A stretch of DNA of 64,000 nucleotides from a virus. Lineage: Duplodnaviria > Caudoviricetes. Shown here in pieces: positions 1-64,000 of this stretch. The notes below the pieces were generated by a model, which saw nothing but the letters and a program-made list of their open reading frames with translations, ran no database searches and was not told the DNA's origin. Each line of letters opens with the position of its first letter. Positions within the stretch are counted from its first letter, which is position 1. A program made the position numbers and the translations under genes. The stretch covers positions 15,614 to 79,613 of the IMG/VR virus record IMGVR_UViG_3300017909_001210. One strand, 5' to 3'.

Positions 1-2574
1 GAGATTCAAACAAGAACAGGTGTCACAACTTCAGTCGTTGAAGATTTTGTAGAAACAAGAAACGATAGAGTTGTATCAGTGACAATTATACCTTTCATGC
101 GTGCAAGGACTATTGAGATAGATGCAACTAACTTAAAACCAAATACAAACCATTACTTCTATTTTGATAATGTGAATGTTAATAAATTCATAAGACCTCA
201 GAGTGGAAGTTATTCACAAGACGGAGGAACAACAGTTTCTTCAAATTGTAAAACAGACGGAAACGGAAGATTACGTGCATTCTTTGAATTACCAAATAAT
301 TCAGTCAATAGATTCCCAACGGGTCAAAGAGAATTAAGAATTACTTCTTCATTCTATAATTTAAGTAATCCTGCTTCAAATGGTAGTGCTGTATATCAAG
401 CACAAGGTTTATTACAATCTTCACAAACTGAGATTGTATCAACAAGAAATGGTAGAGTAGTCACGGAAAGATTACAAGGTTCAAGGTCAATGGACAGAAG
501 GGGTGAAAGATTAAACTCAGCACCTTTTGATACAGAAGCACCTGAGGTAAGACTCAATGAGATTCCTAATGATACAGTAGAATTACCAGTAGTTCCACCT
601 CAAGCTCCTGCTATACCACCTGAACCACCTTTCGTTCCACCTACATTACCACCTCGACCACCAGTTATATTGGAAGATTTGAGAGATAGAACTCCAAGTC
701 AAAGTGCAAGAATGAGAGTTGGAAGAGGTTCAAGATTGGATAGAGGTTGGGGTGACCCACTTGCACAATCATTCTTATGTGAAGCAGATGGTGGTATGAT
801 GTTAACTTCAGTAGACGTGTTCTTTGAAACAAAAGACGCTTCAATGCCTGTTTCTGTAGAAGTCAGAACCATGGTAAATGGATATCCTGGCCAGACAGTA
901 TTACCATTCTCTACAGTGACACATAACCCTTCTGCAGTTAACACTTCTTCAGACGGGTCAGTTGCAACAACATTTACTTTCGATTCACCAGTATACGTAG
1001 AAGAAAACGTAGAGTATGCATTGGTTGTATACTCAAATTCAAATGAATACAATATGTTCATTTCAAGAATGGGTGAGAAAGACCTTGCAACAGGACAAAC
1101 AATCGCAGGACAACCATATGCTGGTTCATTATTCTTATCTCAAAATGCTTCCACATGGACTGCAGAACAAACTGATGATATGAAGATTAAAATCAAAGTT
1201 GCAAGATTTGACACTTCAAAAATATCAGATTTAAGATTTGAGAATGATGCATTACCAGTTTCAACTTTACAAAACAATCCAATTGAAACATATACAAACC
1301 AAACATATGTAAAAGTATATAATTACTTACACGGAATGTATGATACAGTTGGTAATAAAGATAACGTAGTTATTGCTGGTCTAACAGGTGAGAAAGAAAA
1401 CTCATTGTTAACACTTGGTAATGTCACCATTACAAGTGGAACACCAGCAGATACAACTTATACAGATGTGGGTGACGGAAAAGCAAAATTCAATGTCACT
1501 GTTTCAGGTGGTGTTGTGACTAGTATGTTAATCGAAGAGCCTGGACATGGATATACTGTAGGTGAAACTATCACAATAAACAACTTTGATGCAGAACAAG
1601 CTGGAACTTCTACACTTCAATTTCAAGTGTTATCAGTAGGTGATACCATAGGTGGGTGGCCGATTGATTCATTAAACGGAACATTTACAAATATAGATAA
1701 CAGAGGAATCGATTCATTTACAATCACTCCTGATGTTTCTGCATATGACTTTATCTCAGGATATAATGGTGTAGACAATACAGTGGGTGGAGGAAGTGTT
1801 GCAACATGTTCAAGAAACTATTACTTTGACGGATTGCATACAATGATACCTTCAGTTTCAGTTAAGAATACACAAATACTTTGTAGTGTATACACAACTG
1901 CAATGAGTTCACCCGAAGGTTATGTAAATGGAACTTCATATGTTAAAGATAACACTAGTGATTTCATAACACTGAATGATAATACATTCTTTAGTTCACC
2001 AAGTGTAGTTGCCTCTGCAATTAACGAACAAAACGAAATGTCTTCAACTAAGTCATTCGAATGTCAATTACAACTTGCTTCATTCAACCCGAATGTTTCA
2101 CCAGTGATTGACGTAGGAACAATTGGTGTAATTGGTTTTGCAAACAGATTAAATAACATAGATAGTAGTTCAGATGTCCCTACAGGAACCACATATATCC
2201 CTTCTACAGACCCCGAGGGAGATTCTAATGCAATGGTATATGTGACACGTAAAGTGAACCTTAAAACACCTGCTACGAGTCTTAAAGTTATTGCAGACTT
2301 CTTTAGACCACCAACAACCGAGTTGAAAGTCATGTATAAGATTATTAAGAATGACGAAGATACTCCTTTAGATGATGTCGGGTTTGAATTCTTCAATACA
2401 GATGGTTCACCTGATACTGCGATTGAAGCAGACGGAAGAAACTTTAAAGAATATGAATTCACTGCAAATGACTTGCCTGAATTCAGTGCTTTTGCAATTA
2501 AGATTGTTGGTCAAGGAACAAACACTTCAGTGGTTCCATTAGTGACTGCGTTAAGGACAATGGCACTTGCATAA
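1..2574 (+). CDS. Large virion structural protein (DUF4815/VrlC-like of marine T4-like phages), 5'-truncated
   Basis: Frame is open from base 1 (EIQTRTGVTTSVVEDFVETRNDRVVSV...). WGDPLAQSF, SVDVFFETKD and QPYAGSLFLSQNASTW segments and the C-terminal FSAFAIKIV...LRTMALA resemble cyanophage/pelagiphage DUF4815 proteins. Confidence 0.7.
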   Translation, partial: EIQTRTGVTTSVVEDFVETRNDRVVSVTIIPFMRARTIEIDATNLKPNTNHYFYFDNVNVNKFIRPQSGSYSQDGGTTVSSNCKTDGNGRLRAFFELPNNSVNRFPTGQRELRITSSFYNLSNPASNGSAVYQAQGLLQSSQTEIVSTRNGRVVTERLQGSRSMDRRGERLNSAPFDTEAPEVRLNEIPNDTVELPVVPPQAPAIPPEPPFVPPTLPPRPPVILEDLRDRTPSQSARMRVGRGSRLDRGWGDPLAQSFLCEADGGMMLTSVDVFFETKDASMPVSVEVRTMVNGYPGQTVLPFSTVTHNPSAVNTSSDGSVATTFTFDSPVYVEENVEYALVVYSNSNEYNMFISRMGEKDLATGQTIAGQPYAGSLFLSQNASTWTAEQTDDMKIKIKVARFDTSKISDLRFENDALPVSTLQNNPIETYTNQTYVKVYNYLHGMYDTVGNKDNVVIAGLTGEKENSLLTLGNVTITSGTPADTTYTDVGDGKAKFNVTVSGGVVTSMLIEEPGHGYTVGETITINNFDAEQAGTSTLQFQVLSVGDTIGGWPIDSLNGTFTNIDNRGIDSFTITPDVSAYDFISGYNGVDNTVGGGSVATCSRNYYFDGLHTMIPSVSVKNTQILCSVYTTAMSSPEGYVNGTSYVKDNTSDFITLNDNTFFSSPSVVASAINEQNEMSSTKSFECQLQLASFNPNVSPVIDVGTIGVIGFANRLNNIDSSSDVPTGTTYIPSTDPEGDSNAMVYVTRKVNLKTPATSLKVIADFFRPPTTELKVMYKIIKNDEDTPLDDVGFEFFNTDGSPDTAIEADGRNFKEYEFTANDLPEFSAFAIKIVGQGTNTSVVPLVTALRTMALA

Positions 2575-2786
2575 TGAAAGATATTGAGTATGTAAAAGTT
2601 GAAGGTCACTCACACTTAGTGAGGGACGATAGTTCTCAAGGAATTGTTAATACGGATATAGAACAATATAAATTAACAATGAAACGTAGAGAAATCATGA
2701 GGAATACTCGTGAGGAGATAAATAAATTAAAGGGTGACATGGACGAGATTAAATCTATGTTAACACAACTTATAGAGAAAGTATAA
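2574..2786 (+). CDS. Conserved small hypothetical protein with coiled-coil C-terminus
   Basis: 70 aa, stop/start coupled to both neighbours; VKVEGHSHLVRD motif typical of the gene following DUF4815 in marine T4-like phages. Confidence 0.65.
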   Translation: MKDIEYVKVEGHSHLVRDDSSQGIVNTDIEQYKLTMKRREIMRNTREEINKLKGDMDEIKSMLTQLIEKV

Positions 2787-4003
2787 TGGCAAAAACAGTA
2801 GACCAATTTTCAACGATAGAAAATTTTAGAACCAAGTATAACGAACTCGCAGTTGACGTTGGTGATAAGAGTGGCCTTAGAACAGAAGAAACTGGAAACC
2901 TTGTCGATGCACTTAATAGTTTAGAAGATAAATCATTCTTCTTTCAAGAGTTTAAGTATAGTGCAACTAGTGGTCAAACTGTATTCTCAGGTAATGATTC
3001 TGCAAACAATTCACTTGTTTTTAGAAGTGAAAGAATCCAAGTATTTAAAAACTCAGACCATTTACTTTTAGGAACAGATTACTCAATCGGTGGTGTAGAC
3101 GGAAACAAACATACAGAAATTACACTTAACGTAGGTGCAACGACTGGTGACGTTATCACTATCTATGCATATACAGGTTCATACTTAGGAAGTGCAATTG
3201 GTGCTGGTGGTGGAACAGACGGACAGTTTACTGAAACAGCTGCAAATACTATTTACAATAAAAACTCAAATGGTATAATATTAAATGGTTCTTCAACTGG
3301 AAGAACAACTACACTTACAACAAGTGCAAAAATAGAATTTGATTCTAATAATACAGGTATCTATTCACAAGAAGATATTACACTTGCAACTGGTAAGAGT
3401 GTCACTGCAGACTCCTTTGTGGGTGATTTAACTGGAACTGTCACTGGTAATGTCACTGGAAATGTCACTGGAAATATTTCAGGTAGTTCAGGAACAGTCA
3501 CAAGTATATCTTCACATTCTGCAAGTGGATTATCAGACATTAATTATACCACAACACCTACAAATGGTCAAATCCTTACATGGGATAATGCAAACGGATA
3601 TTGGGAACCAGCAGATAATCAATCTCTTTCTACATTAAGTGGTGATACAGATGACCTTACAGAAGGAACAACAAATCTGTTTTCAACTACAGAAAGAATT
3701 CAAGATGCAGCCGCAACAATGATTACAAGTGCAACACATAGTAATATATCAGTATCATATGATGATGCCTTAGGAACACTTTCATTTACTGCTGGTGCAA
3801 CATATACAGACTCAGACGCAAGAAGTGCGATTGCTGGTGGTGACGGACTTGCATATAATTCTTCAACAGGAAATATGAGTGTTAACACTGCAAAAGGAAT
3901 CGAAATAAATAATGATACAGTTGAATTAGACTATGAAACGACTTCTACTGCCCCAAGTTCTGCTTCGGGAACTGTAGAAGGTCATTTATGGTTTGTGATA
4001 TGA
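2786..4003 (+). CDS. Tail fibre/whisker-like protein
   Basis: G/T/S-rich with GNVT repeats; N-terminal FRTKYNEL helix; C-terminal TAPSSASGTVEGHLWFVI. Confidence 0.7.
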   Translation: MAKTVDQFSTIENFRTKYNELAVDVGDKSGLRTEETGNLVDALNSLEDKSFFFQEFKYSATSGQTVFSGNDSANNSLVFRSERIQVFKNSDHLLLGTDYSIGGVDGNKHTEITLNVGATTGDVITIYAYTGSYLGSAIGAGGGTDGQFTETAANTIYNKNSNGIILNGSSTGRTTTLTTSAKIEFDSNNTGIYSQEDITLATGKSVTADSFVGDLTGTVTGNVTGNVTGNISGSSGTVTSISSHSASGLSDINYTTTPTNGQILTWDNANGYWEPADNQSLSTLSGDTDDLTEGTTNLFSTTERIQDAAATMITSATHSNISVSYDDALGTLSFTAGATYTDSDARSAIAGGDGLAYNSSTGNMSVNTAKGIEINNDTVELDYETTSTAPSSASGTVEGHLWFVI

Positions 4004-4004
4004 T

Positions 4005-5345
4005 ATGTCAGACGAAATTTACATTAATATAGGAAGTTCTTTCCAACAACCTTACCAAGGTCAAACACCTACCCAAGCTCAGTCTGCAGAGGTTAAACAG
4101 ATTGTAAAGAGAACACCTGCTAATACTCAAACACTTTATCAGAGTCCAAGTCGGACTCCTTCAACATATAGAAATCCAGTAAATAGACAAACAAATATAG
4201 ATGCACAAGAGAGTAATCCGTTTACTTTTAATGCACAACAACAGATAGATTATCAAAGTCCTTTTAGAAGTCCTTCGATAACACAAGTAATTGCACAACA
4301 ACCAAGTCCTTATATTGCACAAAGTGAATATCAAAATCCTTTTACTTTTCAACAAGACGTTCAGAATACTGTTGAGGTTCAAAGTGGATATCAAGCTCAA
4401 CAACCATATCAAACTCAATTATCTGTTCAACAGGTAGGGCCTGTTTCCGTGCGAACTTTGCAAATGTATAGATACCCTTATGCATATTGGTATCAATGGA
4501 ATGATGCTAAGTTTAAAGAACCCATCGACTCTGAAATTATAATGTATCAAGGGCCTCGAGGTGATTTAGATGATACCATGGGTTATGCCCAAGCAAGAGG
4601 TATTTCACAAAACCCAGTAATTCTGCAAGGTGTAATAACTCGATATCCTCAACCAGTTCCAGTAAGTGGTCAGGTGCCAAGTCCAACCCCTATCTCATAT
4701 CAATATTTGGGACAACCCATTCAGTATCAGTATATCACACAGGTTGCTGGGACACCATATACCATTCAAAGGGAGGTTTATCAGTCAACAAATCCAGTGC
4801 GAACTCAAACCCCAGCTAGAAGTCGGACTCCTGCTCAACAACCTTTGATTGCGCAATCACCTTCTACAACTCCAGTTCCAGCAAGACAACCTTTAAGACA
4901 ACCATTGGAACTTCAACAACAGATAACTATTCAAGCAGACCAAGACGTTCAAAACCAAGTTAGAGCTCCTGCTAGACAACCAAGTCCATATATTGCACAG
5001 GCACAACAACAAAGTCCGTATATTGCACAACAACCTTCTACATATAGAAACCCAGTGAATAAACAGACTAATACTCAGAATGATACAAGACAACCTAATA
5101 TCTATCAGGTTCCTTATCAAGTTCCGTATATACATAGGTCACCTTACATAACTCAAACACCTTATTCTACAAGTAGAACTGTCGGCCCCATTGCAAAGGT
5201 GAAAGCAATTTATCTAAATAAAGACGGACAAAATATTGAAAAAATAGACCAAGTTTACGTAAATAACTCAGGAACAATTGAGAAAATTCACCAAACTGTT
5301 CCTGCCGCAAGATTTAGTAAGAATCCAAGTAATACTCAACAATAA
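4005..5345 (+). CDS. Q/P/Y-rich repeat protein, probable fibre-tip/adhesin
   Basis: 446 aa; internal repeats STYRNPVNxQTN, QPSPYIAQ, QDVQN; C-terminal KVKAIYLNKDG...DQVYVNNSG domain; directly follows a fibre gene. Confidence 0.6.
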   Translation: MSDEIYINIGSSFQQPYQGQTPTQAQSAEVKQIVKRTPANTQTLYQSPSRTPSTYRNPVNRQTNIDAQESNPFTFNAQQQIDYQSPFRSPSITQVIAQQPSPYIAQSEYQNPFTFQQDVQNTVEVQSGYQAQQPYQTQLSVQQVGPVSVRTLQMYRYPYAYWYQWNDAKFKEPIDSEIIMYQGPRGDLDDTMGYAQARGISQNPVILQGVITRYPQPVPVSGQVPSPTPISYQYLGQPIQYQYITQVAGTPYTIQREVYQSTNPVRTQTPARSRTPAQQPLIAQSPSTTPVPARQPLRQPLELQQQITIQADQDVQNQVRAPARQPSPYIAQAQQQSPYIAQQPSTYRNPVNKQTNTQNDTRQPNIYQVPYQVPYIHRSPYITQTPYSTSRTVGPIAKVKAIYLNKDGQNIEKIDQVYVNNSGTIEKIHQTVPAARFSKNPSNTQQ

Positions 5346-5350
5346 TTTCG

Positions 5351-5358
5351 TATAAATA
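5351..5358 (+). promoter_or_regulatory. T4-type late promoter TATAAATA
   Basis: Exact consensus in an intergenic gap, 5 nt before the ATG at 5364. Confidence 0.75.
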
Positions 5359-5363
5359 GTTAT

Positions 5364-5696
5364 ATGGCTATTATTGCAAATATCTTTATCGACCAAGGAA
5401 CAGACTTCAGTATCACTGTAGACGTGACTGATTCAACAGGTGACGCACTCAATATGAGTGGTTATTCTGCAAGTGCTCAGATACGTAAGACCTACAGTTC
5501 TTCTACTGCAAGTGCAACCTTTGGAACTTCAATTGCAGAAGCAACAGGTCAAGTGACATTAACACTTGACGATACACAAACTACTGCATTAGAAGCGGGA
5601 AGATATGTATACGATATGAACATCACCAGTGGTGGTGGTCAAACAACAAGAGTAGTAGAGGGACAAGCAATTGTCACTCCAGGCGTCACGAGGTAA
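5364..5696 (+). CDS. Virion structural protein (BppU-N-like baseplate/fibre-associated domain)
   Basis: IDQGTDFS...GYSASAQIRK...GRYVYDM...RVVEGQAIVTPGVTR pattern typical of this family. Confidence 0.65.
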   Translation: MAIIANIFIDQGTDFSITVDVTDSTGDALNMSGYSASAQIRKTYSSSTASATFGTSIAEATGQVTLTLDDTQTTALEAGRYVYDMNITSGGGQTTRVVEGQAIVTPGVTR

Positions 5697-5699
5697 ATT

Positions 5700-5945
5700 A
5701 TGTCAGGAATAAAAGGAACAATATCAAGAGTAGCAACCATAGGTGGTCGAGTAGCTGGACAAGGAAATATCCGTGCTAAACAGGTCGCTATTGGTAATTC
5801 GTCTTCTAATGTAAACCTTTCTGCAAAATCTATCAATGAACTTGCAGATGTAAATGCTTCAGAAACAGATGACGGACTACTTTCATACGATGCTGAAACA
5901 GATAAGTGGACAACTACTACTGTTTTAGATGGTGGAACGTTTTAA
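5700..5945 (+). CDS. Small structural protein ending in LDGGTF
   Basis: 81 aa; INELADVN...DGLLSYD repeat typical of fibre proteins. Confidence 0.55.
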   Translation: MSGIKGTISRVATIGGRVAGQGNIRAKQVAIGNSSSNVNLSAKSINELADVNASETDDGLLSYDAETDKWTTTTVLDGGTF

Positions 5946-5948
5946 TCG

Positions 5949-5956
5949 TATAAATA
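5949..5956 (+). promoter_or_regulatory. T4-type late promoter TATAAATA
   Basis: Exact consensus upstream of the ~135-nt leader of the fibre gene at 6093. Confidence 0.75.
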
Positions 5957-6092
5957 AATATACAAATCAAGGATACCGACCAGTGAAGGTATCGACCCAC
6001 ATTGTGAGTGGACTAGTTATATATTATGTTTCTCTCGGGATAGTGAACGAGAATTAATTAATTAATTTTACATAAACTATAGGAATAGAAAA

Positions 6093-7682
6093 ATGGCAAC
6101 AGTTATTCAAATCAAAAGAAGCACAGGCTCTGCCGCTCCAGCTGTATCAGACTTAGCTGAGGGTGAATTAGCGTATGTGCAAGATAGGAGTAATTCAGGT
6201 GCTAGTGCAAAACTTTTTATTGAATCAGTAGATTCTGATAACAGCACTCCTTTAATACAAGCTATTGGTGGTAAGTATTATACGGATATGTTAGCAGGTT
6301 CAACTGCAACACCTGCCGACTTTTTAGTTGGTAATGGTTCAACCTCAGGTGGTTCAATCAAGTTAATGGAAGATTCAGACAACGGAAGTAATTCAGTTGC
6401 ATTGAAAGCTCCCGATACACTAGCTTCGAATGTATCCTTTGTTCTACCTTCTTCAGATGGTAGTGCAAACCAAGTATTAGGAACAGACGGGTCAGGAAAC
6501 TTATCTTTCTTATCTACTACTTCAACACTAGCTGGTGCTTCAGACTCAGACATTTCAAACCCTGCTTCAGGACACATTCTTGTCCATGACGGGACGGATT
6601 CGTTTGACAACGTAGCAATCAGTGGTGACATTTCACTTGCATCAAGTGGTGCGGTGACAATTTCTGCTGGTGCAGTAGAATTCTCAATGTTAGATGGTGC
6701 AATGGTTCAAACTGCATCAGAGTTCGCTTTAAATGGTTTAGGTGATAATGACACCTCAGTCATGACAGCTGCTGCGGTTAATGATTTAATTGAATCAAAA
6801 GTGACTGCAGAAGACCTAGACGTAGCTGGTGACAGTGGAACAGGTTCAGTCGACTTAGATTCACAATCATTAACAATCGCAGGAACAACTAACGAGATTG
6901 AAACTTCTGCTTCAGGACAAACTATAACAGTAGGTTTACCAAATGACGTGACAGTCGGAAACGACTTAACAGTCACAAATAACTTAGTTGTTTCAGGTCA
7001 ATTACAATCAGACGATATTACTGCAGCGACAATGACTGCTTCAGGAAACGTTGTTGTGACAGGAGACTTAACAGTTAACGGAACTACTACAACTGTAAAC
7101 TCAACAACTACATCAGTTGCTGACCCAGTATTTGAAATCGGTGATGATGCATCAGATGACAACTTAGATAGAGGTATTAAATTTAAGTATAACTCAGGTG
7201 GTGCCGCAGGTGGTGCAAAAGTTGGTTTCTTCGGTTATGATGATACAGACGCTACATTTACTTTCATTAGTGATGCAACAGATTCATCTTCAACCTTCTC
7301 AGGTTCAGCTGGTAATGTTAAGTTCGGTGGTTTAGCACTTTCAGGTTCAATTACTTCATATGACGGGTCAGCACCAACTGCTGGTCAAGTTCTAATCGGT
7401 AATGGAACTAATGGTGATTTACAACTTGGAACTCTAACTGCTGGTGAAGGGATTGATGTCACAAATGCAGACGGAAGTATAACCCTTTCAGCTGAAGATG
7501 CAACTGACTCTAACAAGGGTATTGCTTCATTCTCCGCTTCTTACTTTACAGTGACTAGTGGTGATGTTGCGATTGCAGATGCAACAACTTCAAGTAAAGG
7601 TATAGCTTCATTCGACTCAAGTAATTTCACACTCACTTCAGGTGACGTTGCAATTACAGCTATTGATGGTGGAACATTTTAA
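6093..7682 (+). CDS. Tail fibre protein
   Basis: MATVIQIKRS...LAEGELAY N-terminal fibre motif; GDLTVNGTTTTVNSTT module; ends IDGGTF. Confidence 0.75.
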   Translation: MATVIQIKRSTGSAAPAVSDLAEGELAYVQDRSNSGASAKLFIESVDSDNSTPLIQAIGGKYYTDMLAGSTATPADFLVGNGSTSGGSIKLMEDSDNGSNSVALKAPDTLASNVSFVLPSSDGSANQVLGTDGSGNLSFLSTTSTLAGASDSDISNPASGHILVHDGTDSFDNVAISGDISLASSGAVTISAGAVEFSMLDGAMVQTASEFALNGLGDNDTSVMTAAAVNDLIESKVTAEDLDVAGDSGTGSVDLDSQSLTIAGTTNEIETSASGQTITVGLPNDVTVGNDLTVTNNLVVSGQLQSDDITAATMTASGNVVVTGDLTVNGTTTTVNSTTTSVADPVFEIGDDASDDNLDRGIKFKYNSGGAAGGAKVGFFGYDDTDATFTFISDATDSSSTFSGSAGNVKFGGLALSGSITSYDGSAPTAGQVLIGNGTNGDLQLGTLTAGEGIDVTNADGSITLSAEDATDSNKGIASFSASYFTVTSGDVAIADATTSSKGIASFDSSNFTLTSGDVAITAIDGGTF

Positions 7683-7711
7683 TAATAGTTAATCAATAAT
7701 AGGAGAGTCAA

Positions 7712-8833
7712 ATGGCAACTGTAATTACATTTAAAAAGAGTTCTACTCAGAATGCAACTCCAGGCGTAAGTGACCTAGTTCTTGGTGAATTAGCAGTCAA
7801 TACTTACCACGGAAGATTTTATACTGAGAAGAACGATGGAACGGCTGCCGTTGTCGAGGTCGGGTCAAACCCTGCCTCTTTGACAGTTAATGATGCTATT
7901 ACATTTCCAACTTCAGATGGAACATCAGGACAAGTATTACAAACAGACGGAAGTGGAACACTTTCTTTTGCAGATTCTTCATCTGCGTCAGATAACGTAT
8001 TCACTTATACTGTCACTTCTAACCAAACAATTTTCTCAGGAAACGATGATGACGGACAAACATTGTCCTATTCAATTGGTGAAGAACAAGTATACTTAAA
8101 TGGTGTTTTATTAGTAGACGGAGGTGCTGACTATACAACAACTAATACTTCTACAATCACTTTACAAGCAAATGCAGTAAGTGGTGACGTAGTTGTAATT
8201 AGAACGCCTGGTTCTGCGTCAACAAGTGCTTCAACAGGAAGTTCTGACTTGACAACAACAGATTCAGACCAAGCATTATTGTCAGTTCCCGTTGCAAACA
8301 AAGCGATTAAAGTCAACTTGGTTGCAACCCACTCTACAGCAGGAGCTCATTTTGCAGAAGTCGTAGTAGTAAATGACGGAAGTAATTCTTATATCTCACA
8401 ATTTGCAGACACTTTTACAGGTTCAAGTCTATTCAGTCTTGCAACTGATATCAGTGGTTCAGATATGAGATTGTTAATTACCCCAACAAATACTAATACA
8501 AGTGTATCTTCTTCATATATTAAACTTCCAACTGCTGGAACTTCAACAACATTTTCTGCTACAACTGCAGACCAAGTGTTGTCAAGTGTTTCAACAGGAA
8601 TTAAAGGTATTAAATATGAATTGGTAGCAACACATGCTACTGCGGGAACACACTTTGCAGAAGTGACATTGACAAACGATGGTTCAGATGCATACTTCGT
8701 CCAATTTGGAGACGTATTCACAAATGCATCATTGTTTACATTGGACGCAGACGTGTCAGGAAGTAATCAACGACTTCTAATCACACCTGCGAATACTAAC
8801 ACAACTGTTTCAGTTAAGAAAACAACATTATAG
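7712..8833 (+). CDS. Tail fibre-associated protein with two copies of a ~95-aa domain
   Basis: MATVITFKKS...LVLGELAVN N-terminus; duplicated HFAEVxxxNDGS...FTLDADxSGSxxRLLITPxNTNT domain. Confidence 0.65.
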   Translation: MATVITFKKSSTQNATPGVSDLVLGELAVNTYHGRFYTEKNDGTAAVVEVGSNPASLTVNDAITFPTSDGTSGQVLQTDGSGTLSFADSSSASDNVFTYTVTSNQTIFSGNDDDGQTLSYSIGEEQVYLNGVLLVDGGADYTTTNTSTITLQANAVSGDVVVIRTPGSASTSASTGSSDLTTTDSDQALLSVPVANKAIKVNLVATHSTAGAHFAEVVVVNDGSNSYISQFADTFTGSSLFSLATDISGSDMRLLITPTNTNTSVSSSYIKLPTAGTSTTFSATTADQVLSSVSTGIKGIKYELVATHATAGTHFAEVTLTNDGSDAYFVQFGDVFTNASLFTLDADVSGSNQRLLITPANTNTTVSVKKTTL

Positions 8834-8843
8834 GGGATAAGAA

Positions 8844-9254
8844 ATGGCTAAAACAAATGCTTTTAAGATTGCTGAGTTAATCCGTGCTATCACTTTTGAT
8901 GTTGATAATGACGAAATAGTCACAAGTAAAGCAATACAGTCTAAGAATAAAAAGACTGGTGGTGATACATATACTGCAACAACAGAAGTTGCACTCGATA
9001 CTTTTGCACATGCAAGTTTCAGAGCTGCAAGATACGTTATTGCAATGGACGAGGGAACAAACTTCCACTCAACCGAAGTTATGTTGGTTCACGATGGTTC
9101 TACAGTGACTATGACTCAATATGGAACATTGAAAGATACTAATCTCGCAACATTCGATGCAGATATTAGTGGTGACAATGTAAGGTTGTTAATAACACCT
9201 GCTAGTGCTAATAGCACAATCGTCAAATTTGATAGAACAGTGGTAGACGCTTAA
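8844..9254 (+). CDS. Structural protein with one copy of the same ~95-aa domain
   Basis: HSTEVMLVHDGS...TQYG...TFDADISGDNVRLLITP. Confidence 0.6.
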   Translation: MAKTNAFKIAELIRAITFDVDNDEIVTSKAIQSKNKKTGGDTYTATTEVALDTFAHASFRAARYVIAMDEGTNFHSTEVMLVHDGSTVTMTQYGTLKDTNLATFDADISGDNVRLLITPASANSTIVKFDRTVVDA

Positions 9255-9273
9255 CATCTAATTTAAAAAACTA

Positions 9274-9302
9274 AGGGGGTTCTTCGGAACCCTCTTTTTT
9301 TG
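9274..9302 (+). terminator. Rho-independent terminator with cUUCGg tetraloop
   Basis: AGGGGGTTC-TTCG-GAACCCTCT followed by a T-run. Confidence 0.85.
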
Positions 9303-9350
9303 GCTTGAAAAAAACCATAAATAGATTTAGACAATTTAAACGAGTATTTT

Positions 9351-10184
9351 ATGGCAACCAATTCGAAATTCATTGCAGATTTAGGTTTAAAGACTGATGC
9401 AGATTTACAAGTAGACGGAAATATAACTGTATCAGGTAATCTAACTGTAAATGGCACAACTACAACAGTTAATTCCACTACAACTTCAGTGGAAGACTCG
9501 ATGCTGGAACTTGCAAACCAAAATACTAGTTCAGATACACTTGATATAGGTATTTACGGAAATTATGATGACGGATTGGGTGACGGAGCTTCAGAATACA
9601 CTGGATTATTCAGAGATGCAACCGATTCAACTTGGAAATTATTTGACGGACTAGAAGTAGAACCAACAACTACAGTTAACACAAGTGGTTCAGGTTATTC
9701 ACTTGCAGATATACAGGTGGGTGACTTAACAGCAACTACTTTAACTGCAACCAACAGTCTTACAGGGTCTTCTATCACCTATCCTACCTCAGACGGAACT
9801 AACGGACAAGTTCTTACAACAAATGGTAGTGGAACATTATCTTTTGCAGATGCAAGTAGTGGATTGGAAGAAGGAACAGTCACAACAACTTCAACAAGTA
9901 TAACAAATTTAGATAGTATTGCAGTTGCATCATATAGAGGTGCAAAATATTCAATAACAATATCAGATTCTACTAGTGGTGTGTATCAAATAACAGAATG
10001 TCATGTAATTCATGACGGAACCAGTGCTAGTATAACACAATTTGGAACAGTATTGCAAGGTGGTTCAAGTGAATTGGGAACATTTACAGTAGATATTAAT
10101 AGTGGAAACTTGAGATTGAGAGTTGCAAGTGCAACAACCAATTCAACAGTATACAAGTTTAAAAGAATCGACCATTCTGTATAA
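9351..10184 (+). CDS. Tail fibre-like structural protein
   Basis: GNLTVNGTTTTVNSTT module, PTSDGTNGQVL module and the C-terminal ~95-aa repeated domain. Confidence 0.65.
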   Translation: MATNSKFIADLGLKTDADLQVDGNITVSGNLTVNGTTTTVNSTTTSVEDSMLELANQNTSSDTLDIGIYGNYDDGLGDGASEYTGLFRDATDSTWKLFDGLEVEPTTTVNTSGSGYSLADIQVGDLTATTLTATNSLTGSSITYPTSDGTNGQVLTTNGSGTLSFADASSGLEEGTVTTTSTSITNLDSIAVASYRGAKYSITISDSTSGVYQITECHVIHDGTSASITQFGTVLQGGSSELGTFTVDINSGNLRLRVASATTNSTVYKFKRIDHSV

Positions 10185-10233
10185 TTTTTTTAATCTTTTT
10201 TTAAAATAACCTTCTGCTTAAACGACTCGACTT

Positions 10234-10241
10234 TATAAATA
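10234..10241 (+). promoter_or_regulatory. T4-type late promoter TATAAATA
   Basis: Exact consensus in the intergenic gap before 10278. Confidence 0.7.
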
Positions 10242-10277
10242 TTAGGGTAAAATCAAAGTAAAAGGGGACTTTTCTAA

Positions 10278-10538
10278 ATGGCAACACAAAATACCTTTGT
10301 AATTGAATATGGATTGACTGTAGGAACTACCGAAGTCATATCAAGTGCGGGTAAACTCGCTGCAAGTGCATTATCATTATTAAATACTGATTCACTTGCT
10401 GAAGGGTCAACCAATCAATACTTTTCAAACAGTCTTGCAAGAGGTGCTATATCACTTGCAAGTGGAGAATCAAATTTAAGTTATAATTCAACTTCGGGTG
10501 AATTATCATTACCACAAGTAGATGGGGGAACATTTTAA
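10278..10538 (+). CDS. Small structural protein ending in VDGGTF
   Basis: N-terminus resembles that of the next gene (FVIEYGLTVGTTEVI vs FIIKNGLTVGTTEVI); LAEGSTNQYF fibre repeat. Confidence 0.6.
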   Translation: MATQNTFVIEYGLTVGTTEVISSAGKLAASALSLLNTDSLAEGSTNQYFSNSLARGAISLASGESNLSYNSTSGELSLPQVDGGTF

Positions 10539-12124
10539 TGACAGCTAAGAACTTTATAATCAAGAATGGTCTTACAGTCGGGACAACAGAGGTTATAGAC
10601 AGTTCAGGTAGACTTACGGGTTCTGCCATAACTGATTCGATTGACGATAGAGTCAATACCCTCTTGACTGCGGGAACAGGTATAACATTAACATATGACG
10701 ATAGTGCAAACACACTAACAATTGACGGACAAACTGGTGATGTGACTGGAGTCACTGCTGGAACAGGTCTATCAGGTGGTGGTTCATCAGGTGACGTTTC
10801 ACTTGCTATCGACTACAGTGCAACTTGGGGAGGTAATTTAATCCCTGATGGAAACGAAACAAGGGACTTAGGTTCTACAAGTGCAAGGTGGAATGACTTA
10901 TACCTTGCTGGTTCAACTATTAACTTAGGTGGAACAGAACTTTCAAAAGACTCAGACGGAAATATTGAGATGTCTGCAAGTGGAACATTGAAATCACTTA
11001 AAGTTGCAGAAATCGAAATTGGAACAGGAGATGACGTTCTTGTTCTTAAAAGAGATAGTAATGGTAAACTTCAATCAAGAAGTAAGAACAAAACTTCAAG
11101 AACAGAAACAGCTGCAGATGTAGATTTATCTAATAACGATTCAGATGACCTTTCAGAAGGGTCAAGCAACCTCTATTACACTGATGCACGTGTTCAAACA
11201 TTCTTAGGTGGTGGTTCACTTGCTGGTAATGTCATACCAGCTGCTGATAACACATATGACTTAGGTTCATCTTCAAGAATGTGGAAGGACGTATATATCG
11301 GGCCAGGTTCATTATATGTTAATGGTCAGAAAGTGGTTGAAGATAACTCAGGAACAATCGTTGTTTCTGCAGACGATAACCAAAACGTTTCTGTTCAAAC
11401 AGGTGGTTCAGGTGACGTAGAACTTGACCCAACAGGAACAGGTGTTATCCAAATTAAAGGAACACTTCAAATCGAAGACGGACAAAACATTACTAACAGT
11501 GCTGGAAATGAAATATCTTTCGGAAACAATATAACAGTTGACCAAATTGCATCTAAATCAACAGACACTAACTTAGTATTAAGTGGTAATGGAACAGGTA
11601 ATGTCACATTAAATGACAATGTTGCAATTACAGGTGACTTAACAGTTTCAGGAACTACAACGACTGTAAACTCAGAAACTATTTCACTTGCAGATAACGT
11701 AATTGCATTAAACAGTAATTTCACTTCAGGTTCACCAACAGAAGATTCAGGTATTAGTATCACTAGAGGTGGTTCTTCTGCTAAGACACTTCTTTGGGAC
11801 GAAACAAATGACAAATGGACTGTAGGTTCAGAAACTTTTGTTGCTGGAACTTTCGAAGGAAACCTAACTGGAAATGTCACTGGAAATGTCATTGGAGATG
11901 TCACTGGAGACTTAACAGGAACAGCTTCAAGTGCAACCCTTGCTACAAATGCTCAAGGATTGACTGGAACTCCAAATATTTCAGTTGGAACAATTGCCTC
12001 AGGTGCTATTACTATCACCAATGCAACAAACAGTGGTGGAACTGCTAGAAACGTTTACCAATCAACATCAGCTCCTGCTTCAGGTGATGGTGCGGTTGGT
12101 GATTTGTGGATTCTTTACTCCTAA
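10538..12124 (+). CDS. Tail fibre protein
   Basis: G/T/S-rich; DLGSTSARWNDLYL and DLGSSSRMWKDVYI repeats; GNVT repeats; C-terminal SAPASGDGAVGDLWILYS. Confidence 0.75.
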   Translation: MTAKNFIIKNGLTVGTTEVIDSSGRLTGSAITDSIDDRVNTLLTAGTGITLTYDDSANTLTIDGQTGDVTGVTAGTGLSGGGSSGDVSLAIDYSATWGGNLIPDGNETRDLGSTSARWNDLYLAGSTINLGGTELSKDSDGNIEMSASGTLKSLKVAEIEIGTGDDVLVLKRDSNGKLQSRSKNKTSRTETAADVDLSNNDSDDLSEGSSNLYYTDARVQTFLGGGSLAGNVIPAADNTYDLGSSSRMWKDVYIGPGSLYVNGQKVVEDNSGTIVVSADDNQNVSVQTGGSGDVELDPTGTGVIQIKGTLQIEDGQNITNSAGNEISFGNNITVDQIASKSTDTNLVLSGNGTGNVTLNDNVAITGDLTVSGTTTTVNSETISLADNVIALNSNFTSGSPTEDSGISITRGGSSAKTLLWDETNDKWTVGSETFVAGTFEGNLTGNVTGNVIGDVTGDLTGTASSATLATNAQGLTGTPNISVGTIASGAITITNATNSGGTARNVYQSTSAPASGDGAVGDLWILYS

Positions 12125-12143
12125 TCTAGGGGTTTAGAATCTT

Positions 12144-12151
12144 TATAAATA
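12144..12151 (+). promoter_or_regulatory. T4-type late promoter TATAAATA
   Basis: Exact consensus upstream of the repeat-protein cluster. Confidence 0.7.
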
Positions 12152-12178
12152 TGAGAACTTTTAACGGGAAATAACTAA

Positions 12179-12751
12179 ATGGCAATCGGAATTACACAAC
12201 AACCTTACATTGCAAGTGCTCAGCAGCCTTTTTCATTCCAAAGTCCGTTTACGTATAGTGCAAGGTATCCTGCTAACGCACAACAACCCGTGTCGTATCA
12301 GTCACCTTTTACGTATAATGCAAGGTATCCAGCGAATGCTCAACAACCAGTGACATATAGGTCACCATTTACCTATAGAGTTCCATATCGTGCAAATGCA
12401 AGACAACCATTTACTTACAGAAACCCATTTACATATAGGGTTCCATACCAAGCAAATGCAAGACAACCTTTTACATATAACTTTAGGTCACCATTCACTT
12501 ACAGAAACCCAAGTAATGCTAGACAACCTTCTGAGTATCAACATAGAAGTCCGTTTACTTACCAAAATCCAGTGAATGCACAAGAACCTAATATAAGAAA
12601 TGCTCAGACACCATTTACATATAGTAATAGACAACCATTTACATATAGTAATAGACAACCAGCAACATATGCGACTCAAGGAAGAACTCCTGAAGCAAGG
12701 TGGGACGGAGTAGTATCACAACAGTGGCCTGGGTCACCAATAACAGGATAA
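12179..12751 (+). CDS. PFTY/ANAxQP repeat protein
   Basis: 190 aa made almost entirely of (S/N/T/Q)PFTY and (Y)PANA(Q/R)QP repeats. Confidence 0.7.
   Translation: MAIGITQQPYIASAQQPFSFQSPFTYSARYPANAQQPVSYQSPFTYNARYPANAQQPVTYRSPFTYRVPYRANARQPFTYRNPFTYRVPYQANARQPFTYNFRSPFTYRNPSNARQPSEYQHRSPFTYQNPVNAQEPNIRNAQTPFTYSNRQPFTYSNRQPATYATQGRTPEARWDGVVSQQWPGSPITG
12611..12660 (+). repeat. Perfect 24-nt tandem duplication (PFTYSNRQ x2)
   Basis: CCATTTACATATAGTAATAGACAA repeated twice. Confidence 0.85.
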
Positions 12752-12759
12752 TATAAGAC

Positions 12760-13980
12760 ATGGCATCAGGAAATCAATCAGTCAAGACACCTACAGGTTG
12801 GAATGCGACCCAAGGTGCATGGGTTAAAACTGGTTCTTCTACGTGGAGTGCAGTTGACCAAATCTATATCAAAACACCTTCAGGGTGGAATAATGCTTCG
12901 GGTCAAGAACTTACACAAGTTCCATACCCTTATATTGCAAACAGTCAAACACCATATATTGCAAATGGTCAACAACCTTATATTGCAGATGCAAGACAAC
13001 CTTCTGAGTATCAACATAGGTCACCATTTACATATAGAAATCCAGTAAATGCTCAAGAACCTAACATTAGGAATGCACAAACACCATTTACATATCAGAA
13101 TCCAGTAAATGCACAACAACCTAATATTAGAGATGCACAAAACCCATTTACATACGAAAACAGATATCCTGCGAATGCTCAGTCACCAAGTAATGCACAA
13201 AACCCATTCACTTATGACGCAAGGTATCCTGCGAATATTCAACAACCAGTAGCATTTAGGTCACCTTTCACATATCGTGTGCCTTATATTGCTAATGCTA
13301 GACAACCAGTAGCATTTAGGTCACCTTTCACATATCGTGTGCCTTATATTGCTAATGCTAGACAACCTGTTAGTGGAAGGAATCCATTTACATATAACAA
13401 TAGGGCTGCGGTGTCTTACTTCTATCCTGACCCATCGCCTGGTGGTGGTGGTGGTGGCGGTTGCTTCGTCGCTGGGACACCTATTCTTATGCATGACGGA
13501 ACAACAAAACCAATTGAGTCAATCGTATTGGGTGACCAAATTAAAGTTTGGAGTGAGGAAGGTCAAATTGTTAAAGAAGTTGAAAAACTTATGTCACCAA
13601 GACCTACTAAAGTTGTTAACCTCGTTATTGCAAATGAAAACGGAGATACAGTTGCAGAATTAGGAACAACAAAAGACCACCCATTCAAACTAGTAGACGG
13701 AACATGGGGTGTTGTAGATACTGAATATTGGAAAGAATCTCACCCTCAGTTTGAAAATACTGAACAATTGTATGGTGAAGAATTAAATGAAGTCAATCTA
13801 AAAGTTGGTGATAAACTTCAATCAGTTTGGGGTTCTGCAGTTCTAAAAGATATTATTGATACTGGTGAAGAAAAAGAAGTATACCATATATTAGAAGTAG
13901 GTAATTTCTATACAGACGGAGTTGTCGCACATAACATGGTGAAACAAATCTTCGATCCCATCGACAATGAGAGATTCTAG
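12760..13980 (+). CDS. PFTY-repeat protein with N-terminal W-rich docking-like domain and C-terminal Hint (intein-like) domain
   Basis: GWNATQGAWVKTGSSTWSAVDQIYIKTPSGW N-terminus; the same repeats as 12179; Gly7 linker then CFVAGT...TTKDHPF...VYHILEVGNFYTDGVVAHN. Confidence 0.8.
   Translation: MASGNQSVKTPTGWNATQGAWVKTGSSTWSAVDQIYIKTPSGWNNASGQELTQVPYPYIANSQTPYIANGQQPYIADARQPSEYQHRSPFTYRNPVNAQEPNIRNAQTPFTYQNPVNAQQPNIRDAQNPFTYENRYPANAQSPSNAQNPFTYDARYPANIQQPVAFRSPFTYRVPYIANARQPVAFRSPFTYRVPYIANARQPVSGRNPFTYNNRAAVSYFYPDPSPGGGGGGGCFVAGTPILMHDGTTKPIESIVLGDQIKVWSEEGQIVKEVEKLMSPRPTKVVNLVIANENGDTVAELGTTKDHPFKLVDGTWGVVDTEYWKESHPQFENTEQLYGEELNEVNLKVGDKLQSVWGSAVLKDIIDTGEEKEVYHILEVGNFYTDGVVAHNMVKQIFDPIDNERF
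13242..13367 (+). repeat. Perfect 60-nt tandem duplication (QPVAFRSPFTYRVPYIANAR x2)
   Basis: 13242-13301 is identical to 13302-13361, with 6 further matching nt. Confidence 0.9.
13462..13935 (+). other. Hint domain (bacterial intein-like), 158 aa
   Basis: Block A CFVAGT at 13462, block B TxxH (TKDH), terminal His-Asn at 13930-13935; the next residue is Met; no homing endonuclease. Confidence 0.85.
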
Positions 13981-14022
13981 AGGTTTAATTAAACCTTATT
14001 AGAACTTCCCTAAATATATATT

Positions 14023-15576
14023 ATGAAACAACTGAAAACCTTAGAAGAAGTCCGCTCAACTATTCAACCTATAGACTATAAAACTTTAAGTAGTGCTGAT
14101 TGGTATAACCTAGGTGCATATCATTTAGGAACTATAGACGATATAAGTGACGTTGATAAAGAGTCAGACGTATATAAAAATTTTAAATGGGTGTTTGAAA
14201 ATATTGCACCACCTACTAAAGTAATTAAATGGGGTGATATTTTAGAACTTCGTAAACAGAAGAAATTTGTTCCCTTCTTTGGTGCCTCAAACGAATCAGT
14301 TCATTATCAAAAATTCTTACCACACGTATGGACTTGTAAAGAAAGACCAAATAAAATTACAGGTCAGATGGATTGTGCAAGGATAGTTGACGGAGAACCC
14401 GAATATGCACAAATCAAAGATTATGTAGAGTTTGAACCTAATACAGAAATCACACCTCAGACTGAAACCTCTCTAAATTCAATGTATTATCATAGTGCAA
14501 AAGCACATTGGTTAATTCAAAGTATACAAGAAGAAGGTTTGAGACACCCAATTCAAGGAACAACATTTAAAATTGACGATAGATTTGGTTTTAGAATTCA
14601 CCCAGGCTCTATAAGGTCAAAAGTATACGAAGAATTAGAAGACCCTACTTTTGAAATTTTTGCAACAGACCCTTGGGACGTATTAGATACAGAACCCTTA
14701 ACGTGTGACGAAGCACTGGAATATTGGACTAAAAAGTTAAACGAGAGAAAAAAAAAAAAAAAAAATACGTCCATAACTTTCGTTAATGGTGTTATAGAAT
14801 ATCAACATGATTTAATGGATTTAAGTTTCAGAAAAGAAGTGTATGCATTTAACAAAAGAGTTCACTTACAATCAAAAGGAAAACCTTTAAACATTTACAT
14901 AGGTTATGATTCAAACCATGGTGACTTACACGAAGTAAATAAGAAGACAATTCTAAAAACACTACAACCTGGCCGTGGTCACCTTATGAAAGAGTGTCAT
15001 TGGGAACCCGAAATCAAATTCCTTGACATTGCAAAACTTCCCGATTATAATAGAGAGTATGCAAATCAATCAACAGAGTTTACTTACAGTAGATTTTTAA
15101 TCCCCTACTTAGAAAACTATGAAGGGTTTAGTATCTTTATTGATAATGACTTCATATGGAGAAAATCTATTTTATCATTGTTCTATTATCTGAATATGGA
15201 CGATGCAGTTGCATGTATCAAGTATCCACAAATCAAACATGACGAAACTAAATTTGACGGACAAGTAAATATAGATTATCCATGTAAGTTATGGTCATCA
15301 TTAATGATATTTAATAATGGACATGAAGACTGTAAGAAGTTAACACCTGAAGTAGTGAACACTTGGACGGGAGCCCAATTACATCAATTTGAGTGGACTG
15401 ATAAGATAAGTTCAATACCTGAAAAGTATATCTTTACTGAAGGTTATGATAATCCTGATGAGAAGTGGGATTACACTGGAATACACTACACTAGGGGAGG
15501 CCCTTGGATAAAAGGTATGGATTATTCCAACATAAATAATTTAGATATTTGGGTAAAGGCAAAAACCTACTTGTAA
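14023..15576 (+). CDS. Glycosyltransferase (GT-A, GT8-like C-terminal domain) fused to a ParB/Srx-like N-terminal region
   Basis: C-terminal NIYIGYDS...STEFTYSRFLIPYL...IFIDNDF (DxD)...WSSLMIFN...IHYTRGGPW; N-terminal LIQSIQEEGLRHPIQG...RIHPGSIR. Confidence 0.75.
   Translation: MKQLKTLEEVRSTIQPIDYKTLSSADWYNLGAYHLGTIDDISDVDKESDVYKNFKWVFENIAPPTKVIKWGDILELRKQKKFVPFFGASNESVHYQKFLPHVWTCKERPNKITGQMDCARIVDGEPEYAQIKDYVEFEPNTEITPQTETSLNSMYYHSAKAHWLIQSIQEEGLRHPIQGTTFKIDDRFGFRIHPGSIRSKVYEELEDPTFEIFATDPWDVLDTEPLTCDEALEYWTKKLNERKKKKKNTSITFVNGVIEYQHDLMDLSFRKEVYAFNKRVHLQSKGKPLNIYIGYDSNHGDLHEVNKKTILKTLQPGRGHLMKECHWEPEIKFLDIAKLPDYNREYANQSTEFTYSRFLIPYLENYEGFSIFIDNDFIWRKSILSLFYYLNMDDAVACIKYPQIKHDETKFDGQVNIDYPCKLWSSLMIFNNGHEDCKKLTPEVVNTWTGAQLHQFEWTDKISSIPEKYIFTEGYDNPDEKWDYTGIHYTRGGPWIKGMDYSNINNLDIWVKAKTYL
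14748..14765 (+). repeat. A18 homopolymer inside the glycosyltransferase gene
   Basis: 18 consecutive A, read in frame as R-KKKKK-N, upstream of the GT domain. Confidence 0.85.
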
Positions 15577-15606
15577 TTTTTATAACATTGAGGTATAATA
15601 TAAAGT

Positions 15607-16170
15607 ATGAACGCATTAATTTATACAGAAGACAGTAAACTTATAGTCCGAAAGGAAAATGGTTTACAATATGATTTTGAAAACGTAGATAGACCTGAAT
15701 TGGGTTTTGACTTTGACGTATTAGTTTATGACGATGTTGAAGTTAAGATTTTAAAATGGGAAGACGGAAAACAATTTGACGAACAAGAACATACTGCATT
15801 GACAGAAGAAGACAGACTTAGTATTGAAACATATATCAAAAATTCTGAACCACCTTTGGGATATAATTTAAATCAACAATATATCAATCAATTGGAACAA
15901 CTTGTGTTAGATTATCAAACACAATGTTCTGAATTGTATGGAATGTATGATTTATTATATGCAAATGTAGCTGGAAGAGAAGGGTCAAATCACCCTAGAC
16001 GTTCTGATGCAAGAAGAGCATTAGAATATTTTGATAACATATGGTTTTGTTTTGAAAATGTGGTTGCAGAAATTCAACAAACAAGAGAAGATACTTTAAA
16101 GAGTTTTGACCACTATGCTGGTGCAATTCCCGACCCTTTAGTGACTCCCGACTCTAGGTCAAATAGGTAA
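15607..16170 (+). CDS. Hypothetical protein, tail-fibre-assembly/chaperone-like C-terminus
   Basis: YDLLYANVAG...NHPRRSDARRALEYFDNIW resembles the YDxIxxAxxY...HP...EA...WxDxVW pattern of phage fibre-associated proteins. Confidence 0.4.
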   Translation: MNALIYTEDSKLIVRKENGLQYDFENVDRPELGFDFDVLVYDDVEVKILKWEDGKQFDEQEHTALTEEDRLSIETYIKNSEPPLGYNLNQQYINQLEQLVLDYQTQCSELYGMYDLLYANVAGREGSNHPRRSDARRALEYFDNIWFCFENVVAEIQQTREDTLKSFDHYAGAIPDPLVTPDSRSNR

Positions 16171-16173
16171 TGT

Positions 16174-16911
16174 ATGGAACTCATTTATCATAATGAGTCC
16201 TTTAAACTAAAAGACGTAGGATTCCCATTAAAAGATATTCATATTATTGATGATTGGTTGCCTGTGCAATTACACCATTGGGTTAACAGGTCAGTTAGTG
16301 CTAATAATATTTGGTCAAAAAATAACCAAGTCACTGGAGATAGTCCTACAGGTTTACCTCATCACCAATTTTGGGGTGCAACTATGATGAAGGGAACCAA
16401 TTCGAGTTTGATAGACGTAGGAAATTATCCCGATACAGACCTCGATATTAATCAATATCTAGACACTAAGATATGTGCAAAATGGTTAGATAGAAAACTA
16501 CAAACTGATTTTGGTTTTGAATGGGTAAGGTTTCAATACATGGGATTAAATTCACAAACACAAGGTTTACATGGAACAACTCATGCAGATTGTATGCAAG
16601 AAGACGAATGGAATTTATCTTTTTTATATTATACAAATACTATATGGTCAGAACATTGGGGAGGCCCTTTGAGAATCTATGACGAAATGCAACAAGGTTT
16701 ACATGGTCGTGCAAATCATATAAAGAATCACCAAATTGCAGAGATTCCTTTCAAACCAAATAGATTAGTAGTGTTTGACGGAAGAATACCACATGGTGCC
16801 GATGCACCCACTCAAGAAGCACGATATATAGATAGGAAGTCAATCGTAATACGAGGTGACGAAATTAGATTAGTAGAAGACGATTATTGGTTTAGACAAT
16901 GCCCACAATAG
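16174..16911 (+). CDS. 2OG-Fe(II) oxygenase
   Basis: HxD (THADC), distal His (RIPHGAD), 2OG-binding Arg (RKSIV); WGG and FKPNRLVVFDG segments. Confidence 0.8.
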   Translation: MELIYHNESFKLKDVGFPLKDIHIIDDWLPVQLHHWVNRSVSANNIWSKNNQVTGDSPTGLPHHQFWGATMMKGTNSSLIDVGNYPDTDLDINQYLDTKICAKWLDRKLQTDFGFEWVRFQYMGLNSQTQGLHGTTHADCMQEDEWNLSFLYYTNTIWSEHWGGPLRIYDEMQQGLHGRANHIKNHQIAEIPFKPNRLVVFDGRIPHGADAPTQEARYIDRKSIVIRGDEIRLVEDDYWFRQCPQ

Positions 16912-17810
16912 AATTTAGCACATTTAATGAAGATACTCTCAAGGACTCTAAACCAGTTCTTGCAAAATCTGTAAAACCTGAATGGTGGAATAAAATGAAA
17001 TTCCGTGAGTATAATCGTGGAATTAAACAAGCAACAATACGTTCATGTCCTGCTATGGACGATTGGTTAAAGAGTGGTTGGTATTTATTATCTAATAGAG
17101 ATATTATTGTGAAGAATGCTAGACTTGATGGTGATACAGATGACCATTGGGTTGCAACACATGAGTTTGACGGAGGAACAGAAATGCCTTCACCTACACA
17201 CCCTTCTGCACAAATGGGATATGCATTTCAATATTTACATGATGAAGATGCACCAGTTAAGGGTGCATTTAAAATGAGAAATCCATGGAACATAAAAACA
17301 CCGCCTGGTTATTCAACGTTTTACTTAGACCCATTTTTATTTCAAAACAAATATTTTGCAACATGGCAAGGTGTAATAGATACAGATACCTTTAATACAA
17401 ATTACGATAATGCACAAATTATCTTTTATCCACGTGTAAATCATTCCTTCGTTATACCAAAAGGAACTCCTCTAGTTCAAGTCATACCATTTAAAAGAGA
17501 GGAATGGCAGTCAACCTACATAACATATGACCACCAATCTTGGTTAGACAATAGAAGTCATATTACAAATAATTCAGGTAATAAAAGTATGGACGAATTT
17601 AATAGACAAATAGATACCTCTCAAACAGCTAGGGATAAAAATGACAAACTAGGTGGTTATAGAATGGGTAAAATGCACAAACAAAAGGGTAAAAATTTTA
17701 ATGAAGGAAATCCACCACCTGAATGTCCTATGCATAGTGCTGTTGATGACGCTGCAGATGTGATGTCAGGTTATGAAAAACAATTAGAGTTAGATTTAGA
17801 TAATGATTAG
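16899..17810 (+). CDS. DUF6065-like protein often found beside phage 2OG oxygenases
   Basis: IRSCPAMDDWLKSGW...NPWNIKTPPGYS...GVIDTD...IPKGTPLVQVIPFKRE. Confidence 0.55.
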   Translation: MPTIEFSTFNEDTLKDSKPVLAKSVKPEWWNKMKFREYNRGIKQATIRSCPAMDDWLKSGWYLLSNRDIIVKNARLDGDTDDHWVATHEFDGGTEMPSPTHPSAQMGYAFQYLHDEDAPVKGAFKMRNPWNIKTPPGYSTFYLDPFLFQNKYFATWQGVIDTDTFNTNYDNAQIIFYPRVNHSFVIPKGTPLVQVIPFKREEWQSTYITYDHQSWLDNRSHITNNSGNKSMDEFNRQIDTSQTARDKNDKLGGYRMGKMHKQKGKNFNEGNPPPECPMHSAVDDAADVMSGYEKQLELDLDND

Positions 17811-18501
17811 ATTATTATTTCCATATGTCTGTATCGAAGACAACTTATTAGAGACTGGTCAACTAGAACAAGACTATATTGATTTACTTAAAAATGAAAT
17901 AGACTCTATGAGAAAGACAGACCCAGTAGGAAGAAGAATATCCAATCAATACACTGGTTGGCAATCAAATGACGGGTGTGAGTCAAGTCCTATCTTTACT
18001 AAATTGTTGAGAATTATCAATCATAAGTTTAATACAGAATTACTTAATTATACTGGACATAGTTCTAGTGAAGTTCAGTTAAACATTTCAAATTCATGGG
18101 CAAACATAAATGATAAAGGTGCATGGAACGCTCCACACTTACATAATGGTTGTTGGTATAGTGGTGTATTCTATGTCCATTCAGAAGGAGATGAAGGGAA
18201 CTTTGTTGCACTCGATAAAGACCCAAAGGTAGTTTCAGATTTTCCCCATTCACCAAGAGAAAGTCAAACCTTTAGACTTGCACCTAGAACTGGTCACTTA
18301 TTTCTTTTTCCAAGTGCATTAATGCATATGGTAGAACCTAACCAAACTGATAAAGATAGATATAGTATATCATTTAATATGAATACTCGGTATTTAACCA
18401 AACAACTCCCCGTAGGTGGTGACCCTAAAGGTTTTCACCCTGATGAATTGTGTTTTGAAGTAGATAATAACGGAAAACTTATACATAAACTCTCTACATA
18501 G
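17803..18501 (+). CDS. Putative 2OG-Fe(II) oxygenase (TIGR02466-like)
   Basis: SWANIN...NAPHLH...SGVFYV...LFLFPSALMHMVEPN...RYSISFN. Confidence 0.8.
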   Translation: MIRLLFPYVCIEDNLLETGQLEQDYIDLLKNEIDSMRKTDPVGRRISNQYTGWQSNDGCESSPIFTKLLRIINHKFNTELLNYTGHSSSEVQLNISNSWANINDKGAWNAPHLHNGCWYSGVFYVHSEGDEGNFVALDKDPKVVSDFPHSPRESQTFRLAPRTGHLFLFPSALMHMVEPNQTDKDRYSISFNMNTRYLTKQLPVGGDPKGFHPDELCFEVDNNGKLIHKLST

Positions 18502-18526
18502 TCATTACGATTTCATAAATAATCGT

Positions 18527-18787
18527 ATGGAAATTGTAATAGACGCTCATATTATATGGAATGTTATCTTAACATTTATACTAATGCCTGTAGGTTTTTT
18601 AGTTAGAAACATTCTATCAGAACAAAAAAGACTTGATATACTAGTCAACAAAACACGTGAAGAAATTGCACGTGATTACGCAACTAGAGAACAAATCGAA
18701 GCAGATTTCCAAAGAATTATGGATTCAATTGAAAGATTATCAGAAAAATTAGATAGAATCCAATCTAAAACTTATTTCCAAGATTAA
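18527..18787 (+). CDS. Small protein with N-terminal TM helix and coiled coil
   Basis: Hydrophobic WNVILTFILMPVGFLV followed by heptad-like charged sequence. Confidence 0.6.
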   Translation: MEIVIDAHIIWNVILTFILMPVGFLVRNILSEQKRLDILVNKTREEIARDYATREQIEADFQRIMDSIERLSEKLDRIQSKTYFQD

Positions 18788-18793
18788 AATTAC

Positions 18794-18801
18794 TATAAAT
18801 A
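18794..18801 (+). promoter_or_regulatory. T4-type late promoter TATAAATA
   Basis: Exact consensus before gp13. Confidence 0.75.
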
Positions 18802-18823
18802 GTAATAAACAGGATTTATTACT

Positions 18824-19639
18824 ATGTCAGAACCGAATTCAAAAGCAGCCTTAAAAGAATATATCAAGAGAAAACTTGGAGCTCCAGTTCTAGAAATTAA
18901 CGTGGACGATGACCAGTTTGACGATAGAATCGATGAGGCACTACAATATTTCAGAGAATTCCATTACGATGGTTCTATTAAGACATTTTTAAAACACCAA
19001 ATCACTCAAGAAGAGATTGATTCATTCAAAACGAATGAAACTCATAATGCAGCGACAACTGGAACACATGCAATCTCAGGACAAACTTACGGAGAGGGTC
19101 AAAACTACATTACACTACCCGAACACGTGTTAAGTGTAATCAATATTTTCCCTTTCAATTCAGGTCAAACTTCAAGTATGTTTGATATCCAGTATCAATT
19201 AAGATTGAATGATTTATATGATTTAACTTCAACAAGTGTTTTATACTATTCACAAGTTCAATCACACTTGTCACTTTTAAACGATATCCTAGTGGGTCAG
19301 ATACCTATTAGATACAATATGCATTCTAACAGACTTTACATGGACTACAGTGCAAGTAAATTAAGTGCTGGTGAGTATATCATTATTGAATGTTATAGAA
19401 AATTAGACCCAACAGACATGACTGATATCTATAATGATATGTGGTTGAAAAAGTATTCAACTGCATTAGTGAAGTATCAATGGGGAGAGAACCTCTCTAA
19501 ATTCCAAGGAGTTGAGTTGCCTGGTGGTATAACACTAGACGGAGCTCAAATGAAAACAGAAGCACAAGAAGAGATAACTAAATTAGAAGAAGAATCCCGA
19601 CTGAATTTCGAAATGCCAGTCATGGATATGATGGGGTAA
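18824..19639 (+). CDS. gp13: Neck protein gp13
   Basis: LKEYIKRKLGAPVLEINVDDDQ...WLKKYSTALVKYQWGENLSKFQGVELPGG; position in the T4 gene order. Confidence 0.92.
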   Translation: MSEPNSKAALKEYIKRKLGAPVLEINVDDDQFDDRIDEALQYFREFHYDGSIKTFLKHQITQEEIDSFKTNETHNAATTGTHAISGQTYGEGQNYITLPEHVLSVINIFPFNSGQTSSMFDIQYQLRLNDLYDLTSTSVLYYSQVQSHLSLLNDILVGQIPIRYNMHSNRLYMDYSASKLSAGEYIIIECYRKLDPTDMTDIYNDMWLKKYSTALVKYQWGENLSKFQGVELPGGITLDGAQMKTEAQEEITKLEEESRLNFEMPVMDMMG

Positions 19640-19643
19640 TTGA

Positions 19644-20504
19644 ATGCCTACAAATGTATTTTTTAACCATGCAGTCAACACTGAACAACACCTTTACGAA
19701 GATTTAGTTGTTGAGTCGTTAAGATTCTATGGTCATGATGTCTTCTATCTTCCTAGGGAAATAATCGAAGAAGACACAATTTTAACTGAAGACGTTCAAT
19801 CACGTTTCGGTGATGCATATTCTGTAGAAATGTATTTAGAAAATCCAGGCGGTGGATTCGAAGGTGAGGGTGACCTCATGTCTAAATTCGGTGTTCAAAT
19901 CAATGAAGAAGCAACCTTTGTGATATCATTGAGAACTTGGGAAAGATTCATATCACTAGATTCAAACCTTGCAACTTCACTTAGACCAAATGAAGGGGAT
20001 TTAATTTACTTCCCACTTTCAGGTTCTATGTTTGAAATTAGATTCGTAGAAGACCAAAATCCATTCTTCCAGTTAGGAAAACTATTTGTATTCAAAATGC
20101 GTTGCACATTATTCGAGTATGGTGGAGAAGACTTCGATACTGGAACAGATGCAGACTTGGTTGAACAAGATAGAGCATACACAATTTCTATGACTATGTC
20201 AGATACAGATTCAGAAAACACTGGTTCTTATGTTGCAAATGAAAACGTCACATTGAATAGTGTTGTAGTTGGTGAAGTTGTAAACTACAGAGGTTCAAAC
20301 AGAGAACTCATTATTAAAGATAACACTACAACACTTGCACAAGGAGATAGACTTGTCGGTGCAACCTCGGGTGCAACAAGAACGATTGCAAGTATTGTTG
20401 ACGTAATGACTATGGAAGGAAGTGTTGCACAAAATAAAGACTTCGAAGATAAAGATAATAATTATCTAGACTTTAGTGAAACGAATCCGTTTGGAGAACC
20501 CTAA
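19644..20504 (+). CDS. gp14: Neck protein gp14
   Basis: EQHLYEDLVVESLRFYGHDVFYLPR...RPNEGDLIYFPL...NPFGEP. Confidence 0.92.
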   Translation: MPTNVFFNHAVNTEQHLYEDLVVESLRFYGHDVFYLPREIIEEDTILTEDVQSRFGDAYSVEMYLENPGGGFEGEGDLMSKFGVQINEEATFVISLRTWERFISLDSNLATSLRPNEGDLIYFPLSGSMFEIRFVEDQNPFFQLGKLFVFKMRCTLFEYGGEDFDTGTDADLVEQDRAYTISMTMSDTDSENTGSYVANENVTLNSVVVGEVVNYRGSNRELIIKDNTTTLAQGDRLVGATSGATRTIASIVDVMTMEGSVAQNKDFEDKDNNYLDFSETNPFGEP

Positions 20505-21547
20505 TGTTTGGAACTCATTTTTATCACGAAACCATAAAAAGGTCTGTATCGATATTTGGAACACTGTTCAATAATATCTATGTAAAAAAGATTCAAGAAG
20601 ATGGAACAGTTTTATCACAACAACTCGTTCCCATTTCATACGGCCCTAAACAAAAGTTCCTTGCAAGACTTACAGAAGACGCAAAAGAAAGGGATTTAAA
20701 TGTCACCTCAATTAACCTTCCAAGAATGGCATTCGAATTGACGGGGTTTGAGTATGATGCAACTAGACAACAGAATAAATTAATACGTCATTCTAAATCA
20801 AGTTTAGAAACAGACGGAGTAAATCGTGGGTATCAATATAATCCAGCACCATACAATCTAAACTTTACACTAAGTGTTCTTGCAAAGAATATGTCTGATG
20901 CATTACAGATTGTAGAACAAATTTTACCATATTTCCAACCTGAATATACAGTCACAATGAAAATGATTGACGATATGTCAGACGTTAGGGACGTTCCAAT
21001 CACATTAAATTCTGTAGGTTTGGAAGATACATACGAAGGAAGTTTTGAAGAAAGACGTGTAATAGAATATACACTTGAATTTACTATGAAAATTTATTTC
21101 TTCGGCCCTGTTTATACTGGAACAGTTATCAAAAACGTTGTCGAAAGAGAGTATATTAATACTGATATCTCAGGTCAATTCACAACTTCACAAATTAATG
21201 AGAGTGGATTGGTCAAAGAAGTTAAACATTATGAACCTGCCTTTGCAGAAACTAGTTCTACTGCAGTGACTAACACTGCAACAGTTCCTTTTGCAACTGC
21301 AATAAATAGTAAGATAAGTGTAGGAGATGAGGTCTTTGGAACGAATTTAACACCAAATCCAACAGTTTCCTCTATTGCAAGTAATAGATTATCAATAGAT
21401 TTAAGTTCTGCAGTGACACTAGAAGAGAACACTAAACTTAAATTTGTAGGTTCAGTAGAACCAAGTGATACTTTCGTAGTTGCAGAAACAGTGACATTTT
21501 ATGACGATGGTTCTAAAGAATCATTCAGTGAAACCGATGACAGTTAA
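20504..21547 (+). CDS. gp15: Tail sheath stabiliser/completion protein gp15
   Basis: FYHETIKRSVSIFGTLFNNI...VPISYGPKQKF...LPRMAFE...QIVEQILPYFQP. Confidence 0.92.
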   Translation: MFGTHFYHETIKRSVSIFGTLFNNIYVKKIQEDGTVLSQQLVPISYGPKQKFLARLTEDAKERDLNVTSINLPRMAFELTGFEYDATRQQNKLIRHSKSSLETDGVNRGYQYNPAPYNLNFTLSVLAKNMSDALQIVEQILPYFQPEYTVTMKMIDDMSDVRDVPITLNSVGLEDTYEGSFEERRVIEYTLEFTMKIYFFGPVYTGTVIKNVVEREYINTDISGQFTTSQINESGLVKEVKHYEPAFAETSSTAVTNTATVPFATAINSKISVGDEVFGTNLTPNPTVSSIASNRLSIDLSSAVTLEENTKLKFVGSVEPSDTFVVAETVTFYDDGSKESFSETDDS

Positions 21548-21549
21548 TT

Positions 21550-21957
21550 ATGACAAAAGAAACAGTAGATGAAAAGTTAGATTCTTTATTAGATATCAAC
21601 ACTGAAATCAAAAAAGAAACCAAGGTAGTCAAAGTCCCGTCAAGGATAGAGAATATCGATACAGACTACAAATATGCAAGAGAGAACCTCTATAACCTCG
21701 TAGAACGTGGTCAAGATGCAATCGAAGGTATATTAGAACTTTCCAAAGAAACCGAACACCCACGTGCATATGAAGTCGCAGGACAACTTATTAAGACTGT
21801 AGCCGATACTGCAGAAAAACTTATAGACGTTCAAAAGAAATTAAAGGATTTAGAAAAAGAAGATAGTAGTATTAAAACACAACATAATCATTTATATGTT
21901 GGGTCAACTTCTGAATTGCAGAAGTTTTTGAAGAAAGAAAAGAATAAAGATGACTGA
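21550..21957 (+). CDS. gp16: Terminase small subunit gp16
   Basis: DYKYARENLY...HPRAYEVAGQLIK...LYVGSTSELQK. Confidence 0.92.
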   Translation: MTKETVDEKLDSLLDINTEIKKETKVVKVPSRIENIDTDYKYARENLYNLVERGQDAIEGILELSKETEHPRAYEVAGQLIKTVADTAEKLIDVQKKLKDLEKEDSSIKTQHNHLYVGSTSELQKFLKKEKNKDD

Positions 21958-23551
21958 TTCGAAGAATGACGGATATCTTGGTAATAATCTAATCAAGAGA
22001 GCTGGTGTAGAAACAAAATACACTGATAAAGAAATGGCAGAATACTTGAAGTGTTCTGAAAATCCTACACACTTCATTCAAAATTATACACAAATCATAT
22101 CACTAGACGAAGGTATGGTTCCCTTTACTCTTCGTGGATACCAAGAAAATCTAATTAATCACTATGACGAGAATCGATTTAGTGTTGTTCTTGCAAGTAG
22201 ACAGAGTGGTAAATCAATCACTTCTTGTGCATATCTATTGTGGTTTCTATTATTTAAACCCGAAGTCACTGTAGCAGTTCTTGCTAACAAAGGTGCAATT
22301 GCAAGAGAAATGATTGCACGTATCGTGACAATGTTAGAGTCTGTTCCATTCTTTCTACAGCCTGGTGTTAAGATTCTAAACAAAGGGTCAATAGAATTTA
22401 GTAATGATAGTAAAGTTGTCGCAGCTGCAACTTCTTCAAGTTCGATTCGTGGTATGTCAATCAACTTATTGTATCTTGACGAGTTTGCGTTTGTGGACGA
22501 TGCAGAAACGTTCTATACTGCAACATATCCCGTGGTGACCTCAGGTAAAGATTCAAAGGTTATTATTACCTCTACTGCAAATGGTGTGGGTAATATGTTT
22601 CATAAGATATATGAGTCTGCAGTTCATGAACAATCAGAATACAAATCATTTCTTATTAACTGGTTTGACGTGCCTGGCAGAGATGAAGAATGGAAGAAAG
22701 AAACCATTGCAAACACTTCAGAAGCACAATTTGAACAAGAGTATGGTAATTCATTCTTAGGAACTGGTAATACACTTATCAACAGTAATACACTACTTGG
22801 TATGAGAGCAATAGACCCCGATTGGAATAAAGACAATCTGTTTCTATATGAGAAACCAAAAGAAGGACATAGATACGTTTGCACTGTAGACGTATCAAAA
22901 GGAAGAGGTATGGACTACTCTACATTCACGATTATAGACGTGACAACAAGTCCATTTAAACAAGTATGCACATATAGGGACAATATGATAAGTCCTCTCC
23001 TCTTTCCTGATATTATAAATAAATACGTAAGACATTACAATGAACCAGTCGTAATTATAGAAAATAATGCAGAAGGTGGAACAGTTGCAAATCAGTTGCA
23101 CTACGATATCGAATATCCGAATGTTTTTGTCCAAGGACAGTTAAAGGCGGAGGACATAGGAGTGACTATGTCCCGAAAGATTAAACGTATCGGTTGTTCC
23201 ACACTGAAAGAATTATTAGAAGAAAATAGACTTGTTCTGAATGACCGACATACTATTACAGAATTAATGACTTTTGTGCATAAAGGTAATAGTTGGGAAG
23301 CAGATAGAGGATATAATGACGATATGGTCATGAATTTAGTGTTATTCAGTTGGTTTGTGACAACTGAATATTTTGTTCACTTAACGGATACAGCAGTCAA
23401 AGACTTGTTGTATTCAGAACAACAGAAACTAATCGAAGACGACTTACTACCGCCAGGGGTTTTTGACGGAGGAAATCAACAAGAATCCTTTGTAGATAGT
23501 GAGGGAGATAGATGGTATCACAAATCAATGGACGTTCCATTGAAATTATAG
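21950..23551 (+). CDS. gp17: Terminase large subunit gp17
   Basis: Walker A SRQSGKS, Walker B LYLDEFAF, nuclease DVSKGRGMDYS and DDMVM. Confidence 0.96.
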   Translation: MTDSKNDGYLGNNLIKRAGVETKYTDKEMAEYLKCSENPTHFIQNYTQIISLDEGMVPFTLRGYQENLINHYDENRFSVVLASRQSGKSITSCAYLLWFLLFKPEVTVAVLANKGAIAREMIARIVTMLESVPFFLQPGVKILNKGSIEFSNDSKVVAAATSSSSIRGMSINLLYLDEFAFVDDAETFYTATYPVVTSGKDSKVIITSTANGVGNMFHKIYESAVHEQSEYKSFLINWFDVPGRDEEWKKETIANTSEAQFEQEYGNSFLGTGNTLINSNTLLGMRAIDPDWNKDNLFLYEKPKEGHRYVCTVDVSKGRGMDYSTFTIIDVTTSPFKQVCTYRDNMISPLLFPDIINKYVRHYNEPVVIIENNAEGGTVANQLHYDIEYPNVFVQGQLKAEDIGVTMSRKIKRIGCSTLKELLEENRLVLNDRHTITELMTFVHKGNSWEADRGYNDDMVMNLVLFSWFVTTEYFVHLTDTAVKDLLYSEQQKLIEDDLLPPGVFDGGNQQESFVDSEGDRWYHKSMDVPLKL

Positions 23552-23571
23552 TTTGTTGAGTTTTATAAAGT

Positions 23572-23579
23572 TATAAATA
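23572..23579 (+). promoter_or_regulatory. T4-type late promoter TATAAATA
   Basis: Exact consensus before gp18. Confidence 0.75.
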
Positions 23580-23617
23580 AAACAGTAAACAACTTTTAAT
23601 ACAACAGGAGTAAAAGT

Positions 23618-25606
23618 ATGGCATTTCAAGTATCACCAGGCGTTCAGGTAAACGAGATAGACCTGACAAATGTTGTTCCAGCCGTTTCATCGACTACAGG
23701 TGCATTTGCTGGACAATTCCAATGGGGCCCTGTTGATGAAGTTATAACAGTTTCAGATGCAAAGGGTTTAGTCGATAATTTCTATCAACCAGCTAATACT
23801 GATGCTGGAGCAGAAGACTTCTATTCAGCAGAAGCATTCCTAAAATATGGTTCTTCACTAAGAGTCGTAAGAATTAACTCATCTGAGTTAAACAATGCAA
23901 ATGCATCAAGTGGAACTGCATTACTAAAGAATAATGACGAGTATGTATCTACTTACCAAAATGGTTCACAAAACGGAACAGTTGGTAATTGGATTGCAAA
24001 ATACGCAGGTTCATTAGGTAATTCACTAAAAGTTTCAGTATGTGCGTCATCAGATGCATATTTTAACGATGCAGTGACTACACTTTCAGGACAAGAATCA
24101 GTTGGACAAACAACTATCTCAGTAAATGATTCTTCAGGTATGTTTGTAAGAGATATCGTTAAATTCGCAGGTCACAATACAGAATATAGAGTGACTTCAA
24201 TTCCCGATGGAACTTCAATCGTAGTCGAAGCAATCGGACAACCTGCTGGAACAGGTCTAACTGCAGCTGTAGATTCAGGTGCAAACGTAGATAGATATTG
24301 GGAGTTTTATAACTCTTTCGATAAAGCACCTGCTAAGTCAGGAACAGCAACATCTGCTGGAGGTTCAGACGATGAACTTCATATCGTAATATCAGACGAA
24401 GACGGACTTTTCTCAGGAGTTCAGAACACAATTTTAGAAACTTATGGTTTCGTATCTCTTGCTTCAGATAGTAAAGATAGTCAAGGACAATCTAACTACT
24501 ACAAAAATGTAATTGCAAGAGAATCAGAATACGTTTACTGGTCAGGTCACTCAACAGACTTATTGGACAGTGCAAACGAAGAAAGAACACACTTAACATC
24601 TGCAACAACAGCTTTCGGAAGACCTTCTGCAGTAATCAACGTATCACTAGGTGGTGGTGTTGACGGAAGAATCCCAACTGCTGGAGAGAAACATGGTGCA
24701 TATACAGACCATTTCGGTGATGCAGAAACAATAGACGTTTCATTCTTAATCGTAGGTTCTACAAGAACAGATGATGGTTCAGGAAATTCACAAGATATTC
24801 TTGCAGACCATAATTCTATCGTAAATAATATCATTCAAATCGCAGAAAACAGAAAAGATTGTATGGTTATTGCTTCACCAAGACGTGCAAGTGTCGTAGG
24901 TGTTTCAAGTGAATCAACACAATCTTCAAATGTTATTGCTGATTTTGCTTCAGTCACTTCTTCCTCATATGCAGTGTTAGACAGTGGTTGGGTATATCAA
25001 TACGATAGATACAACGACAAATACTGTTATGTTCCTGCTAACGGACATACATCAGGTATAATGGCAAGGTCAGACTTATTAAGAGACCCATGGTTCTCAC
25101 CTGCTGGTTTCTCAAGAGGTCAATACTTAGGTATTACTAAACTTGCATTTAATCCTTCACAATCATCAAGAGATGACTTATATCGTGCAAGAATTAACCC
25201 AGTATGCACATTCGCAGGTCAAGGAACAGTATTATTCGGTGATAAAACAGCTTTATCATCACCTTCAGCATTCGATAGAATCAATGTCAGAAGGTTATTC
25301 ATTGTTCTTGAAAAAGCAATCGCAACTGCTGCTAAATCACAACTCTTTGAATTCAACGATGCATTCACAAGAGCGCAATTTAGAGCTGCAGTAGAACCTT
25401 TCTTAAGAGATGTTAAGAATAGACGTGGATTAGTAGATTTCTCAGTATTATGTGATGAAACAAACAACACTGATACTGTTATAGATAGAAACGAATTCGT
25501 TTGTTCTATCTTTGTGAAACCTGCTAGAAGTATTAACTTTATAACTCTCAACTTTGTCGCAGCCAGAAGTGGTGTAGACTTTGAAGAGATTTACAGTGCA
25601 GTTTAA
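23618..25606 (+). CDS. gp18: Tail sheath protein gp18
   Basis: FQVSPGVQVNEIDLT...PWFSPAG...FDRINVRRLF...KPARSINFITLNFVA. Confidence 0.96.
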   Translation: MAFQVSPGVQVNEIDLTNVVPAVSSTTGAFAGQFQWGPVDEVITVSDAKGLVDNFYQPANTDAGAEDFYSAEAFLKYGSSLRVVRINSSELNNANASSGTALLKNNDEYVSTYQNGSQNGTVGNWIAKYAGSLGNSLKVSVCASSDAYFNDAVTTLSGQESVGQTTISVNDSSGMFVRDIVKFAGHNTEYRVTSIPDGTSIVVEAIGQPAGTGLTAAVDSGANVDRYWEFYNSFDKAPAKSGTATSAGGSDDELHIVISDEDGLFSGVQNTILETYGFVSLASDSKDSQGQSNYYKNVIARESEYVYWSGHSTDLLDSANEERTHLTSATTAFGRPSAVINVSLGGGVDGRIPTAGEKHGAYTDHFGDAETIDVSFLIVGSTRTDDGSGNSQDILADHNSIVNNIIQIAENRKDCMVIASPRRASVVGVSSESTQSSNVIADFASVTSSSYAVLDSGWVYQYDRYNDKYCYVPANGHTSGIMARSDLLRDPWFSPAGFSRGQYLGITKLAFNPSQSSRDDLYRARINPVCTFAGQGTVLFGDKTALSSPSAFDRINVRRLFIVLEKAIATAAKSQLFEFNDAFTRAQFRAAVEPFLRDVKNRRGLVDFSVLCDETNNTDTVIDRNEFVCSIFVKPARSINFITLNFVAARSGVDFEEIYSAV

Positions 25607-25616
25607 GGAGAACTAA

Positions 25617-26114
25617 ATGGCAAGTATAGACCAATTTAAAGCACAACTTATAGGTGGAGGCCCAAGAGCCAACAGATTTAAAGTTTTCATTCCAAGAGCT
25701 GGAAACAAAATTGAATTCTTGTGCAAAGCTGCTAATATCCCAGCAGGAACTTTAGGAGAAGTTATTGTTCCTTTCAGAGGACATAACCTTAAACTTGCTG
25801 GAGAAAGAACATTCGAAGATTGGCAGATTACAGTAATCAACGATGTTGAGTTTTCAGTTAGAAGTGGTCTAGAAGCATGGCAAGAAGAAATTCAAGCATT
25901 AGATAGTGGTGAAGGTTCAACCTCTACAGACTATCTTATTTCTAGAGCGTTCGTAGAACAACTTAACAAAGATGACTCCGTCCTTGCGAGATACGAGTTT
26001 TTCAACATGTTCCCTAAAGCAATAGGTGCAATCGAATTAAATTACGATACAGTAGATGCATTAGAGGAATTTACAGTTGACTTTACTTTTTCTCACTGGG
26101 AAAGAGTCCTTTAA
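25617..26114 (+). CDS. gp19: Tail tube protein gp19
   Basis: GGPRANRF...FLCKAANIP...KLAGERTFEDWQITVINDVEF. Confidence 0.93.
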   Translation: MASIDQFKAQLIGGGPRANRFKVFIPRAGNKIEFLCKAANIPAGTLGEVIVPFRGHNLKLAGERTFEDWQITVINDVEFSVRSGLEAWQEEIQALDSGEGSTSTDYLISRAFVEQLNKDDSVLARYEFFNMFPKAIGAIELNYDTVDALEEFTVDFTFSHWERVL

Positions 26115-26144
26115 ATCAAAGTGACATACCCCCTAAAAAGGGAG

Positions 26145-26152
26145 TATAAATA
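26145..26152 (+). promoter_or_regulatory. T4-type late promoter TATAAATA
   Basis: Exact consensus 5 nt before the portal ATG. Confidence 0.75.
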
Positions 26153-26157
26153 ATAGT

Positions 26158-27693
26158 ATGGAATTATTTGGGTTTGAAATATCCCGTAAAAGGGAAGAAT
26201 TAAGAGCAACGGAGGACAAGAACCAAAAGTCCTTTGTGCCACCCGTTGACGATGACGGAACCCCCGTCATTGAACAACAAAGTGGTTTCATATCAGGTGC
26301 AGCCTATGGGTCGTATGTCGATATGGAAGGTGGTATCAAGAATGAGGCAGAACTCATTCGAAGATACCGCGAAACCTCTTTGGTTCCCGAGTGTGATTCG
26401 GCAATCGAAGATATAGTTAATGAGTGTATCACTTCTGACACTTCAGATAAGATAGTATCACTCGACCTCAGAGATGTAAAGCTCTCTGACAGTATCAAAA
26501 CTAAGATACAAGAAGAGTTTAATCACATCTTATCTATAATGAAGTTCAATCAGAACTCTCATGAATTATTCAGAAAGTGGTATGTAGACGGAAGAATTTA
26601 CTTCCATAAGGTCGTTGATTCGTCACGACCAAAATTAGGTATTGTAGACCTAAGAAATGTTGACCCGATTAAGATTAAGAAGGTCAGAAACGTAGAAAAA
26701 CAGAAAGACCCTAAGACAAAGGTCGACAGAATTAAGAAAATTGAAGAGTTTTATCTTTTCAATGATAAAGGTTTTGACAAGTCTACTGCAACAGAAGGGA
26801 CTACAGTCAAAATTGCACCTGAAGCTGTGACATACACAACTTCGGGTTTATTGGATTACACTAAAAATGTTGTAATCGGATATCTGCATAAAGCATTGAA
26901 GACTGCAAATCAGTTATCAATGATGGAAGATGCACTTGTTATCTATAGGATTTCAAGAGCACCCGAGAGAAGAATTTTCTACATTGACGTAGGAAACCTT
27001 CCAAAAGCAAAGGCAGAACAGTATCTTGCAGACGTTATGAACCGATACAAGAACAAGTTAGTCTACAATGCAGATACAGGTGAAATCAAAGATGATAGAA
27101 AACATATGAGTATGTTAGAAGATTTTTGGTTACCTAGAAGAGAAGGTGGTAGAGGAACAGAGATTACTACCCTGCCTGGTGGACAAAACCTTGCAGATAT
27201 AGACGATATAGAATACTTTAAGAAGAAACTATATCAGTCATTAAATGTTCCTGCGTCTAGAATGGAAGCAGACAATGGATTCAATATGGGTCGTGCTTCA
27301 GAGATTTCTAGAGATGAACTTAAGTTTAATAAGTTCACAAACAGACTTCAGAAGAAGTTTGCAAGAGTTTTTACAGATATTCTTAAGACTCAATTGGTTC
27401 TTAAGGAAATCGTAAGTGGTGAAGAGTTTGATAAAGTCAAAGACTTCATTCAATATGATTATGCAACGGACAACCACTTTACAGAGTTGAAAGATGCAGA
27501 AATCATGAGGGAGAGATTAGATACTCTCTCAAATATTTCTGATTATGTCGGACAATATTACTCAAAAGAATGGGTAAGAAAATATGTGTTAAGACAATCA
27601 GAAGAAGACATTAAATTAATTGATAAACAGATTACCGATGAAGGTGGGTCTGAATCAGATGAAGGAAGTGAAGATGACTTCGGAGGATTTTAA
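26158..27693 (+). CDS. gp20: Portal protein gp20
   Basis: YRISRAPERRIFYIDVGNLPK...MLEDFWLPRREGGRGTEITTLPGG. Confidence 0.97.
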   Translation: MELFGFEISRKREELRATEDKNQKSFVPPVDDDGTPVIEQQSGFISGAAYGSYVDMEGGIKNEAELIRRYRETSLVPECDSAIEDIVNECITSDTSDKIVSLDLRDVKLSDSIKTKIQEEFNHILSIMKFNQNSHELFRKWYVDGRIYFHKVVDSSRPKLGIVDLRNVDPIKIKKVRNVEKQKDPKTKVDRIKKIEEFYLFNDKGFDKSTATEGTTVKIAPEAVTYTTSGLLDYTKNVVIGYLHKALKTANQLSMMEDALVIYRISRAPERRIFYIDVGNLPKAKAEQYLADVMNRYKNKLVYNADTGEIKDDRKHMSMLEDFWLPRREGGRGTEITTLPGGQNLADIDDIEYFKKKLYQSLNVPASRMEADNGFNMGRASEISRDELKFNKFTNRLQKKFARVFTDILKTQLVLKEIVSGEEFDKVKDFIQYDYATDNHFTELKDAEIMRERLDTLSNISDYVGQYYSKEWVRKYVLRQSEEDIKLIDKQITDEGGSESDEGSEDDFGGF

Positions 27694-27696
27694 TAA

Positions 27697-27882
27697 ATGA
27701 GTAGTGAAATAGCAAAAGAGATAGTAAACTCAATTGAAGCAGGTAAGTTAGATACTGCAAAAGACCAAGTCTTTGACGGAATCAAACAGAAAGCTGCAGA
27801 AACAATCGATATGAAAAGAGTTGAAATGCAAGTAGATTGGATAAATAAAACTCAAGAAGAACCAACAGGTGAAGCCGAGTAA
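27697..27882 (+). CDS. Small prohead-associated protein (gp67-position)
   Basis: 61 aa directly after the portal gene; call is by position only. Confidence 0.45.
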   Translation: MSSEIAKEIVNSIEAGKLDTAKDQVFDGIKQKAAETIDMKRVEMQVDWINKTQEEPTGEAE

Positions 27883-28187
27883 TGAAATCCTTTGCAGACA
27901 TTCAGGTCGAATTACGTGAGGCAAAATTTAAGTTGCCACGTGGTCATAAAGACCTGAAAACTGATGTTGTAAAGATTGGTGGTAAGAAGATTAATATCTC
28001 TTACACTGAATACAGAGGTAAGGTTCATGTATATGTAGATGGACAAGACTTCGGTGGTGCAACATATAAAGACTTAAAGACTGCAGAGAAAGAAATGAAA
28101 GGTATGAAAGATGTCATCAAACAAATGTCAGAAGAAGAGAATATAGACATAGAGGAAATTTTCAATGAAATTAATATCAGAGTTTAA
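27882..28187 (+). CDS. Prohead core-like protein (gp68-position)
   Basis: MKSFADIQVELREAK N-terminus with an LxE site; lies between portal and protease. Confidence 0.45.
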   Translation: MKSFADIQVELREAKFKLPRGHKDLKTDVVKIGGKKINISYTEYRGKVHVYVDGQDFGGATYKDLKTAEKEMKGMKDVIKQMSEEENIDIEEIFNEINIRV

Positions 28188-28818
28188 TGACTACAGTGTT
28201 TCTCCAATTATTGTAGAGGAGAACGAAAAAGGACAAAAAGAATACTTTATTGAAGGTATCTTCATGCAGTCTGAAATAAAGAACAGAAATGGACGTGTTT
28301 ACCCTAAAGAAGTAATGCAAAAAGAGGTAAAACGTTATGTAAAAGAATTCGTTGAGAAAGATAGAGCATTTGGTGAGTTAGGACACCCTGACGGCCCAAC
28401 TATCAATCTTGACAAAGTGTCACACTTAATTACCAAATTAGAAGAAGATGGGAACAATTACGTGGGACGTGCAAAGATTTTAAGCACACCCAATGGTCAA
28501 ATCGTAAGAAATTTGATTGATGATGGTGCTAAATTAGGAGTTTCATCTAGAGGTCTAGGTTCACTAGAACAAAAAGGTGGTTCTCAATATGTTAAAGATG
28601 ACTTTCAACTTGCAACAGCAGGTGATATCGTTGCAGACCCTTCTGCTCCTGAAGCTTTCGTTAACGGAATTATGGAAGGAACAGAGTGGGTATATGAAAA
28701 CGGATTATTAACTGCAAGACAAGTAGACGAAATGCAGACTGAAATTAAGAATGCAAAGTCTAATAAGTTGGAAGAAGTCAAATTAAACCAATGGAAGAGG
28801 TTTGTTGAGAACCTCTAA
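28165..28818 (+). CDS. gp21: Prohead protease gp21
   Basis: IEGIFMQSEIKNRNGRVYP...GELGHP...GVSSRGLGSL...DIVADPSAP. Confidence 0.96.
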   Translation: MKLISEFNDYSVSPIIVEENEKGQKEYFIEGIFMQSEIKNRNGRVYPKEVMQKEVKRYVKEFVEKDRAFGELGHPDGPTINLDKVSHLITKLEEDGNNYVGRAKILSTPNGQIVRNLIDDGAKLGVSSRGLGSLEQKGGSQYVKDDFQLATAGDIVADPSAPEAFVNGIMEGTEWVYENGLLTARQVDEMQTEIKNAKSNKLEEVKLNQWKRFVENL

Positions 28819-28820
28819 CA

Positions 28821-28828
28821 TATAAATA
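28821..28828 (+). promoter_or_regulatory. T4-type late promoter TATAAATA
   Basis: Exact consensus before gp22. Confidence 0.75.
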
Positions 28829-28856
28829 AAAAAGTAAACTCAAACAGGAGAAAAAC

Positions 28857-30212
28857 ATGGCAGAGTTAGAAAAAAACCAAGAAACTGTTGAAGAAACAGT
28901 TGAAGCTATAGAGGAAGGTCAACAACCTAACGCTAAAGCTGAAGATGGTGACAAGAAGCCTGTAAAACAAGGGTCATCTGACGCTGAGAAAATCGAAAGC
29001 GGAAAAGGTGATGTCGTCAAACCTGAAGAAAATCCTGTTGACAAAGCTGTTGCATCAGTAAAAGCTGCTGAGAAAGCTCCTTCAAATGAAGGTGACGCTC
29101 AGAAGAAAGGTGCAGACAAACCCGAAAAAATGGAAAAAATTAAGAAAGTTTCCGAGGGTGAAGAAGAATCTAAGAAAGATGTTGCAGAAACATCTAAAAT
29201 GGAGAACATCAAAGCTATCGTCAACAACATGAAGGAAATGACTAAAGAGGAACTTCAAAAAACTTTTGGTGAAGTATCAGAAGAAGAAGAAGTTGACGAA
29301 AGTTTAACAAAAGCAGAAGTCGCTAGAAAAATTGTTGAAACACTCAAGAAACTTGACGCTGAAGAAGTTGCAAAGATTCGTGAGAAGTATGAAGACGAGG
29401 AAGATGATGACGATGATGACGATAACGACATCGAGGAATCAAAATCTGCTGAACTTGAATCTTCATTAGTGGAGATAGAAGTAGAAGACGACCTATCTGC
29501 AATCTCAGAAGCACTAGAACTATCAGAAGAGAATCAAGAAAAAGCAAAAACAATCTTCAAAGCTGCAGTGACTTCAAAAGTTGCTGAAATCAAAGAAGAA
29601 CTTGAGACTCAGTATTCAGAAGAATTAAAAACCTCAGTAGATAAAGTTAAAGGTGACCTTGCGGAAGCTGTAGACAAATATCTAACATATTGTGCAGAAG
29701 AGTGGACGAAAGAAAACGAACTCGCAATTGAGAGAGGTTTGAGGTCAGAAATGACTGAAAACTTTATCGAAGGATTAAAAACATTGTTCGTAGAACACTA
29801 TGTTGATGTCCCTGAAGATAAGTATAATGTTATTGATGAACTCGCAAATAGACTCGATGAGATGGAAGAGAAACTTGACAGTGAAGTGTCTAAAAACATG
29901 GAAATTGTTGAGGAGAACGACTCTCTCAAGAGAGGTAATGTGATTAGAGAAGCCTGCGAAGACTTAACTGAATCACAAAAAGAGAAAATGGAATCACTTG
30001 CTAATGGTGTAGACTTTAAAGATATCGAAGACTTTAGTGATAAAGTTAACGAAATCAAAGAAGCTTACTTCCCAACAGAAGGTGAAACCATCTCTGAAGA
30101 AACAGTAATAGAAGAAGGAACTGGAGAAATCTCAGAAGAGAAAGAACCTGTTCTTGACCCTTCAATTGCAAGATATTCAGAGGCATTAAGTAAACTAAAA
30201 CCATTAGGTTAA
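28857..30212 (+). CDS. gp22: Prohead scaffold protein gp22
   Basis: Highly acidic; KAKTIFKAAV...VDKYLTYCAEEW...ENELAIERGLRSE. Confidence 0.9.
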   Translation: MAELEKNQETVEETVEAIEEGQQPNAKAEDGDKKPVKQGSSDAEKIESGKGDVVKPEENPVDKAVASVKAAEKAPSNEGDAQKKGADKPEKMEKIKKVSEGEEESKKDVAETSKMENIKAIVNNMKEMTKEELQKTFGEVSEEEEVDESLTKAEVARKIVETLKKLDAEEVAKIREKYEDEEDDDDDDDNDIEESKSAELESSLVEIEVEDDLSAISEALELSEENQEKAKTIFKAAVTSKVAEIKEELETQYSEELKTSVDKVKGDLAEAVDKYLTYCAEEWTKENELAIERGLRSEMTENFIEGLKTLFVEHYVDVPEDKYNVIDELANRLDEMEEKLDSEVSKNMEIVEENDSLKRGNVIREACEDLTESQKEKMESLANGVDFKDIEDFSDKVNEIKEAYFPTEGETISEETVIEEGTGEISEEKEPVLDPSIARYSEALSKLKPLG

Positions 30213-30229
30213 ATTTAAAGGAATAAAAA

Positions 30230-31531
30230 ATGTTTTTATCAGAAAACTTACAGGAGAAGTGGGAGCCGATTCTAGAACATTCAGATTTACCAAAAATCGA
30301 AGACAACTACAAACGTGCCGTCACAGCTGTTATCCTTGAAAACCAAGAGAAAGCTCTTAACGAAGATAGAGATACTCTTGCAGAAGCAGCACCTTTAAAT
30401 TCCACTGGCACAGGTATTTCTAACTGGGATCCGATATTGATTTCATTAGTAAGACGTGCTATGCCAAATCTCGTTGCATACGACATTTGCGGTGTTCAAC
30501 CAATGACAGGCCCAACTGGTCTTATCTTTGCTATGAAAGCAAGATATAATGATGACGTAGACGCAGACAGATTGAACAAATCAGAAGCTCTTCATAACGA
30601 AGCTAGAACTGATTACTCAGCATCTGCTCAAACTTCATCAACATCAGTAGGTAGTGACCACTCAGGTGACCCATTCAATGGTTCATACGCGTCACAAACT
30701 TCAGAGGGTATGTCAACTGCTTCAGCTGAGTCACTAGGTGACGGAAGCGGTTCAGGAAACCATTTTGCTGAAATGGCATTCTCAATTGAGAAAGCTACAG
30801 TGACAGCGAAATCAAGAGCACTTAAAGCGGAATACTCATTAGAACTTGCTCAAGACCTTAAAGCAATCCACGGCCTTGACGCAGAATCAGAACTTGCAAA
30901 CATTCTATCATCAGAAATCCTTGCTGAAATCAACAGGGAAGTTGTAAGAAGTGTTAACAACCAAGCGAAAACTGGTGCAGCTGCTACAGCTTCAGCAGGA
31001 ACTTTCAACTTGGACGTTGATGCAAATGGTAGATGGTCTGTAGAGAAGTTCAAAGGATTATTGTTCCAAATCGAAAGAGAATCAAACGTTATTGCTAAAG
31101 AAACAAGAAGAGGAAAAGGAAACTTTATTCTTTGTTCTTCTGATGTTGCTTCTGCATTATCAATGGCTGGTGTATTAGATTACGCACCTGCTCTTTCAAC
31201 TAACCTTAACGTTGACGATACTGGTAATACTTTTGCTGGTGTATTAAACGGAAGAGTTAAAGTCTATATAGACCCATATGCGTCTGCAGACTACTTAACT
31301 GTAGGTTATAGAGGTTCAAACCCTTATGACGCTGGATTATTCTATTGCCCATACGTTCCATTACAAATGGTTCGTGCAGTTGGTGAGAATACTTTCCAAC
31401 CAAAAATTGGTTTCAAAACAAGATACGGAATGGTATCTAATCCTTTTGTTGGTTCAACACCTTCAGACGGACTTGCTTCAGCAGGAACAAACCAATACTA
31501 CAGAAAATTTGCAGTATCAAACATTCTGTAA
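30230..31531 (+). CDS. gp23: Major capsid protein gp23
   Basis: LVRRAMPNLVAYDICGVQPMTGPTGLIFAM...KSRALKAEYSLELAQDLKAIHGLDAE...FQPKIGFKTRYG. Confidence 0.98.
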   Translation: MFLSENLQEKWEPILEHSDLPKIEDNYKRAVTAVILENQEKALNEDRDTLAEAAPLNSTGTGISNWDPILISLVRRAMPNLVAYDICGVQPMTGPTGLIFAMKARYNDDVDADRLNKSEALHNEARTDYSASAQTSSTSVGSDHSGDPFNGSYASQTSEGMSTASAESLGDGSGSGNHFAEMAFSIEKATVTAKSRALKAEYSLELAQDLKAIHGLDAESELANILSSEILAEINREVVRSVNNQAKTGAAATASAGTFNLDVDANGRWSVEKFKGLLFQIERESNVIAKETRRGKGNFILCSSDVASALSMAGVLDYAPALSTNLNVDDTGNTFAGVLNGRVKVYIDPYASADYLTVGYRGSNPYDAGLFYCPYVPLQMVRAVGENTFQPKIGFKTRYGMVSNPFVGSTPSDGLASAGTNQYYRKFAVSNIL

Positions 31532-31550
31532 TCGAATTAAATTTCGGATT

Positions 31551-31578
31551 AAAACCCCTCTTTCGAGGGGTTTTTTTT
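31551..31578 (+). terminator. Rho-independent terminator after gp23
   Basis: AAAACCCCTC-TTTC-GAGGGGTTTT plus T-run. Confidence 0.9.
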
Positions 31579-31579
31579 G

Positions 31580-31587
31580 TATAAATA
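31580..31587 (+). promoter_or_regulatory. T4-type late promoter TATAAATA driving the riboswitch transcript
   Basis: Exact consensus 5-7 nt before the riboswitch 5' end. Confidence 0.75.
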
Positions 31588-31592
31588 ATTCA

Positions 31593-31652
31593 ATCGTTCA
31601 TTCACTCTAAATGTATCAGTGAACGGAAGTAGGCATGGGGCCGAAGGAACGC
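31593..31652 (+). ncRNA. Glutamine riboswitch (glnA RNA motif-like)
   Basis: P1 CGTTC(31595-99)/GAACG(31647-51); P2 TTCACT/AGTGAA; junction CGGAAGTA; P3 GGC...GCC; GAAG before P1 3' strand, as in the known glnA aptamer; followed by a DUF4278-like ORF. Confidence 0.8.
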
Positions 31653-31684
31653 ATTTTTGTTCAACCTTTAAACGGAGAATGGAA

Positions 31685-31801
31685 ATGACAAAGAAAGCTA
31701 ACCTCAAGTTAGTATATCGTGGTGTTCGTCACAATGGTGAAACCATTAAGTCAAAGCAACAAACCAAAGGTGTATACCGCGGTTCTAAGTGGGTTGCATA
31801 A
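31685..31801 (+). CDS. DUF4278-like 38-aa peptide (two YRG motifs)
   Basis: MTKKANLKLVYRGVRHNGETIKSKQQTKGVYRGSKWVA; SD GGAG at 31674-77 favours ATG 31685 over the ORF-track start at 31619. Confidence 0.7.
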   Translation: MTKKANLKLVYRGVRHNGETIKSKQQTKGVYRGSKWVA

Positions 31802-31879
31802 GACCTATATACTATAGTAGAAGGGGGTTCCTAAAACCCCCGACTACGACATAACACACATACACACAAGGAGGAAATT

Positions 31880-32098
31880 ATGTCAAATACAACTAAATCA
31901 GGTTACGAAATTCGTGCCGACTTACTATCTCTTGCAGAGAGTGTTATTATCAACAACATTGAGAATGAAAGACAAACCATTTATTCGTGGAATGATAATC
32001 ATGCTGATACCAAAAAGGAAATACCTTTGAGGACTTATACTGCTCAAGACGTTATCGAAACTGCAAAACAGTTTAATGACTTCGTAAACGAGAAGTAA
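31880..32098 (+). CDS. Conserved small phage protein
   Basis: Strong SD AAGGAGG; GYEIRADLLSLA...DVIETAKQFNDFV pattern common in large myoviruses. Confidence 0.65.
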   Translation: MSNTTKSGYEIRADLLSLAESVIINNIENERQTIYSWNDNHADTKKEIPLRTYTAQDVIETAKQFNDFVNEK

Positions 32099-32153
32099 TG
32101 CATAAATAGTATAGTGGGGTGGAATTATTCACCCCCTTTAGAAGGAACAAATT

Positions 32154-32369
32154 ATGTCAGAATATGCAAAAACAGTGAAAGTGTTAGAAGGCCCTTGGGA
32201 GAAAAGTGCATTCCCAAATGGTATAGAAACAACAGACGTTATCAGTAGAACAATATCTACACGATATATTAAGGACGGATACCTTTGTGAAGAGGTAGTT
32301 CAAAGAGAATATCGTGGTGACGATTATCAAGACACCACAACGTCTAAAAGGATTATAAAACTTGACTGA
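32154..32369 (+). CDS. Hypothetical protein
   Basis: 71-aa ORF after CATAAATA, coupled to gp3. Confidence 0.55.
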   Translation: MSEYAKTVKVLEGPWEKSAFPNGIETTDVISRTISTRYIKDGYLCEEVVQREYRGDDYQDTTTSKRIIKLD

Positions 32370-32898
32370 AATAAACAAATCAATTCTTAATAAGAATAAT
32401 TTTAGATTACTAATTGACAAAGTTCCAACAGTGGAATACTATGTGCAATCAGTTAATATCCCAGGCTTGTCATTTACAGAAACAATAAGTGCAGCTGGTG
32501 TAGGACTAGACGCGTTTTTCCCAGGCGATAAAGTGTCATTCGAATCACTAAGTGTATCATTCTTAGTGGACGAAGACCTTGCAAACTTTAAAGAAATGTA
32601 TGAATGGATGAATGCAATTGTTCCCGTATCAGACCCAAGTGCATATGAGTCTTACGTAGGGACTAAAAAGACCACTACAGGACTCCTCAGTGACGTTGAG
32701 AACGATTTAAATCAGTATTCCGACATAACTATAGTGGTTAATACCAATAAAAACATACCTAATAAGTTCTTTAGGTTTCACGATGCATTCCCTATATCCC
32801 TCAGTGGTATAGAACTGCAAAGTGGTGCTGAAACAGACGCTGTTGTTGCAACAGTTGAGTTCAGATTCACATATTACGATATCGAATCAACCTCTTAA
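32362..32898 (+). CDS. gp3: Tail tube terminator/completion protein gp3
   Basis: NNFRLLIDKVPTVEYYVQSVNIPG...PGDKVSFESLSVSFLVDEDLANFKEMYEWM...FHDAFPISLSG. Confidence 0.88.
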   Translation: MTEINKSILNKNNFRLLIDKVPTVEYYVQSVNIPGLSFTETISAAGVGLDAFFPGDKVSFESLSVSFLVDEDLANFKEMYEWMNAIVPVSDPSAYESYVGTKKTTTGLLSDVENDLNQYSDITIVVNTNKNIPNKFFRFHDAFPISLSGIELQSGAETDAVVATVEFRFTYYDIESTS

Positions 32899-32941
32899 AA
32901 CACCTATTAATACTACCATAAATATGGTATAATAGTATATT

Positions 32942-33385
32942 ATGACTTTAGATGAAATTAAAAAAGAGTGGGAAAAGGATTGTGAGATAGACGATATCGA
33001 ATTAGATAAATCGTCTTTAGAAGTTCCTAAACTCCATGCAAAATATCAAGACTTATTGTCTAGTAAGATTCTTGTTATGAAACAGTATCAATTCAAATAT
33101 GATACACTTCTAAAGAATAAGTGGTTGTGGTATAACGGAAAAATGTCACAAGAACAAATTAATGAATTGGGTTGGTCAGACGACCCTTTAGACGGATTAA
33201 AGATTATGAAAAATGATTTACAAATTTTCTATAATTCTGATAAAGATATTCAAGAACTCAATGCAAAAATCGAATACTTAAAAGTCACAATAGATTATCT
33301 CAAAGAGTGTATGCAAAATATCACTTGGAGACACCAAACGATTAAGAATACAATCGATTGGAGAAAATTCATGGCGGGGTCATAA
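32942..33385 (+). CDS. uvsY: Recombination mediator UvsY
   Basis: ESLxVPKLHAKY-like SSLEVPKLHAKY; ITWRHQTIKNTIDWRKFMAG. Confidence 0.9.
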   Translation: MTLDEIKKEWEKDCEIDDIELDKSSLEVPKLHAKYQDLLSSKILVMKQYQFKYDTLLKNKWLWYNGKMSQEQINELGWSDDPLDGLKIMKNDLQIFYNSDKDIQELNAKIEYLKVTIDYLKECMQNITWRHQTIKNTIDWRKFMAGS

Positions 33386-34074
33386 TGCCACTACACGAAA
33401 AACATGTTTGGATTGCAGAAGCATTTTTCACACCTTCAGAAGTAGATTCTATACTTGCAGTTGCAAATAAAAAAGATTGGGACGAAGGAAAGGTTGGTTT
33501 TAATGGTGGACAAGACCCTGATGCACAAGAATCTGATAGTGGTGCAGTAAATAGTGAAATCAGACAATCACAAGTTAAATGGTTAATGGTTGACGAAATG
33601 AACGAAGAGTTTCACAAAAAACTCTATTCTGCAGTTCAATATGCCTGTGGAGATAATCATTGGAACTGGGAATTTACTAATTGGGAAAATTATCAATTTA
33701 CAAATTATACTGCAAAACCAAATTTACCTAAAGGTGATTTTTATACTTGGCATACTGATGCAGGCCCACCAACACGTTCATCTTATGAAGACGGAAGTAT
33801 TCGTAAATTAAGTTGCACAATTCAATTATCAGACCCCGATGATTATGAGGGTGGTTTATTTCAATGGTTAGAACCGACTCATACTTTCGATAGAATTCAA
33901 TTGGGTCAGAGAACAGTTGGTTTAGATGATATGACTAAGACAGCACCATTTAGTGCAAAGACACGTGGTTCTATTATTCTATTTCCTTCAGACGTTCACC
34001 ACCAAGTCACACCCGTGACACGTGGTTCTAGAAATTCATTAGTAGGTTGGTTGTTAGGACTACCCTATAAGTAA
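33385..34074 (+). CDS. 2OG-Fe(II) oxygenase (prolyl-hydroxylase-like)
   Basis: YTWHTDAG, RKLSCTIQLSDPDDYEGG, FPSDVHHQVTPVTRGSRNSLVGW; probable start ATG 33385. Confidence 0.88.
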   Translation: MPLHEKHVWIAEAFFTPSEVDSILAVANKKDWDEGKVGFNGGQDPDAQESDSGAVNSEIRQSQVKWLMVDEMNEEFHKKLYSAVQYACGDNHWNWEFTNWENYQFTNYTAKPNLPKGDFYTWHTDAGPPTRSSYEDGSIRKLSCTIQLSDPDDYEGGLFQWLEPTHTFDRIQLGQRTVGLDDMTKTAPFSAKTRGSIILFPSDVHHQVTPVTRGSRNSLVGWLLGLPYK

Positions 34075-34075
34075 A

Positions 34076-35521
34076 ATGGTCAGAGTATCAAAGATTGACG
34101 ATGTCTTCATGAAAGTTCATTGTGACGATGGACTTGCACGTGACCTTTACGATTTCTTTTCTTTTACAGTTCCAAATGCAAAGTTCATGCCGTCTTATAA
34201 AAATAAATTTTGGGACGGAAAGGTTAGACTCTTTTCAATAAAAACAAAAAAGATTTATATTGGTTTACTTCCATATGTAGATGAGTTCTGTAGAGAACGT
34301 GGTTTTGAGTTTGGTGGTATAGAAGAAGTAATTGGAAATAAGACAAAGATTACAGACGAAGACGTGGATTTCTTTATCAATGGTGATGACCTAATCCCAG
34401 GCTTGGGACTTCCTTTTCAACCACGTGATTATCAGATAGACGCATTCAAGACTGCAGTTCAATATGGAAGACAATTACTACTTTCACCAACTGCAAGTGG
34501 TAAGTCATTAATCATTTATTTGTTATGTAGGTGGTATGAGGGAGAAATGTCCTTACCGAATGCAAAAACAGTTATCATAGTTCCTACAACTTCACTTGTA
34601 GAACAAATGACAAAAGATTTTGAGGACTATGGATATAATAAAAAGATTTGTAAGATTTATTCGGGTCAACCTGTTTTTGATTCGGATATCACAATAACCA
34701 CTTGGCAATCATTTGCTAAGGCTCCTAAGAATGTCTTGGAAAGTTTCGACATTGTCATTGGAGACGAAGCACACTTATTTAAAGCACAAACACTAAAAGG
34801 TATTCTAGAAAAAATGAAACACACTAGTGTTCGTTTTGGAACGACTGGAACACTAGACGGGTCAGAAGTTCATAGATTGCAATTAGAAGGTCTTTTCGGC
34901 CCAGTCAAGAAAGTCATATCGTCATACCAACTTATGAAAGAAGGAACCATTGCAGATTTAGAGATAGATTGTGTCATACTTCGTCATACTAAACAGAAAA
35001 AAATGTCATACCAAGAAGAAATGGATTACTTGGTATCGAATGATAGTAGAAACAAATTCATAACAAATTTAGTTGCAAGCCTTAAAGGTAATACATTGGT
35101 ATTGTTTCAATACGTAGAGAAACATGGTGAAGTGTTATATCCTATGTTAGAAGGAAGAGTCAAAGACTTACACTATGTTTATGGTGGAACAGATACCGAA
35201 GATAGAGAAACAGTTAGAGAGGTTGTAGAAAAGTCAGAAGATAGTGTCATACTTGCGTCATACGGAACCTTCTCTACTGGTGTTAACATAAAGAAAATTG
35301 ATAATGTAGTTTTTGCAAGTCCTTCTAAATCAAGAATCAGAAACTTGCAGTCCATTGGTCGTGGTCTAAGAAAGGTTGAAGGTAAAGAAAAAATGAGATT
35401 ATTTGATATTGCAGACGATTTGCAATGTGATAATTTCACACTCGGTCACCTTAAAGAACGTATAAATATTTACAACGAAGAAAATTTTTCATACGAGATA
35501 AAACAATTTGACCTAGTGTAA
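34076..35521 (+). CDS. uvsW: DNA helicase UvsW
   Basis: SPTASGKS, GDEAH, GTTGTL, QSIGRGLR motifs. Confidence 0.95.
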   Translation: MVRVSKIDDVFMKVHCDDGLARDLYDFFSFTVPNAKFMPSYKNKFWDGKVRLFSIKTKKIYIGLLPYVDEFCRERGFEFGGIEEVIGNKTKITDEDVDFFINGDDLIPGLGLPFQPRDYQIDAFKTAVQYGRQLLLSPTASGKSLIIYLLCRWYEGEMSLPNAKTVIIVPTTSLVEQMTKDFEDYGYNKKICKIYSGQPVFDSDITITTWQSFAKAPKNVLESFDIVIGDEAHLFKAQTLKGILEKMKHTSVRFGTTGTLDGSEVHRLQLEGLFGPVKKVISSYQLMKEGTIADLEIDCVILRHTKQKKMSYQEEMDYLVSNDSRNKFITNLVASLKGNTLVLFQYVEKHGEVLYPMLEGRVKDLHYVYGGTDTEDRETVREVVEKSEDSVILASYGTFSTGVNIKKIDNVVFASPSKSRIRNLQSIGRGLRKVEGKEKMRLFDIADDLQCDNFTLGHLKERINIYNEENFSYEIKQFDLV

Positions 35522-36006
35522 TGGCAACTCCAAACGATTTATTAAAACAAAATTACGAAGTAGTAAAACTGAAGACTGGTTCAGAGATTGTTGGTATGGT
35601 CAGAGAAACCAGTGAAGGTATAGACGTGACACTTCCTATGATATGTCACTTGTCTGTTCAACAACCAATCAATCAAACACTTGCAACCTTTTATCCGTAT
35701 GCACCTTTGAGTGAAGACCCAATCATTAAGATTCCTTTTGACCAAGTGTTGCATAGAAGTAATATGAATTCTCAATTTATTCCATTCTATGACGAAGCCT
35801 CTGCAAAGTGGTTGAAAATGGTTGAAGATAAAAACATTCCTTTAACAAATGACATTCATGCATCAAGAGATTACATGAGAAAAGCAGTTGACCAAATTCT
35901 TAAGAATGTCAAAGAAGAAGATTTGTATGACGAGTTATATGAAGAAGCACTCGAAGATGATTTTGCAACTGCACTCCCACCAACCGATAAAAAGAAAATT
36001 CACTAA
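35521..36006 (+). CDS. Conserved hypothetical protein (Sm-like N-terminus) following uvsW
   Basis: VVKLKTGSEIVG motif; conserved position in marine T4-like phages. Confidence 0.55.
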   Translation: MATPNDLLKQNYEVVKLKTGSEIVGMVRETSEGIDVTLPMICHLSVQQPINQTLATFYPYAPLSEDPIIKIPFDQVLHRSNMNSQFIPFYDEASAKWLKMVEDKNIPLTNDIHASRDYMRKAVDQILKNVKEEDLYDELYEEALEDDFATALPPTDKKKIH

Positions 36007-36106
36007 TTCTATTTCTTAGGTTTTCTAATTACCTATATAGTATCGTTATTACGAAAAGTTATAACACATTATTAGTTTTAATTATAATTTGCATAAGGAA
36101 AAAACC

Positions 36107-36274
36107 ATGACCAAAGCTATATTGATAGCGAAGAGCATGGTGAGTGAAATCGAAAACATTAGAGAATCCGAGATTACTTCAAAGGCTATCGACGCAGTAG
36201 AATTCATAACACTGTTGACTCTTCCAATACTATTACCATTAGGTATTATGATAATATCCTCTAACGGGTATTAA
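36107..36274 (+). CDS. Small membrane peptide (55 aa)
   Basis: SD AAGGA then ATG 36107; hydrophobic C-terminal ITLLTLPILLPLGIMII. Confidence 0.55.
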   Translation: MTKAILIAKSMVSEIENIRESEITSKAIDAVEFITLLTLPILLPLGIMIISSNGY

Positions 36275-36296
36275 GCAAGGTTGTGACTAAGGGAAT

Positions 36297-36398
36297 ATGT
36301 CACAAAAAAAGATAGAATATATCAAGGAACGATTAGAGTTAATCACACTCTGTTCTATCTTTGTGCTTTCATTATTGGGAGTTAATCCTCCATCATGA
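36297..36398 (+). CDS. Small membrane peptide (33 aa; below ORF-track cutoff)
   Basis: MSQKKIEYIKERLELITLCSIFVLSLLGVNPPS; ATGA overlap with the next ORF. Confidence 0.45.
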   Translation: MSQKKIEYIKERLELITLCSIFVLSLLGVNPPS

Positions 36399-36499
36399 TT
36401 CAATGGATACAAGACATTATCGAATTTTGTAAACAATTCCCAGGCTGGTCAGTTGCATTTTTCTTATGTGGTTATGTAATAGGGAGTGTATATTTCTAA
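36395..36499 (+). CDS. Small membrane peptide (34 aa; below cutoff)
   Basis: MIQWIQDIIEFCKQFPGWSVAFFLCGYVIGSVYF; coupled start. Confidence 0.5.
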   Translation: MIQWIQDIIEFCKQFPGWSVAFFLCGYVIGSVYF

Positions 36500-36500
36500 T

Positions 36501-36683
36501 ATGGAATTTATAATAATACCAATTTTATCAATTATCGTGTCTGCATTGTATCTTAAGTATGCACCTATGCACGATTTACGTATGGCAATCTATAATGCAG
36601 AAGATTTAAACGCTGCAATGAACGTAAGAAAATTGCAAAAGGAAGAAAATGAGTCTAGAAAAGAAAACATTGCAAGTAGTTAA
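36501..36683 (+). CDS. Small membrane peptide (60 aa)
   Basis: MEFIIIPILSIIVSALYLKYAP...; ATG 1 nt after the previous stop. Confidence 0.5.
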   Translation: MEFIIIPILSIIVSALYLKYAPMHDLRMAIYNAEDLNAAMNVRKLQKEENESRKENIASS

Positions 36684-36822
36684 TCTTTCACCCTCAGAGG
36701 CATGGGTCGAGAAACTACATGACGTTCACCCAATGAAACAAGTTGCAGTTGCATCAGTTATTCAGATTTGTGTTTTCGGATTCATGTTATTGTCGTTTTG
36801 GACAATAGGACAATTTGTATGA
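36649..36822 (+). CDS. Small membrane peptide (57 aa; below cutoff)
   Basis: MSLEKKTLQVVNLSPSEAWVEKLHDVHPMKQVAVASVIQICVFGFMLLSFWTIGQFV; upstream AAGGAAG. Confidence 0.55.
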   Translation: MSLEKKTLQVVNLSPSEAWVEKLHDVHPMKQVAVASVIQICVFGFMLLSFWTIGQFV

Positions 36823-36950
36823 GATATATAATATATACAATGGTTGCAATTACATTCTTTTACATTACAATTGGAGAAAAAGATAGAATGGGAACCCGTG
36901 CAATCATGAGAGAGAATATTGTAGTATCGGGTGCATATATCCCTTCTTAG
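36819..36950 (+). CDS. Small membrane peptide (43 aa)
   Basis: MRYIIYTMVAITFFYITIGEKDRMG...; ATGA overlap with the previous stop. Confidence 0.45.
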   Translation: MRYIIYTMVAITFFYITIGEKDRMGTRAIMRENIVVSGAYIPS

Positions 36951-37011
36951 TATATATCCCCGCTGGGACATAATTATTTTATCATAGATTTCTTATTTGA
37001 CAAGAGGCTTT

Positions 37012-37587
37012 ATGAAAAAAATTTCAAACTTTTTTGCTTTATCAATGACGAAGTTCTTTCGTCTTATAGCAGATACATTTTTTGCACATAGATACGGACA
37101 CAGAGCAGTAGTCCTAGAGACTATCGCAGGTGTGCCAGGCATGGTTGCTGGTATGTGGATTCATTTAAAAAGTCTTCGTAAAATGGAAACAGGATACGGC
37201 CCAATGATAAGAGAACTACTTGCAGAGGCAGAGAATGAGAGAATGCACCTCATGTTCTTTATAGAAATCACCAAACCTAACTTTTTAGAAAGGTGGTTAG
37301 TCTTATTTTCCCAAGGAATCTTTTGGATATTCTATTTTATATTATATGTTTTCTTTCCCAAGACTGCACATAGAATGATTCATTACTTTGAAGAAGAAGC
37401 AGTAAAGTCGTATACAGAATATCTTCACATGGTAGAAACTGGAGAAGTAGAGAATGTTCCAGCACCACAACTTGCAATCGATTACTATAAAATGAAAAAG
37501 ACTGCAAAATTATCCGACTTAATCAAAAAAGTTCGTGCAGACGAACAACACCATAGTAAAATCAACTTAAAATACTCTGAAAAATAA
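37012..37587 (+). CDS. aox: Alternative oxidase (ubiquinol oxidase, di-iron carboxylate)
   Basis: LETIAGVPGM, EAENERMHL, HYFEEEAV and VRADEQHH motifs; SD GAGG then ATG 37012. Confidence 0.92.
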   Translation: MKKISNFFALSMTKFFRLIADTFFAHRYGHRAVVLETIAGVPGMVAGMWIHLKSLRKMETGYGPMIRELLAEAENERMHLMFFIEITKPNFLERWLVLFSQGIFWIFYFILYVFFPKTAHRMIHYFEEEAVKSYTEYLHMVETGEVENVPAPQLAIDYYKMKKTAKLSDLIKKVRADEQHHSKINLKYSEK

Positions 37588-37602
37588 ATACTTAAAAACC
37601 CC

Positions 37603-37631
37603 CTTACAATATAAGGATTTTTGTGTATAAT
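37603..37631 (+). promoter_or_regulatory. Sigma70-like promoter for gp55
   Basis: CTTACA-17nt-TATAAT; ATG at 37638. Confidence 0.55.
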
Positions 37632-37637
37632 AGATAC

Positions 37638-38186
37638 ATGACTACTAAAAAACAGAATGAACACTATGTTAACAACAAAGAGTTCACACTAGCAGTCGCC
37701 GAGTTCAACGAATCAGTTAAACTTGCCGAATCAAAGGGTAAAACACCCCCAAGAATGCCAGAATACATTGGTGAATGTATCTATAAAATTGCGACTCGAT
37801 TATCGACTCGTCCTAATTTTATCAATTACACATATAGAGATGAAATGATATGTGATGCAATTGAGAATTGTATTCAATATATCGGAAATTTCAACAGAGA
37901 GAAATCAGATAATGCATTCGCATATATCACTCAAATCTGTTATTATGCCTTCCTAAGACGAATTCAAAAGGAGAAAAAACAAGTCTTTATCAAACAACAG
38001 GCAACAGACGCAGCTGGTATGATTACTGATGCATTTAATACTATAGACGGAGAACACGACCCAACACTTATCAATACGAATGTTGAGTGGATGCAAGAGA
38101 ATATGAATCGTGTCGACTATGAACCTCGAAAGTCAAGGAAATCAACAAAAAAGAAAACATCAAACTTAGAAAAATTTACTGAATGA
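37638..38186 (+). CDS. gp55: Late-transcription sigma factor gp55
   Basis: HYVNNKEF...YIGECIYKIATRLSTRPNFINYTYRDEMICDAIENC...NAFAYITQICYYAFLRRIQKEKKQ. Confidence 0.95.
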   Translation: MTTKKQNEHYVNNKEFTLAVAEFNESVKLAESKGKTPPRMPEYIGECIYKIATRLSTRPNFINYTYRDEMICDAIENCIQYIGNFNREKSDNAFAYITQICYYAFLRRIQKEKKQVFIKQQATDAAGMITDAFNTIDGEHDPTLINTNVEWMQENMNRVDYEPRKSRKSTKKKTSNLEKFTE

Positions 38187-39250
38187 AGATAGCATTACTG
38201 AATGATACCCATTGTGGTGTTCGTGGTGATATGATAGAAATGTCAAATTACCAAGGTCGATTTTATAATGAAGTGTTCTTCCCTTATTTGGACGAACATG
38301 ACATTAAACACATAATACACTTAGGTGATTATTTTGACCGAAGAAAGTATATAAATTTTGCTTCCATGAAAGCAAATATCAAACACTTTATCGAACCTAT
38401 GAATGAACGTGATATTACTATGGACTTGATTCTTGGTAATCATGATACTTATTATAAGAATACCAACGAAGTCAATTCCCCCGAGTTATTATTATATAAC
38501 CAACCAAATGTGAATGTTATTCAAGAGTGTGAAGTAAAAGAGTATGACGGATTCAATATTGCACTTGTCCCATGGATTAATCCCGAGAACTATGCAGATG
38601 CAGTAGACTTTTTATTGTCTGCAAATGCAAGTTGGTGTATGGGTCACTTTGAGTTTGAAGGTGCATTAATGATGCCAGGCATGACATGTCAACATGGACT
38701 TGACCATTCTTATGTAAAAAGATTTGAGAAAGTATTAAGTGGACATTTTCACCAAAAATCTGAGTTTGCAAATATCAGATATCTTGGTTCTCAAATGCAA
38801 TTTACTTGGTCAGATTATGGAGATAACAAATACTTCCATATCTTTGATACTGATACACAAGAACTTTCACCTATTCTAAATCCAATTACAATGTTTGAAA
38901 AGGCATTCTATAATGACGAGAAAGAAACTTTTGAAACTATTAGTAATGCAGATTATGAAAAATACAGAGGTAAATTTGTAAAAGTTATCGTAGTGAATAA
39001 AGAAAACCCATATTGGTTTGATACATTCTTAGATAAATTACATTCTGCGAATCCACTACACGTTGCAGTTGTAGACGATAACAAACACATGGATTTCTAT
39101 GGGGACGATGATATAGAAGATATCGAAGACACCCTAACTATATTAAATAATTATATTGACGGACTTGAAATACAAGGAAAGAAAAAACCACTTTCTGATT
39201 TAATGACTTCTTTATATAATGAGGCTTTGGACGAACATAACTATCTATGA
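38183..39250 (+). CDS. gp47: Recombination nuclease gp47 (Mre11/SbcD-like)
   Basis: DTHCG, HLGDYFDRR, LGNHD, GHFH motifs. Confidence 0.95.
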   Translation: MKIALLNDTHCGVRGDMIEMSNYQGRFYNEVFFPYLDEHDIKHIIHLGDYFDRRKYINFASMKANIKHFIEPMNERDITMDLILGNHDTYYKNTNEVNSPELLLYNQPNVNVIQECEVKEYDGFNIALVPWINPENYADAVDFLLSANASWCMGHFEFEGALMMPGMTCQHGLDHSYVKRFEKVLSGHFHQKSEFANIRYLGSQMQFTWSDYGDNKYFHIFDTDTQELSPILNPITMFEKAFYNDEKETFETISNADYEKYRGKFVKVIVVNKENPYWFDTFLDKLHSANPLHVAVVDDNKHMDFYGDDDIEDIEDTLTILNNYIDGLEIQGKKKPLSDLMTSLYNEALDEHNYL

Positions 39251-40962
39251 TAAATTTTAAGAAAGTAAGATATAAGAACTTACTATCCAGTGGAAATAAA
39301 TTTACTGAAATACAATTAGACAAACACCAAACAACACTTATCTTAGGTGATAATGGTGCTGGTAAATCTACACTTTTAGATGCATTGTGTTTTGGTTTGT
39401 ATGGTAAAGGATTCAGAAATCTAAAAAAAGAACTTCTAATCAATTCTGTAAATGGTGGAGGACTCATAGTAGTCGTAGAGTTCTCTATTGGTAGGAAACA
39501 ATACAAAGTAATTCGTGGTGCAAAACCAAACAAATTCGAACTATATGTCAATGACGTGTTGGTCAATCAAGATGCAACAGTCAGAGATTATCAAGAACAC
39601 TTAGAAAAGAACATACTCAAAATGAGTTATCGTTCCTTTACTCAAGTTGCAATCCTAGGGTCGGCAAACTTTACACCTTTCATGCAATTAAGAGCAGTTG
39701 AAAGACGTAAACTTGTAGAAGACCTTTTGGATATATCAATCTTTTCCACAATGGGAGATATCCTAAAGAAAAAGATTTCTAACCATACTGTTGAGGTTAG
39801 AGAGAATAATCATGAAATCGAACTTCTTGAAGAAAGAATTAATGGATTGAATGAACAACTTAATGCACTTCGTGAAAATAGAGATGCAAAAATATCAAAA
39901 TATGAGAACACTGTTAATGAAACTCAAGAGAATATTAATAACCTTTTGGGAGAAATAGATGAAAAGACGGAAAATGTGGTGGAGAAAAAATCCACCATCT
40001 CAGATAAAGATACTAAAGAAGATAGACTCAAACAAACAGTTGACATGGAGGCTAGACTCGAGGACGCTCGAAGAAAAGCAATTAAAGACATTGAATTCTA
40101 TGAGAACAATGACGATTGTCCCACATGCAAACAGGGTTTAGATAGTGAACACAAGAAAAAACACATTAAGGAAAAAGAGGATAAGATTGCAGAAATCAAG
40201 GAGGCGGTGTCAAAACTCGAACTCCAAACTGAGGAACTCAATGACAGAATCCAAGAAATCAATGGAATTCAAGACGAGATAACTCAGATTCAAAAAGAAA
40301 TTGGTATTCTTCAAACAGAAGTTGTATCTAACCAAAAGTTTGTTCAAAAGATTCAGAAAGAAATTGCAGAACTAAAAGCAGAAGGAAATGGTAATGGTGA
40401 CGTTTCAGAACGAATCAACGATAGTGAAGACAAACTAGATATTCTACATGCAAAGAAAGAAACACTTACAGAGAATGGACACTACTATGAAATTGCACAA
40501 GTGTTATTACGTGACCAAGGTGTAAGACAAAAGATTATCAAACAGTATGTTCCAATCATGAACAAACTCATAAACAAGTATCTTGCACAATTAGAATTCT
40601 ATGTAGGTTTTGAATTGAATGAAAAGTTTGAAGAAACAATCAAGTCTAGGTTTAGGGACGTATTCAAATATGATAACTTCTCACAAGGAGAAAAAATGAG
40701 AATCGACCTTGCACTTCTATTTACATGGAGAGCCGTTGCAAGAATGAAGAACTCAGTAAATACTAACTTATTAATATTAGACGAAGTTTTCGATTCTTCA
40801 TTAGACTCACAAGGAACAGACGATTTCTTAAAATTACTAAACACCTTGACGGAAAAGACAAATGCATTTATCATATCTCATAAAGGAGAAACATTATATG
40901 ATAAATTTAATGACGTTATTAGGTTTGAGAAATACAAAAACTTCTCAAGAATTGCAGAATAA
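39247..40962 (+). CDS. gp46: Recombination ATPase gp46 (Rad50/SbcC-like)
   Basis: GDNGAGKS, CPTC zinc hook, FSQGEKMRIDLAL, LILDEVFDSSLD. Confidence 0.96.
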   Translation: MINFKKVRYKNLLSSGNKFTEIQLDKHQTTLILGDNGAGKSTLLDALCFGLYGKGFRNLKKELLINSVNGGGLIVVVEFSIGRKQYKVIRGAKPNKFELYVNDVLVNQDATVRDYQEHLEKNILKMSYRSFTQVAILGSANFTPFMQLRAVERRKLVEDLLDISIFSTMGDILKKKISNHTVEVRENNHEIELLEERINGLNEQLNALRENRDAKISKYENTVNETQENINNLLGEIDEKTENVVEKKSTISDKDTKEDRLKQTVDMEARLEDARRKAIKDIEFYENNDDCPTCKQGLDSEHKKKHIKEKEDKIAEIKEAVSKLELQTEELNDRIQEINGIQDEITQIQKEIGILQTEVVSNQKFVQKIQKEIAELKAEGNGNGDVSERINDSEDKLDILHAKKETLTENGHYYEIAQVLLRDQGVRQKIIKQYVPIMNKLINKYLAQLEFYVGFELNEKFEETIKSRFRDVFKYDNFSQGEKMRIDLALLFTWRAVARMKNSVNTNLLILDEVFDSSLDSQGTDDFLKLLNTLTEKTNAFIISHKGETLYDKFNDVIRFEKYKNFSRIAE

Positions 40963-40970
40963 TATAAATA
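40963..40970 (+). promoter_or_regulatory. T4-type late promoter TATAAATA
   Basis: Exact consensus right after the gp46 stop, 5 nt before ATG 40976. Confidence 0.7.
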
Positions 40971-40975
40971 GTAAT

Positions 40976-42478
40976 ATGAAATCATTCTCAGAATTCAATA
41001 ATCCAACATACGAAGGGGTCAAATTAGACTTACCTAAAGTTATATCTGAAGGGTCTAAAATGTCTAAAGGTGATTTATTTAAAAGACAAAATAGACAAGG
41101 ATTCATTAACAAGGCAGAAGACGGAGTATTACTGGATAAAGACGGGAATGAATTAAAGATAAGAGATAAAGACCTTTGGAACGAATTGTCTAGTGAACTT
41201 GCAAGAGCAGGTGACGAAAAAGATTTAACACTATGGACACCTAAGAACTTCAAACAAGTGTTTGGAACTACATTAGGAAATGTTCTAAAAGGTGGTAATG
41301 GTTTCTCACCCGTAAATCAAAAAAATCCAACGGGTGAAGATTGGGAAGCTGGTATTGCAGTAGGACTTCAAAAATTAGGAAAAGGTATAGACTATAACTC
41401 ACCTGAGTGGCAGAGATTCGATAAGTATTGGACTGATTGGGAAGAGTCTGCAATGAAGACTGCGATAGATTTCAAAAACAAATTAGGTATAACAGAACTC
41501 AAACAAACTGGTTCTATGAAAGTGGGTGGACTTACTAAAGAATGGAAAGGAACAAACACTACACCTAAAACCGACCTTATGGATAAGAGTGGTAAGATTA
41601 GAGTATCACTTAAAAAATCGGGTGGTTCTCAGTTAATGTCTGCTGGTAAATCAGAAGCAATATCTACAGTAGAAGCTGCAATGAGAGCATATGGAAATTC
41701 TTCCAGTGGTCAAAAAGAAGCACAAAAGTTAGTCAAAGAACTAGAAAAGAAAATGATTAAGTTATCTCATAAAGGTGCTGTAGGTGATTTAGAACAACTC
41801 AAGGGTAAAGACAGTATATCAAGAGAAGAAGAAGAGAAACTTGCAGAATTAGATATTGGTCATAACTTTGCAAAAGAATTAAATGAAAGAATTGAAAAAA
41901 CCTTTAACAATAATGACGACTTGAAAAAACTTTTTTGTTATGAAGCAGCGACAGGTCATGCAAAGTTTGGTAAAGATACTTGGCCAACTGCTACAATGAT
42001 TGCAACCTTCTATGAAGGTGGTGGTTTATCTCACGTTCAAAAATTAACAGACCCAATCAAACATGGTGGAGCACTTGCCTCAGGAAATGATTTTTATGTA
42101 TCATTTAAATCAAGTGGTAAAAGTTCACCATACTTATCTTTAAGAAGTAAGAAAGCAAAACAAAAACTAAACATGGACACCCTCTCAGACATTGTATATA
42201 ACGAGTGTGGTAATTCGAATCTATTTTTAACAGAAGAGGTTGAAAATCTCACTGAATCTCAGTTAATAAATAAACTTATAAAAATGTCAAAAGACTTTTC
42301 TTCAAAAGTTGCAAGAACAGCTAAGAAGATTCTTGGAGAAATAACTAAGAGAATACAAAGTGCATTTAACTGGATTAAGAAACAAGGTCAAAAAATATGG
42401 AATGCAATATTGTATTTCTTTGGATTCGAAATATCAAACGTGCAAGTCAAAGGAGGAGGGGTTTACCCGTTAGTATAA
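40976..42478 (+). CDS. Late-expressed hypothetical protein (~500 aa) with possible PD-(D/E)xK-like motif
   Basis: MKSFSEF N-terminus; PKTDLMDKSGKIRVSLKK; the ORF-track start at 40862 overlaps gp46 and is unlikely. Confidence 0.55.
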   Translation: MKSFSEFNNPTYEGVKLDLPKVISEGSKMSKGDLFKRQNRQGFINKAEDGVLLDKDGNELKIRDKDLWNELSSELARAGDEKDLTLWTPKNFKQVFGTTLGNVLKGGNGFSPVNQKNPTGEDWEAGIAVGLQKLGKGIDYNSPEWQRFDKYWTDWEESAMKTAIDFKNKLGITELKQTGSMKVGGLTKEWKGTNTTPKTDLMDKSGKIRVSLKKSGGSQLMSAGKSEAISTVEAAMRAYGNSSSGQKEAQKLVKELEKKMIKLSHKGAVGDLEQLKGKDSISREEEEKLAELDIGHNFAKELNERIEKTFNNNDDLKKLFCYEAATGHAKFGKDTWPTATMIATFYEGGGLSHVQKLTDPIKHGGALASGNDFYVSFKSSGKSSPYLSLRSKKAKQKLNMDTLSDIVYNECGNSNLFLTEEVENLTESQLINKLIKMSKDFSSKVARTAKKILGEITKRIQSAFNWIKKQGQKIWNAILYFFGFEISNVQVKGGGVYPLV

Positions 42479-42479
42479 T

Positions 42480-43106
42480 ATGTTAGAATTGATAGACGAG
42501 GCTTCAAGAGTCTTACGAACACCACCACCTGAATTCGACTTCGAGAATCCACCCGAAGACCCAAAAGAAATTGAAAAGAACCTTGCAACTGCAATGGAAC
42601 AATTTGGTGGTATTGGATTATCTGCAAATCAAGTTGGATTAAACTATAGAGTTTTTGTTATGAGAACTGCAGATAAAGGAATCGTTGCATTCTTTAATCC
42701 CGAAATAACTAAAGTATCACAAGAAACAGATTTAATGAAAGAGGGTTGTCTATCCTTTCCCGACCTTTACCTTATGATAAAAAGGTCAAAAGAAATAGAA
42801 TTTAAATATCAAGATGCAGAAGGTGAAGAACATACACTTTATCTTAATGGTTTAGGTGCAAGGTGTGTTCAACATGAGTGTGACCACTTGAATGGTATCC
42901 TATTCTTACAACGTGCATCTAGACTCAAATTAGAACGTGCATTAAAAGTTCGTCCTAAAGAGAAAAGAAAAAGAGAAGATTATGAAAGAAGAATGGCCTA
43001 TGCAAGAGCAATCGCAGAACGTGAATCTAATCAGAATGCCGAATCTAATAACGGAGAAGGAATCGAAGAGTCTGATAGAGTGGTTCAAGAATCACAAACA
43101 TCTTAG
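42480..43106 (+). CDS. def: Peptide deformylase
   Basis: GIGLSANQVG, EGCLS, QHECDHLNG motifs. Confidence 0.93.
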   Translation: MLELIDEASRVLRTPPPEFDFENPPEDPKEIEKNLATAMEQFGGIGLSANQVGLNYRVFVMRTADKGIVAFFNPEITKVSQETDLMKEGCLSFPDLYLMIKRSKEIEFKYQDAEGEEHTLYLNGLGARCVQHECDHLNGILFLQRASRLKLERALKVRPKEKRKREDYERRMAYARAIAERESNQNAESNNGEGIEESDRVVQESQTS

Positions 43107-43638
43107 ACAAGTCGGAGATGGTTCGGACTATAGAGGAATTGACCTCATTCATATACACACGAACTGGGTAAGAGATATTTTCAATAGAGTTGGTCATGAC
43201 GTGACCAGTGAAATATATCATGCAGTGGGAACAAGAGTATATCCCGAAATGACTGCAATCAATGAATGGGAAATCGGTGGTGTTCAAGAACCACACTTAG
43301 ACACTTATTCTTCAGTAGAATTAGAAAACAATGCAATAGAAGAATCACCTAGTAGAGAATGGACTGTTATTCTTTATTTAAATGGTCATGAATCATTTAG
43401 AGGTGGTGAAACCTATTTTCCCGAGATGGGGCCGACTGGAACTATTATTGAACCAGTTGCAAATGAAGGTATTGTATTCAAAGGTTTAGAACTAAAACAT
43501 GGAGTTTATCCAGTTCGTAGAGGTTCTAGATATACCATTTCAATGTGGTTTTCAAACAACAGAGAAAATATCCTTACAGACGAGAGAACAAAAGACTTCT
43601 CGGCAGACCATTACAAATTAAGACAAATTAATCCATAA
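42982..43638 (+). CDS. 2OG-Fe(II) oxygenase (prolyl-4-hydroxylase-like); start uncertain (42982/43000/43036)
   Basis: EPHLD, VILYLN...FRGGETYF, LKHGVYPVRRGSRYTISMWF. Confidence 0.85.
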   Translation: MKEEWPMQEQSQNVNLIRMPNLITEKESKSLIEWFKNHKHLRQVGDGSDYRGIDLIHIHTNWVRDIFNRVGHDVTSEIYHAVGTRVYPEMTAINEWEIGGVQEPHLDTYSSVELENNAIEESPSREWTVILYLNGHESFRGGETYFPEMGPTGTIIEPVANEGIVFKGLELKHGVYPVRRGSRYTISMWFSNNRENILTDERTKDFSADHYKLRQINP

Positions 43639-43642
43639 AAAT

Positions 43643-43672
43643 TTGACAATGACCCTCACTTTTTAGTATACT
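43643..43672 (+). promoter_or_regulatory. Early sigma70-type promoter, copy 1 of a 30-bp repeat
   Basis: TTGACA ATGACCCTCACTTTTTAG TATACT. Confidence 0.85.
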
Positions 43673-43698
43673 AGTATAGTAGAAAAAAAGGAGTAAAT

Positions 43699-43923
43699 AT
43701 GTCAAATATCTATAACGACCAAATAATGGACGGAATCGTGCAAGACGTAGATTCTATGTCCGATATTGATGTGGTTTCTGCACTCAATATATCAAACGTA
43801 TATAAAGTATATAAATTCACTGGAGATGATGTGCATGGTGCAAATATCATAGACTATGCAAGAAGTGTCTTAGTGTCCCAAATGTGGGACGATGTAGTAG
43901 ACATGGGAGGCCCTTGTGGATAA
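43699..43923 (+). CDS. Early hypothetical protein
   Basis: SD AAGGAG; downstream of the early promoter. Confidence 0.6.
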   Translation: MSNIYNDQIMDGIVQDVDSMSDIDVVSALNISNVYKVYKFTGDDVHGANIIDYARSVLVSQMWDDVVDMGGPCG

Positions 43924-44200
43924 TATAGATTTTTTAAGTGAACACGACTTTATTAGATACAAACAAAGTGGTAAAATCTATGAGGGTTATATTACTAAGG
44001 TTGTGAACAATGACTTTCCATTTATTGAATGCAGAGTCCAAGAAACAAATGACTTCAGTGAAAGAATGGGTTCATTTTTCAATGGTATCATTTATGCAGA
44101 ATCATTCAAAGGTTTAGAAGTTGAATGGTGGTTTGACGGACAAGGTTGTGACAATTCTGCAATCGGTGTTTCAGGTTCTTGGGAATTAATTTGTTCCTAG
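43916..44200 (+). CDS. Early hypothetical protein
   Basis: Coupled to the previous ORF; SD GGAGG. Confidence 0.6.
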   Translation: MDNIDFLSEHDFIRYKQSGKIYEGYITKVVNNDFPFIECRVQETNDFSERMGSFFNGIIYAESFKGLEVEWWFDGQGCDNSAIGVSGSWELICS

Positions 44201-44203
44201 GTG

Positions 44204-44233
44204 TTGACAATGACCTTCACTTTTTAGTATACT
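44204..44233 (+). promoter_or_regulatory. Early sigma70-type promoter, copy 2
   Basis: TTGACA ATGACCTTCACTTTTTAG TATACT (one mismatch). Confidence 0.85.
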
Positions 44234-44239
44234 TATATT

Positions 44240-46594
44240 ATGACAAATCAAATTAGAAATCAAAAAGACTCACTTGCCAAGTTAATGGCTACGGAAAACC
44301 TTACTATAGTTCATAAGAAGGTTCCAACTGCATACTTCGATTTAGAGAATAGAATACTTTGTTGTCCTATTCTTAAAGATGAAATATCACCCGAACTTTA
44401 TGACTTGTTTATGGGTCACGAAGTATCTCATGCACTGAATACACCATATGAAGGTGTTCACTCTGCAGTGACAAAAAACAGAACACTTAAAGGATATCTT
44501 AATGTTGTTGAAGACGTTAGGATTGAGAGAATGATTAAGAACAAATATCAAGGTCTTAGAAAATCATTCTACAAAGCTTACAACGAATTAATGGATATGG
44601 ATTTCTTCGGAATCAAAGGAAGAAATCTACAAGAACTTTCATTGATTGACAAAATCAACCTTATCACAAAATGTGGTTCAAGGGTTAATATCACACTTAC
44701 TAAAGAAGAACAATTCTTCCTTGACTGGTCTAACAGATGTCAGACTTGGGAAGAGGTTGAAGAGTGTGCAACTGCTATTTACGAGTGGTCAAAAGAAAAC
44801 GAAACAAGAACTGAGGAAGATGAAAAAATGGTTCCTCAAATGTTTGATATTGGTGATGACGAAGAAGACGAAGATTACGAAGACGAGTCTGAAGAGTTCA
44901 ACAATGACTTTGGTGATTCAGATGAAGAAGACGAAGACGAAGACAACCTTCCCGAGTTAGATTCAGAAGATTCTAATGGTGGTGAAGAAAAAGAAGAAGA
45001 AGAAGGTGAAGAAAAGTCTGAAGAAGAAACCGAAGAAGAAGGTAAATCACAAAGAAAAATGACTGGTGGTAAAGAAGCTTCCAGTGGTGAGTATGATGAC
45101 GAAGATGGTGCAAGGGAATCTATTACAGAACAAAATGCACATAACAACGAAGGTAAATTATACTCTGAAGAAAACATTGTAAAAATCAGTGTTGACCTTG
45201 GTAAAAAATTCAACAAAGAAAATGACATGATGAGAAGTGTCAAAGTGTCTTACAAAGATTTACTAAAAGATATGAGAGGTTCATTCTTTGTTAACGGAAA
45301 AGAAAAAAACAAAGAAGTTGCACTTCACACTATGAACAAACTAGATGCAAAAAACAAAAAGATTGTGAATCATATGGTGAAGGAATTCGAAATGAAACAA
45401 TCTGCAAAAAGAGCTGTTCATGCATTCAGTGGTAAAACTGGTAAACTTGATATGAATAGACTTGCAAAGTATCAGATTGTTGACGACATTTTCAAAAGAG
45501 TGACTTACTTGCCTGAAGGTGAGAATCATGGTGTTAACGTATTGATTGACTGGAGTGGTTCAATTCATAGAGAAGTTCTTGACCTTCTAGAACAAGCACT
45601 TATTCTAACAATGTTCTGTAGAAAAGCAAATATTCCTCATAGAGTGTATCTCTTCTCAGACGTTTACAATAGAGTAGATGAAGAATGGTCTAGAGAAGAC
45701 GGACAATTACTTGAATTATTCTCAGACAAACAAAACACTAGAGAATACAAAGAAATGTTCACGTATGTTTCTCAGATTTGGAATGACTACTTTGCAGATA
45801 GACTTAGTGGTGCTGGAAGAAAATTTGAGAAGTCTTTAGAGATTTGGAATGACTGGTTCGAAGGAACACACTATGTTCAAGAATATGGGGGGTATTACAT
45901 TTACCTACCAAGTCATTCAATTCCACATAGATTCAATCTTGGTGGAACACCTCTTGACCATACACTATTTGCAATGAGAACACTTCTAAGAGATTTCAGA
46001 AAAGACTATGGTATTGAGAAATCAATTCTAACAGTTATCACTGATGGGTATTCTCATGGTTCAAGTATCTTATCTTCATCTGAAGATATGAGAGAACAAG
46101 AAAAAGAACAATTGAATGGTGAAGATTCTTGGGACTTTGAAAGACATATAGAAATCATTGACCCTTATTCAAGAAGAGTCTATCCTATTTCTACAGGAAG
46201 ATACTACAGAGGTGGTGACTTCAAAAGAACTCAGAATATCCTTGACTGGATTGCAAAAGAAACTGGTGTGATTGTCACTGGATACTTCGTTGTTGGTAAG
46301 AAACAAGACTTTGTTCAAATCTACAGTGAAGTGAAAAATGAAAATGATTACTGGAGAGATTACAAATCTGAGTGGTTAGAGTGTAGAAAAACTGGTATGG
46401 TTGTGAATTGTCATGGATATAACAAACTCTTCATTACCGCTGCTAGTGCAATCGGAACCGAAGGAACTGATGAGTTAGACGATGAGTTTATCGATGCGAA
46501 AAAAGTTAGAGTTCTAGCTGCTTTCAAGAAAAACCAAAAGTCTAAAACAACTTCAAGATTTTTAACTAATGAATTTATTAAGGAGATAGCATAA
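44240..46594 (+). CDS. CobT-like protein: HExxH peptidase-like N-domain, acidic linker, VWA domain
   Basis: GHEVSHAL; D/E-rich linker; VLIDWSGSI (MIDAS), GGTPL, VITDG. Confidence 0.8.
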   Translation: MTNQIRNQKDSLAKLMATENLTIVHKKVPTAYFDLENRILCCPILKDEISPELYDLFMGHEVSHALNTPYEGVHSAVTKNRTLKGYLNVVEDVRIERMIKNKYQGLRKSFYKAYNELMDMDFFGIKGRNLQELSLIDKINLITKCGSRVNITLTKEEQFFLDWSNRCQTWEEVEECATAIYEWSKENETRTEEDEKMVPQMFDIGDDEEDEDYEDESEEFNNDFGDSDEEDEDEDNLPELDSEDSNGGEEKEEEEGEEKSEEETEEEGKSQRKMTGGKEASSGEYDDEDGARESITEQNAHNNEGKLYSEENIVKISVDLGKKFNKENDMMRSVKVSYKDLLKDMRGSFFVNGKEKNKEVALHTMNKLDAKNKKIVNHMVKEFEMKQSAKRAVHAFSGKTGKLDMNRLAKYQIVDDIFKRVTYLPEGENHGVNVLIDWSGSIHREVLDLLEQALILTMFCRKANIPHRVYLFSDVYNRVDEEWSREDGQLLELFSDKQNTREYKEMFTYVSQIWNDYFADRLSGAGRKFEKSLEIWNDWFEGTHYVQEYGGYYIYLPSHSIPHRFNLGGTPLDHTLFAMRTLLRDFRKDYGIEKSILTVITDGYSHGSSILSSSEDMREQEKEQLNGEDSWDFERHIEIIDPYSRRVYPISTGRYYRGGDFKRTQNILDWIAKETGVIVTGYFVVGKKQDFVQIYSEVKNENDYWRDYKSEWLECRKTGMVVNCHGYNKLFITAASAIGTEGTDELDDEFIDAKKVRVLAAFKKNQKSKTTSRFLTNEFIKEIA

Positions 46595-46836
46595 TGAAGA
46601 CATATCAAGTAGACCCTGCTTATTATATTTCAAGTGTAAATGATTACAGTAAATTTGCAGATGCAGTTATGGACGTGGGGCCTTCCCCTTGCGTCAGATA
46701 TGATTGTCCACTGGTTAATGAATGTAAATCCGAAAAGAAGGAATGTTTTGCATTTAGAATATGGGTTAATAATGGTGGTGAGTTGAATGAGAAACAACAA
46801 GCTAAAATGGGAACTAGATTTGAAACTATTAAGTAA
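46594..46836 (+). CDS. Small Cys-rich hypothetical protein
   Basis: PCVRYDCP...CKSEKKECFAF; possible metal binder. Confidence 0.5.
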   Translation: MKTYQVDPAYYISSVNDYSKFADAVMDVGPSPCVRYDCPLVNECKSEKKECFAFRIWVNNGGELNEKQQAKMGTRFETIK

Positions 46837-46841
46837 AGGGG

Positions 46842-46871
46842 TTGACAATGACCCTCACTTTTTAGTATACT
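46842..46871 (+). promoter_or_regulatory. Early sigma70-type promoter, copy 3
   Basis: Identical to copy 1. Confidence 0.85.
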
Positions 46872-46915
46872 AATAACTGATGAGAAATTTAACAACTTTT
46901 AAAAGGAGTAAAAAT

Positions 46916-48160
46916 ATGGATAAAAGAAGTTATGACAGAAGTGAATCGATTTCTATAGACGGAAAACCTTTTCACTTCACACCCGATAGGAAGGAATTCT
47001 TGGAAGCACTTTCCAAGACGTATCCCGAACAATCGGTTTTTACGAAGGAAGAAATTGAAACAGTGGGTTCATTCCCATATTGGGTCAAGTCTTCTAGATA
47101 CAATTTTAGAGACAATGGGGTATTTAATTTAACCCAAGTTCTCAGTGGATACAATGGTGGATATTCTGAAAATGAAGTTGTTCCTCCAGTTGCACCTCAA
47201 GTGGTTTCTATTGCACCACCAGTTGCTCCACAAAATATGCCAGTTGCCGCTGCGACTGAGTCTGTTAATCTGAATGACAATGTAAAAATCATTCCCGAGA
47301 AAATGTCTAACTATGTTCCTTTTGGACACTTCAAAGATGTCAAGAACATAATCAAGTCTAAAATCTTCTTCCCAGTATTCATTACTGGTTTGAGTGGTAA
47401 TGGTAAAACTCTTATGATTGAACAAACATGTGCTCAATTGAAGAGAGAACTTTTCAGAGTTAACATCACTATTGAGACTGATGAGGACGACCTAATGGGT
47501 GGTCACACTCTAGTCAATGGTAATGTAGTCTTCAGAGAAGGCCCTGTTATCAAAGCGATGAGAAAAGGTGCTGTCCTTCTCTTAGACGAAGTTGACTTAG
47601 GTTCTAACAAACTTATGTGTCTACAATCAGTTCTTGAAGGTAAAGGATACCTAATCAAGAAAACTGGTGAGTGGGTGACTCCAAAACAAGGTTTCACAAT
47701 TCTTGCAACTGCAAACACTAAAGGACAAGGTTCTGAAGATGGAAAGTTCATTGGAACTCAAATCATGAACGAAGCCATGTTGGAAAGGTTTGCAATCACA
47801 ATGCAACAAGAATATCCTCCAGTGACTACTGAGAGAAAAATTCTTTCAAAAGAAATGGAATTGACTGGTGAAGTTGATTCAGAGTTCGTGACCAAACTAG
47901 TAGATTGGGCAGACATAATCAGAAAAACCTTCTACGAAGGTGCGATTGATGACGTTGTCACTACTAGAAGACTGGTTCACATTGTGAATGCATACAGAAT
48001 GTTTGGTGACAAACTCAAGTCAATCCAAATGTGTATTTCAAGGTTTGACGAAGAAACTAGAAATAGTATCCTCGACCTTTACACTAAGATTGACGCAGGT
48101 GTCGATTTAAATGAGGAAAACCCAGTTGACGAAACTGAAACCTCAGAGTATAATAATTAA
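46916..48160 (+). CDS. MoxR-type AAA+ ATPase (phage CobS-like)
   Basis: GLSGNGKT, LLLDEVD, ATANTKG, AMLERF; SD AAGGAG favours ATG 46916. Confidence 0.88.
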   Translation: MDKRSYDRSESISIDGKPFHFTPDRKEFLEALSKTYPEQSVFTKEEIETVGSFPYWVKSSRYNFRDNGVFNLTQVLSGYNGGYSENEVVPPVAPQVVSIAPPVAPQNMPVAAATESVNLNDNVKIIPEKMSNYVPFGHFKDVKNIIKSKIFFPVFITGLSGNGKTLMIEQTCAQLKRELFRVNITIETDEDDLMGGHTLVNGNVVFREGPVIKAMRKGAVLLLDEVDLGSNKLMCLQSVLEGKGYLIKKTGEWVTPKQGFTILATANTKGQGSEDGKFIGTQIMNEAMLERFAITMQQEYPPVTTERKILSKEMELTGEVDSEFVTKLVDWADIIRKTFYEGAIDDVVTTRRLVHIVNAYRMFGDKLKSIQMCISRFDEETRNSILDLYTKIDAGVDLNEENPVDETETSEYNN

Positions 48161-48161
48161 T

Positions 48162-48461
48162 ATGTTTGGAAAAAACAAGAAGATTGATTACAAATATAAC
48201 GAGGGTGAACTCATTAAAGAGTTCTCCTCGTATATTGATTCGACTTACGACAAACATTACAGTTTAAACAAATACCAGTCCACTGAATTCATTATTGACA
48301 GTGGTCATGGGGAAGGTTTTTGTATCGGAAACATAATGAAATATGCACAAAGATACGGAAAAAAAGATGGTAAGAATAGAGCAGACCTTTTGAAGGTTTT
48401 ACATTATGGTCTATTCATGCTTCATGTTCACGATAAGGCAGAAAAGGAGGCTAAAAAGTGA
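48162..48461 (+). CDS. DUF3310-like protein
   Basis: KHY...GEGFCIGNIMKYAQRYGKKDG...DLLKVLHY; preceded by TTGACG-17-TATAAT. Confidence 0.7.
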   Translation: MFGKNKKIDYKYNEGELIKEFSSYIDSTYDKHYSLNKYQSTEFIIDSGHGEGFCIGNIMKYAQRYGKKDGKNRADLLKVLHYGLFMLHVHDKAEKEAKK

Positions 48462-49126
48462 TGAAAATTAGTAATGAAACAAGAGATGTGTTGAAGAACT
48501 TTTCAACAATCAACCAAGGTATAAAGGTTGGTCAAGGAAATACACTTCAGACAATCTCAAATATGAAAAATATTCTTGCAGTTGCAACTGTAGAAGAATC
48601 ATTCCCAACGGATTTTTCTATCTACAACTTACCCGAGTTTTTGGGTGCAACGTCTTTATTGGAAGACCCCGATTTTCAATTCGGTGATGCAAGTCTAACA
48701 GTTGCAGATAACAATTCAAGTCTTGCGTATTTCTATGCAAGTGAAGGTATGGTGACTGCACCCGAGAAAATGATAACAATGCCTGATGCAGAAATTGGTA
48801 TTGATATCTCATCTACACTATTGAATGAGTTGCAGAAAGCAGCTAGTGTGTTAGGTGTTGGTGATTTGGTTTTAAGTTCAGACGGAACTACAATCAAATT
48901 GGAAGTGACAGATAAGAAGAATACAACTTCAAACACATTCTCAAGAATCGTGGGTGAAGGAAATGGTGTTTCATACACTATGAACTTTAAGATTGAGAAC
49001 CTTAAAGTGTTAGATGGAAACTATGAAGTCTTAGTTTCGTCTAAAGGTATTTCACACTTCAAGAACAAAGATATTGACTTGGAGTATTTTATTGCATTGG
49101 AGCCTGATTCTAAATACAATGTTTAA
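48458..49126 (+). CDS. gp45: Sliding clamp gp45
   Basis: VLKNFSTINQGI...FSIYNLPEFL...YFIALEPDS. Confidence 0.94.
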   Translation: MMKISNETRDVLKNFSTINQGIKVGQGNTLQTISNMKNILAVATVEESFPTDFSIYNLPEFLGATSLLEDPDFQFGDASLTVADNNSSLAYFYASEGMVTAPEKMITMPDAEIGIDISSTLLNELQKAASVLGVGDLVLSSDGTTIKLEVTDKKNTTSNTFSRIVGEGNGVSYTMNFKIENLKVLDGNYEVLVSSKGISHFKNKDIDLEYFIALEPDSKYNV

Positions 49127-49240
49127 CCTATATACTAGTGTAAGTATTGTGCCAGCCTTTTACAATGCATACGGGAGTAGTCCTTCTCATCAATCTTCAA
49201 GGGTGGATTACACTGTAGTTTCGGAGGGGATTCTGCAACC

Positions 49241-50185
49241 ATGAGTGAATTTTTATTCGTAGAAAAGTATCGTCCTCAAACAATTGAGGACACGATACTA
49301 CCTCAGAGTCTTAAAGACACATTCAAAGAATTCGTCAATCAAGGTGAGATACCCAATCTTATGTTATGTGGTTCTGCTGGTGTAGGTAAAACTACAGTTG
49401 CAAAAGCATTATGTAATGAAATGGGTGCAGACTTTATCGTTATCAATGGTTCTGATGAAGGTAGATTGATTGATACACTGAGAACCAAAATCAAAAACTT
49501 TGCATCTACAGTATCCCTAAGTGGTGGTGCAAAGGTTGTGATACTGGACGAAGCAGATTATATTTCTGCAGACTCAGTTCAACCTGCGTTGAGAAACTTT
49601 ATTGAAGAGTTCTCTTCTAACTGTAGATTCATATTCACTTGTAATTACAAGAATAGAATAATCAAACCACTACATTCAAGAACAACTGTAATAGATTTTA
49701 AACTAACACCAAAAGACAAACAAACACTTGCTGGTGTTTTCCTTACAAGACTCAAAGAGATTTGTGATTTGGAAGATATCAAATATGACGAAAAGGTTTT
49801 GGTAGAACTTATTCTAAAGTTCTTCCCCGATTTCAGAAGGTGTATCAATGAAGTGCAACGTTATGGTGTTGGTGGTGTTATTGACACTGGTCTTATTGCA
49901 ACACTAGCCGAAGAGAAACTTACACCTCTCATTGATATGATTGCAGATAAGAACTGGAAAGGAATGAGAACGTGGGTTGGACAGAATAGTGATAATGATT
50001 TTGATACACTATATAGAAAGGTTTTTAATGCATTGGAACAAAGACTAGAACCTTCTAGTGTTCCAGCTGCAGTTCTTTTTATTGCAGACTATCAATATAA
50101 GTCTGCCTTTGCAATGGATTCAGAAATTAATTTCGTTGCATGTTTAACAGAAATTATGTCGGAGTGTAAATTCAAAAATGGATAA
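49241..50185 (+). CDS. gp44: Clamp loader large subunit gp44
   Basis: FVEKYRPQTI, GSAGVGKTT, VILDEADY, PLHSR. Confidence 0.96.
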   Translation: MSEFLFVEKYRPQTIEDTILPQSLKDTFKEFVNQGEIPNLMLCGSAGVGKTTVAKALCNEMGADFIVINGSDEGRLIDTLRTKIKNFASTVSLSGGAKVVILDEADYISADSVQPALRNFIEEFSSNCRFIFTCNYKNRIIKPLHSRTTVIDFKLTPKDKQTLAGVFLTRLKEICDLEDIKYDEKVLVELILKFFPDFRRCINEVQRYGVGGVIDTGLIATLAEEKLTPLIDMIADKNWKGMRTWVGQNSDNDFDTLYRKVFNALEQRLEPSSVPAAVLFIADYQYKSAFAMDSEINFVACLTEIMSECKFKNG

Positions 50186-50312
50186 ACTTAGAAAATGGTT
50201 TGATAAAATAGGAAAATGGTTTGACAAACGAATCGAAAAGTCTTTTCAAAGACAGGAAGATAGAATGTTTGATAAATCGAAAGTTAAATATAATGACGGA
50301 GATAATACATGA
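50178..50312 (+). CDS. Small hypothetical protein (44 aa; below cutoff)
   Basis: MDKLRKWFDKIGKWFDKRIEK...; fills the gap and has an ATGA overlap with the next ORF. Confidence 0.45.
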   Translation: MDKLRKWFDKIGKWFDKRIEKSFQRQEDRMFDKSKVKYNDGDNT

Positions 50313-50491
50313 AAGCTTTATTAAGTAAAGAAGATTACGAAACATTTACTGAGAAGGTGGACACTGCCTCAAGTAAAGGTGTATCAATCCCATATTCAGT
50401 TGAGTATGGTGGAACTGTAGGTGAACCCACTTTTGAAGTGACACTTCTTGACAAAAATCAAGATTTAGATTTATTGGATAAAATAACATGA
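50309..50491 (+). CDS. Hypothetical protein
   Basis: 60 aa, coupled ORF. Confidence 0.55.
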   Translation: MKALLSKEDYETFTEKVDTASSKGVSIPYSVEYGGTVGEPTFEVTLLDKNQDLDLLDKIT

Positions 50492-50757
50492 CACAATATG
50501 ATGATAAAGTTCAACGTCAAAGGGACATACTAAAAGCAGAAGAGTGGTCAAAACAAGTTAAATCAGTTCATGCACACTCAATTAGTTCAATGTTCTATGA
50601 CACTAGACCACAAGACACTGAAGACGGGAAATCTGTATTGGATATTCAATATAACAGTGGACTTGTTGAAAGAAAAACACATGATGGATATACAGTTTAC
50701 TTTGGAGAAGAACTCAAAGGTGATAAACTGTTAGACGAATATCTAAGAAATGTCTAA
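50488..50757 (+). CDS. Hypothetical protein
   Basis: 89 aa, coupled ORF. Confidence 0.55.
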   Translation: MTQYDDKVQRQRDILKAEEWSKQVKSVHAHSISSMFYDTRPQDTEDGKSVLDIQYNSGLVERKTHDGYTVYFGEELKGDKLLDEYLRNV

Positions 50758-51142
50758 ACGAAATCCTTTTGATTTTGTAAAGTCGGTCTCTTACGACAAA
50801 AAAGATATCATGGTTGATGATATCGAAGAGAAAGCATATCAACCATTCTTAACTAACAAAGCATTATCTTATCACCAAGATTCTGTTTTTCTTACTAACG
50901 AAATGAACGTCAGACACGGGGTGGACAATCGTCTTCAATACGTGTTTTTCCTAAATACTCTTAGGAAAAGACAAAGGTTTTCCAAGTGGAGTAAACCCTA
51001 TGTTAGTAAAAAACTCGATACTTTAAAAGAGTATTATCAGATATCAACGAGAGAGGCAAAAGAGTATGTCAACTTGCTATCTGAGAAACAATATCGTGAA
51101 TTGAAAAACAAAATGAAAACTGGTGGTAAAGATGATAGATGA
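50750..51142 (+). CDS. gp62: Clamp loader small subunit gp62
   Basis: NPFDFVKSV...YQPFLTNKALSYHQD...QYVFFLNTLRKRQRFSKW. Confidence 0.92.
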   Translation: MSKRNPFDFVKSVSYDKKDIMVDDIEEKAYQPFLTNKALSYHQDSVFLTNEMNVRHGVDNRLQYVFFLNTLRKRQRFSKWSKPYVSKKLDTLKEYYQISTREAKEYVNLLSEKQYRELKNKMKTGGKDDR

Positions 51143-51545
51143 CCAAGATAATATAGTCAAAGACCTAGTAGAGGTCACATTTCCCGAAAAAGAGGACTTT
51201 TTAAAAATAAGAGAAACACTATCTAGAATTGGTGTGGCTTCTCGTAAAGATAAAGAACTTTTCCAATCATGTCATATACTTCACAAACGTGGTAAGTATT
51301 ATATAACACATTTCAAAGAATTATTTTTGTTAGACGGGAAACCTTCTAACTTAGACGAATCAGATATTGCAAGACGGAACACTATAGTGTCACTTTTGGA
51401 ACAATGGAACCTAGTGTCAGTAGTTCATGCGCACCAAGTATCTGAACCCAAAGCACCCTTAAGTCAGATAAAAATCATTCCATTTAGAGAAAAAAACGAG
51501 TGGAAATTGACAACAAAATACTCAATTGGGTCAAATAATACCTAA
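51123..51545 (+). CDS. regA: Translational repressor RegA
   Basis: EDFLKIRETLSRIGVASRKDKELFQSCHILHKRGKYYITHFKELF. Confidence 0.96.
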   Translation: MVKMIDDQDNIVKDLVEVTFPEKEDFLKIRETLSRIGVASRKDKELFQSCHILHKRGKYYITHFKELFLLDGKPSNLDESDIARRNTIVSLLEQWNLVSVVHAHQVSEPKAPLSQIKIIPFREKNEWKLTTKYSIGSNNT

Positions 51546-51577
51546 ATATAGGGATTATAAATATAACAGGAGGAACT

Positions 51578-51784
51578 ATGTTCTCAGCTATCATAGATTT
51601 CATTATGGGAATTTGGAATTTACTTATGGTAATTCCAGTGGTAATATCAATCTGTAGTGTGATTGTTGCTTTAACACCAACACCAGCAGACGATAAAGTT
51701 TGGGCTAAAGTGTATAAATGGTTAGAAGTCCTTGCACTTGCAATAGGTAAAGCAAAAGACAAAAACCCATTGTTAGATAAATAA
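51578..51784 (+). CDS. Small membrane protein, holin-like (tentative)
   Basis: TM helix then LTPTPADDK motif seen in small phage membrane proteins. Confidence 0.4.
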   Translation: MFSAIIDFIMGIWNLLMVIPVVISICSVIVALTPTPADDKVWAKVYKWLEVLALAIGKAKDKNPLLDK

Positions 51785-51801
51785 ATTAGAGGTATATAAT
51801 T

Positions 51802-52041
51802 ATGGAAATTATAGGAATTATAGTAGCAGTATTAGTAGTTGCTTACTTTATTTCAAACAACAAAAAAGATAAAAAGGTAAATGTTGAAGCACCAGTTTCA
51901 ACACCTAAAAAACCAAGTGTTGCAGAACTAAAGAAGTTAACTAAGAACCAACTGATTGAACTTGCAGAGAAGAAAAATCTAAAAGTTAAGAAGAGTGGTG
52001 CTAAAGCTGCAGTTATTTCAGAAATTCGTGACCAACTTTAA
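51802..52041 (+). CDS. N-terminal TM anchor plus helix-extension-helix (Rho-N/SAP-like) domain
   Basis: MEIIGIIVAVLVVAYFI then ELKKLTKNQLIELAEKKNLKVKKSGAKAAVISEI. Confidence 0.55.
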   Translation: MEIIGIIVAVLVVAYFISNNKKDKKVNVEAPVSTPKKPSVAELKKLTKNQLIELAEKKNLKVKKSGAKAAVISEIRDQL

Positions 52042-52064
52042 TTAGTTGACAAAAAATCATTTTA

Positions 52065-52086
52065 GGGGGACAGTGTCCCCCTTTTT
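52065..52086 (+). terminator. Rho-independent terminator
   Basis: GGGGGAC-AGT-GTCCCCC-TTTTT. Confidence 0.8.
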
Positions 52087-52088
52087 AT

Positions 52089-52096
52089 TATAAATA
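52089..52096 (+). promoter_or_regulatory. T4-type late promoter heading the curli-like operon
   Basis: Exact TATAAATA just after the terminator, 6 nt before ATG 52103. Confidence 0.75.
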
Positions 52097-52102
52097 GAAG
52101 GT

Positions 52103-52399
52103 ATGGAAGAAGTATTTAATTTGATAGGTGACGTTGGAGTTCCCATTGCAATGGCATTAGTAATGGGATTCTTTATATTCATGGTCATCAAACAAATCTT
52201 CGAAGGAATAGTCGATAATATAAAGACACTTACAATGTTTTGTGAATCGTTAGAAAATCGTGCAAGAACAATGTCTAACGAAATGATAAAGATTGATATG
52301 CTAGTGTCAAGTGCATTAGAGTTAAGACCTGATATAGAGAGAGTTGCAAGAGCAGAGAACTTTATAGAAGACGGGAAACTTGATGTAAGAAGGGATTAA
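52103..52399 (+). CDS. Single-TM membrane protein with coiled coil
   Basis: DVGVPIAMALVMGFFIFMVI TM. Confidence 0.6.
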   Translation: MEEVFNLIGDVGVPIAMALVMGFFIFMVIKQIFEGIVDNIKTLTMFCESLENRARTMSNEMIKIDMLVSSALELRPDIERVARAENFIEDGKLDVRRD

Positions 52400-52400
52400 C

Positions 52401-52685
52401 ATGGAAGCCGAAGTCCCCTTAATTGTCGAACTAATAACCGATTACGGATTCCCAGTTGTTATGATGGTAGGACTAGGATATTTCGTATATTATGTATGGT
52501 GGTTTATTGGTGAAAAGATAGACCCCGAAATTGAAAAAATGCATTTTGCACTAATCCGAGTAATTGACCAAACTAGAATGTTAGACCAAGACCTCATACG
52601 TCTTAAAGAAAAAGTTGACGTAGTTCTAGAATATCGTGAAAATGAAAAGAAAAAGATTTCGGCTAAAACCATTAATAATGATTAA
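52401..52685 (+). CDS. Single-TM membrane protein with coiled coil (paralogue-like of the previous gene)
   Basis: DYGFPVVMMVGLGYFVYYVW TM. Confidence 0.6.
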   Translation: MEAEVPLIVELITDYGFPVVMMVGLGYFVYYVWWFIGEKIDPEIEKMHFALIRVIDQTRMLDQDLIRLKEKVDVVLEYRENEKKKISAKTINND

Positions 52686-53175
52686 ATATATTTTACCAAT
52701 TTGTTTTATTTCAATTTTACTATCATTCCAAGTTCACGGAACAGAGATAGTTCACAAGTTTAAAAACCCTTCATTCTCAGGTATCGGAACGGGTGCTCAT
52801 TATCTTACAATTGAGAACCAAGAGTCTAGCCGTAAGAAAGCAATAGAGGACGCATTAGAATCTGCAAGGAAAGCAGCTGAGAGAGAAGCAGAGAATACAA
52901 CCCTAGCAAAATTTATTAGGAACCTCGAAAGCAGAATTTACGCACAATTTGCAAAACAATTAGTTGAATCAATGTTTGCAAATGATAATCCTGCTGGTTT
53001 CGGGTCATTCATATTAGAAGGAAACACTATAACATGGGAAGTAGTCACCGATGAAACGGGTGCTGAGTTTATTAAACTTACAGTTGTTGCAGAGGACGGA
53101 ACTTCTACAGTTATAGAAATCCCAGTCGGAACGGGTAATTTTGCTCAAGACCCTGATGGTGGTTCAGGTGGTTAA
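52678..53175 (+). CDS. csgF: Curli assembly protein CsgF-like
   Basis: Signal peptide, then EIVHKFKNPSFSG...HYLTIENQE matching the CsgF N-terminal (LxFxFxNPxFGG) peptide; probable start ATG 52678. Confidence 0.75.
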   Translation: MIKYILPICFISILLSFQVHGTEIVHKFKNPSFSGIGTGAHYLTIENQESSRKKAIEDALESARKAAEREAENTTLAKFIRNLESRIYAQFAKQLVESMFANDNPAGFGSFILEGNTITWEVVTDETGAEFIKLTVVAEDGTSTVIEIPVGTGNFAQDPDGGSGG

Positions 53176-54070
53176 GTATTTACTTGCACTAACCCTTCTA
53201 ATAAGTGGTTGTGCGTCAGTCCCAAAGTTCACGGAAACACCCCAAGATTGTAGAAACTGGGAACAAGGTGTCCGTAAGGATATGATAACTGGAATTAAGA
53301 AACCAGTCACAAGAGATTATATTTGTGTAGAGTTTCCCGAAGTTGTCAAATTACCTTCGTATGTAGAGTTATTAAACCTTCCACCTGCGGAAGAACGACC
53401 AATTGTTGCAGTATATACTTTTAACGATAAAACTGGTCAAAGAAAAGCAAGAGAGGGAATCGCAGACTTCTCGACTGCAGTCACCCAAGGTGGTGTCGAA
53501 ATGGTTATCGATGCACTTAAGACTGCTGGAGGTGGAACTTGGTTTAGAGTTGTAGAACGAAATGGAATCGATGCGTTGGTTCGAGAAAGACAAATCATTC
53601 GTTCTGCAAGACAAGATTTTGCGAAAATTTCAGGGGAAGACCCCAAAGGAGTTCAACCATTATTATTTGCTGGAATTATAATTGAAGGTGGAATAATAGG
53701 GTATGATACTAATATTCAAACTGGAGGCTCAGGCGCAAGAACCCTCGGTATTGGATTTAGTCAACAATATCGTCAAGATGTTGTGACCATTTCAATGAGA
53801 GCAGTTAGTGTTCTCACTGGAGAGGTATTACTTAATGTTCAAACTCGGAAGTCTATACTATCCGTTGGTGGAGGTGGTGACATATTTAAATTTGTCGAAC
53901 AAGGAACCCAACTAGTAGAGATTGAAGACGGAGTGGGAAATAATGAATCAGTGACTTACGCAGTAAGGACTGCTATTGAAGCAGCCGTGCTGGAATTAGT
54001 ATACCAAGGCCATGAACGTGGTTATTGGAAAATAAAAGAGGTAGAAAACGAAAATGAAGAAACTAATTAG
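53141..54070 (+). CDS. csgG: Curli secretion pore lipoprotein CsgG-like
   Basis: Lipobox LLISGC; VAVYTFNDKTGQRK...STAVTQG...WFRVVERNGIDALVRERQIIR...IIEGGIIGYDTN; true start possibly GTG 53168. Confidence 0.9.
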   Translation: MLKTLMVVQVVKYLLALTLLISGCASVPKFTETPQDCRNWEQGVRKDMITGIKKPVTRDYICVEFPEVVKLPSYVELLNLPPAEERPIVAVYTFNDKTGQRKAREGIADFSTAVTQGGVEMVIDALKTAGGGTWFRVVERNGIDALVRERQIIRSARQDFAKISGEDPKGVQPLLFAGIIIEGGIIGYDTNIQTGGSGARTLGIGFSQQYRQDVVTISMRAVSVLTGEVLLNVQTRKSILSVGGGGDIFKFVEQGTQLVEIEDGVGNNESVTYAVRTAIEAAVLELVYQGHERGYWKIKEVENENEETN

Positions 54071-54794
54071 TTTAGGATTATTATCCTTAATGTCGACAAC
54101 ATTCCTTTTCGCACAAGCCACTGATGACAATGAAATCAAGATTACACAAACTGGTGACACTCTTGATTTATACATAGACCAAATTGGATTCGGTAATAAG
54201 ATAGGGGGAGATAATGGGTCTTCGGGTTCACTATCTGCAATGAGTATTACTGGTTCTACTTTGGACTTTGATTTGGATTTTACAGGAAATAGCAACGTCC
54301 TATTCGGGCCAGTTGTTGCTGATAGTTCTGTTTATAAGTTAGACTTCACTGGAGATTCTAACAGTATAGACTGGAATATTGGATACCTAGGAAGTGCAGA
54401 TTCATCAGACATAAACTTTGACGTGACTGGAAGTAGTAATACTTTCGACCTCGACCAAGGTTATTTCTTTAGTGCAGAAAGGTTAGACGCAGACTTAATA
54501 CTAATCGGTAGTTCAAATGTTTTTGACGTTGATTGGGAAAGTGACGATATAACTTGGAACTTCGATATTACTGGAGGTTCTAACAATGTTAATACATTAC
54601 AAAACGATGGTGAACAGTCTTTAACGTTTACACTTAACGGAGATAGTGCAGACGTAGACATAAACCAAATTTCAGGAACTTGTGCAGCTTCCGTGACTGG
54701 TTGCTCATCACCTGATGCAATTATTACATTGGATATAACAAGTGACAATGCAACAATTCAAATCAATCAAAAAGATTCATCTAGCGATTCTTAA
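54054..54794 (+). CDS. Secreted curlin-repeat-like protein (CsgA/CsgB-like)
   Basis: Signal peptide; NEIKITQTG, DQIGFGN and recurrent TG-x-SN turns about every 23-28 aa. Confidence 0.6.
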   Translation: MKKLISLGLLSLMSTTFLFAQATDDNEIKITQTGDTLDLYIDQIGFGNKIGGDNGSSGSLSAMSITGSTLDFDLDFTGNSNVLFGPVVADSSVYKLDFTGDSNSIDWNIGYLGSADSSDINFDVTGSSNTFDLDQGYFFSAERLDADLILIGSSNVFDVDWESDDITWNFDITGGSNNVNTLQNDGEQSLTFTLNGDSADVDINQISGTCAASVTGCSSPDAIITLDITSDNATIQINQKDSSSDS

Positions 54795-55896
54795 TTTGTT
54801 GTTATTCAGTGGGGTTGCATTCAGTGACCCCATTGGAGATATCGTAGAGTCTATCGGACTCGGAAAAATTACACGTCAAAATACAGATTTCATATCACCT
54901 GAAGTAGGTTATGATATTGAATTGTATGACGTTGCAGAAACAGTAAACGGAAGAATGAAGATTGAGTTCTTGGACGAAGAAGAACTTGATTTAATTGAAC
55001 ACACTATCGTATACATTGACGAAGTGTATTATGACCCCAATCCGTCCAAATCAAAAATGGCTATGAGAATGGTTCAAGGGACGGCACGATTTGCTTCAGG
55101 TCAAGGTAAAAAAATAAAGAAAGCAAATATAGACATATCAACACCGACAGCACAAATTGCAATTAACGGAACAGATTTCACAACTACAGTTGACGAGCTA
55201 GGAAGAACACTCGTTATACTTTTGCCTGACGAAGACGGAATTACACCTTCAGGTGAGATTAGAGTTTATAATGAAGGAGGTGAAACTATACTGAATAAGG
55301 CATATCAAGCAACAATGGTATCAAGTGTTGACCAACCACCAACAGGTTCAGTAGTAATTAATAACCTAACAACTTCAATGATTGACAATATGTTTATCGT
55401 CAATCCACCAACAGAGATTAAAGAACAAATAGAAGAGGAAGCACAAGACGACCAAAATCAAGACCAAGGAATACTAGACGTAGACTTCTTAGAATTCAAT
55501 GAGTTAGAAGGAGATGCACTTGAAGATACACTTGAAGACGACTTCACTGAATTAGATATAGACTTACTAGACGTAGACTTTCTCACCGATTTACTAGACG
55601 TAGTAGAGGAATTAGAAAGGACAACAGTTAAATTAGGAGATGCACAAAAGAAAGGTGGTGCTGGTGACTTTGATTTACAAGGTGCCGTGATAGGATTTAA
55701 CAAAGATTCACAATATAATGTTTTTGTGCAAGACGGAGATTTATATCTTTTCAGAAATGTAAATGGTGTGATTGAAATTATCATTACACAAGGTGGAAGT
55801 GGATTTATTGAAACAAATGTCGAAGGTTATCAGGGTATCATAGAATTCGGAAATGGTGACCCAAGTATACGTATCTTTATCAATCAATCCAACTAA
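54742..55896 (+). CDS. FecR-domain periplasmic protein with acidic C-terminal region
   Basis: Signal peptide; ETVNGRMKIEFLDEEELDLIEHT and ISTPTAQIAINGTDF FecR-type motifs. Confidence 0.75.
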   Translation: MTMQQFKSIKKIHLAILNLLLFSGVAFSDPIGDIVESIGLGKITRQNTDFISPEVGYDIELYDVAETVNGRMKIEFLDEEELDLIEHTIVYIDEVYYDPNPSKSKMAMRMVQGTARFASGQGKKIKKANIDISTPTAQIAINGTDFTTTVDELGRTLVILLPDEDGITPSGEIRVYNEGGETILNKAYQATMVSSVDQPPTGSVVINNLTTSMIDNMFIVNPPTEIKEQIEEEAQDDQNQDQGILDVDFLEFNELEGDALEDTLEDDFTELDIDLLDVDFLTDLLDVVEELERTTVKLGDAQKKGGAGDFDLQGAVIGFNKDSQYNVFVQDGDLYLFRNVNGVIEIIITQGGSGFIETNVEGYQGIIEFGNGDPSIRIFINQSN

Positions 55897-55917
55897 ATAA
55901 TACATAGGAGGCAACTT

Positions 55918-56064
55918 ATGGATATTTTATCAAAAGTCTTTAAGTGGCATGAGAGAAGAACCGAATGGTGGTTAAACGAATTCGGAATTTCTCAATATCA
56001 AGCTATGTGGTTTGCATGGTGTAAAGGTATATTAACAATATTAATATTACAATGGATATTTTAA
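55918..56064 (+). CDS. Small Trp-rich membrane peptide (48 aa; below cutoff)
   Basis: SD AGGAGG; MDILSKVFKWHERRTEWWLNEFGISQYQAMWFAWCKGILTILILQWIF. Confidence 0.6.
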   Translation: MDILSKVFKWHERRTEWWLNEFGISQYQAMWFAWCKGILTILILQWIF

Positions 56065-56855
56065 AGAAAACAATTCTTTTCATAGGGATTTTAACAATCC
56101 CTATGTTTTCATATGCAGACGATAATCACGTTCATGTAGAACAAGTCAATGGTGGTGACAATGCAGACTTATCAATTGACCAAATAGGTTATAACAACCT
56201 CGTAAATTTTTCTTTCGACCACCAAAACAATACAATAGACCTCATACAAAAAGGAAACAATTTGTATTTTGGTTATACTGATACATGGGGTTCGGGTAAA
56301 AGTTGGGGTGGTGACATAGACGGATATAATAATGAAATAGAAGTTAGACAAAGATGTTCTGTCACAAGTTGTAATGATAATGATTTTGGTTTACATGTAT
56401 GGGGTAATTACAACCAAGTTGTTTTTGGTCAAGGATATGAAATCAACAACTCACTTACACCTACTTGGAATTATGACGGAACGGAGCCTGGTGGAAACTA
56501 TGTAAGATTAGATATTCATGGTGACTACAATGACTTTAAAGGAAGTCAGAAACAAGATTCGGATTCAATATATCATTCAATGACTTGGAACATTTATGGT
56601 GATTACAATGACGTATTTTCAAAACAATTGCAGAATGGTGATAAAACACTTACTGGAACAATTAACAACGATTACAATGAAGTTAGTGTAATTCAAAAAA
56701 AGACTGGAGCTCACACTGCAACAATAACATTGGACGGAACATACGGAACAGATTTAACTTTAGTTCAAACTGGAAGTGTTGCACAAACATATACACTATC
56801 TCAAACATGTAATACAATAGGTGGTTGCACTGTAAACGTCACTCAAGGTAATTAA
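56052..56855 (+). CDS. Secreted curlin-repeat protein (CsgA/CsgB-like)
   Basis: Signal peptide; repeats DQIGYNN, DGYNNEIEVRQ, WGNYNQVVFGQ, HGDYNDFKGSQ, YGDYNDVFSKQ, NNDYNEVSVIQ fit the curlin Q-x-G-x-x-N pattern. Confidence 0.7.
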   Translation: MDILKKTILFIGILTIPMFSYADDNHVHVEQVNGGDNADLSIDQIGYNNLVNFSFDHQNNTIDLIQKGNNLYFGYTDTWGSGKSWGGDIDGYNNEIEVRQRCSVTSCNDNDFGLHVWGNYNQVVFGQGYEINNSLTPTWNYDGTEPGGNYVRLDIHGDYNDFKGSQKQDSDSIYHSMTWNIYGDYNDVFSKQLQNGDKTLTGTINNDYNEVSVIQKKTGAHTATITLDGTYGTDLTLVQTGSVAQTYTLSQTCNTIGGCTVNVTQGN

Positions 56856-58705
56856 TGTATTCGTGGAAAACAGTTGTAATAACCATAGGGTTATTATTCG
56901 GTCTTAAGATATGGAATCCCTATTTCATAGAAAATATATCATGGTCTTATTTTGATTATTTACACCAATCTCAGGAAGTAGTTCAGGTAGATAATATTGT
57001 CTTAGTAGATATAGACGAACCTTCACTTGAAGTGTATGGTCAGTATCCATGGCCAAGGTCTATTTACAGGGATTTAATGTTAGACACTTCATACACTAAT
57101 ACACATGTTTTCACTCAACTCTTTAAAGAACCTGATAGATTTCAGGGTGACGAAGCATTTGCAGAAGGTTTAGTAAATCGATTATCAATTCTATCTTCTG
57201 CACCAACAGTTCAAAAAGATACTGGTTCTGCACCTTTTGTAAGAACTAGTGTTTTCGGTGGAGGAAACATAGACGACCATATATGGAGTTTCTCAGGAAT
57301 CTCTTCACCGATTCCAATATTAGAACAAAATTCATATGGTTCAGGTGTGACAATTACTACACCACCAGTCAGTGGAACTGCAAACTTTGACGGGACAGTT
57401 CGTTCTGCACCATTAATTGTTTCTGCAAATGGTGTAGTGTATCCCTCAGTTGCACTAGAAGTTTTACGTGCAATGTATGACCAACCTAATTATCAGACTC
57501 GTGTGACACCCGAAGTTGGAATCGAATGGATTCGTATTGGAAGACAACCCCCAATCGAAACCACTCCAACTGCAGATATCCTTGTAGGATATTGGAATGA
57601 TTTCGAAAGGGTGTCTGCAAAAGATTTACCAAATTCTAACCTAGAGAACAAGATTCTAATTTGGGGTCTGACGGCTGAAGGTCTGAATAATCCAGTTTCA
57701 ACCCCAGTGGGTGTAAAGTATCCCCACGAAGTTCAAGCTTCAATCCTCCACTCCGTCTCCACAGGAGTTCAAATACAACAATCCTACTATCTTGAATTCT
57801 TAGAAGTCGTTCTTCTATTGACAGTTCTTTTAGCAATATTGGTATCGGTCTACACACTTCCCACAATTTTTTCGGGGATAGTGAGTCTAGGTATCGTTGG
57901 ATTTCAGGTGGGTTTGGGTTTCTATTTGTGGACTTCAAGTTTCGTTCTTTTCGATATCTTCTACTCATCGATGGCCTCCATAATAGTGTTTGGACATGCT
58001 TCCTTCAACAAATATTATAAAACCTATCAACTCAAAGAACAAATTAAGAAGCAGTTTCAAAAGTATTTATCTCCCGACATGGTTGACCAACTTGCAGAGA
58101 ATCCTGAACTATTAAAGTTAGGTGGTGAGAGAAAAGAAATGACATTCATGTTCATGGACATATGTGGATTCACTCCAATATCAGAAGCATATAAAAATAA
58201 AGACGACCCCGAAGGATTAGTAGACTTGATAAACAAGTTCCTAGATGTCCAAACGAAGATTATCCTAAATAATAAAGGAACCATAGACAAATATATGGGT
58301 GACTGTATCATGAGTTTTTGGAATGCTCCCTTGGATTGTGAAAACCATGCAGAACTCGCCGTTAAATCCGCTCTAGAAGTATTAGAAGCAACTAAAGAAT
58401 TAAATGAAGAACTATCTCCTCTCAATCTGCCTCCTATTAATGTCGGTATCGGTATTAGCACAGGAGAATGTATTGTCGGAAACATGGGGTCAGAAGTTAG
58501 ATTTGACTATTCCGTCATTGGAGACGCCGTCAACCTCGGTGCTAGACTCGAGGGACAAACACGCAATTATGATGGGGTGGACGTGTTGTTATCGGAACGA
58601 ACTTATCAACAGTGTCCGAACAGAGCATTCACTGAAGTCGACAGAATACTTGTTAAAGGTAAATCCGAAAAGGTTCGAATATTCACACCATTGGGAACTG
58701 ACTGA
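56855..58705 (+). CDS. CHASE2-domain transmembrane class III adenylate cyclase
   Basis: VLVDIDEPSL...QYPWPRS (CHASE2), three TM helices, FMDICGFT, IDKYMGDCIM, DYSVIGDAVNLGARLEG with catalytic D/D/K/N/R present. Confidence 0.92.
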   Translation: MYSWKTVVITIGLLFGLKIWNPYFIENISWSYFDYLHQSQEVVQVDNIVLVDIDEPSLEVYGQYPWPRSIYRDLMLDTSYTNTHVFTQLFKEPDRFQGDEAFAEGLVNRLSILSSAPTVQKDTGSAPFVRTSVFGGGNIDDHIWSFSGISSPIPILEQNSYGSGVTITTPPVSGTANFDGTVRSAPLIVSANGVVYPSVALEVLRAMYDQPNYQTRVTPEVGIEWIRIGRQPPIETTPTADILVGYWNDFERVSAKDLPNSNLENKILIWGLTAEGLNNPVSTPVGVKYPHEVQASILHSVSTGVQIQQSYYLEFLEVVLLLTVLLAILVSVYTLPTIFSGIVSLGIVGFQVGLGFYLWTSSFVLFDIFYSSMASIIVFGHASFNKYYKTYQLKEQIKKQFQKYLSPDMVDQLAENPELLKLGGERKEMTFMFMDICGFTPISEAYKNKDDPEGLVDLINKFLDVQTKIILNNKGTIDKYMGDCIMSFWNAPLDCENHAELAVKSALEVLEATKELNEELSPLNLPPINVGIGISTGECIVGNMGSEVRFDYSVIGDAVNLGARLEGQTRNYDGVDVLLSERTYQQCPNRAFTEVDRILVKGKSEKVRIFTPLGTD

Positions 58706-59009
58706 CCCACCTTCAACAGCAGATTGGACATTATTCATTTTTTTACAAGTCGCAGATATCTACACAACTTATCGTGGACTAAAATACGAATGCGTAGAAG
58801 AAGCAAATCCATTGTTTGGTAAAAATCCAACAGTTGAAACTATGGCAATGTATAAGTTTGCATTGTTGACACCAGCAATTCAATACGACAGAAAACATGG
58901 TAATTTAAATAAGGCATCTATGAGAGGAAATAATACATTTATGATGTTTATTATAGGCAATAATCTAAATGTATTGGAAAGGGCAGAAAATAGATGTAAC
59001 AAAAGATAA
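58404..59009 (+). CDS. Secreted/membrane protein (DUF5658-like C-terminus) overlapping the cyclase 3' end
   Basis: Signal-peptide-like MKNYLLSICLLLMSVSVLA; C-terminal LQVADIYTTYRGL...EANPLFG; start uncertain. Confidence 0.55.
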   Translation: MKNYLLSICLLLMSVSVLAQENVLSETWGQKLDLTIPSLETPSTSVLDSRDKHAIMMGWTCCYRNELINSVRTEHSLKSTEYLLKVNPKRFEYSHHWELTDPPSTADWTLFIFLQVADIYTTYRGLKYECVEEANPLFGKNPTVETMAMYKFALLTPAIQYDRKHGNLNKASMRGNNTFMMFIIGNNLNVLERAENRCNKR

Positions 59010-59059
59010 CTTTTTTTCAAAAAACCCCTTGAAAAAACCTAGTTAGACCATATATAATA

Positions 59060-59067
59060 TATAAATA
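59060..59067 (+). promoter_or_regulatory. Late promoter TATAAATA overlapping a sigma70-like TTGAAA-18-TATAAT (59029-59058)
   Basis: Both consensus elements are visible upstream of hsp20. Confidence 0.6.
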
Positions 59068-59070
59068 AGA

Positions 59071-59131
59071 ATGTAATTGCTCAATAGAGGATTACACATA
59101 TATTAACTTGCTATAATAGGAGAAAAATATG
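59071..59131 (+). promoter_or_regulatory. ROSE-like RNA thermometer candidate in the hsp20 leader
   Basis: 5' hairpin TGTAAT/ATTACA; 3' hairpin CTT(G)CTA-TAA-TAGGAG pairs UUGCU with the SD, leaving a bulged G. Confidence 0.55.
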
Positions 59132-59539
59132 ACGCATTTAGATATATTTGGTCAATTCAGACCACTCACAATTGGATTTGATAGATACTTCGAAGACCTC
59201 GAAAGACTAACAAGTCACACTCAAACCAACTACCCACCTTATAACATTGTAAAGGAAGATGCAGAGAACTATTGCATTGAACTTGCAGTCGCAGGGTTCG
59301 GTAAGAAAGATATTGAAATCACTAAAGAAAGAAATGTCTTAACTATCGAAGGTAAAATTGACGAAGACTCAAAAGACTTTGTTCATAAAGGACTTGCTTC
59401 AAGAGCCTTCAAAAGAACTTTTACCCTTGCAGACGATGTTGAGGTTAGTGGTGCCGACATGGTAGACGGAATTCTACATGTCAAACTGGTAAGAATTATT
59501 CCCGAAGAGGATAAACCAGTTTCTATTAAAATTAAATAG
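59129..59539 (+). CDS. hsp20: Small heat-shock protein Hsp20 (IbpA-like)
   Basis: TIGFDRYF, NYPPYNI, IELAVAGF, HKGLASRAFKRTFTLA, DGILHVKL. Confidence 0.95.
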   Translation: MTHLDIFGQFRPLTIGFDRYFEDLERLTSHTQTNYPPYNIVKEDAENYCIELAVAGFGKKDIEITKERNVLTIEGKIDEDSKDFVHKGLASRAFKRTFTLADDVEVSGADMVDGILHVKLVRIIPEEDKPVSIKIK

Positions 59540-59608
59540 AAAACCCCCTTTACGTATACACCCGTTATATAGTATAATGGGTGTATCTTTATATAAAGGA
59601 GATTTATT

Positions 59609-60130
59609 ATGTTAACAGTGGGAGATTTATTCCCGAGTTTCACACTCAAGGGAATTAACGAAAATAATGAGTTTATTGATGTAGAAGTTAATGAAGGATA
59701 TACACCTTTAAAAAAGGATTGGTCTGTAGTTTACTTTTACCCAAAAGACTTTACTTTTATTTGTCCAACAGAGATTGCTGGTTTCGACACTTTAGTTGAC
59801 CATGCAAATGTTGTTGGTATTAGTGGTGATAACGAGTTCTGTAAATTAGCATGGAAAAAAGAGAATGAATTGATAGGTAATATCAGACATTCACTTGCAG
59901 CTGATTGTGGACTTGGATTATCATCTGCACTAGGTATTGTTAATGAAAAAGAAGGTGTATGTTATCGTGCAACCTTTATCTTTGATAAAAACAGAATCAT
60001 TCAACATGCCTCAATCAATGCACTAGACACTGGAAGAAACCATAAAGAAGTTCTTAGAACTCTGCAAGGTTTACAAGCAGGTGGACTAACAGGTTGCGGT
60101 TGGGAAGATGGTGAGGACTTTGTCGGATAA
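59609..60130 (+). CDS. ahpC: 2-Cys peroxiredoxin (AhpC)
   Basis: YFYPKDFTFICPTEI, RATFIFD, GRNHKEVLRTLQGLQ, C-terminal resolving Cys (TGCGW). Confidence 0.92.
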   Translation: MLTVGDLFPSFTLKGINENNEFIDVEVNEGYTPLKKDWSVVYFYPKDFTFICPTEIAGFDTLVDHANVVGISGDNEFCKLAWKKENELIGNIRHSLAADCGLGLSSALGIVNEKEGVCYRATFIFDKNRIIQHASINALDTGRNHKEVLRTLQGLQAGGLTGCGWEDGEDFVG

Positions 60131-61544
60131 ACTATACCAAGTTCTTAAAGACAATGCAAATGAGAAGGGTTTACCTATTATTGAGGGTAAACTCTTCGAT
60201 GCATTAACAGAAGAATACGGAAGGGAAAAGTTCCGTGAGGTTCTTGCAGATTACATAGAAAAAGAAAGACCCGAATTCCCACTCAAACCCATTTCTCACG
60301 AAGATATGAGAAATACCTTTATTAGACTTCTAGAATATGACGTATGGAAGTTTATATATCCACACGAAAATTTAGAACAAGAAGTTGTAGAAAAGTATGA
60401 CGATTACAAATATCCATATTCAGAATGGGGTCATGGAATGGTCAATGCACCTTCTACTTTTAATGATGCAAGTGATTACTTTATGCAACACTTAAGACTT
60501 GCTTGTGATTCATATGGACATAGAGCTCCATTGAATGCATTCAAAGAATCAACTGCTCAACAACTTAAATCACCATTAGGTGCAATATGGAGAGGTGTAA
60601 ACGATATCAAAAAAGAGATATCAACAGACGTAGACGGAAACGAAACAATTAAGTTAGTAGGTGGTTCACTTAAAGAAGACACTTACAGAATGGCATTTAG
60701 ATTGGGTGCCTATATTGCAACACAATTCAAACCAGTTGTTGCAAAATGTTTTTATGAAATGACTGAGGCAAAAACAGTTTTGGATACCAGTTGTGGTTGG
60801 GGAGATAGACTATGTGGATTCTTTGCAACCAAAGGAACAGAAATCTATATTGGTTGTGACCCGAACCCAAATACTTTTGAAGTGTATAAACAACAATGTG
60901 TAGAATATGAAAAGATTCTTACAGGTCATGCACCAAAGATTACAGAAACCAAAGATAAGTTTATGTCAGTTGGTGAGAAGAGAGTTATAATTTATAGAAG
61001 TGGTGCTGAAGATATTCCTTATGGTCAGTTCCCACCAATAGATTGTGCATTCACTTCACCACCTTATTTCTCTACAGAAACATATAACAAAGGTGGAGAA
61101 CATGAAGAAGACCAATCATGGAGTAAGTTTTCAGAATATGATTCTTGGAGAGATGATTTCTTTTTACCAGTTTCTTCAAAATCATTCGAAGTGTTATCAG
61201 AGAACGGACATTTATTGATAAATATAATGAACCCAAAGGTTAAGGGAAAAATGTTTCCTTCGTGTGACGAAGTTGTAGATTTACTTAGACCATATTTCAA
61301 AGGTCAGATTGGAATGAGAATTATGCAACGACCTCAATCTTCTGAATCATTCTTAGAGAAATGGTCAGACGTGAAAGGTGATAGTGACGAGAATCAAGTA
61401 TCAGACAAAGAAGGAATCGATAGAACTGCAATGCAAGATTTCATGAAAAAATTATACATGGAAAATGTATGGTGGTTCTCAAAAGAGGATAAAGATTTAT
61501 TCTTACCTAACAGAAGAAATACATTGGAGAGTTTTTTTGGATAG
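60108..61544 (+). CDS. SAM-dependent amino-DNA methyltransferase-like protein
   Basis: LDTSCGWGDRL (SAM binding), IGCDPN, FTSPPYF (catalytic SPPY). Confidence 0.75.
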   Translation: MVRTLSDKLYQVLKDNANEKGLPIIEGKLFDALTEEYGREKFREVLADYIEKERPEFPLKPISHEDMRNTFIRLLEYDVWKFIYPHENLEQEVVEKYDDYKYPYSEWGHGMVNAPSTFNDASDYFMQHLRLACDSYGHRAPLNAFKESTAQQLKSPLGAIWRGVNDIKKEISTDVDGNETIKLVGGSLKEDTYRMAFRLGAYIATQFKPVVAKCFYEMTEAKTVLDTSCGWGDRLCGFFATKGTEIYIGCDPNPNTFEVYKQQCVEYEKILTGHAPKITETKDKFMSVGEKRVIIYRSGAEDIPYGQFPPIDCAFTSPPYFSTETYNKGGEHEEDQSWSKFSEYDSWRDDFFLPVSSKSFEVLSENGHLLINIMNPKVKGKMFPSCDEVVDLLRPYFKGQIGMRIMQRPQSSESFLEKWSDVKGDSDENQVSDKEGIDRTAMQDFMKKLYMENVWWFSKEDKDLFLPNRRNTLESFFG

Positions 61545-61854
61545 TATAACACCATTATTTGATGAAGGAGTTTATTGTGTCGTAGACAATAACAAGCTTG
61601 ATATGTCGGGTATTCAAATTCTTAAAGGAAAATGGAAAGACGTTATCTACGTTTATGGTAAAGTTGGATTCGAAGAGGGAAAACCAAACATAAATTTTCA
61701 GAGAGATATTGTTGTCGTTCCCGAACACCATGACTTAGACGAACTCCTAAATAATAAGGAATTAAATAACCTTATGGGTGATATACTCGTAGAATTACTA
61801 CAGGAACAAATGAGGAAAGAGAATGAACAAGGAATTACTGAAGGAACAGATTAA
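61537..61854 (+). CDS. Conserved hypothetical protein
   Basis: QILKGKWKDVIYVYGKV...MGDILVELL; SD GGAG then TTG 61537. Confidence 0.55.
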   Translation: MDSITPLFDEGVYCVVDNNKLDMSGIQILKGKWKDVIYVYGKVGFEEGKPNINFQRDIVVVPEHHDLDELLNNKELNNLMGDILVELLQEQMRKENEQGITEGTD

Positions 61855-62287
61855 AAGACACGAAGGTGAAGTTTTAGAAATTTACGAAGACTCACTAGGA
61901 TATTTAACGTTTGGTGTTGGACACTTAGTTAAAGAAGACGACCCCGAATATGGACAACCAGTCGGAACACCAGTTTCACAAGAGAGAGTAGACGAAGTTT
62001 ACGAACATGATTTTGAAAAACACTTAAAAGAAACTATACACTTGTATACAACAAAAGGTGGTTCAGAAGCTGGATTCCAAACACTACCTGAAAACATTCA
62101 ACACGTATTAGTCAATATGACTTTCAATTTAGGTATCACTAGATTTGGTAAGTTTAATAATATGTGGAAAGCAGTTATCCAAGAAGATTGGTTAAAAATG
62201 GGTGAGGAAATGGAAGACTCACGTTGGTTCGGACAAGTAGGTAGAAGGTCAGTAGAACTACAAGAAATGGTGTGGAAACATGCCTAA
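61823..62287 (+). CDS. Lysozyme/endolysin (GH24, T4-lysozyme-like)
   Basis: HEG...YEDSLGYLTFGVGHL; LVNMTFNLG; SRWFGQVGRR. Confidence 0.88.
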   Translation: MNKELLKEQIKRHEGEVLEIYEDSLGYLTFGVGHLVKEDDPEYGQPVGTPVSQERVDEVYEHDFEKHLKETIHLYTTKGGSEAGFQTLPENIQHVLVNMTFNLGITRFGKFNNMWKAVIQEDWLKMGEEMEDSRWFGQVGRRSVELQEMVWKHA

Positions 62288-62561
62288 AGTTAAGTGTATC
62301 AGACTCGATACAGGAGAAGTGATAATCGGGTTCGTAGATAAAACACTATGGGGTGATTACAAAATCCAAGAAGCACAACTTTGTATTACAGACGTGCAAG
62401 ACGGAAAGTTTGAAGTAAAACTTGCACCATGGATTCCATATGCAAAAGAATACAACTTTGTTATTAACAAAGATTTAGTGCAAACAGTCTTTGAACCAAG
62501 ACCACAATTAGAAACAAACTTTAAGGTTGCAACTGGTAATAATAACCAAAGAGGTAGATAA
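62280..62561 (+). CDS. Conserved hypothetical (Sm-like) protein
   Basis: CIRLDTGEVIIG...LAPWIPY. Confidence 0.55.
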   Translation: MPKVKCIRLDTGEVIIGFVDKTLWGDYKIQEAQLCITDVQDGKFEVKLAPWIPYAKEYNFVINKDLVQTVFEPRPQLETNFKVATGNNNQRGR

Positions 62562-62800
62562 TGAAAGATATGACAAATGAAATTCTAAAAGGTGTTGTTG
62601 CTCATGCAGACGGACATATTGCAAAACACAAAGCAAACATTCTAGTTCAATGTAAAAATTCTGTTGGTGTTGGTGAACACTCAGACCACATTGAAACAAT
62701 CGAAAAAGAATTAGAACAGATTGCTCATTACGAAGATTTAAAAGACGTAGTAAGAAAACATTTTTCAGAATATACAGAAAGAACCACATTGACAGAATAG
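62561..62800 (+). CDS. Conserved hypothetical protein
   Basis: NSVGVGEHSDHIETIEKELEQIAHYED motif common in marine myoviruses. Confidence 0.6.
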   Translation: MKDMTNEILKGVVAHADGHIAKHKANILVQCKNSVGVGEHSDHIETIEKELEQIAHYEDLKDVVRKHFSEYTERTTLTE

Positions 62801-62818
62801 ACCCTATTGTAGTATAAT
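62789..62818 (+). promoter_or_regulatory. Sigma70-type promoter for gp43
   Basis: TTGACA-18nt-TATAAT, ATG at 62825. Confidence 0.75.
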
Positions 62819-62824
62819 AACTAC

Positions 62825-64000
62825 ATGGATTTCTATACAAATGTTTGTAGGACTAGGGACAAGATTCTAGTCAAAGGCTATAAGAACGGAAAACAACAAC
62901 AACTTTCTGTTGCATATAGACCCAATCATTTTATTCCTTCAAAGAAAGGAGAAACCCCATTCAAGAGTTTAGACGGAAGGTCACTGGAAGCAGTGAACCT
63001 TAACTCTATGGGTGGTGCAAGAAAGTTCAGAGAGAGATACAGTGGTGTCGAAGGATTCGAAATCCATGGATACGACAGATATATCTACACTTATATTGCA
63101 GATAAATTTCAAGGTGATATCAAGTGGGACTTGAAACACATAAAGATTGCAACACTTGATATTGAGTGTGAATGTGAAGACGGATTCCCCGAACCAATCT
63201 ATGCAAATGAAAAGGTCAATGCAATATCAATTAAACCTATTGGTAAAGATACACAAGTGTTTGGTATCGGCCCTTGGGAACACAACAGAACAGACGTAGT
63301 TTATCACAACTGCAAAAACGAATCAGAACTCTTACTCAAGTTTATAAAATACTGGAGAACAGAAAACTTTGATATCATTACTGGTTGGAATGTAAACAGT
63401 TTCGATATCACATATCTTTGTAATCGTATTGATAGAATTCTTGGTGAGGGAGAACACAAAAAACTTTCACCATGGAATCAATGTGACGTAAGAGAATTCC
63501 ATTCAGGTTTTGGTCAGAAACAAATGATATTCAATCTCTATGGTATCAATGTTCTTGACTATCTTGAACTCTATCGTAAACACACTTTTGTAAATCAAGA
63601 ATCCTACAAACTAGAAAACATTGCACAAGTAGAACTTGGTAAAGGTAAGATTGACTATTCAGAGTATGGTAATTTACATACACTATACAAACAAGACTAT
63701 GGAAAATTCTTAGACTATAATGTCAAAGACGTTGTCCTTGTTGAAGAACTAGAAGAGAAACTAGGACTAATTGAATTGACTTGTGCAATGTCATACAATG
63801 CAAAGTGTAATTACAATGACACTTTCGGAATGGTAAAGTATTGGGAAACCATAATCTATAATCACCTCAAAGAACAAAACATTCAGACACCACCACAAAG
63901 ACTAAAGACTGGTAATGATAAGACACACCAAATCGTTGGTGCATATGTCAAAGACCCAATAGTCGGTGGACATGATTGGGTAGTGTCATTCGACTTGAAC
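62825..64000 (+). CDS. gp43: Family B DNA polymerase gp43, 3'-truncated (absent from the ORF track)
   Basis: MDFYTNV...; ExoI LDIECECEDGFP, ExoII GWNVNSFDITY, ExoIII YNVKDV; the window ends at VVSFDLN (polymerase region II). Confidence 0.96.
   Translation, partial: MDFYTNVCRTRDKILVKGYKNGKQQQLSVAYRPNHFIPSKKGETPFKSLDGRSLEAVNLNSMGGARKFRERYSGVEGFEIHGYDRYIYTYIADKFQGDIKWDLKHIKIATLDIECECEDGFPEPIYANEKVNAISIKPIGKDTQVFGIGPWEHNRTDVVYHNCKNESELLLKFIKYWRTENFDIITGWNVNSFDITYLCNRIDRILGEGEHKKLSPWNQCDVREFHSGFGQKQMIFNLYGINVLDYLELYRKHTFVNQESYKLENIAQVELGKGKIDYSEYGNLHTLYKQDYGKFLDYNVKDVVLVEELEEKLGLIELTCAMSYNAKCNYNDTFGMVKYWETIIYNHLKEQNIQTPPQRLKTGNDKTHQIVGAYVKDPIVGGHDWVVSFDLN

Follow-up and report, generated by a model that had tools for sequence, protein, structure and literature searches.

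A glutamine- and proline-rich repeat protein as a candidate host-recognition fibre of an uncultured pelagimyophage-like phage

The window analysed here is a 64,000-nucleotide stretch of an uncultured viral record (IMG/VR IMGVR_UViG_3300017909_001210), and the gene under study occupies positions 4005 to 5345 within it. Fibre-like ORFs surround the gene, which belongs to a T4-like structural module; the neck, sheath, portal, terminase and major capsid genes of this module occupy 18.8–31.5 kb (neck-type genes at 18824–20504). The major capsid protein is 63–67% identical to its counterparts in Melnitz, HTVC008M and Mosig. The upstream ORF at 79–2574 matches only PHROGs of unknown function, and Melnitz carries an unrelated fibre-like gene at the position equivalent to our ORF. 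As outlined in the available part of one account, the structural region of pelagimyophages includes a "host recognition cluster", in which fibre and accessory genes form a hypervariable block between VrlC and the neck gene gp14, just ahead of the neck genes (Zaragoza-Solas et al. 2020, PMC7029224). The position of the ORF appears to match this cluster, the layout of the window is similar and the nearest cultured relatives are pelagimyophages, while that same part of the account makes no mention of a Q/P/Y-repeat protein, of arm matching or of a parity register. The features of the locus are as follows.

2786–4003, plus strand: up1, upstream fibre-like gene of 405 aa, ending in GHLWFVI; syntenic in the loci that reach it
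4005–5345, plus strand: fused-form ORF, 446 aa (Q 17%, P 11%, Y 7%)
4005–4064, plus strand: N-module, aa 1–20 (M.DEIYIN.G...QQPYQGQ), near-invariant, with invariant columns in alignments A1 and A2
4041–4499, plus strand: N arm, aa 13–165, in perfect dipeptide register (Pro even, aromatics odd; sole exception W162)
4158–4184, plus strand: motif A, N copy, PSTYRNPVN, aa 52–60 (DNA family D5)
4299–4322, plus strand: motif B, N copy, QPSPYIAQ, aa 99–106 (DNA families D2 and D4)
4353–4367, plus strand: motif C, N copy, QDVQN, aa 117–121, unconserved among homologues
4500–4793, plus strand: centre, aa 166–263, a hypervariable cassette without parity register
4794–5165, plus strand: C arm, aa 264–387, in perfect dipeptide register
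4941–4955, plus strand: motif C, C copy, QDVQN, aa 313–317
4977–5000, plus strand: motif B, C copy, QPSPYIAQ, aa 325–332, with an extra SPYIAQ at aa 337
5034–5060, plus strand: motif A, C copy, PSTYRNPVN, aa 344–352
5166–5342, plus strand: C-module, aa 388–446 (..IGPIAKVKAIYLNKDG..K..QVYVNNSG..EKIHQTVPAARFSK..), conserved, about 60 residues
5351–5358, plus strand: TATAAATA, a match to the T4-type late-promoter core, between the ORF and the next gene
5364–5696, plus strand: dn1, downstream conserved gene of 110 aa (phrog_1084 / phrog_3304, "L-shaped tail fiber protein assembly")
12179–12751 and 12760–13980, plus strand: two further ORFs with the same repeat vocabulary and parity register, as tandem arrays; the second also has poly-Gly plus Hint

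An earlier sequence-only reading had proposed a needle-like fibre tip for the ORF, and the ORF and all of the motifs quoted in it proved real. MYRYPYAYWYQW lies at aa 154, EIYINIG at aa 4, AIYLNKDG at aa 401 and QVYVNNSG at aa 416. The stop of up1 lies 1 nt ahead of the ORF start. Contigs from RNA libraries of four studies cover parts of the gene, two of them bridging the up1 junction, and DNA carry-over is a possible source of these contigs. Stretches of the ORF that no such contig covers carry no information either way. The late-promoter core has 15 matches, all on the plus strand, where 5.6 ± 2.4 were expected.

We identified 160 homologues of the 446-aa protein at E ≤ 1e-3 and 70 syntenic viral loci, and the N-module, whose EIYINIG strand the earlier reading suggested might complete the C-terminal domain, co-occurs with the C-module in 69 of 69 complete loci. 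Profile searches with the ORF returned no family in either Pfam (E ≤ 0.01) or PHROGs (E ≤ 0.001). With 42 sequences of the C-module, a Pfam search at E ≤ 1 gave only scattered chance-level matches, and a C-module profile met nothing below E 0.13 among PDB sequences. A tblastn search of 50,697 phage records with the whole protein and the C-module gave no match, although the low-complexity filter may hide part of the signal, and the ESM Atlas search gave no usable match. Among the publications listed for repeats rich in proline or glutamine in phage fibres, none was relevant. The family is kept in position across 70 viral contigs with no Pfam, PHROGs, PDB-sequence or cultured-phage relative. The best explanation for the ORF is a structural protein of the fibre type that serves host recognition in an uncultured, pelagimyophage-like marine phage of the T4 type.

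The centre of the protein had been predicted to be hypervariable, and comparison with homologues bore this out. Among the five nearest homologues, identity is 27–56% over aa 121–300 versus 88–100% over aa 1–20 and 301–440. dN/dS is 0.5–0.9 in the centre (0.62–0.91 for aa 166–263) and 0.12–0.36 at the ends, and centre dS is 2.5–6 times end dS. The central cassette is recombining as well as hypervariable. The gene is also the fastest-evolving within its block: at locus L002 the homologue is 69% identical and the neighbouring genes 92–100%, and at L010 the figures are 36% and 76–93%.

Each arm is organised by residue parity. In the N arm (computed on aa 21–157), 39/39 proline pairs and 50/50 aromatic pairs fall at even spacing, compared with a shuffle baseline of 0.50 ± 0.07, and in the C arm (computed on aa 264–384) 85/85 and 17/17 do so. 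The register extends over roughly 150 residues in the N arm and 125 in the C arm. It is a family-wide property, with perfect stretches of up to 211 residues (63 informative residues) among relatives; some clades (P0013 to P0030) have phase slips inside the arms. Among 49 window ORFs tested (at least 150 aa), 46 lack the register, and more than 12 informative residues in register occur only in the 446-aa ORF and the two other repeat ORFs. The two parity classes are chemically distinct, with Pro, Gln, Arg and Asn in one and Tyr, Phe, Ala, Ser and Val in the other. Proline occupies only about 22% of its class, at irregular even spacings of 2–28 residues. The register is no by-product of DNA tandem repeats, of which a single array was found (12 nt × 2.2), but even-length repeat units do account for part of the parity conservation. 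Strict two-class alternation over long stretches is known from silk-type (Gly-Ala)n beta-sheets and from the X-Pro rods of TonB spacers; the arms share the alternation but are no simple dipeptide repeat. As judged from the amino acid pattern, the register is compatible with long extended strands that leave one edge open. Because proline cannot donate a backbone hydrogen bond, its restriction to a single parity is what one would expect of a strand that bonds along one side only, as in a two-stranded ribbon. This line of support had not been foreseen in the earlier reading.

Three motifs had been seen to recur in mirrored order across the two halves (A-B-C...C-B-A), and this had been taken to imply an in-register hairpin. 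The mirrored order is statistically non-significant. Chaining of all arm-to-arm HSPs scored 171 for collinear and 168 for mirrored order, where block permutation gave a null of 155 ± 17 (p = 0.21 and 0.26). Smith-Waterman alignment of arm versus arm scored 147 when collinear, compared with a mean of 130 (maximum 156) for block-reversed and 123 (maximum 171) for random block orders. Nesting of three motif pairs has a prior probability of 1/6, and the i+j sums of the pairs (396, 424 and 430) share no common register. The repeats of motifs A and B are themselves beyond chance, as a repeated 8-mer arose in 0 of 2000 composition-preserving shuffles and a repeated 6-mer in 2.9% of 2000. A repeated 5-mer such as QDVQN is at chance level (28.7% of shuffles), and the N-half copy is missing even from the nearest homologues (QQNVQT in P0001, QQEGQQ in P0002).

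Motifs A and B are members of a multi-copy vocabulary of repeats of about 10–20 residues, and both arms are degenerate arrays of such units with a core of Pro-aromatic-x-aromatic. For motif B the arrangement is collinear: DNA families D2, D4 and D7 fall on one diagonal, with an offset of 678 nt that pairs aa 78–117 with aa 304–343. Family D5, which holds motif A, has 85% DNA identity over 40 nt. In split-gene relatives the arms can also differ in repeat flavour; at locus L051, the arm of gene 1 is nearly all PYPYIAN and that of gene 2 nearly all PFTY. Thus, the mirrored-motif premise fails, since the order is non-significant, the motifs are multi-copy and the arms need not carry the same repeats. 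Plain collinear duplication of an arm (Smith-Waterman z 5–28 in 16/16 lineages) was dropped as well, because block-reversed and random orders score equally.

The lengths of the two arms are coupled, as the same reading had predicted. In 25 of 30 phylogenetically independent contrasts, both arms changed in the same direction (p = 3e-4), and the raw correlation between N-arm and C-arm length is 0.87 (66 unique full-length homologues). Arm lengths range about threefold, through many indels. The variation is centre-proximal on both sides, with aa 20–74 and 328–429 fixed in length. When near-invariant prolines served as anchors, outer-N and outer-C segments gave PIC r values of 0.70–0.94 and inner-N and inner-C segments 0.74–0.81, while crossed pairs showed zero or negative coupling, a nested pattern. 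This nesting is anchor-dependent, being gone with anchors 106/146/268/290, and it rests on few events, as fine-scale sign agreement is only 0.62–0.68. In most lineages the N arm exceeds the C arm by 11–45 residues, so any pairing of the arms needs bulges. Selection acting on the overall reach could also account for the coupling of total length. The length matching is unlikely to stem from gene conversion between the arms; the repeat copies (35/48, 26/33 and 28/33 nt identical) differ at synonymous sites, and conversion would pair collinear intervals, which show PIC r of −0.01 to −0.63.

In 33 of 71 loci, forming a sister clade, two adjacent genes replace the single gene. Split gene 1 consists of the N-module, an arm and a variable beta-sandwich knob, and gene 2 of an arm followed by the C-module. 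The N-module heads gene 1 in all 33 split loci, and a gene with the C-module always adjoins it. Proteins joining the N-module to other C-terminal domains had appeared to be evidence against N/C cooperation, an objection we set aside since those proteins are split gene 1. The tree of a neighbouring gene places the difference between split and fused forms at a single fusion or fission event. The two arms remain matched in length across the separate polypeptides (r = 0.93, 20 unique gene pairs); at L051 the B-type and a-type blocks both measure about 107 aa. The fused and split forms are a natural experiment on whether fibre strands are supplied in cis or in trans.

Structure prediction gave little confidence in the arms. 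The AlphaFold2 monomer model of the 446-aa protein, made with 31 sequences, had a mean pLDDT of 42 and a pTM of 0.17, with both arms under pLDDT 50. The centre of the 446-aa protein was weakly predicted to be beta-rich (pLDDT 55–67). For split gene 1, the arm had pLDDT 25–35 and the all-beta knob after it was confidently predicted (pLDDT 82–96). Disorder in such models had been named beforehand as grounds to reject the needle, and formally the arms show it, but this is a weak refutation, since fibres are often modelled badly as monomers. Prediction of a complex between aa 1–157 and aa 264–446 (alignment A2) gave ipSAE values of 0.00 and 0.01, which count neither way. Fold searches with the knob found nothing significant (best Foldseek E 0.016, best VIA Z 5.0); fimbrial adhesins head both lists at the level of a generic beta-sandwich, the top VIA match being the CfaE adhesin (Z 5.0, 126 aa, rmsd 4.3).

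The reading we favour, to which we assign somewhat less than an even chance, is a host-recognition fibre in which long amphipathic beta-strand arms are paired antiparallel, so that both termini are basal and the variable cassette is at the distal end. Each arm would be one long amphipathic extended strand, and the N and C arms would pair into a two-stranded ribbon. This would bring the N- and C-modules side by side at the base, next to the virion, while the cassette at the far end would contact the host. Paired insertions in both arms would alter the reach, and the sister clade would build the same device from two adjacent genes. By analogy with other phage fibres, we assume that the protein is probably a trimer that buries its aromatic faces. 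This reading retains the folded-back topology of the needle proposed earlier, for which the variable centre, the paired arm indels, the matched arms of the split genes and the parity register speak, and parts with the mirrored-motif reasoning.

A bolder version, tentative and on balance rather doubtful, holds that this is a new fibre fold in which arms of 110–340 residues, supplied by one folded-back chain or by two gene products, form an ultra-long antiparallel beta-ribbon of two strands. It would present a Tyr/Phe/Ala face and a Gln/Pro face, grow by paired even-numbered insertions and end distally in a host-binding cassette that can be exchanged. With a beta-strand rise of about 3.3 Å per residue, such a ribbon would span roughly 35–110 nm. 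Length-matched arms of this kind would constitute a new receptor probe of adjustable reach, made from one small protein or two, and the parity rule (prolines and aromatics opposite, slip-free up to 211 residues) would flag such needles in metagenomes. Pelagimyophage-like phages have hosts that rank among the most abundant bacteria of the sea, and to our knowledge the host-recognition genes of these phages are almost entirely unannotated.

The closest known parallel is the needle of T4 gp37 (residues 811–1026), in which, according to the part of the source available, the chain reaches the tip and turns back, so that both termini meet at the knob and the tip that contacts the receptor lies mid-segment (PMC9603124). 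Both belong to T4-type host-recognition apparatus, and the out-and-back topology and the extended strands along the fibre axis proposed here are alike. No sequence relation between gp37 and the 446-aa protein was detected in Pfam, PHROG, the 50,697 phage records or PDB sequences. The arms here are about 110–340 residues, compared with roughly 50 in gp37, and belong to a separate small protein or gene pair, where the gp37 needle is the end of a 1026-aa fibre. Unlike gp37, our protein is Q/P/Y-rich with one-parity proline, and its hairpin is deduced, not solved. The iron of the gp37 needle is bound by a His-x-His motif. The 446-aa protein has only 2 histidines, making such an iron-histidine core impossible. 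The gp37 needle holds seven iron atoms, as given in the accessible portion of its description (PMC6957217).

A different arrangement of the same parts is a linear two-segment fibre, which we consider unlikely. Here the N-module would be the anchor, attached to the virion or to the upstream fibre protein, arm 1 the proximal shaft, the centre a knee, arm 2 the distal shaft and the C-module the tip, and equal arms would be a requirement for jack-knife folding, like the roughly equal half-fibres of T4. The long fibre of T4, in the available part of the source, indeed has hinged proximal and distal halves that are folded back when retracted (PMC9603124). The split forms resemble two consecutive fibre segments, gene order in fibre operons often tracks assembly order, and the plan of split gene 1 is the classical one, with an anchor, then a shaft, then a knob at the C terminus. 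Adenovirus fibre and reovirus sigma1 are anchor-shaft-knob fibres, and split gene 1 can be likened to them in its N-terminal anchor, repetitive shaft and C-terminal beta-sandwich knob, but it differs in repeat unit and register and has a second, length-matched arm protein alongside. Against the linear arrangement, its "knee" is hypervariable and domain-swapping and its "tip" is the most conserved part, the reverse of the usual pattern in receptor-binding proteins. One-parity proline speaks for strands that are each bonded to just one neighbour, which, from beta-sheet geometry, three identical single strands round a threefold axis could not provide. The nested indel pattern, where seen, is also not predicted by it.

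We regard as quite unlikely a largely disordered, low-complexity tether or "sticky" adhesive, whose conserved ends would bind two partners and whose arms would be flexible spacers selected for total length; parity would simply have been inherited through duplication of even-length repeats, and the mirrored motifs would be a coincidence. The Q/P/Y-rich composition is comparable to prion-like and gluten-like low-complexity domains, and the arms have AlphaFold2 pLDDT of 24–35. The non-significant mirror order and the independence of arm-to-arm similarity from block order also agree with a tether, and repeat units of 10 and 20 residues keep parity automatically. However, a disordered chain has no reason to keep a slip-free register, and most lineages lack a single odd-length slip over 30–63 informative residues despite the threefold length range. 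The parity classes form a clean amphipathic pattern, the repeats are too degenerate for recent duplication (the one 12-nt × 2.2 array; synonymous differences) and arm lengths match even across separate polypeptides.

It is very unlikely that the protein, or split gene 2, is a non-virion chaperone, ruler or scaffold acting along a neighbouring fibre protein during assembly, in the manner of the tail-fibre assembly proteins whose genes directly follow those for receptor-binding proteins. In favour of such a role, gene 2 directly follows the knob-bearing gene 1, the PHROG matched by the next gene carries a fibre-assembly annotation and up1 length rises with arm length in split loci with complete up1 (394–451 aa with arms of 145–184, about 600 with about 250, 824–847 with 320–337). 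Against it, the up1 relation spans only 3–4 independent lineages and fails in fused forms (up1 about 400 aa, arms 134–207), an N-module, arm and variable knob resemble a receptor-binding protein and not a chaperone, and a hypervariable centre with raised dN/dS suits an exposed host-contact part. As a separate observation, DNA-level matches fall in the downstream fibre gene at 6093–7682, and the cyanophage proteins that they involve are fibre proteins of the ordinary kind.

The ORF under study lies within a T4-like structural module, in the following setting (window coordinates):

79–12124, fibre-like ORFs
2786–4003, up1, fibre-like gene of 405 aa, with its stop 1 nt ahead of the start of the ORF under study
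4005–5345, plus strand, ORF under study, encoding 446 aa
5351–5358, plus strand, TATAAATA core between the ORF under study and dn1
5364–5696, dn1, conserved gene of 110 aa, next after the ORF under study
18.8–31.5 kb, neck, sheath-stabiliser, terminase, sheath, portal, scaffold and major capsid genes

The phage's major capsid protein shares 63–67% identity with its counterparts in Melnitz, HTVC008M and Mosig, all pelagimyophages, and the layout agrees with the pelagimyophage 'host recognition cluster' that passages of PMC7029224 describe upstream of the neck genes. The 446-aa protein contains 77 Gln, 49 Pro and 33 Tyr, is also rich in Thr, Ser and Ile, and has only two His and no Cys; several late proteins of the phage are at least 17% Gln. 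Metatranscriptome contigs from four studies span portions of the ORF, and two bridge its junction with up1, with DNA carry-over possible in such libraries. The TATAAATA core occurs 15 times in the window, always on the plus strand (expected 5.6 ± 2.4; 15 reached in 0 of 100 shuffles), from 5351 to 59067 and mostly just upstream of ORF starts (e.g. 12144, 18794, 26145, 28821 and 31580). These sites fit T4-type late promoters. The window scan found no core directly ahead of the ORF under study or up1. The dn1 product, 65–98% identical across loci, is strongly conserved beside a hypervariable protein; its PHROG matches are phrog_1084 and phrog_3304 ('L-shaped tail fiber protein assembly'), and its Melnitz homologue is annotated 'tail fiber'.

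The two arms of the 446-aa protein follow an unusual sequence rule that is easily checked. Within the N arm (aa 13–165) all aromatic residues except W162 occupy odd positions and all prolines even ones, and in the C arm (aa 264–387) prolines likewise keep to one parity and aromatics to the other. When residue pairs up to 40 residues apart were counted, 50 of 50 aromatic and 39 of 39 proline pairs were even-spaced in the N arm (aa 21–157), as were 17 of 17 and 85 of 85 in the C arm (aa 264–384); shuffles gave an even-spaced fraction of 0.50 ± 0.07 for aromatics and about 0.50 for prolines. No such rule was found in the centre or the C-module (aa 388–446). The proline parity class comprises P (21.6%) and Q (27.4%) plus T, I, N and R, and the aromatic class Y (17.6%), A (11.8%), S (11.0%), V (8.1%) and F (7.9%). 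The rule is family-wide, with a longest perfect stretch of 211 residues, 63 of them informative (locus L032), and with slips in the clades of homologues P0013 to P0030. Judged by the usual geometry of beta-sheets, such alternation would point to extended strands whose two faces differ in chemistry. As proline has no backbone NH, it would be tolerated at a single parity if the strand were hydrogen-bonded along one side only, as an edge strand or in a two-stranded ribbon.

Arm lengths, measured from one invariant position to another in 66 unique full-length homologues, range over 134–207 residues (N arm) and 107–192 (C arm), with centres of 95–135, and the two arms correlate at r = 0.87. The sequence-only reading had raised paired arm indels as a mark of a hairpin, and these are present: with a tree inferred from the columns outside the arms, both arms change in 30 phylogenetically independent contrasts (PIC), and in 25 of these they change in the same direction (p = 3e-4; p = 1e-4 by sign-flip permutation). 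Length variation is centre-proximal on both sides (30–99 residues at aa 112–158, 28–94 at aa 264–296), and aa 20–74 and 328–429 are fixed in length. With nearly invariant prolines as anchors, outer-N and outer-C segments are coupled (PIC r = 0.70, same sign in 16 of 16), as are inner-N and inner-C segments (r = 0.74, 21 of 25), while crossed and adjacent segments give r of about 0 or negative. This nested coupling recurred with three different aligners and with a tree made only from the ends. The coupling of total arm length is solid; because nesting vanishes with less conserved anchors and depends at finer scale on few large events, at the level of rungs it is only suggestive.

Coupling extends to arms on separate polypeptides. 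Among 71 loci, 36 carry a single fused gene, 33 carry two adjacent genes and two are interrupted by contig ends; one change on the neighbour-gene tree separates the forms (97% support for the split clade). Split gene 1 encodes the N-module (aa 1–20 here), an arm and a variable non-repetitive domain, and gene 2 an arm and the C-module; the two modules occur together in 69 of 69 complete loci. Split arm lengths correlate at r = 0.93 (20 unique pairs, kinship ignored), for example 145/169, 160/184, 195/218, 247/269 and 320/325. Both arms need not share one motif type: at locus L051 the gene 1 arm is a block of ~107 aa of PYPYIAN-type units and the gene 2 arm a ~107-aa block of PFTY-type, and the blocks of L060 measure 77 and 84 aa. 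An extra 83-aa ORF separates the two genes in L060 (7116–7367) and, at the same position, in L062. Within the split clade (L025–L059), up1 has 394–451 aa with arms of 145–184, ~600 with ~250 and 824–847 with 320–337, a trend of 3–4 independent lineages that is absent in fused forms.

Homology searching returned 160 matches, the full-length members ranging from 74% to about 30% identity; source labels are few, all 'hypothetical protein' or gene coordinates, with no functional name. When 1.84 billion representatives were scanned exhaustively with HMMER, 82 matched at E <= 1e-3. The protein matched no family in Pfam and PHROG profile scans and nothing in 50,697 phage records, and the Melnitz gene at the equivalent position is unrelated. 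Relatives lie in 70 IMG/VR loci, with neighbouring genes in the same order wherever the locus reaches them. The protein evolves much faster than these neighbours, which are 92–100% identical in L002 against 69% for the relative itself, and 76–93% against 36% in L010. As the sequence-only reading had anticipated for a receptor-binding loop, the centre is hypervariable: in the five closest homologues aa 121–300 are 27–56% identical, compared with 88–100% at aa 1–20 and 301–440. The dN/dS ratio is 0.12–0.36 at the ends and 0.5–0.9 in the centre, reaching 3.5 on small counts at aa 121–165 in the closest pair. Central dS, at 2.5–6 times the value for the ends, points to a cassette that recombines. 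The best PDB sequence match of the C-module (5166–5342), 7txx_A, is non-significant (E 0.13; AKVK.IY.N..G.V.K. against ..KVLAIYFNKNDQVTKI..) and probably reflects a common beta-hairpin motif.

The hairpin had originally been argued from three motifs in mirrored order: A (PSTYRNPVN, aa 52 and 344), B (QPSPYIAQ, aa 99 and 325) and C (QDVQN, aa 117 and 313). All were found at these positions, and the other motifs quoted in the sequence-only reading are likewise present. Repetition of A and B lies well beyond chance (a repeated 8-mer in 0 of 2000 shuffles); that of QDVQN is at chance level (28.7% of shuffles contain a repeated 5-mer), and its N-half copy is not present even in the closest homologues. 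The motifs come from a repeat vocabulary present in multiple copies, and distant homologues have additional ones (e.g. A53 A107 B127 ... A334 B370 A388). Arm-to-arm resemblance exceeds residue shuffles in 16 of 16 lineages (z 5–28), and the score is nearly unchanged with C-arm blocks reversed or in random order. Chained matches score 171 collinear and 168 mirrored (null 155 ± 17); across the 16 lineages, mirrored order reaches p < 0.05 in seven and collinear in four, against a null that is biased low. Motif B also lies on a collinear diagonal (aa 78–117 with aa 304–343), at a 678-nt offset common to three DNA repeat families. Thus the motifs are real and their nesting was correctly described, but the order is not significant and by itself no evidence of a hairpin. 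DNA tandem repeats in the ORF amount to one 12-nt x 2.2 array, and its repeat copies differ at synonymous sites.

Because both arms share one register, their lengths are coupled in cis and in trans, the termini co-occur and are conserved, and the middle is hypervariable, we tentatively propose that the arms would fold back into an antiparallel stalk that bears the variable cassette at its far end. Were the arms of the fused form paired in parallel, the chain would have to run back through a connection of full arm length, or else build an open-ended polymer. A linear two-segment fibre appears unlikely. N-arm/C-arm pairing gained no support from structure prediction. In an AlphaFold2 model of a split gene 1 the arm looks unstructured (pLDDT 25–35); after it comes an all-beta domain predicted with confidence (pLDDT 82–96), for which fold searches found no significant structural relative. 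We consider a disordered tether somewhat less probable again than the linear fibre, and an assembly factor improbable. The topology of the needle first suggested is partly supported, on evidence other than motif order. According to PMC9603124, the tip of T4 gp37 is a chain-reversing needle with the receptor tip mid-segment, so such needles do exist in T4-type phages. The chain-reversal principle proposed here is alike. The 446-aa protein departs from the gp37 family in sequence and histidine content (two His; no Pfam, PHROG or phage-record match, and no significant C-module match among PDB sequences). We read it as a putative host-recognition fibre of gp37-like principle, in a family without described relatives.

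Of the 49 tested ORFs in the window that are 150 aa or longer, more than 12 informative residues in register occur only in the ORF under study and two other repeat ORFs, 12179–12751 and 12760–13980. These draw on the repeat vocabulary of the ORF under study and consist of 20-residue units in tandem (e.g. SPFTYRNPVNAQEPNIRNAQ and SPFTYRVPYIANARQPVAFR), with perfect register over near-equal stretches of 174 aa (56 informative residues) and 177 aa (50), and may form a second length-matched arm pair. The first starts with MAIGITQQPYI, resembling gene 2 of split loci, and the second ends in Gly7 and a Hint-like domain (weak Pfam matches PF05203 and PF01079).

Follow-up and report, generated by a model that had tools for sequence, protein, structure and literature searches.

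Hydroxyproline glycosylation is known from Skp1 of Dictyostelium and Toxoplasma, in which the prolyl hydroxylase PhyA and glycosyltransferases act on one proline only, in one cytoplasmic protein. Mimivirus L230 is a collagen hydroxylase/glucosyltransferase. Phage adhesins and fibres of Gly- or Pro-rich extended strands exist, for example gp38 of S16-type phages. In chlorovirus PBCV-1, a prolyl 4-hydroxylase (P4H) and its proline-rich peptide substrates have been described (Eriksson et al. 1999, cited in PMC7019647), and virion glycosylation has been described in mycobacteriophages (Freeman et al. 2023, cited in PMC12619734). In the pelagimyophages HTVC008M and Mosig, the interval from the last fibre gene to gp13 contains at least four oxygenases as well as ferrochelatase, haem oxygenase and pcyA.

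The locus compared here lies at 12179 to 18787 of the window, the 64,000-nucleotide stretch of DNA that was analysed, which comes from an uncultured marine T4-like phage. Its predicted genes are all real and co-directional on the + strand, with positions unchanged from the preliminary description, and the gene list, the order and the location just before gp13 were confirmed by the ORF coordinates and by the phrog_211 match of gp13 (3.2e-48), which starts at 18824. The repeat proteins rep1 (12179 to 12751, 190 aa) and rep2 (12760 to 13980), the latter with a C-terminal Hint domain, are followed by a glycosyltransferase (GT) fusion (14023 to 15576), o187 (15607 to 16170; conserved, 187 aa, no family), the 2OG-Fe(II) oxygenase ox1 (16174 to 16911; PF13640, phrog_274), o303 (16899 to 17810; phrog_7084), the 2OG-Fe(II) oxygenase ox2 (17803 to 18501; PF13759/phrog_81 type), and o86b (18527 to 18787; 86 aa, phrog_462). 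T4-type late boxes, TATAAATA, flank this set on the + strand at 12144 to 12151, 28 nt 5' of rep1, and at 18794 to 18801, preceding gp13. A box scan of the window found no further late box between 12151 and 18794. The window has 15 late boxes, compared with 5.6 expected, and all 15 are on the + strand. Of 70 related loci, no more than about 16 have an exact late box upstream of the first repeat gene, and 47 have one upstream of gp13.

The PFTY repeats first noted in these proteins are real, with TRF periods of 60 nt and 24 nt and a 74 to 100% match. The repeat unit is (R/Q)xPxx(Y/F/A), with 2 to 4 additional residues as an option. In six-residue modules, position 3 is always Pro, and position 5 is Thr, Asn or Ser in 89%. 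rep1 has 22 or more Pro-punctuated modules and then a conserved C-end motif, RWDGxxSQQWPxxPI(T/S). rep2 begins with a domain that is nearly invariant in the family (aa 1 to 55; 12760 to 12924), continues with 22 modules (12916 to 13440), and ends its repeat part with a Gly7 linker (13441 to 13461) that precedes the Hint cysteine. The Pro-to-Pro spacings of rep1, read N to C, are identical to those of rep2, read C to N, across all 22 modules. None of 20,000 shuffles reached this 22-of-22 antiparallel match in the window, and the best parallel run was 12. The mirror match was also present in 79 distinct rep1/rep2 pairs of 25 to 73 modules each, which are related rather than independent sequences, so the counts overstate the number of separate events. 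In these pairs, the unbroken antiparallel run holds a median of 90% of the modules (59 of 62 and 69 of 73, for example). Every one of the 2,250 matched modules has a length of 6, 8 or 10 residues; the 920 six-residue pairs comprise 683 bulky-small pairs and not a single bulky-bulky pair.

The mirror spacings and the facing of bulky by small modules argue for an antiparallel two-chain fibre, and rep1 and rep2 most likely pair in this way into one thin fibre. In this scenario, the two chains would be in register, each a string of 6-, 8- or 10-residue modules with one Pro at a fixed place, and bulky PFTY-type modules would lie opposite small PxNA-type modules. The rep2 N-terminal domain would be placed beside the rep1 C-end motif, and this is probably the virion-docking end. 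The rep2 poly-Gly at the opposite end would bear a variable module, which is the Hint domain in this phage. The module spacing is even, which hints at a structural repeat every two residues, as in a beta-ribbon; the ribbon geometry is a predicted one. A conserved attachment domain, then a repetitive extended region and then a variable tip would recall the gp38-type adhesins; unlike these, the present locus has two genes with mirror-image module strings and bulky/small complementarity. We know of no described fibre with a two-gene antiparallel code.

The variable module of rep2 is a Hint domain in about one third of the loci; elsewhere it is either a beta-rich domain or just a short tail. In the window, it extends from Cys235 to Asn392 (13462 to 13935; about 158 aa). 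Its profile matches bacterial intein-like (BIL) domains at 1.7e-12 and 1.8e-10, the matches to BIL and mini-intein domains reaching 1.7e-12 at best, and the superfamily hallmarks (N-terminal Cys, block B TxxH, and C-terminal His-Asn) are present. Cys235, TKDH (T304/H307), and the terminal His-Asn (H391/N392) are invariant or nearly so in 24 homologues, which upholds the earlier assignment of a Hint domain to one repeat protein. A canonical splicing intein was rejected, because there is no Cys/Ser/Thr nucleophile directly after the terminal Asn and the tail, 14 aa starting with Met, is short and non-conserved. The residue following this Asn in homologues is mostly Phe, Gly, Leu or Arg. Judging from the motifs, the domain most likely cuts itself off at the Gly-Cys junction without splicing. 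It resembles the BIL Hint domains 2lwy and 6y75/6tmm in its Cys1, TxxH, terminal His-Asn, lack of an endonuclease and length. However, it sits C-terminal on a putative phage fibre chain after poly-Gly, and it is optional in the family. Therefore, it is no fixed part of any system.

Both 2OG-Fe(II) oxygenases proved to be as first described. ox1 matches PF13640 at 6.5e-9 (37.1 bits; cut-off, 27 bits), and ox2 matches PF13759 (2OG-FeII_Oxy_5) at 1.5e-20 (73.9 bits; cut-off, 27 bits). In ox1, the HxD...H iron triad (H137-x-D139, H207) and the Arg for 2-oxoglutarate (R221) are invariant in 14 sequences; in ox2, H112, H114, H175 and R186 are invariant. Against solved structures, the ox1 profile found prolyl hydroxylases only, with weak scores (6t8m, E 0.013; Tpa1, PHD2 and others, E >0.1). 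The 6t8m protein, deposited as prolyl 4-hydroxylase subunit alpha, is presumably a PhyA-type enzyme. ox2-type PF13759/phrog_81 oxygenases are common in marine myophages, and the solved PF13759 relatives, 3bvc and 2rg4, are uncharacterised structural-genomics proteins. Neither ox1 nor ox2 has a Tet_JBP or AlkB-type Pfam match.

The GT fusion joins a rare N-domain (aa 1 to 285; 14023 to 14877) to a GT8-like retaining GT-A domain (14878 to 15576). The GT8-like label is borne out by an invariant DxD (D374, D376) and by the GT-A fold, which matches the GT8 protein 3tzt (Z 14.4; rmsd 3.2, 185 aligned) and LgtC (Z 14.3). The fold neighbours include the protein-glycosylating enzymes GlyE (Z 13.7), the Skp1 galactosyltransferase 6mw8 (Z 13.3), glycogenin (Z 12.8) and PBCV-1 A64R (Z 11.5). 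PF01501 was matched by 8 of 14 family members (best E, 5.3e-5), and the bit scores, which were listed for more distant homologues only, are at most 23.7 against a 24.3-bit cut-off. The N-domain has a confident fold (pLDDT 93) and an invariant HPGSxR (H193-P-G-S-x-R198); a GxxR phosphate-binding loop is a mark of the ParB/Srx core fold. The name ParB-like is nevertheless a weak one: the top Foldseek matches were all ParB/Srx at weak E values of 0.03 to 0.1, VIA-align (wide) gave no match with a Z of at least 5, and there was no Pfam match. A ParB/Srx-like core is possible. The fusion of this domain with GT8 is almost confined to the lineage (33 clusters among 1.84 billion representatives), which would suit an enzyme adapted to a substrate peculiar to the lineage.

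Two further genes are real, but their provisional names are weak. For o187, a conserved gene called fibre-chaperone-like, the Atlas feature leads to tail fibre assembly proteins, of 0.83 to 0.87 (Caudo_TAP_N, 0.87), are under the 0.9 lead threshold, and DUF7222 matched at a weak E of 0.046. o303 is DUF6065-like at best, with no PF19541 (DUF6065) match for the window protein itself, a weak match (E 0.026) in 1 of 14 family members, and PF19541 in 16% of one neighbouring Atlas cluster. o86b, whose N-end is hydrophobic and whose tail is helical, is a small membrane protein, and its gene is invariably the last one before gp13.

Across some 150 related viral contigs, without exception, the repeat pair and the enzyme genes keep an identical order, at 43 to 97% identity; one sublineage has an additional 430-aa ORF inserted in the cassette. 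The lineage is common in marine metagenomes, those of seawater and salt marsh among them, with hundreds of contigs and at least 412 rep2 homologues. Co-occurrence of repeats and enzymes, proposed earlier as a check of their partnership, does hold in these contigs, but it does not discriminate, because the structural module as a whole is syntenic in this lineage. The preliminary description had also counted enzymes occurring independently of the repeats as evidence against a common system, and at the family level this is what we found. Mosig has phrog_274 (the ox1 family) and phrog_81 (the ox2 family) in the equivalent fibre-to-gp13 slot, and there are no rep1 or rep2 homologues in its genome or in that of HTVC008M. 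The enzyme families also occur without the repeats in HTVC008M, DLP_6, S-RIM4 and haloviruses. The HTVC008M and Mosig clusters are thus like the present one in slot and in families, with several copies per genome, as in the cyanomyophages with their multi-copy 2OG oxygenases. They differ in their ferrochelatase, haem oxygenase and pcyA neighbours, in lacking the repeat proteins, the GT fusion, o187 and o303, and in the identity of their oxygenases to ox2, which is only 25 to 31%. Because these sister phages have the oxygenase families and no repeats, adjacency in the slot is no evidence of partnership.

On balance, we lean towards the explanation that rep1 and rep2 form an antiparallel fibre and that the enzyme genes are a separate, lineage-conserved slot cassette. 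The GT fusion, o187, ox1, o303, ox2 and o86b would then be a late cassette in the fibre-to-neck slot, which is occupied by 2OG oxygenases and accessory genes in other marine T4-like phages too. Against this, accessory islands are typically far less stable than this cassette, whose genes and order are kept in about 150 contigs, and the N-domain+GT8 fusion is nearly lineage-confined. We see an even chance that the cassette acts on other targets, such as host proteins, small molecules or glycans.

The reading given in the preliminary description, a dedicated fibre-tailoring operon that yields a decorated fibre, is possible but rather doubtful. In it, the Pro (or Asn/Arg) that recurs in the modules would be hydroxylated by ox1 and/or ox2, the GT8 fusion would glycosylate the hydroxyl so formed or Thr/Tyr, and o187 would help assembly. 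Both the list of parts and their chemistry agree with such a system. The tight or overlapping genes lie on one strand, the interval from 12144 to 18794 is free of internal late boxes, and the enzymes accompany the repeat pair in every contig; however, the latter is confounded by the synteny noted above, and in five related loci a late box does separate the GT gene from the repeat genes. The prolyl hydroxylase matches of ox1, the protein-glycosylating neighbours of the GT domain, its lineage-specific N-domain, and the Pro and Thr/Asn/Ser positions of the modules also favour tailoring, but the Mosig slot has these oxygenase families without repeats, and relatives of this phage have 5 to 7 2OG oxygenases per genome, mostly elsewhere in the genome. 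Moreover, homologues of the GT and of o303 occur in non-structural neighbourhoods, the former beside methyltransferases and RNR (Mosig, DLP_6) and the latter beside ThyA, DNA polymerase and RNR (haloviruses, S-RIM4). The resemblance to the Skp1 pathway, through 6t8m and 6mw8, is at the fold or family level only. PBCV-1 likewise combines a virus-encoded P4H-type oxygenase with virus-encoded Pro-periodic repeat proteins, but it is a eukaryotic virus without an adjacent GT, the P4H affinity of ox1 is weak, and hydroxyproline was not found in PBCV-1 virions according to the account in PMC7019647. Virion glycosylation has a precedent in phages (cited in PMC12619734). In the mycobacteriophage and L230 cases, virus enzymes likewise decorate the virus's own structural proteins, but there the modifications were shown by experiment, whereas here they would be hypothetical, and the enzyme families and substrates differ.

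A more elaborate version, which we consider unlikely, would make the fibre a zipper ribbon whose Pro/Thr/Asn sites are hydroxylated and glycosylated by the P4H-like oxygenase and the lineage-specific GT8 fusion of the adjoining cassette. For some phages, this version would have the Hint thioester cap the ribbon at its poly-Gly end or link it covalently to its partner chain. It is less probable still that the cassette targets the host envelope or a small molecule late in infection, by glycan remodelling or metabolite hydroxylation, and not virion proteins: GT8 relatives include LPS enzymes (LgtC), the solved ox2 relatives are uncharacterised, and the pelagiphage slot neighbours are metabolic genes, but neither signal peptides nor membrane anchors were noted in the enzymes. 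Least probable is a DNA or nucleotide modification resembling phage TET/glycosyltransferase hypermodification, in which the oxygenases would hydroxylate a base and the fusion would glycosylate it; the weak ParB/Srx-like signal and the nucleotide-metabolism neighbours of the GT and o303 homologues agree with it, but the oxygenases lack Tet_JBP/AlkB-type matches, the ParB/Srx match has no Z of at least 5, no helix-turn-helix DNA-binding part was found, no thymidylate-synthase-like hydroxymethylase was found in two 81 to 83% complete relatives, and the cassette is part of a late structural operon.

Decoration of the fibre by the cassette, if real, would be the first case in a tailed phage of a pathway that both hydroxylates and glycosylates a virion part, and it would account for some of the numerous marine-myophage 2OG oxygenases whose role is unexplained. 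The negative result is informative as well: adjacency in the slot is no evidence of an enzyme-repeat partnership, because sister phages have these oxygenase families there and no repeats. Independently of the decoration question, the mirror pair offers a simple sequence code, with even module lengths and bulky against small modules, for long two-chain fibres of adjustable length, and such a code is relevant to fibre assembly, host recognition and protein design.

The source contig, of which the window is part, is a 79.6-kb IMG/VR viral sequence with an estimated completeness of 44%. The phage is an uncultured marine T4-like myophage whose neck protein gp13 (gene at 18824) shares about 51% identity with its counterparts in the pelagimyophages Mosig and HTVC008M and 49% with those in the Methylophilales phage Melnitz and in cyanomyophages. 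A megablast search with the region and a tblastn search with Rep2 found no near relative in the annotated phage collection. All of the ORFs in the preliminary description were present, with unchanged coordinates. Five fibre-like genes lie upstream of the Pro/Tyr repeat gene rep1 (12179 to 12751), which is followed by a second such gene, rep2 (12760 to 13980), and by a cassette of six further genes; gp13, gp14, and gp15 follow the cassette.

The window has 15 exact copies of the T4 late box TATAAATA (5.6 expected), all 15 on the plus strand. One plus-strand box, at 12144, lies 28 nt before rep1, and the next, at 18794, lies before gp13, with no exact box in between. Because an exact box precedes the first repeat gene in about 16 of 70 related loci and the glycosyltransferase (GT) gene in 5 of the 70, late-box conservation is too soft to define a single transcript. 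Salt-marsh metatranscriptome contigs with 90 to 99% likeness span most of 12100 to 18230; the level, ends, and strand of transcription are not readable from them.

Rep1 (190 aa) and Rep2 (406 aa) share the unit (R/Q)xPxx(Y/F/A), in some copies with 2 to 4 added residues, and the repeat DNA has 60-nt and 24-nt periodicity. We cut both proteins into modules two residues ahead of each periodic proline. The string of module lengths in Rep1, read from N to C, equals that of Rep2 read from C to N over 22 of 22 modules. In 20,000 shuffles the antiparallel match never went beyond 15, and the best parallel run between the two proteins was 12. Residue types follow the same alignment: each PFTY six-mer stands opposite a PxNA-type six-mer, PFTYxx eight-mers stand opposite PY(I/R/Q)ANA, and PV(S/T)Y stands opposite PVAF.

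Across the related loci, 79 distinct Rep pairs, whose arrays number 25 to 73 modules, obeyed the mirror rule. A single unbroken antiparallel run covered a median of 90% of the modules (for example, 59/62, 68/72, and 69/73). All matched modules (2,250 of 2,250) were 6, 8, or 10 residues long, and the 920 six-residue pairs comprised 683 bulky-small and no bulky-bulky combinations. Because the arrays vary threefold in size yet keep their mirror symmetry, we take this covariation as strong evidence, at the sequence level, that Rep1 and Rep2 form an in-register antiparallel pair. Their even module spacing would fit a two-residue structural period, such as that of a beta-ribbon. In the antiparallel arrangement, the conserved N-domain of Rep2 would lie beside the conserved C-end motif of Rep1, and the poly-Gly and variable C-module of Rep2 would lie beside the Rep1 N-end.

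The two proteins also have a 35-aa block in common (12518 to 12622 and 12991 to 13095). Its length string is palindromic (8, 6, 6, 8), and in the antiparallel alignment the two copies stand opposite each other. A third repeat protein, the 446-aa Gln/Pro/Thr-rich Rep0 (4005 to 5345), follows a fibre gene (2786 to 4003), and its position is often taken by two genes in relatives. A simple proline-spacing test, which leaves motif order out, found no palindromic module string in Rep0.

Rep2 opens with a 55-aa N-domain that is nearly invariant; the repeats and Gly7 come next, and then a Hint domain of 158 aa that has Cys235, TKDH, and a terminal His-Asn. The Hint family profile matched bacterial intein-like domains (1.7e-12 and 1.8e-10) and mini-inteins. 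The residue after the Asn is Met where Cys, Ser, or Thr is needed, so canonical splicing is not expected. Only about a third of the loci have the Hint domain; in the others the poly-Gly of Rep2 is followed by a short tail, or the protein terminates in a beta-rich domain of about 200 aa. In seven homologues (L054, L060, L074, L075, and L083 to L085) a beta-rich C-terminal domain, of at least three types, replaces the Hint domain or short tail. Such variety of C-terminal domains is as would be expected of an exchangeable distal tip.

The first cassette gene encodes a 517-aa GT fusion (14023 to 15576). Its C-terminal half, in which a DxD motif is invariant, is a GT-A domain of GT8-like type. Fold matches were to a GT8 protein (Z 14.4), LgtC (14.3), GlyE (13.7), Skp1 galactosyltransferase (13.3), glycogenin (12.8), and PBCV-1 A64R (11.5). 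The fold was also compared by Foldseek. The 285-aa N-domain (predicted fold, pLDDT 93) had been called ParB-like. Its Foldseek matches were all ParB/Srx proteins, but they were weak (E 0.03 to 0.1), and the wide VIA-align search gave no match with a Z of 5 or more. We assigned neither a ParB identity nor a new fold. Few proteins have the N-domain: it accounts for 33 clusters among 1.84 billion representatives and nearly always occurs joined to GT8. The GT fusion profile matched no solved structure, and a search begun with a distant homologue (first query P0145) led back to this lineage alone. A complex prediction of the GT fusion with Rep2 residues 1 to 130 scored 0.00; the fold of the Rep2 part was itself uncertain, and the result is neutral on binding. 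An A18 tract at 14748 to 14765 lies in the interdomain linker, where it encodes KKKKKK. This run is absent from the closest relative, L008, and by this comparison the tract seems particular to the source contig. The RNA-library contigs are seemingly cut at 14737 to 14775.

Both 2OG-Fe(II) oxygenases were recovered as described. Ox1 (16174 to 16911) belongs to PF13640, with an invariant HxD...H...R, and its profile matched solved structures weakly, prolyl hydroxylases only. Ox2 (17803 to 18501) belongs to PF13759, whose solved relatives are uncharacterised. The ox1 homologue of L068 (14736 to 15980) has a 170-aa N-terminal extension without a family match, and a further 238-aa ORF in the window (33358 to 34074) has a weak PF13759 match (E 7.6e-4). 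The product of o303 (16899 to 17810) is DUF6065-like at best; it matches phrog_7084, and among solved structures its profile gave a single weak match, a "phage particle protein" at E 0.16. For o187 (15607 to 16170), first labeled fibre-chaperone-like, we found weak leads to fibre-assembly proteins; the protein has no family, and its profile found nothing meaningful among solved structures. One sublineage (L033, at 13965 to 15257, and L043, L044, and L046) has an added 430-aa ORF between o303 and ox2, which had no Pfam or PHROG match.

We compared 80 loci found via rep2 and 78 more found via the GT. Every locus reaching far enough had the order last fibre gene, two repeat genes, GT fusion, o187, ox1, o303, ox2, o86b (18527 to 18787), and gp13, with cassette enzyme identities of 43 to 97%. 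Co-occurrence of the repeats with the enzymes is thus perfect in the lineage, but since the fibre and neck genes show equal synteny, it cannot tell partnership from shared descent. A search for bacterial homologues of ox1 gave just four contigs (L090 to L093, one of 121 kb), all of which bear the same phage cassette. They sit in MAGs labeled Sphingobacteriales, Verrucomicrobiales, Flavobacteriales, and Flavobacteriaceae, through mis-binning or else as a hint at the host group.

The cassette is a conserved set of late enzymes adjoining repeat fibre genes. It may have a host-directed or metabolic role, as the slot contents of sister phages suggest. In Mosig and HTVC008M the interval from the last fibre gene to gp13 likewise holds 2OG oxygenases, four or more, together with ferrochelatase, and that of Mosig also holds haem oxygenase and pcyA. 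Searches of both genomes at E up to 1 found no homologue of rep1 or rep2, although the same queries recover their targets in the source contig. Outside the lineage, the GT domain has its nearest phage homologues in stand-alone enzymes of 220 aa, encoded next to RNR amid methyltransferases and other transferases. Homologues of o303 have ThyA and DNA polymerase as neighbours in haloviruses, and RNR in cyanophage S-RIM4. Two relatives that are 81 to 83% complete have five to seven 2OG oxygenases each, most far from the cassette, including a cluster of four in G002 at 35.9 to 39.5 kb.

The preliminary description had proposed that Ox1 and Ox2 hydroxylate the repeat prolines and the GT then glycosylates them. 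We keep this idea alive because the chemistry is compatible and the GT fusion is lineage-specific. However, at the level of families the enzymes occur apart from the repeats in relatives, which the preliminary description itself had named as a refutation: the Mosig slot has one member of phrog_274 (the Ox1 family, 4.8e-32) and two of phrog_81 (the Ox2 family) without rep1 or rep2, and we consider tailoring of the fibre by the cassette rather unlikely. DNA modification by the cassette finds little support, given the lack of a TET/AlkB-type signal, the absence of a hydroxymethylase-like or thymidylate-synthase-like gene from the two 81 to 83% complete relatives, and the location in the late operon.

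The best-supported new content of this stretch is the probable pairing of Rep1 and Rep2 as the two antiparallel chains of one repeat fibre, with an optional, putatively self-cleaving Hint domain.

Follow-up and report, generated by a model that had tools for sequence, protein, structure and literature searches.

The locus considered here raises the question of whether a phage that encodes the pore (CsgG) and adaptor (CsgF) of the curli, or type VIII secretion, pathway also encodes the subunits of a fibre to be passed through that pore. It had been stated in a preliminary description that such phage loci are usually seen as subunit-less, and this is indeed how they were treated by Zaragoza-Solas 2020 and Buchholz 2022, in which the pore was proposed to function in lysis timing or uptake. 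However, in GenBank the repeat genes of Pelagibacter phage HTVC008M (KC465899) and Methylophilales phage Melnitz (MZ577097) are already annotated as curlin genes. In marine Myoviridae and Podoviridae, Wittmers et al. 2022 (PMC9599517) explicitly recognised CsgA/B, FecR, and the cyclase, proposed roles in aggregation and superinfection, and noted that ocean metatranscriptomes contain transcripts of viral curli genes. Phage curlin subunit genes and the fibre hypothesis have been in print since 2022, and the block described below is one copy of this published marine-phage cassette. What the present copy adds is motif and structural support for both subunits, signals for late expression, evidence that csgF and RepA alleles are swapped by recombination, and a chromosomal copy in a Henriciella metagenome-assembled genome.

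The DNA analysed (the window) is a 64,000-nucleotide stretch of a 79.6-kb record, about 44% of a genome, from an uncultured marine T4-like phage. Within it, csgF, csgG, the gene for RepA, an FecR-domain gene, and the gene for RepB occupy positions 52678-56855 of the plus strand (Table 1). This is the span given in the preliminary description, and the genes named there do lie inside it, with csgF and csgG confirmed by their Pfam families; but it cuts short a larger conserved operon, 52089-59009, which has a late promoter at its head and adds the small genes sm1 and sm2, a gene for a CHASE2 adenylate cyclase, and an overlapping DUF5658 open reading frame (ORF). In addition, the two repeat genes, described as following csgF and csgG, are not adjacent but separated by the FecR-domain gene. 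The layout is that reported by Wittmers et al., namely one or two small genes, csgF-csgG-curlin gene, FecR-domain gene, and often a second curlin gene and an adenylate cyclase, and the order is kept in all 32 of the sufficiently long IMG/VR loci as well as in HTVC008M and Melnitz. These two phages share with the present one the gene order from the two small proteins through the adenylate cyclase, the late-promoter motif at the head, and the lack of CsgE and CsgC, whereas the proteins themselves are just 30-51% identical. The clamp-loader gene is equally far from pelagimyophages and cyanomyophages (58-59% identity), and the present phage therefore represents another lineage.

Table 1. Features of the curli-type operon and its boundaries, in window coordinates
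Feature	Position	Strand	Basis
Intrinsic-terminator-like hairpin, ends upstream unit	52064..52082	+	8-bp stem, 6 GC pairs, then T run
T4-type late promoter motif TATAAATA, operon head	52089..52096	+	Motif match
sm1, 98 aa, paralogue of sm2	52103..52399	+	phrog_18771, E 8e-24
sm2, 94 aa, paralogue of sm1	52401..52685	+	phrog_18771, E 1.9e-23
csgF, exported CsgF-like adaptor	52678..53175	+	Pfam CsgF, E 2.4e-11; phrog_35372, E 1.9e-40
csgG, outer-membrane lipoprotein secretion channel	53141..54070	+	Pfam CsgG, E 2e-49
RepA, exported curlin-repeat protein, 246 aa, candidate fibre subunit	54054..54794	+	Pfam Curlin_rpt
Exported FecR-domain protein, 384 aa (ATG 54748)	54742..55896	+	Pfam FecR, E 7.1e-8; phrog_37870, E 4.2e-62
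RepB, exported curlin-like RepA paralogue, 267 aa, candidate second subunit	56052..56855	+	HHalign
CHASE2 sensor / class III adenylate-guanylate cyclase, 616 aa	56855..58705	+	Pfam CHASE2, E 2.1e-27; Pfam Guanylate_cyc, E 6.9e-19
DUF5658 ORF, 201 aa, signal-peptide-like start	58404..59009	+	Pfam DUF5658, E 1.6e-5
Next late-promoter motif, before hsp20; marks unit end	59060..59067	+	Motif match

Matches to the late promoter motif number 15 in the window, all of them on the plus strand, against 5.6 expected over both strands. The motif is found at the equivalent site in Melnitz and in HTVC008M, where it lies directly before csgF, and it stands no more than 40 nt from sm1 in 45 of 76 IMG/VR loci. 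Both sm1 and sm2 are present in every one of the 32 long loci, and each product has one N-terminal hydrophobic stretch, taken by eye as a putative transmembrane helix. A search with sm1 gave no Pfam family, and its look-alikes are exclusively viral. Wittmers et al. put a "histidine kinase" at the sm1 position; in the present phage, this position is held by proteins of 94-98 aa that have no kinase domain, sm1 being too small for one. A further difference from the viral systems of those authors is a conserved DUF5658 ORF, which here runs out of frame over the end of the cyclase gene. This ORF is detectable in 30 of the 32 long loci, and variation is greatest in its tail, which has 65-67% nucleotide identity to close relatives.

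The secretion components are clear homologues of those of bacterial curli. CsgF scores 44.4 bits against its Pfam family (cut-off, 25.8), has a signal peptide that ends in VHG just before TE, and carries K-F-K-N-P-S-F-S-G within its mature N-terminus; a phmmer search against solved E. coli CsgF gave no direct match. CsgG aligns with the E. coli CsgG structures (3x2r, 4uv3, 6si7) over residues 70-304, constriction loop included (E 5.5e-44), and has the lipobox L-I-S-G-C. Where E. coli CsgG has its constriction Asn and Tyr (numbering of Goyal 2014), the aligned residues of the phage protein are Asp and Arg/Glu. An alternative GTG start for csgF is present at 52636, and the ATG at 53156 is the likely start of csgG. 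The preliminary description saw no CsgE or CsgC, and a search of the 79.6-kb record (about 44% of the genome) likewise gave no Pfam hit with E<=1 to CsgE, CsgC, or CsgH. CsgE and CsgC belong to the gammaproteobacterial operon type and CsgH to the alphaproteobacterial type, and none of them defines the system as such; furthermore, viral and alphaproteobacterial modules that have no CsgC, CsgD, or CsgE have been described (PMC9599517). Judged by eye, CsgF, CsgG, RepA, and RepB all carry N-termini of the Sec type, so that a function within the virion is excluded.

The central issue is the nature of RepA and RepB. The signal peptide of RepA ends in LFA, before QATDDNE, and that of RepB in SYA, before DDNHV. 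RepA exceeds the Pfam cut-off for Curlin_rpt (23.2 bits versus 20.7), a family matched by 28 of 28 relatives, whereas RepB, at 12.7 bits, falls below it and matches no other Pfam family above cut-off; of its relatives, 8 of 40 match Curlin_rpt. The nearest named ESM Atlas clusters of RepB are viral, and Curlin_rpt is found in 18-42% of their members. RepB is nevertheless a paralogue of RepA, being matched to the RepA family by HHalign with a probability of 97.4% (E 9.6e-12). RepA has 1,565 relatives at 90% clustering, and in a comparison that extends to relatives of 27% identity, it is the G-x-x-N and Q positions that stay invariant. Within RepA, G-x-S-N occurs five times versus 0.26 expected, at a spacing of 22-27 residues. 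The curlin kernel N-x-psi-x-psi-x-Q, as defined in PMC10192328, occurs three times in RepA (p=0.001) and six times in RepB, a count reached in none of 5,000 shuffles; about 0.2-0.3 would be expected in either protein, and the CsgF and FecR controls have none. The preliminary description is borne out in that pore, adaptor, and two candidate subunits are all encoded and that the repeats are more frequent than chance would give, but the repeat itself had been misread: Q-x-G-x-x-N appears once per protein (RepA Q43-N48, RepB Q44-N49), and the recurrent elements are G-x-x-N and N-x-h-x-h-x-Q. The repeats belong to the "degenerate" class, with the kernel Q or N missing from many rungs. Both proteins also contain conserved Cys pairs, which E. 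coli CsgA is not known to have. As a separate observation, distant RepA-like proteins (P0294 and others) end in C-x-x-x-x-C; a distant RepA subgroup (A4) gave no genome matches as a query in the related-locus search.

Structure prediction points in the same direction. The AlphaFold2 models of both proteins are all-beta (pLDDT of 82.9 for RepA and 76.5 for RepB; pTM of 0.77 for each), and when compared with 48,161 representative solved chains, each has as its top match the CsgA of Pontibacter korlensis, 8c50_A. For RepA, the match has a Z of 17.2 over 191 aligned residues (rmsd 8.8 A, 18% identity) and for RepB a Z of 19.3 over 213 residues (rmsd 8.8 A, 24% identity); the same chain also tops both match lists in sequence identity. 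The beta-solenoid foreseen in the preliminary description is, in these predicted models, the two-sheet fold of CsgA, with the lead of CsgA being only about 2-3 Z units over unrelated beta-helices of the SufB/D type, which come next at Z 15-16. A Foldseek search of the PDB with the two models gave nothing significant, only weak generic beta-helix matches, and with an E limit of 10, sequence profiles of RepA and RepB retrieved nothing from the PDB sequences, solved CsgA and CsgB included. A predicted complex of mature RepA and mature RepB scored 0.10 (mark, 0.32), a value that carries no weight for or against binding.

Selection on both genes is purifying (dN/dS of 0.09-0.17 for RepA and 0.12-0.34 for RepB). 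Among near-identical phages, RepA has a dS of 1.07 versus 0.06-0.22 for flanking genes and a nucleotide identity of 77% versus 95-99% for the flanks. Fast adaptive evolution of RepA was considered and rejected, since dS rises together with dN, leaving dN/dS at about 0.14; this is the pattern of allele exchange, and csgF and RepA alleles are exchanged by recombination among these phages. A co-variation of csgF with RepA, which would have hinted that RepA is a CsgF-bound nucleator, was dropped because the identities across loci follow no such trend. Taken together, the paralogy, kernel motifs, CsgA-topped beta-solenoid models, purifying selection, and strict synteny form a basis that is good for a computational test, and by sequence and predicted fold, RepA and RepB look like genuine curli-fibre subunits.

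The resemblance to bacterial curli thus described extends from CsgG and CsgF to RepA and RepB, a pair of exported paralogues whose repeats are about 22-27 residues long and show the N-x-h-x-h-x-Q kernel and G-x-x-N arcs, and whose predicted beta-solenoids match CsgA best (PDB 8c50; Sleutel et al. 2023, PMC10192328). In contrast to bacterial curli, RepA and RepB have acidic surfaces in addition to their degenerate repeats and Cys pairs, genes for FecR and a CHASE2 cyclase are linked to the block, and its promoter is a phage late promoter, in a virus whose putative host group is said to lack curli (PMC9599517). A cellular version nevertheless exists. A metagenome-assembled genome of Henriciella sp. 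(Hyphomonadaceae; locus L096) carries a chromosomal csgF-csgG-curlin-FecR-CHASE2 cyclase block, on a 396,755-bp contig and flanked by housekeeping genes. The five genes and their order agree with the phage block, and each gene is confirmed by Pfam, with identities of 54% for CsgG, 41% for the cyclase, and 37% for FecR; the middle one encodes a protein of 504 aa that HHalign shows to be a homologue of the RepA family (probability 99.2%, E 6.5e-20). However, the Henriciella block has one long curlin gene rather than two and no sm1 or sm2. This FecR type did not turn up in 80 other sampled genomes of the family, and the block is thus sporadic in cells. Contigs of metagenome-assembled genomes labelled "Sphingobacteriales," "Rhodobacterales," and "Synechococcus" carry phage backbone genes; they were taken to be misbinned and left out of the host assignment.

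Given all of these findings, the best explanation, in which moderate confidence can be placed, is that the published curli cassette is expressed late and that RepA and RepB pass through CsgG to form cell-associated fibres. In this model, one transcript from the promoter at 52089 would cover the whole block late in infection. CsgG, as a lipoprotein, would insert into the host outer membrane to form the secretion channel, and CsgF, once exported, would cap it. RepA and RepB would be exported by Sec and then cross CsgG unfolded, after which they could fold outside the cell into two-sheet beta-solenoids of about eight curlin-type rungs, able to stack into fibres that may be amyloid in character. 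Of the two paralogues, one would nucleate or anchor the fibre and the other would be its main subunit. The FecR protein and the cyclase, co-inherited with the rest, would probably make cAMP respond to the state of the envelope machine or to a cue from outside.

The tight linkage of these last two genes suggests that the cassette may chiefly produce something other than a bulk fibre. In another hypothesis, rather unlikely as a whole, the cassette is a trans-envelope sensor: CsgG/CsgF with a curlin-like antenna would be read by the periplasmic FecR protein, which would signal through the CHASE2 cyclase to cAMP, for example, to time late events. All 32 long loci have the FecR and cyclase genes, which are interleaved with the repeat genes in an order that does not vary, and the ATG of the cyclase overlaps the RepB stop. 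The N-terminus of the FecR protein resembles a signal peptide, the Pfam CHASE2 domain lies in the N-terminal half of the cyclase, and the five-gene linkage recurs in the Henriciella chromosome. However, podophage versions often keep csgFG and one curlin gene while having neither the cyclase nor the second repeat gene (PMC9599517), and the secretion part can consequently stand alone. A more specific form, doubtful at present, has RepA/RepB as a stalk on CsgG/CsgF that is read by the FecR protein and switches the CHASE2 cyclase, such that surface contact or shear would set cAMP and, through it, late decisions in infection such as when to lyse, with sm1, sm2, and the DUF5658 protein as further parts. 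If so, the curlin-like proteins would not be a free biofilm fibre.

Equally doubtful is the idea that RepA and RepB are secreted through CsgG as a non-amyloid coat of monomeric or short beta-solenoid adhesins or shields that would, for example, block receptors against superinfection. The degenerate repeats would be in keeping with this, as would the Cys pairs and terminal segments (N-terminal DDN-x-I), which are conserved and could serve as caps, and the swapping of RepA and csgF alleles, a pattern common for surface-exposed proteins. In addition, no clumping was observed by cytogram or TEM in cells infected with Melnitz (Buchholz et al. 2022). Yet the best structural match is the fibre-forming CsgA, the two paralogues mirror the division of labour between CsgA and CsgB, and stacking is driven by open-ended solenoid rungs with Q/N ladders (PMC10192328). 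Finally, it is highly improbable that CsgG/CsgF only forms a gated pore in the outer membrane, timing lysis or taking up molecules, with the repeat proteins not being substrates. The late operon, the hydrophobic stretches of sm1 and sm2 directly upstream, the constriction-loop charge unlike that of E. coli CsgG, and the lack of CsgE would fit such a pore, but the strict co-inheritance of two exported curlin paralogues under purifying selection and the similar curlin gene adjoining the bacterial csgFG pair would be left unexplained.

If the fibre model is correct, phage-encoded subunits may serve in aggregation, shielding, or capture, and abundant free-living marine bacteria would display curli-type fibres when infected, which would alter their sticking, sinking, grazing, and superinfection. 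Fibres made by a phage would then bear on ocean carbon flow as well as on phage ecology.

The presence of a curli locus with repeat proteins in this phage is confirmed. As stated in the preliminary description, csgF, csgG, and genes for two repeat proteins with signal peptides, RepA and RepB, lie within 52678-56855. The real unit extends beyond this span and consists, in order, of sm1 and sm2 (two small proteins), csgF, csgG, RepA, a FecR gene, RepB, a CHASE2 adenylate cyclase gene, and a DUF5658 ORF. The window has 15 copies of the T4-type late-promoter motif (5.6 expected), every one of them on the coding strand. In the Pelagibacter phage HTVC008M, the motif lies directly before csgF, and in the Methylophilales phage Melnitz, it lies before the first small protein.

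Features of the curli operon and its borders (window coordinates)
Feature	Position	Strand	Remarks
Terminator-like hairpin	52064-52082		
T4-type late-promoter motif TATAAATA	52089-52096		directly after the hairpin
sm1 and sm2 (98 and 94 aa)	52103-52685		paralogues, phrog_18771; one hydrophobic N-terminal stretch each
csgF	52678-53175	+	Pfam CsgF, E 2.4e-11
csgG	53141-54070	+	Pfam CsgG, E 2e-49; lipobox L-I-S-G-C
RepA (246 aa)	54054-54794	+	
FecR-domain protein	54742-55896	+	
RepB (267 aa)	56052-56855	+	
CHASE2 adenylate cyclase			ATG overlaps the RepB stop
DUF5658 ORF (201 aa)	58404-59009		signal-peptide-like start; out-of-frame overlap with last 300 nt of cyclase gene
Next late-promoter motif	59060		precedes hsp20

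This arrangement is conserved. Among 80 IMG/VR loci retrieved via CsgG, 32 had enough flank for a comparison of gene order; sm1, sm2, CsgF, RepA, FecR, and the cyclase occur in the same order in all 32, and RepB and DUF5658 are detectable in 30. The two small proteins, which are also present in HTVC008M and Melnitz, occupy the place drawn as a 'histidine kinase' by Wittmers et al. (2022, PMC9599517), but sm1 and sm2 contain no kinase domain, and their look-alikes are viral only. By eye, the hydrophobic stretch of each reads as a transmembrane helix; they may be holin-like or may help to assemble the pore.

The window CsgG matches E. coli CsgG structures (E 5.5e-44). Its constriction loop reads K-A-R-E-G-I-A-D-F, compared with K-P-Y-P-A-S-N-F in E. 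coli; the Phe is kept, whereas Asp stands in place of Asn and Arg/Glu in place of Tyr, and the loop is 1 residue longer. Sec-type signal peptides, recognized by eye at the N-termini of CsgF, RepA, the FecR protein, and RepB, indicate that these are envelope or secreted proteins rather than parts of the virion. CsgE and CsgC, reported as unseen in the preliminary description, and likewise CsgH, have no Pfam match at E<=1 in the 79.6-kb IMG/VR record from which the 64-kb window is taken and whose completeness is ~44% (CheckV).

The assignment of RepA and RepB to the curlin type draws on several lines of evidence. With profile models of the curlin repeat, CsgF, and CsgG, a check that had been proposed, RepA, CsgF, and CsgG all score above the Pfam cut-offs, RepA narrowly so (Curlin_rpt, 23.2 bits versus 20.7). 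The same model is matched by 28 of 28 RepA relatives tested. Six regular units of RepA carry T-G-x-S-N at a spacing of 22-27 residues, exact G-x-S-N occurs 5 times versus 0.26 expected from shuffles, and the columns that stay invariant, or nearly so, in relatives as distant as 27% identity are exactly the G, N, and Q of the repeat motif. RepB, which has no Pfam match above the cut-off, is paralogous to RepA (HHalign, 97.4% probability, E 9.6e-12). Curlin_rpt is matched by 8 of 40 RepB relatives, and among named ESM Atlas clusters, those closest to RepB are viral and have Curlin_rpt in 18-42% of their members. According to Sleutel et al. (2023, PMC10192328), the curlin amyloid kernel is N-$-psi-$-psi-$-Q, the arcs contain G, and the repeat length is 23 +/- 5 residues. 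Such kernels number 6 in RepB, which none of 5,000 shuffles reached, 3 in RepA (p=0.001), and 0 in CsgF and the FecR protein, both encoded nearby. In the terms of that paper, RepA and RepB are of the "degenerate class". Purifying selection acts on both genes (dN/dS 0.09-0.17 for RepA and 0.12-0.34 for RepB).

Structure prediction had also been proposed earlier, as a check for a beta-solenoid. The AlphaFold2 models are all-beta (pLDDT 82.9 for RepA and 76.5 for RepB; pTM 0.77 each). When they were aligned exhaustively to 48,161 representative chains, the top match of either model was Pontibacter korlensis CsgA, 8c50_A (RepB, Z 19.3 over 213 aligned residues with 24% identity; RepA, Z 17.2 over 191 with 18% identity), ahead of SufB/D-type beta-helices (Z 15-16). 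The rmsd is 8.8 in each case. Foldseek against the PDB returned just weak generic beta-helices. The modest Z lead at high rmsd supports, rather than proves, a CsgA-like solenoid. A complex prediction for RepA with RepB scored 0.10 (mark 0.32), which carries no weight either way on their binding. In searches of the RepA and RepB sequence profiles against solved structures, CsgA and CsgB were not reached at E<=10. Invariant Cys pairs lie near the C-terminus (C210/C217 in RepA; C253/C259 in RepB, which also has C102/C107), and distant RepA-like proteins end in C-x-x-x-x-C. E. coli CsgA is not known to contain cysteines. Small disulfide loops may serve as a cap or lock of the solenoid.

Among cellular CsgG proteins, the closest are from Alphaproteobacteria, an affinity already given by Wittmers et al. 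(PMC9599517). Contrary to the wording of that paper, which confines the linkage of FecR and cyclase with csgFG to viruses, a Henriciella sp. metagenome-assembled genome carries a chromosomal block of csgF, csgG, a gene for a 504-aa curlin-like protein, FecR, and a CHASE2 cyclase (positions 6466-12489 of locus L096, a 396,755-bp contig), flanked on both sides by housekeeping genes; thus, the linkage is not virus-only. By HHalign (99.2% probability, E 6.5e-20), the 504-aa protein and the RepA family are homologous. Since a sample of 80 further genomes of that bacterial family did not contain this FecR type, the cellular copy is sporadic.

Compared with the closest IMG/VR relatives (loci L007 and L011; 52678-54794), the flanks show 95-99% DNA identity, csgF 82-84%, and RepA 77%. 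Fast adaptive change of RepA was considered and rejected, because dS is raised (1.07 versus 0.06-0.22 in flanking genes) and dN/dS is ~0.14; the pattern is one of allele exchange by recombination. Older alleles have taken the place of csgF and RepA, a recombinational mosaicism centred on exposed parts of the cassette. The block's most variable stretch is the non-overlapping tail of DUF5658 (65-67% nt identity to close relatives). Locus L087, a 121-kb contig, is of the same phage species as the window: identity is 93-99% for the core cassette proteins, sm1 through the cyclase, and 59% for DUF5658. It shares one 'Sphingobacteriales' bin with L093 (142 kb), which also has the phage cassette. L087 also carries the T4-like backbone genes gp44 and RegA. 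L087 and L093 are contigs of phage that ended up in a bacterial metagenome-assembled genome, and the label is uninformative on host. The same misbinning affects several other bins, with the labels Rhodobacterales, Synechococcus, and Flavobacteriales. Upstream of the curli locus, the window has genes for T4-type replication, namely the clamp, the clamp loader, and RegA. The clamp loader is equidistant (58-59% identity) from cyanomyophages and from the Pelagibacter phages HTVC008M and Mosig; this phage therefore represents a separate lineage of marine T4-like phages.

The earlier interpretation is partly supported: its parts are right, its function is inferred, and its premise of novelty, that phage loci lack clear subunits, is outdated. 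The premise does hold for Zaragoza-Solas et al. (2020) and Buchholz et al. (2022), who stated that CsgA/B are missing, but the GenBank record of HTVC008M lists a 'curlin minor subunit CsgB', that of Melnitz lists two 'curlin associated repeat' proteins plus FecR and cyclase, and CsgA/B repeat genes, FecR, a second CsgA/B, and cyclase have been explicitly identified in marine Myoviridae and Podoviridae (PMC9599517). The same study found viral curli genes at all 65 GOV2.0 stations, detected transcripts, and proposed aggregation, superinfection defence, and 'sibling capture'; our literature search found no later experimental paper.

The chances that RepA and RepB are fibre-forming subunits seem even. 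That the cassette, with its FecR and cyclase genes, works as a sensor antenna is improbable, and that the repeat proteins form a non-amyloid coat is slightly more so. A pore-only role is very improbable. Of the possible mechanisms, the likeliest is a self-sufficient type VIII secretion set, expressed late, that would bring two solenoid proteins of the curlin type to the surface of infected cells and would be accompanied by a co-inherited FecR/CHASE2-cAMP branch.
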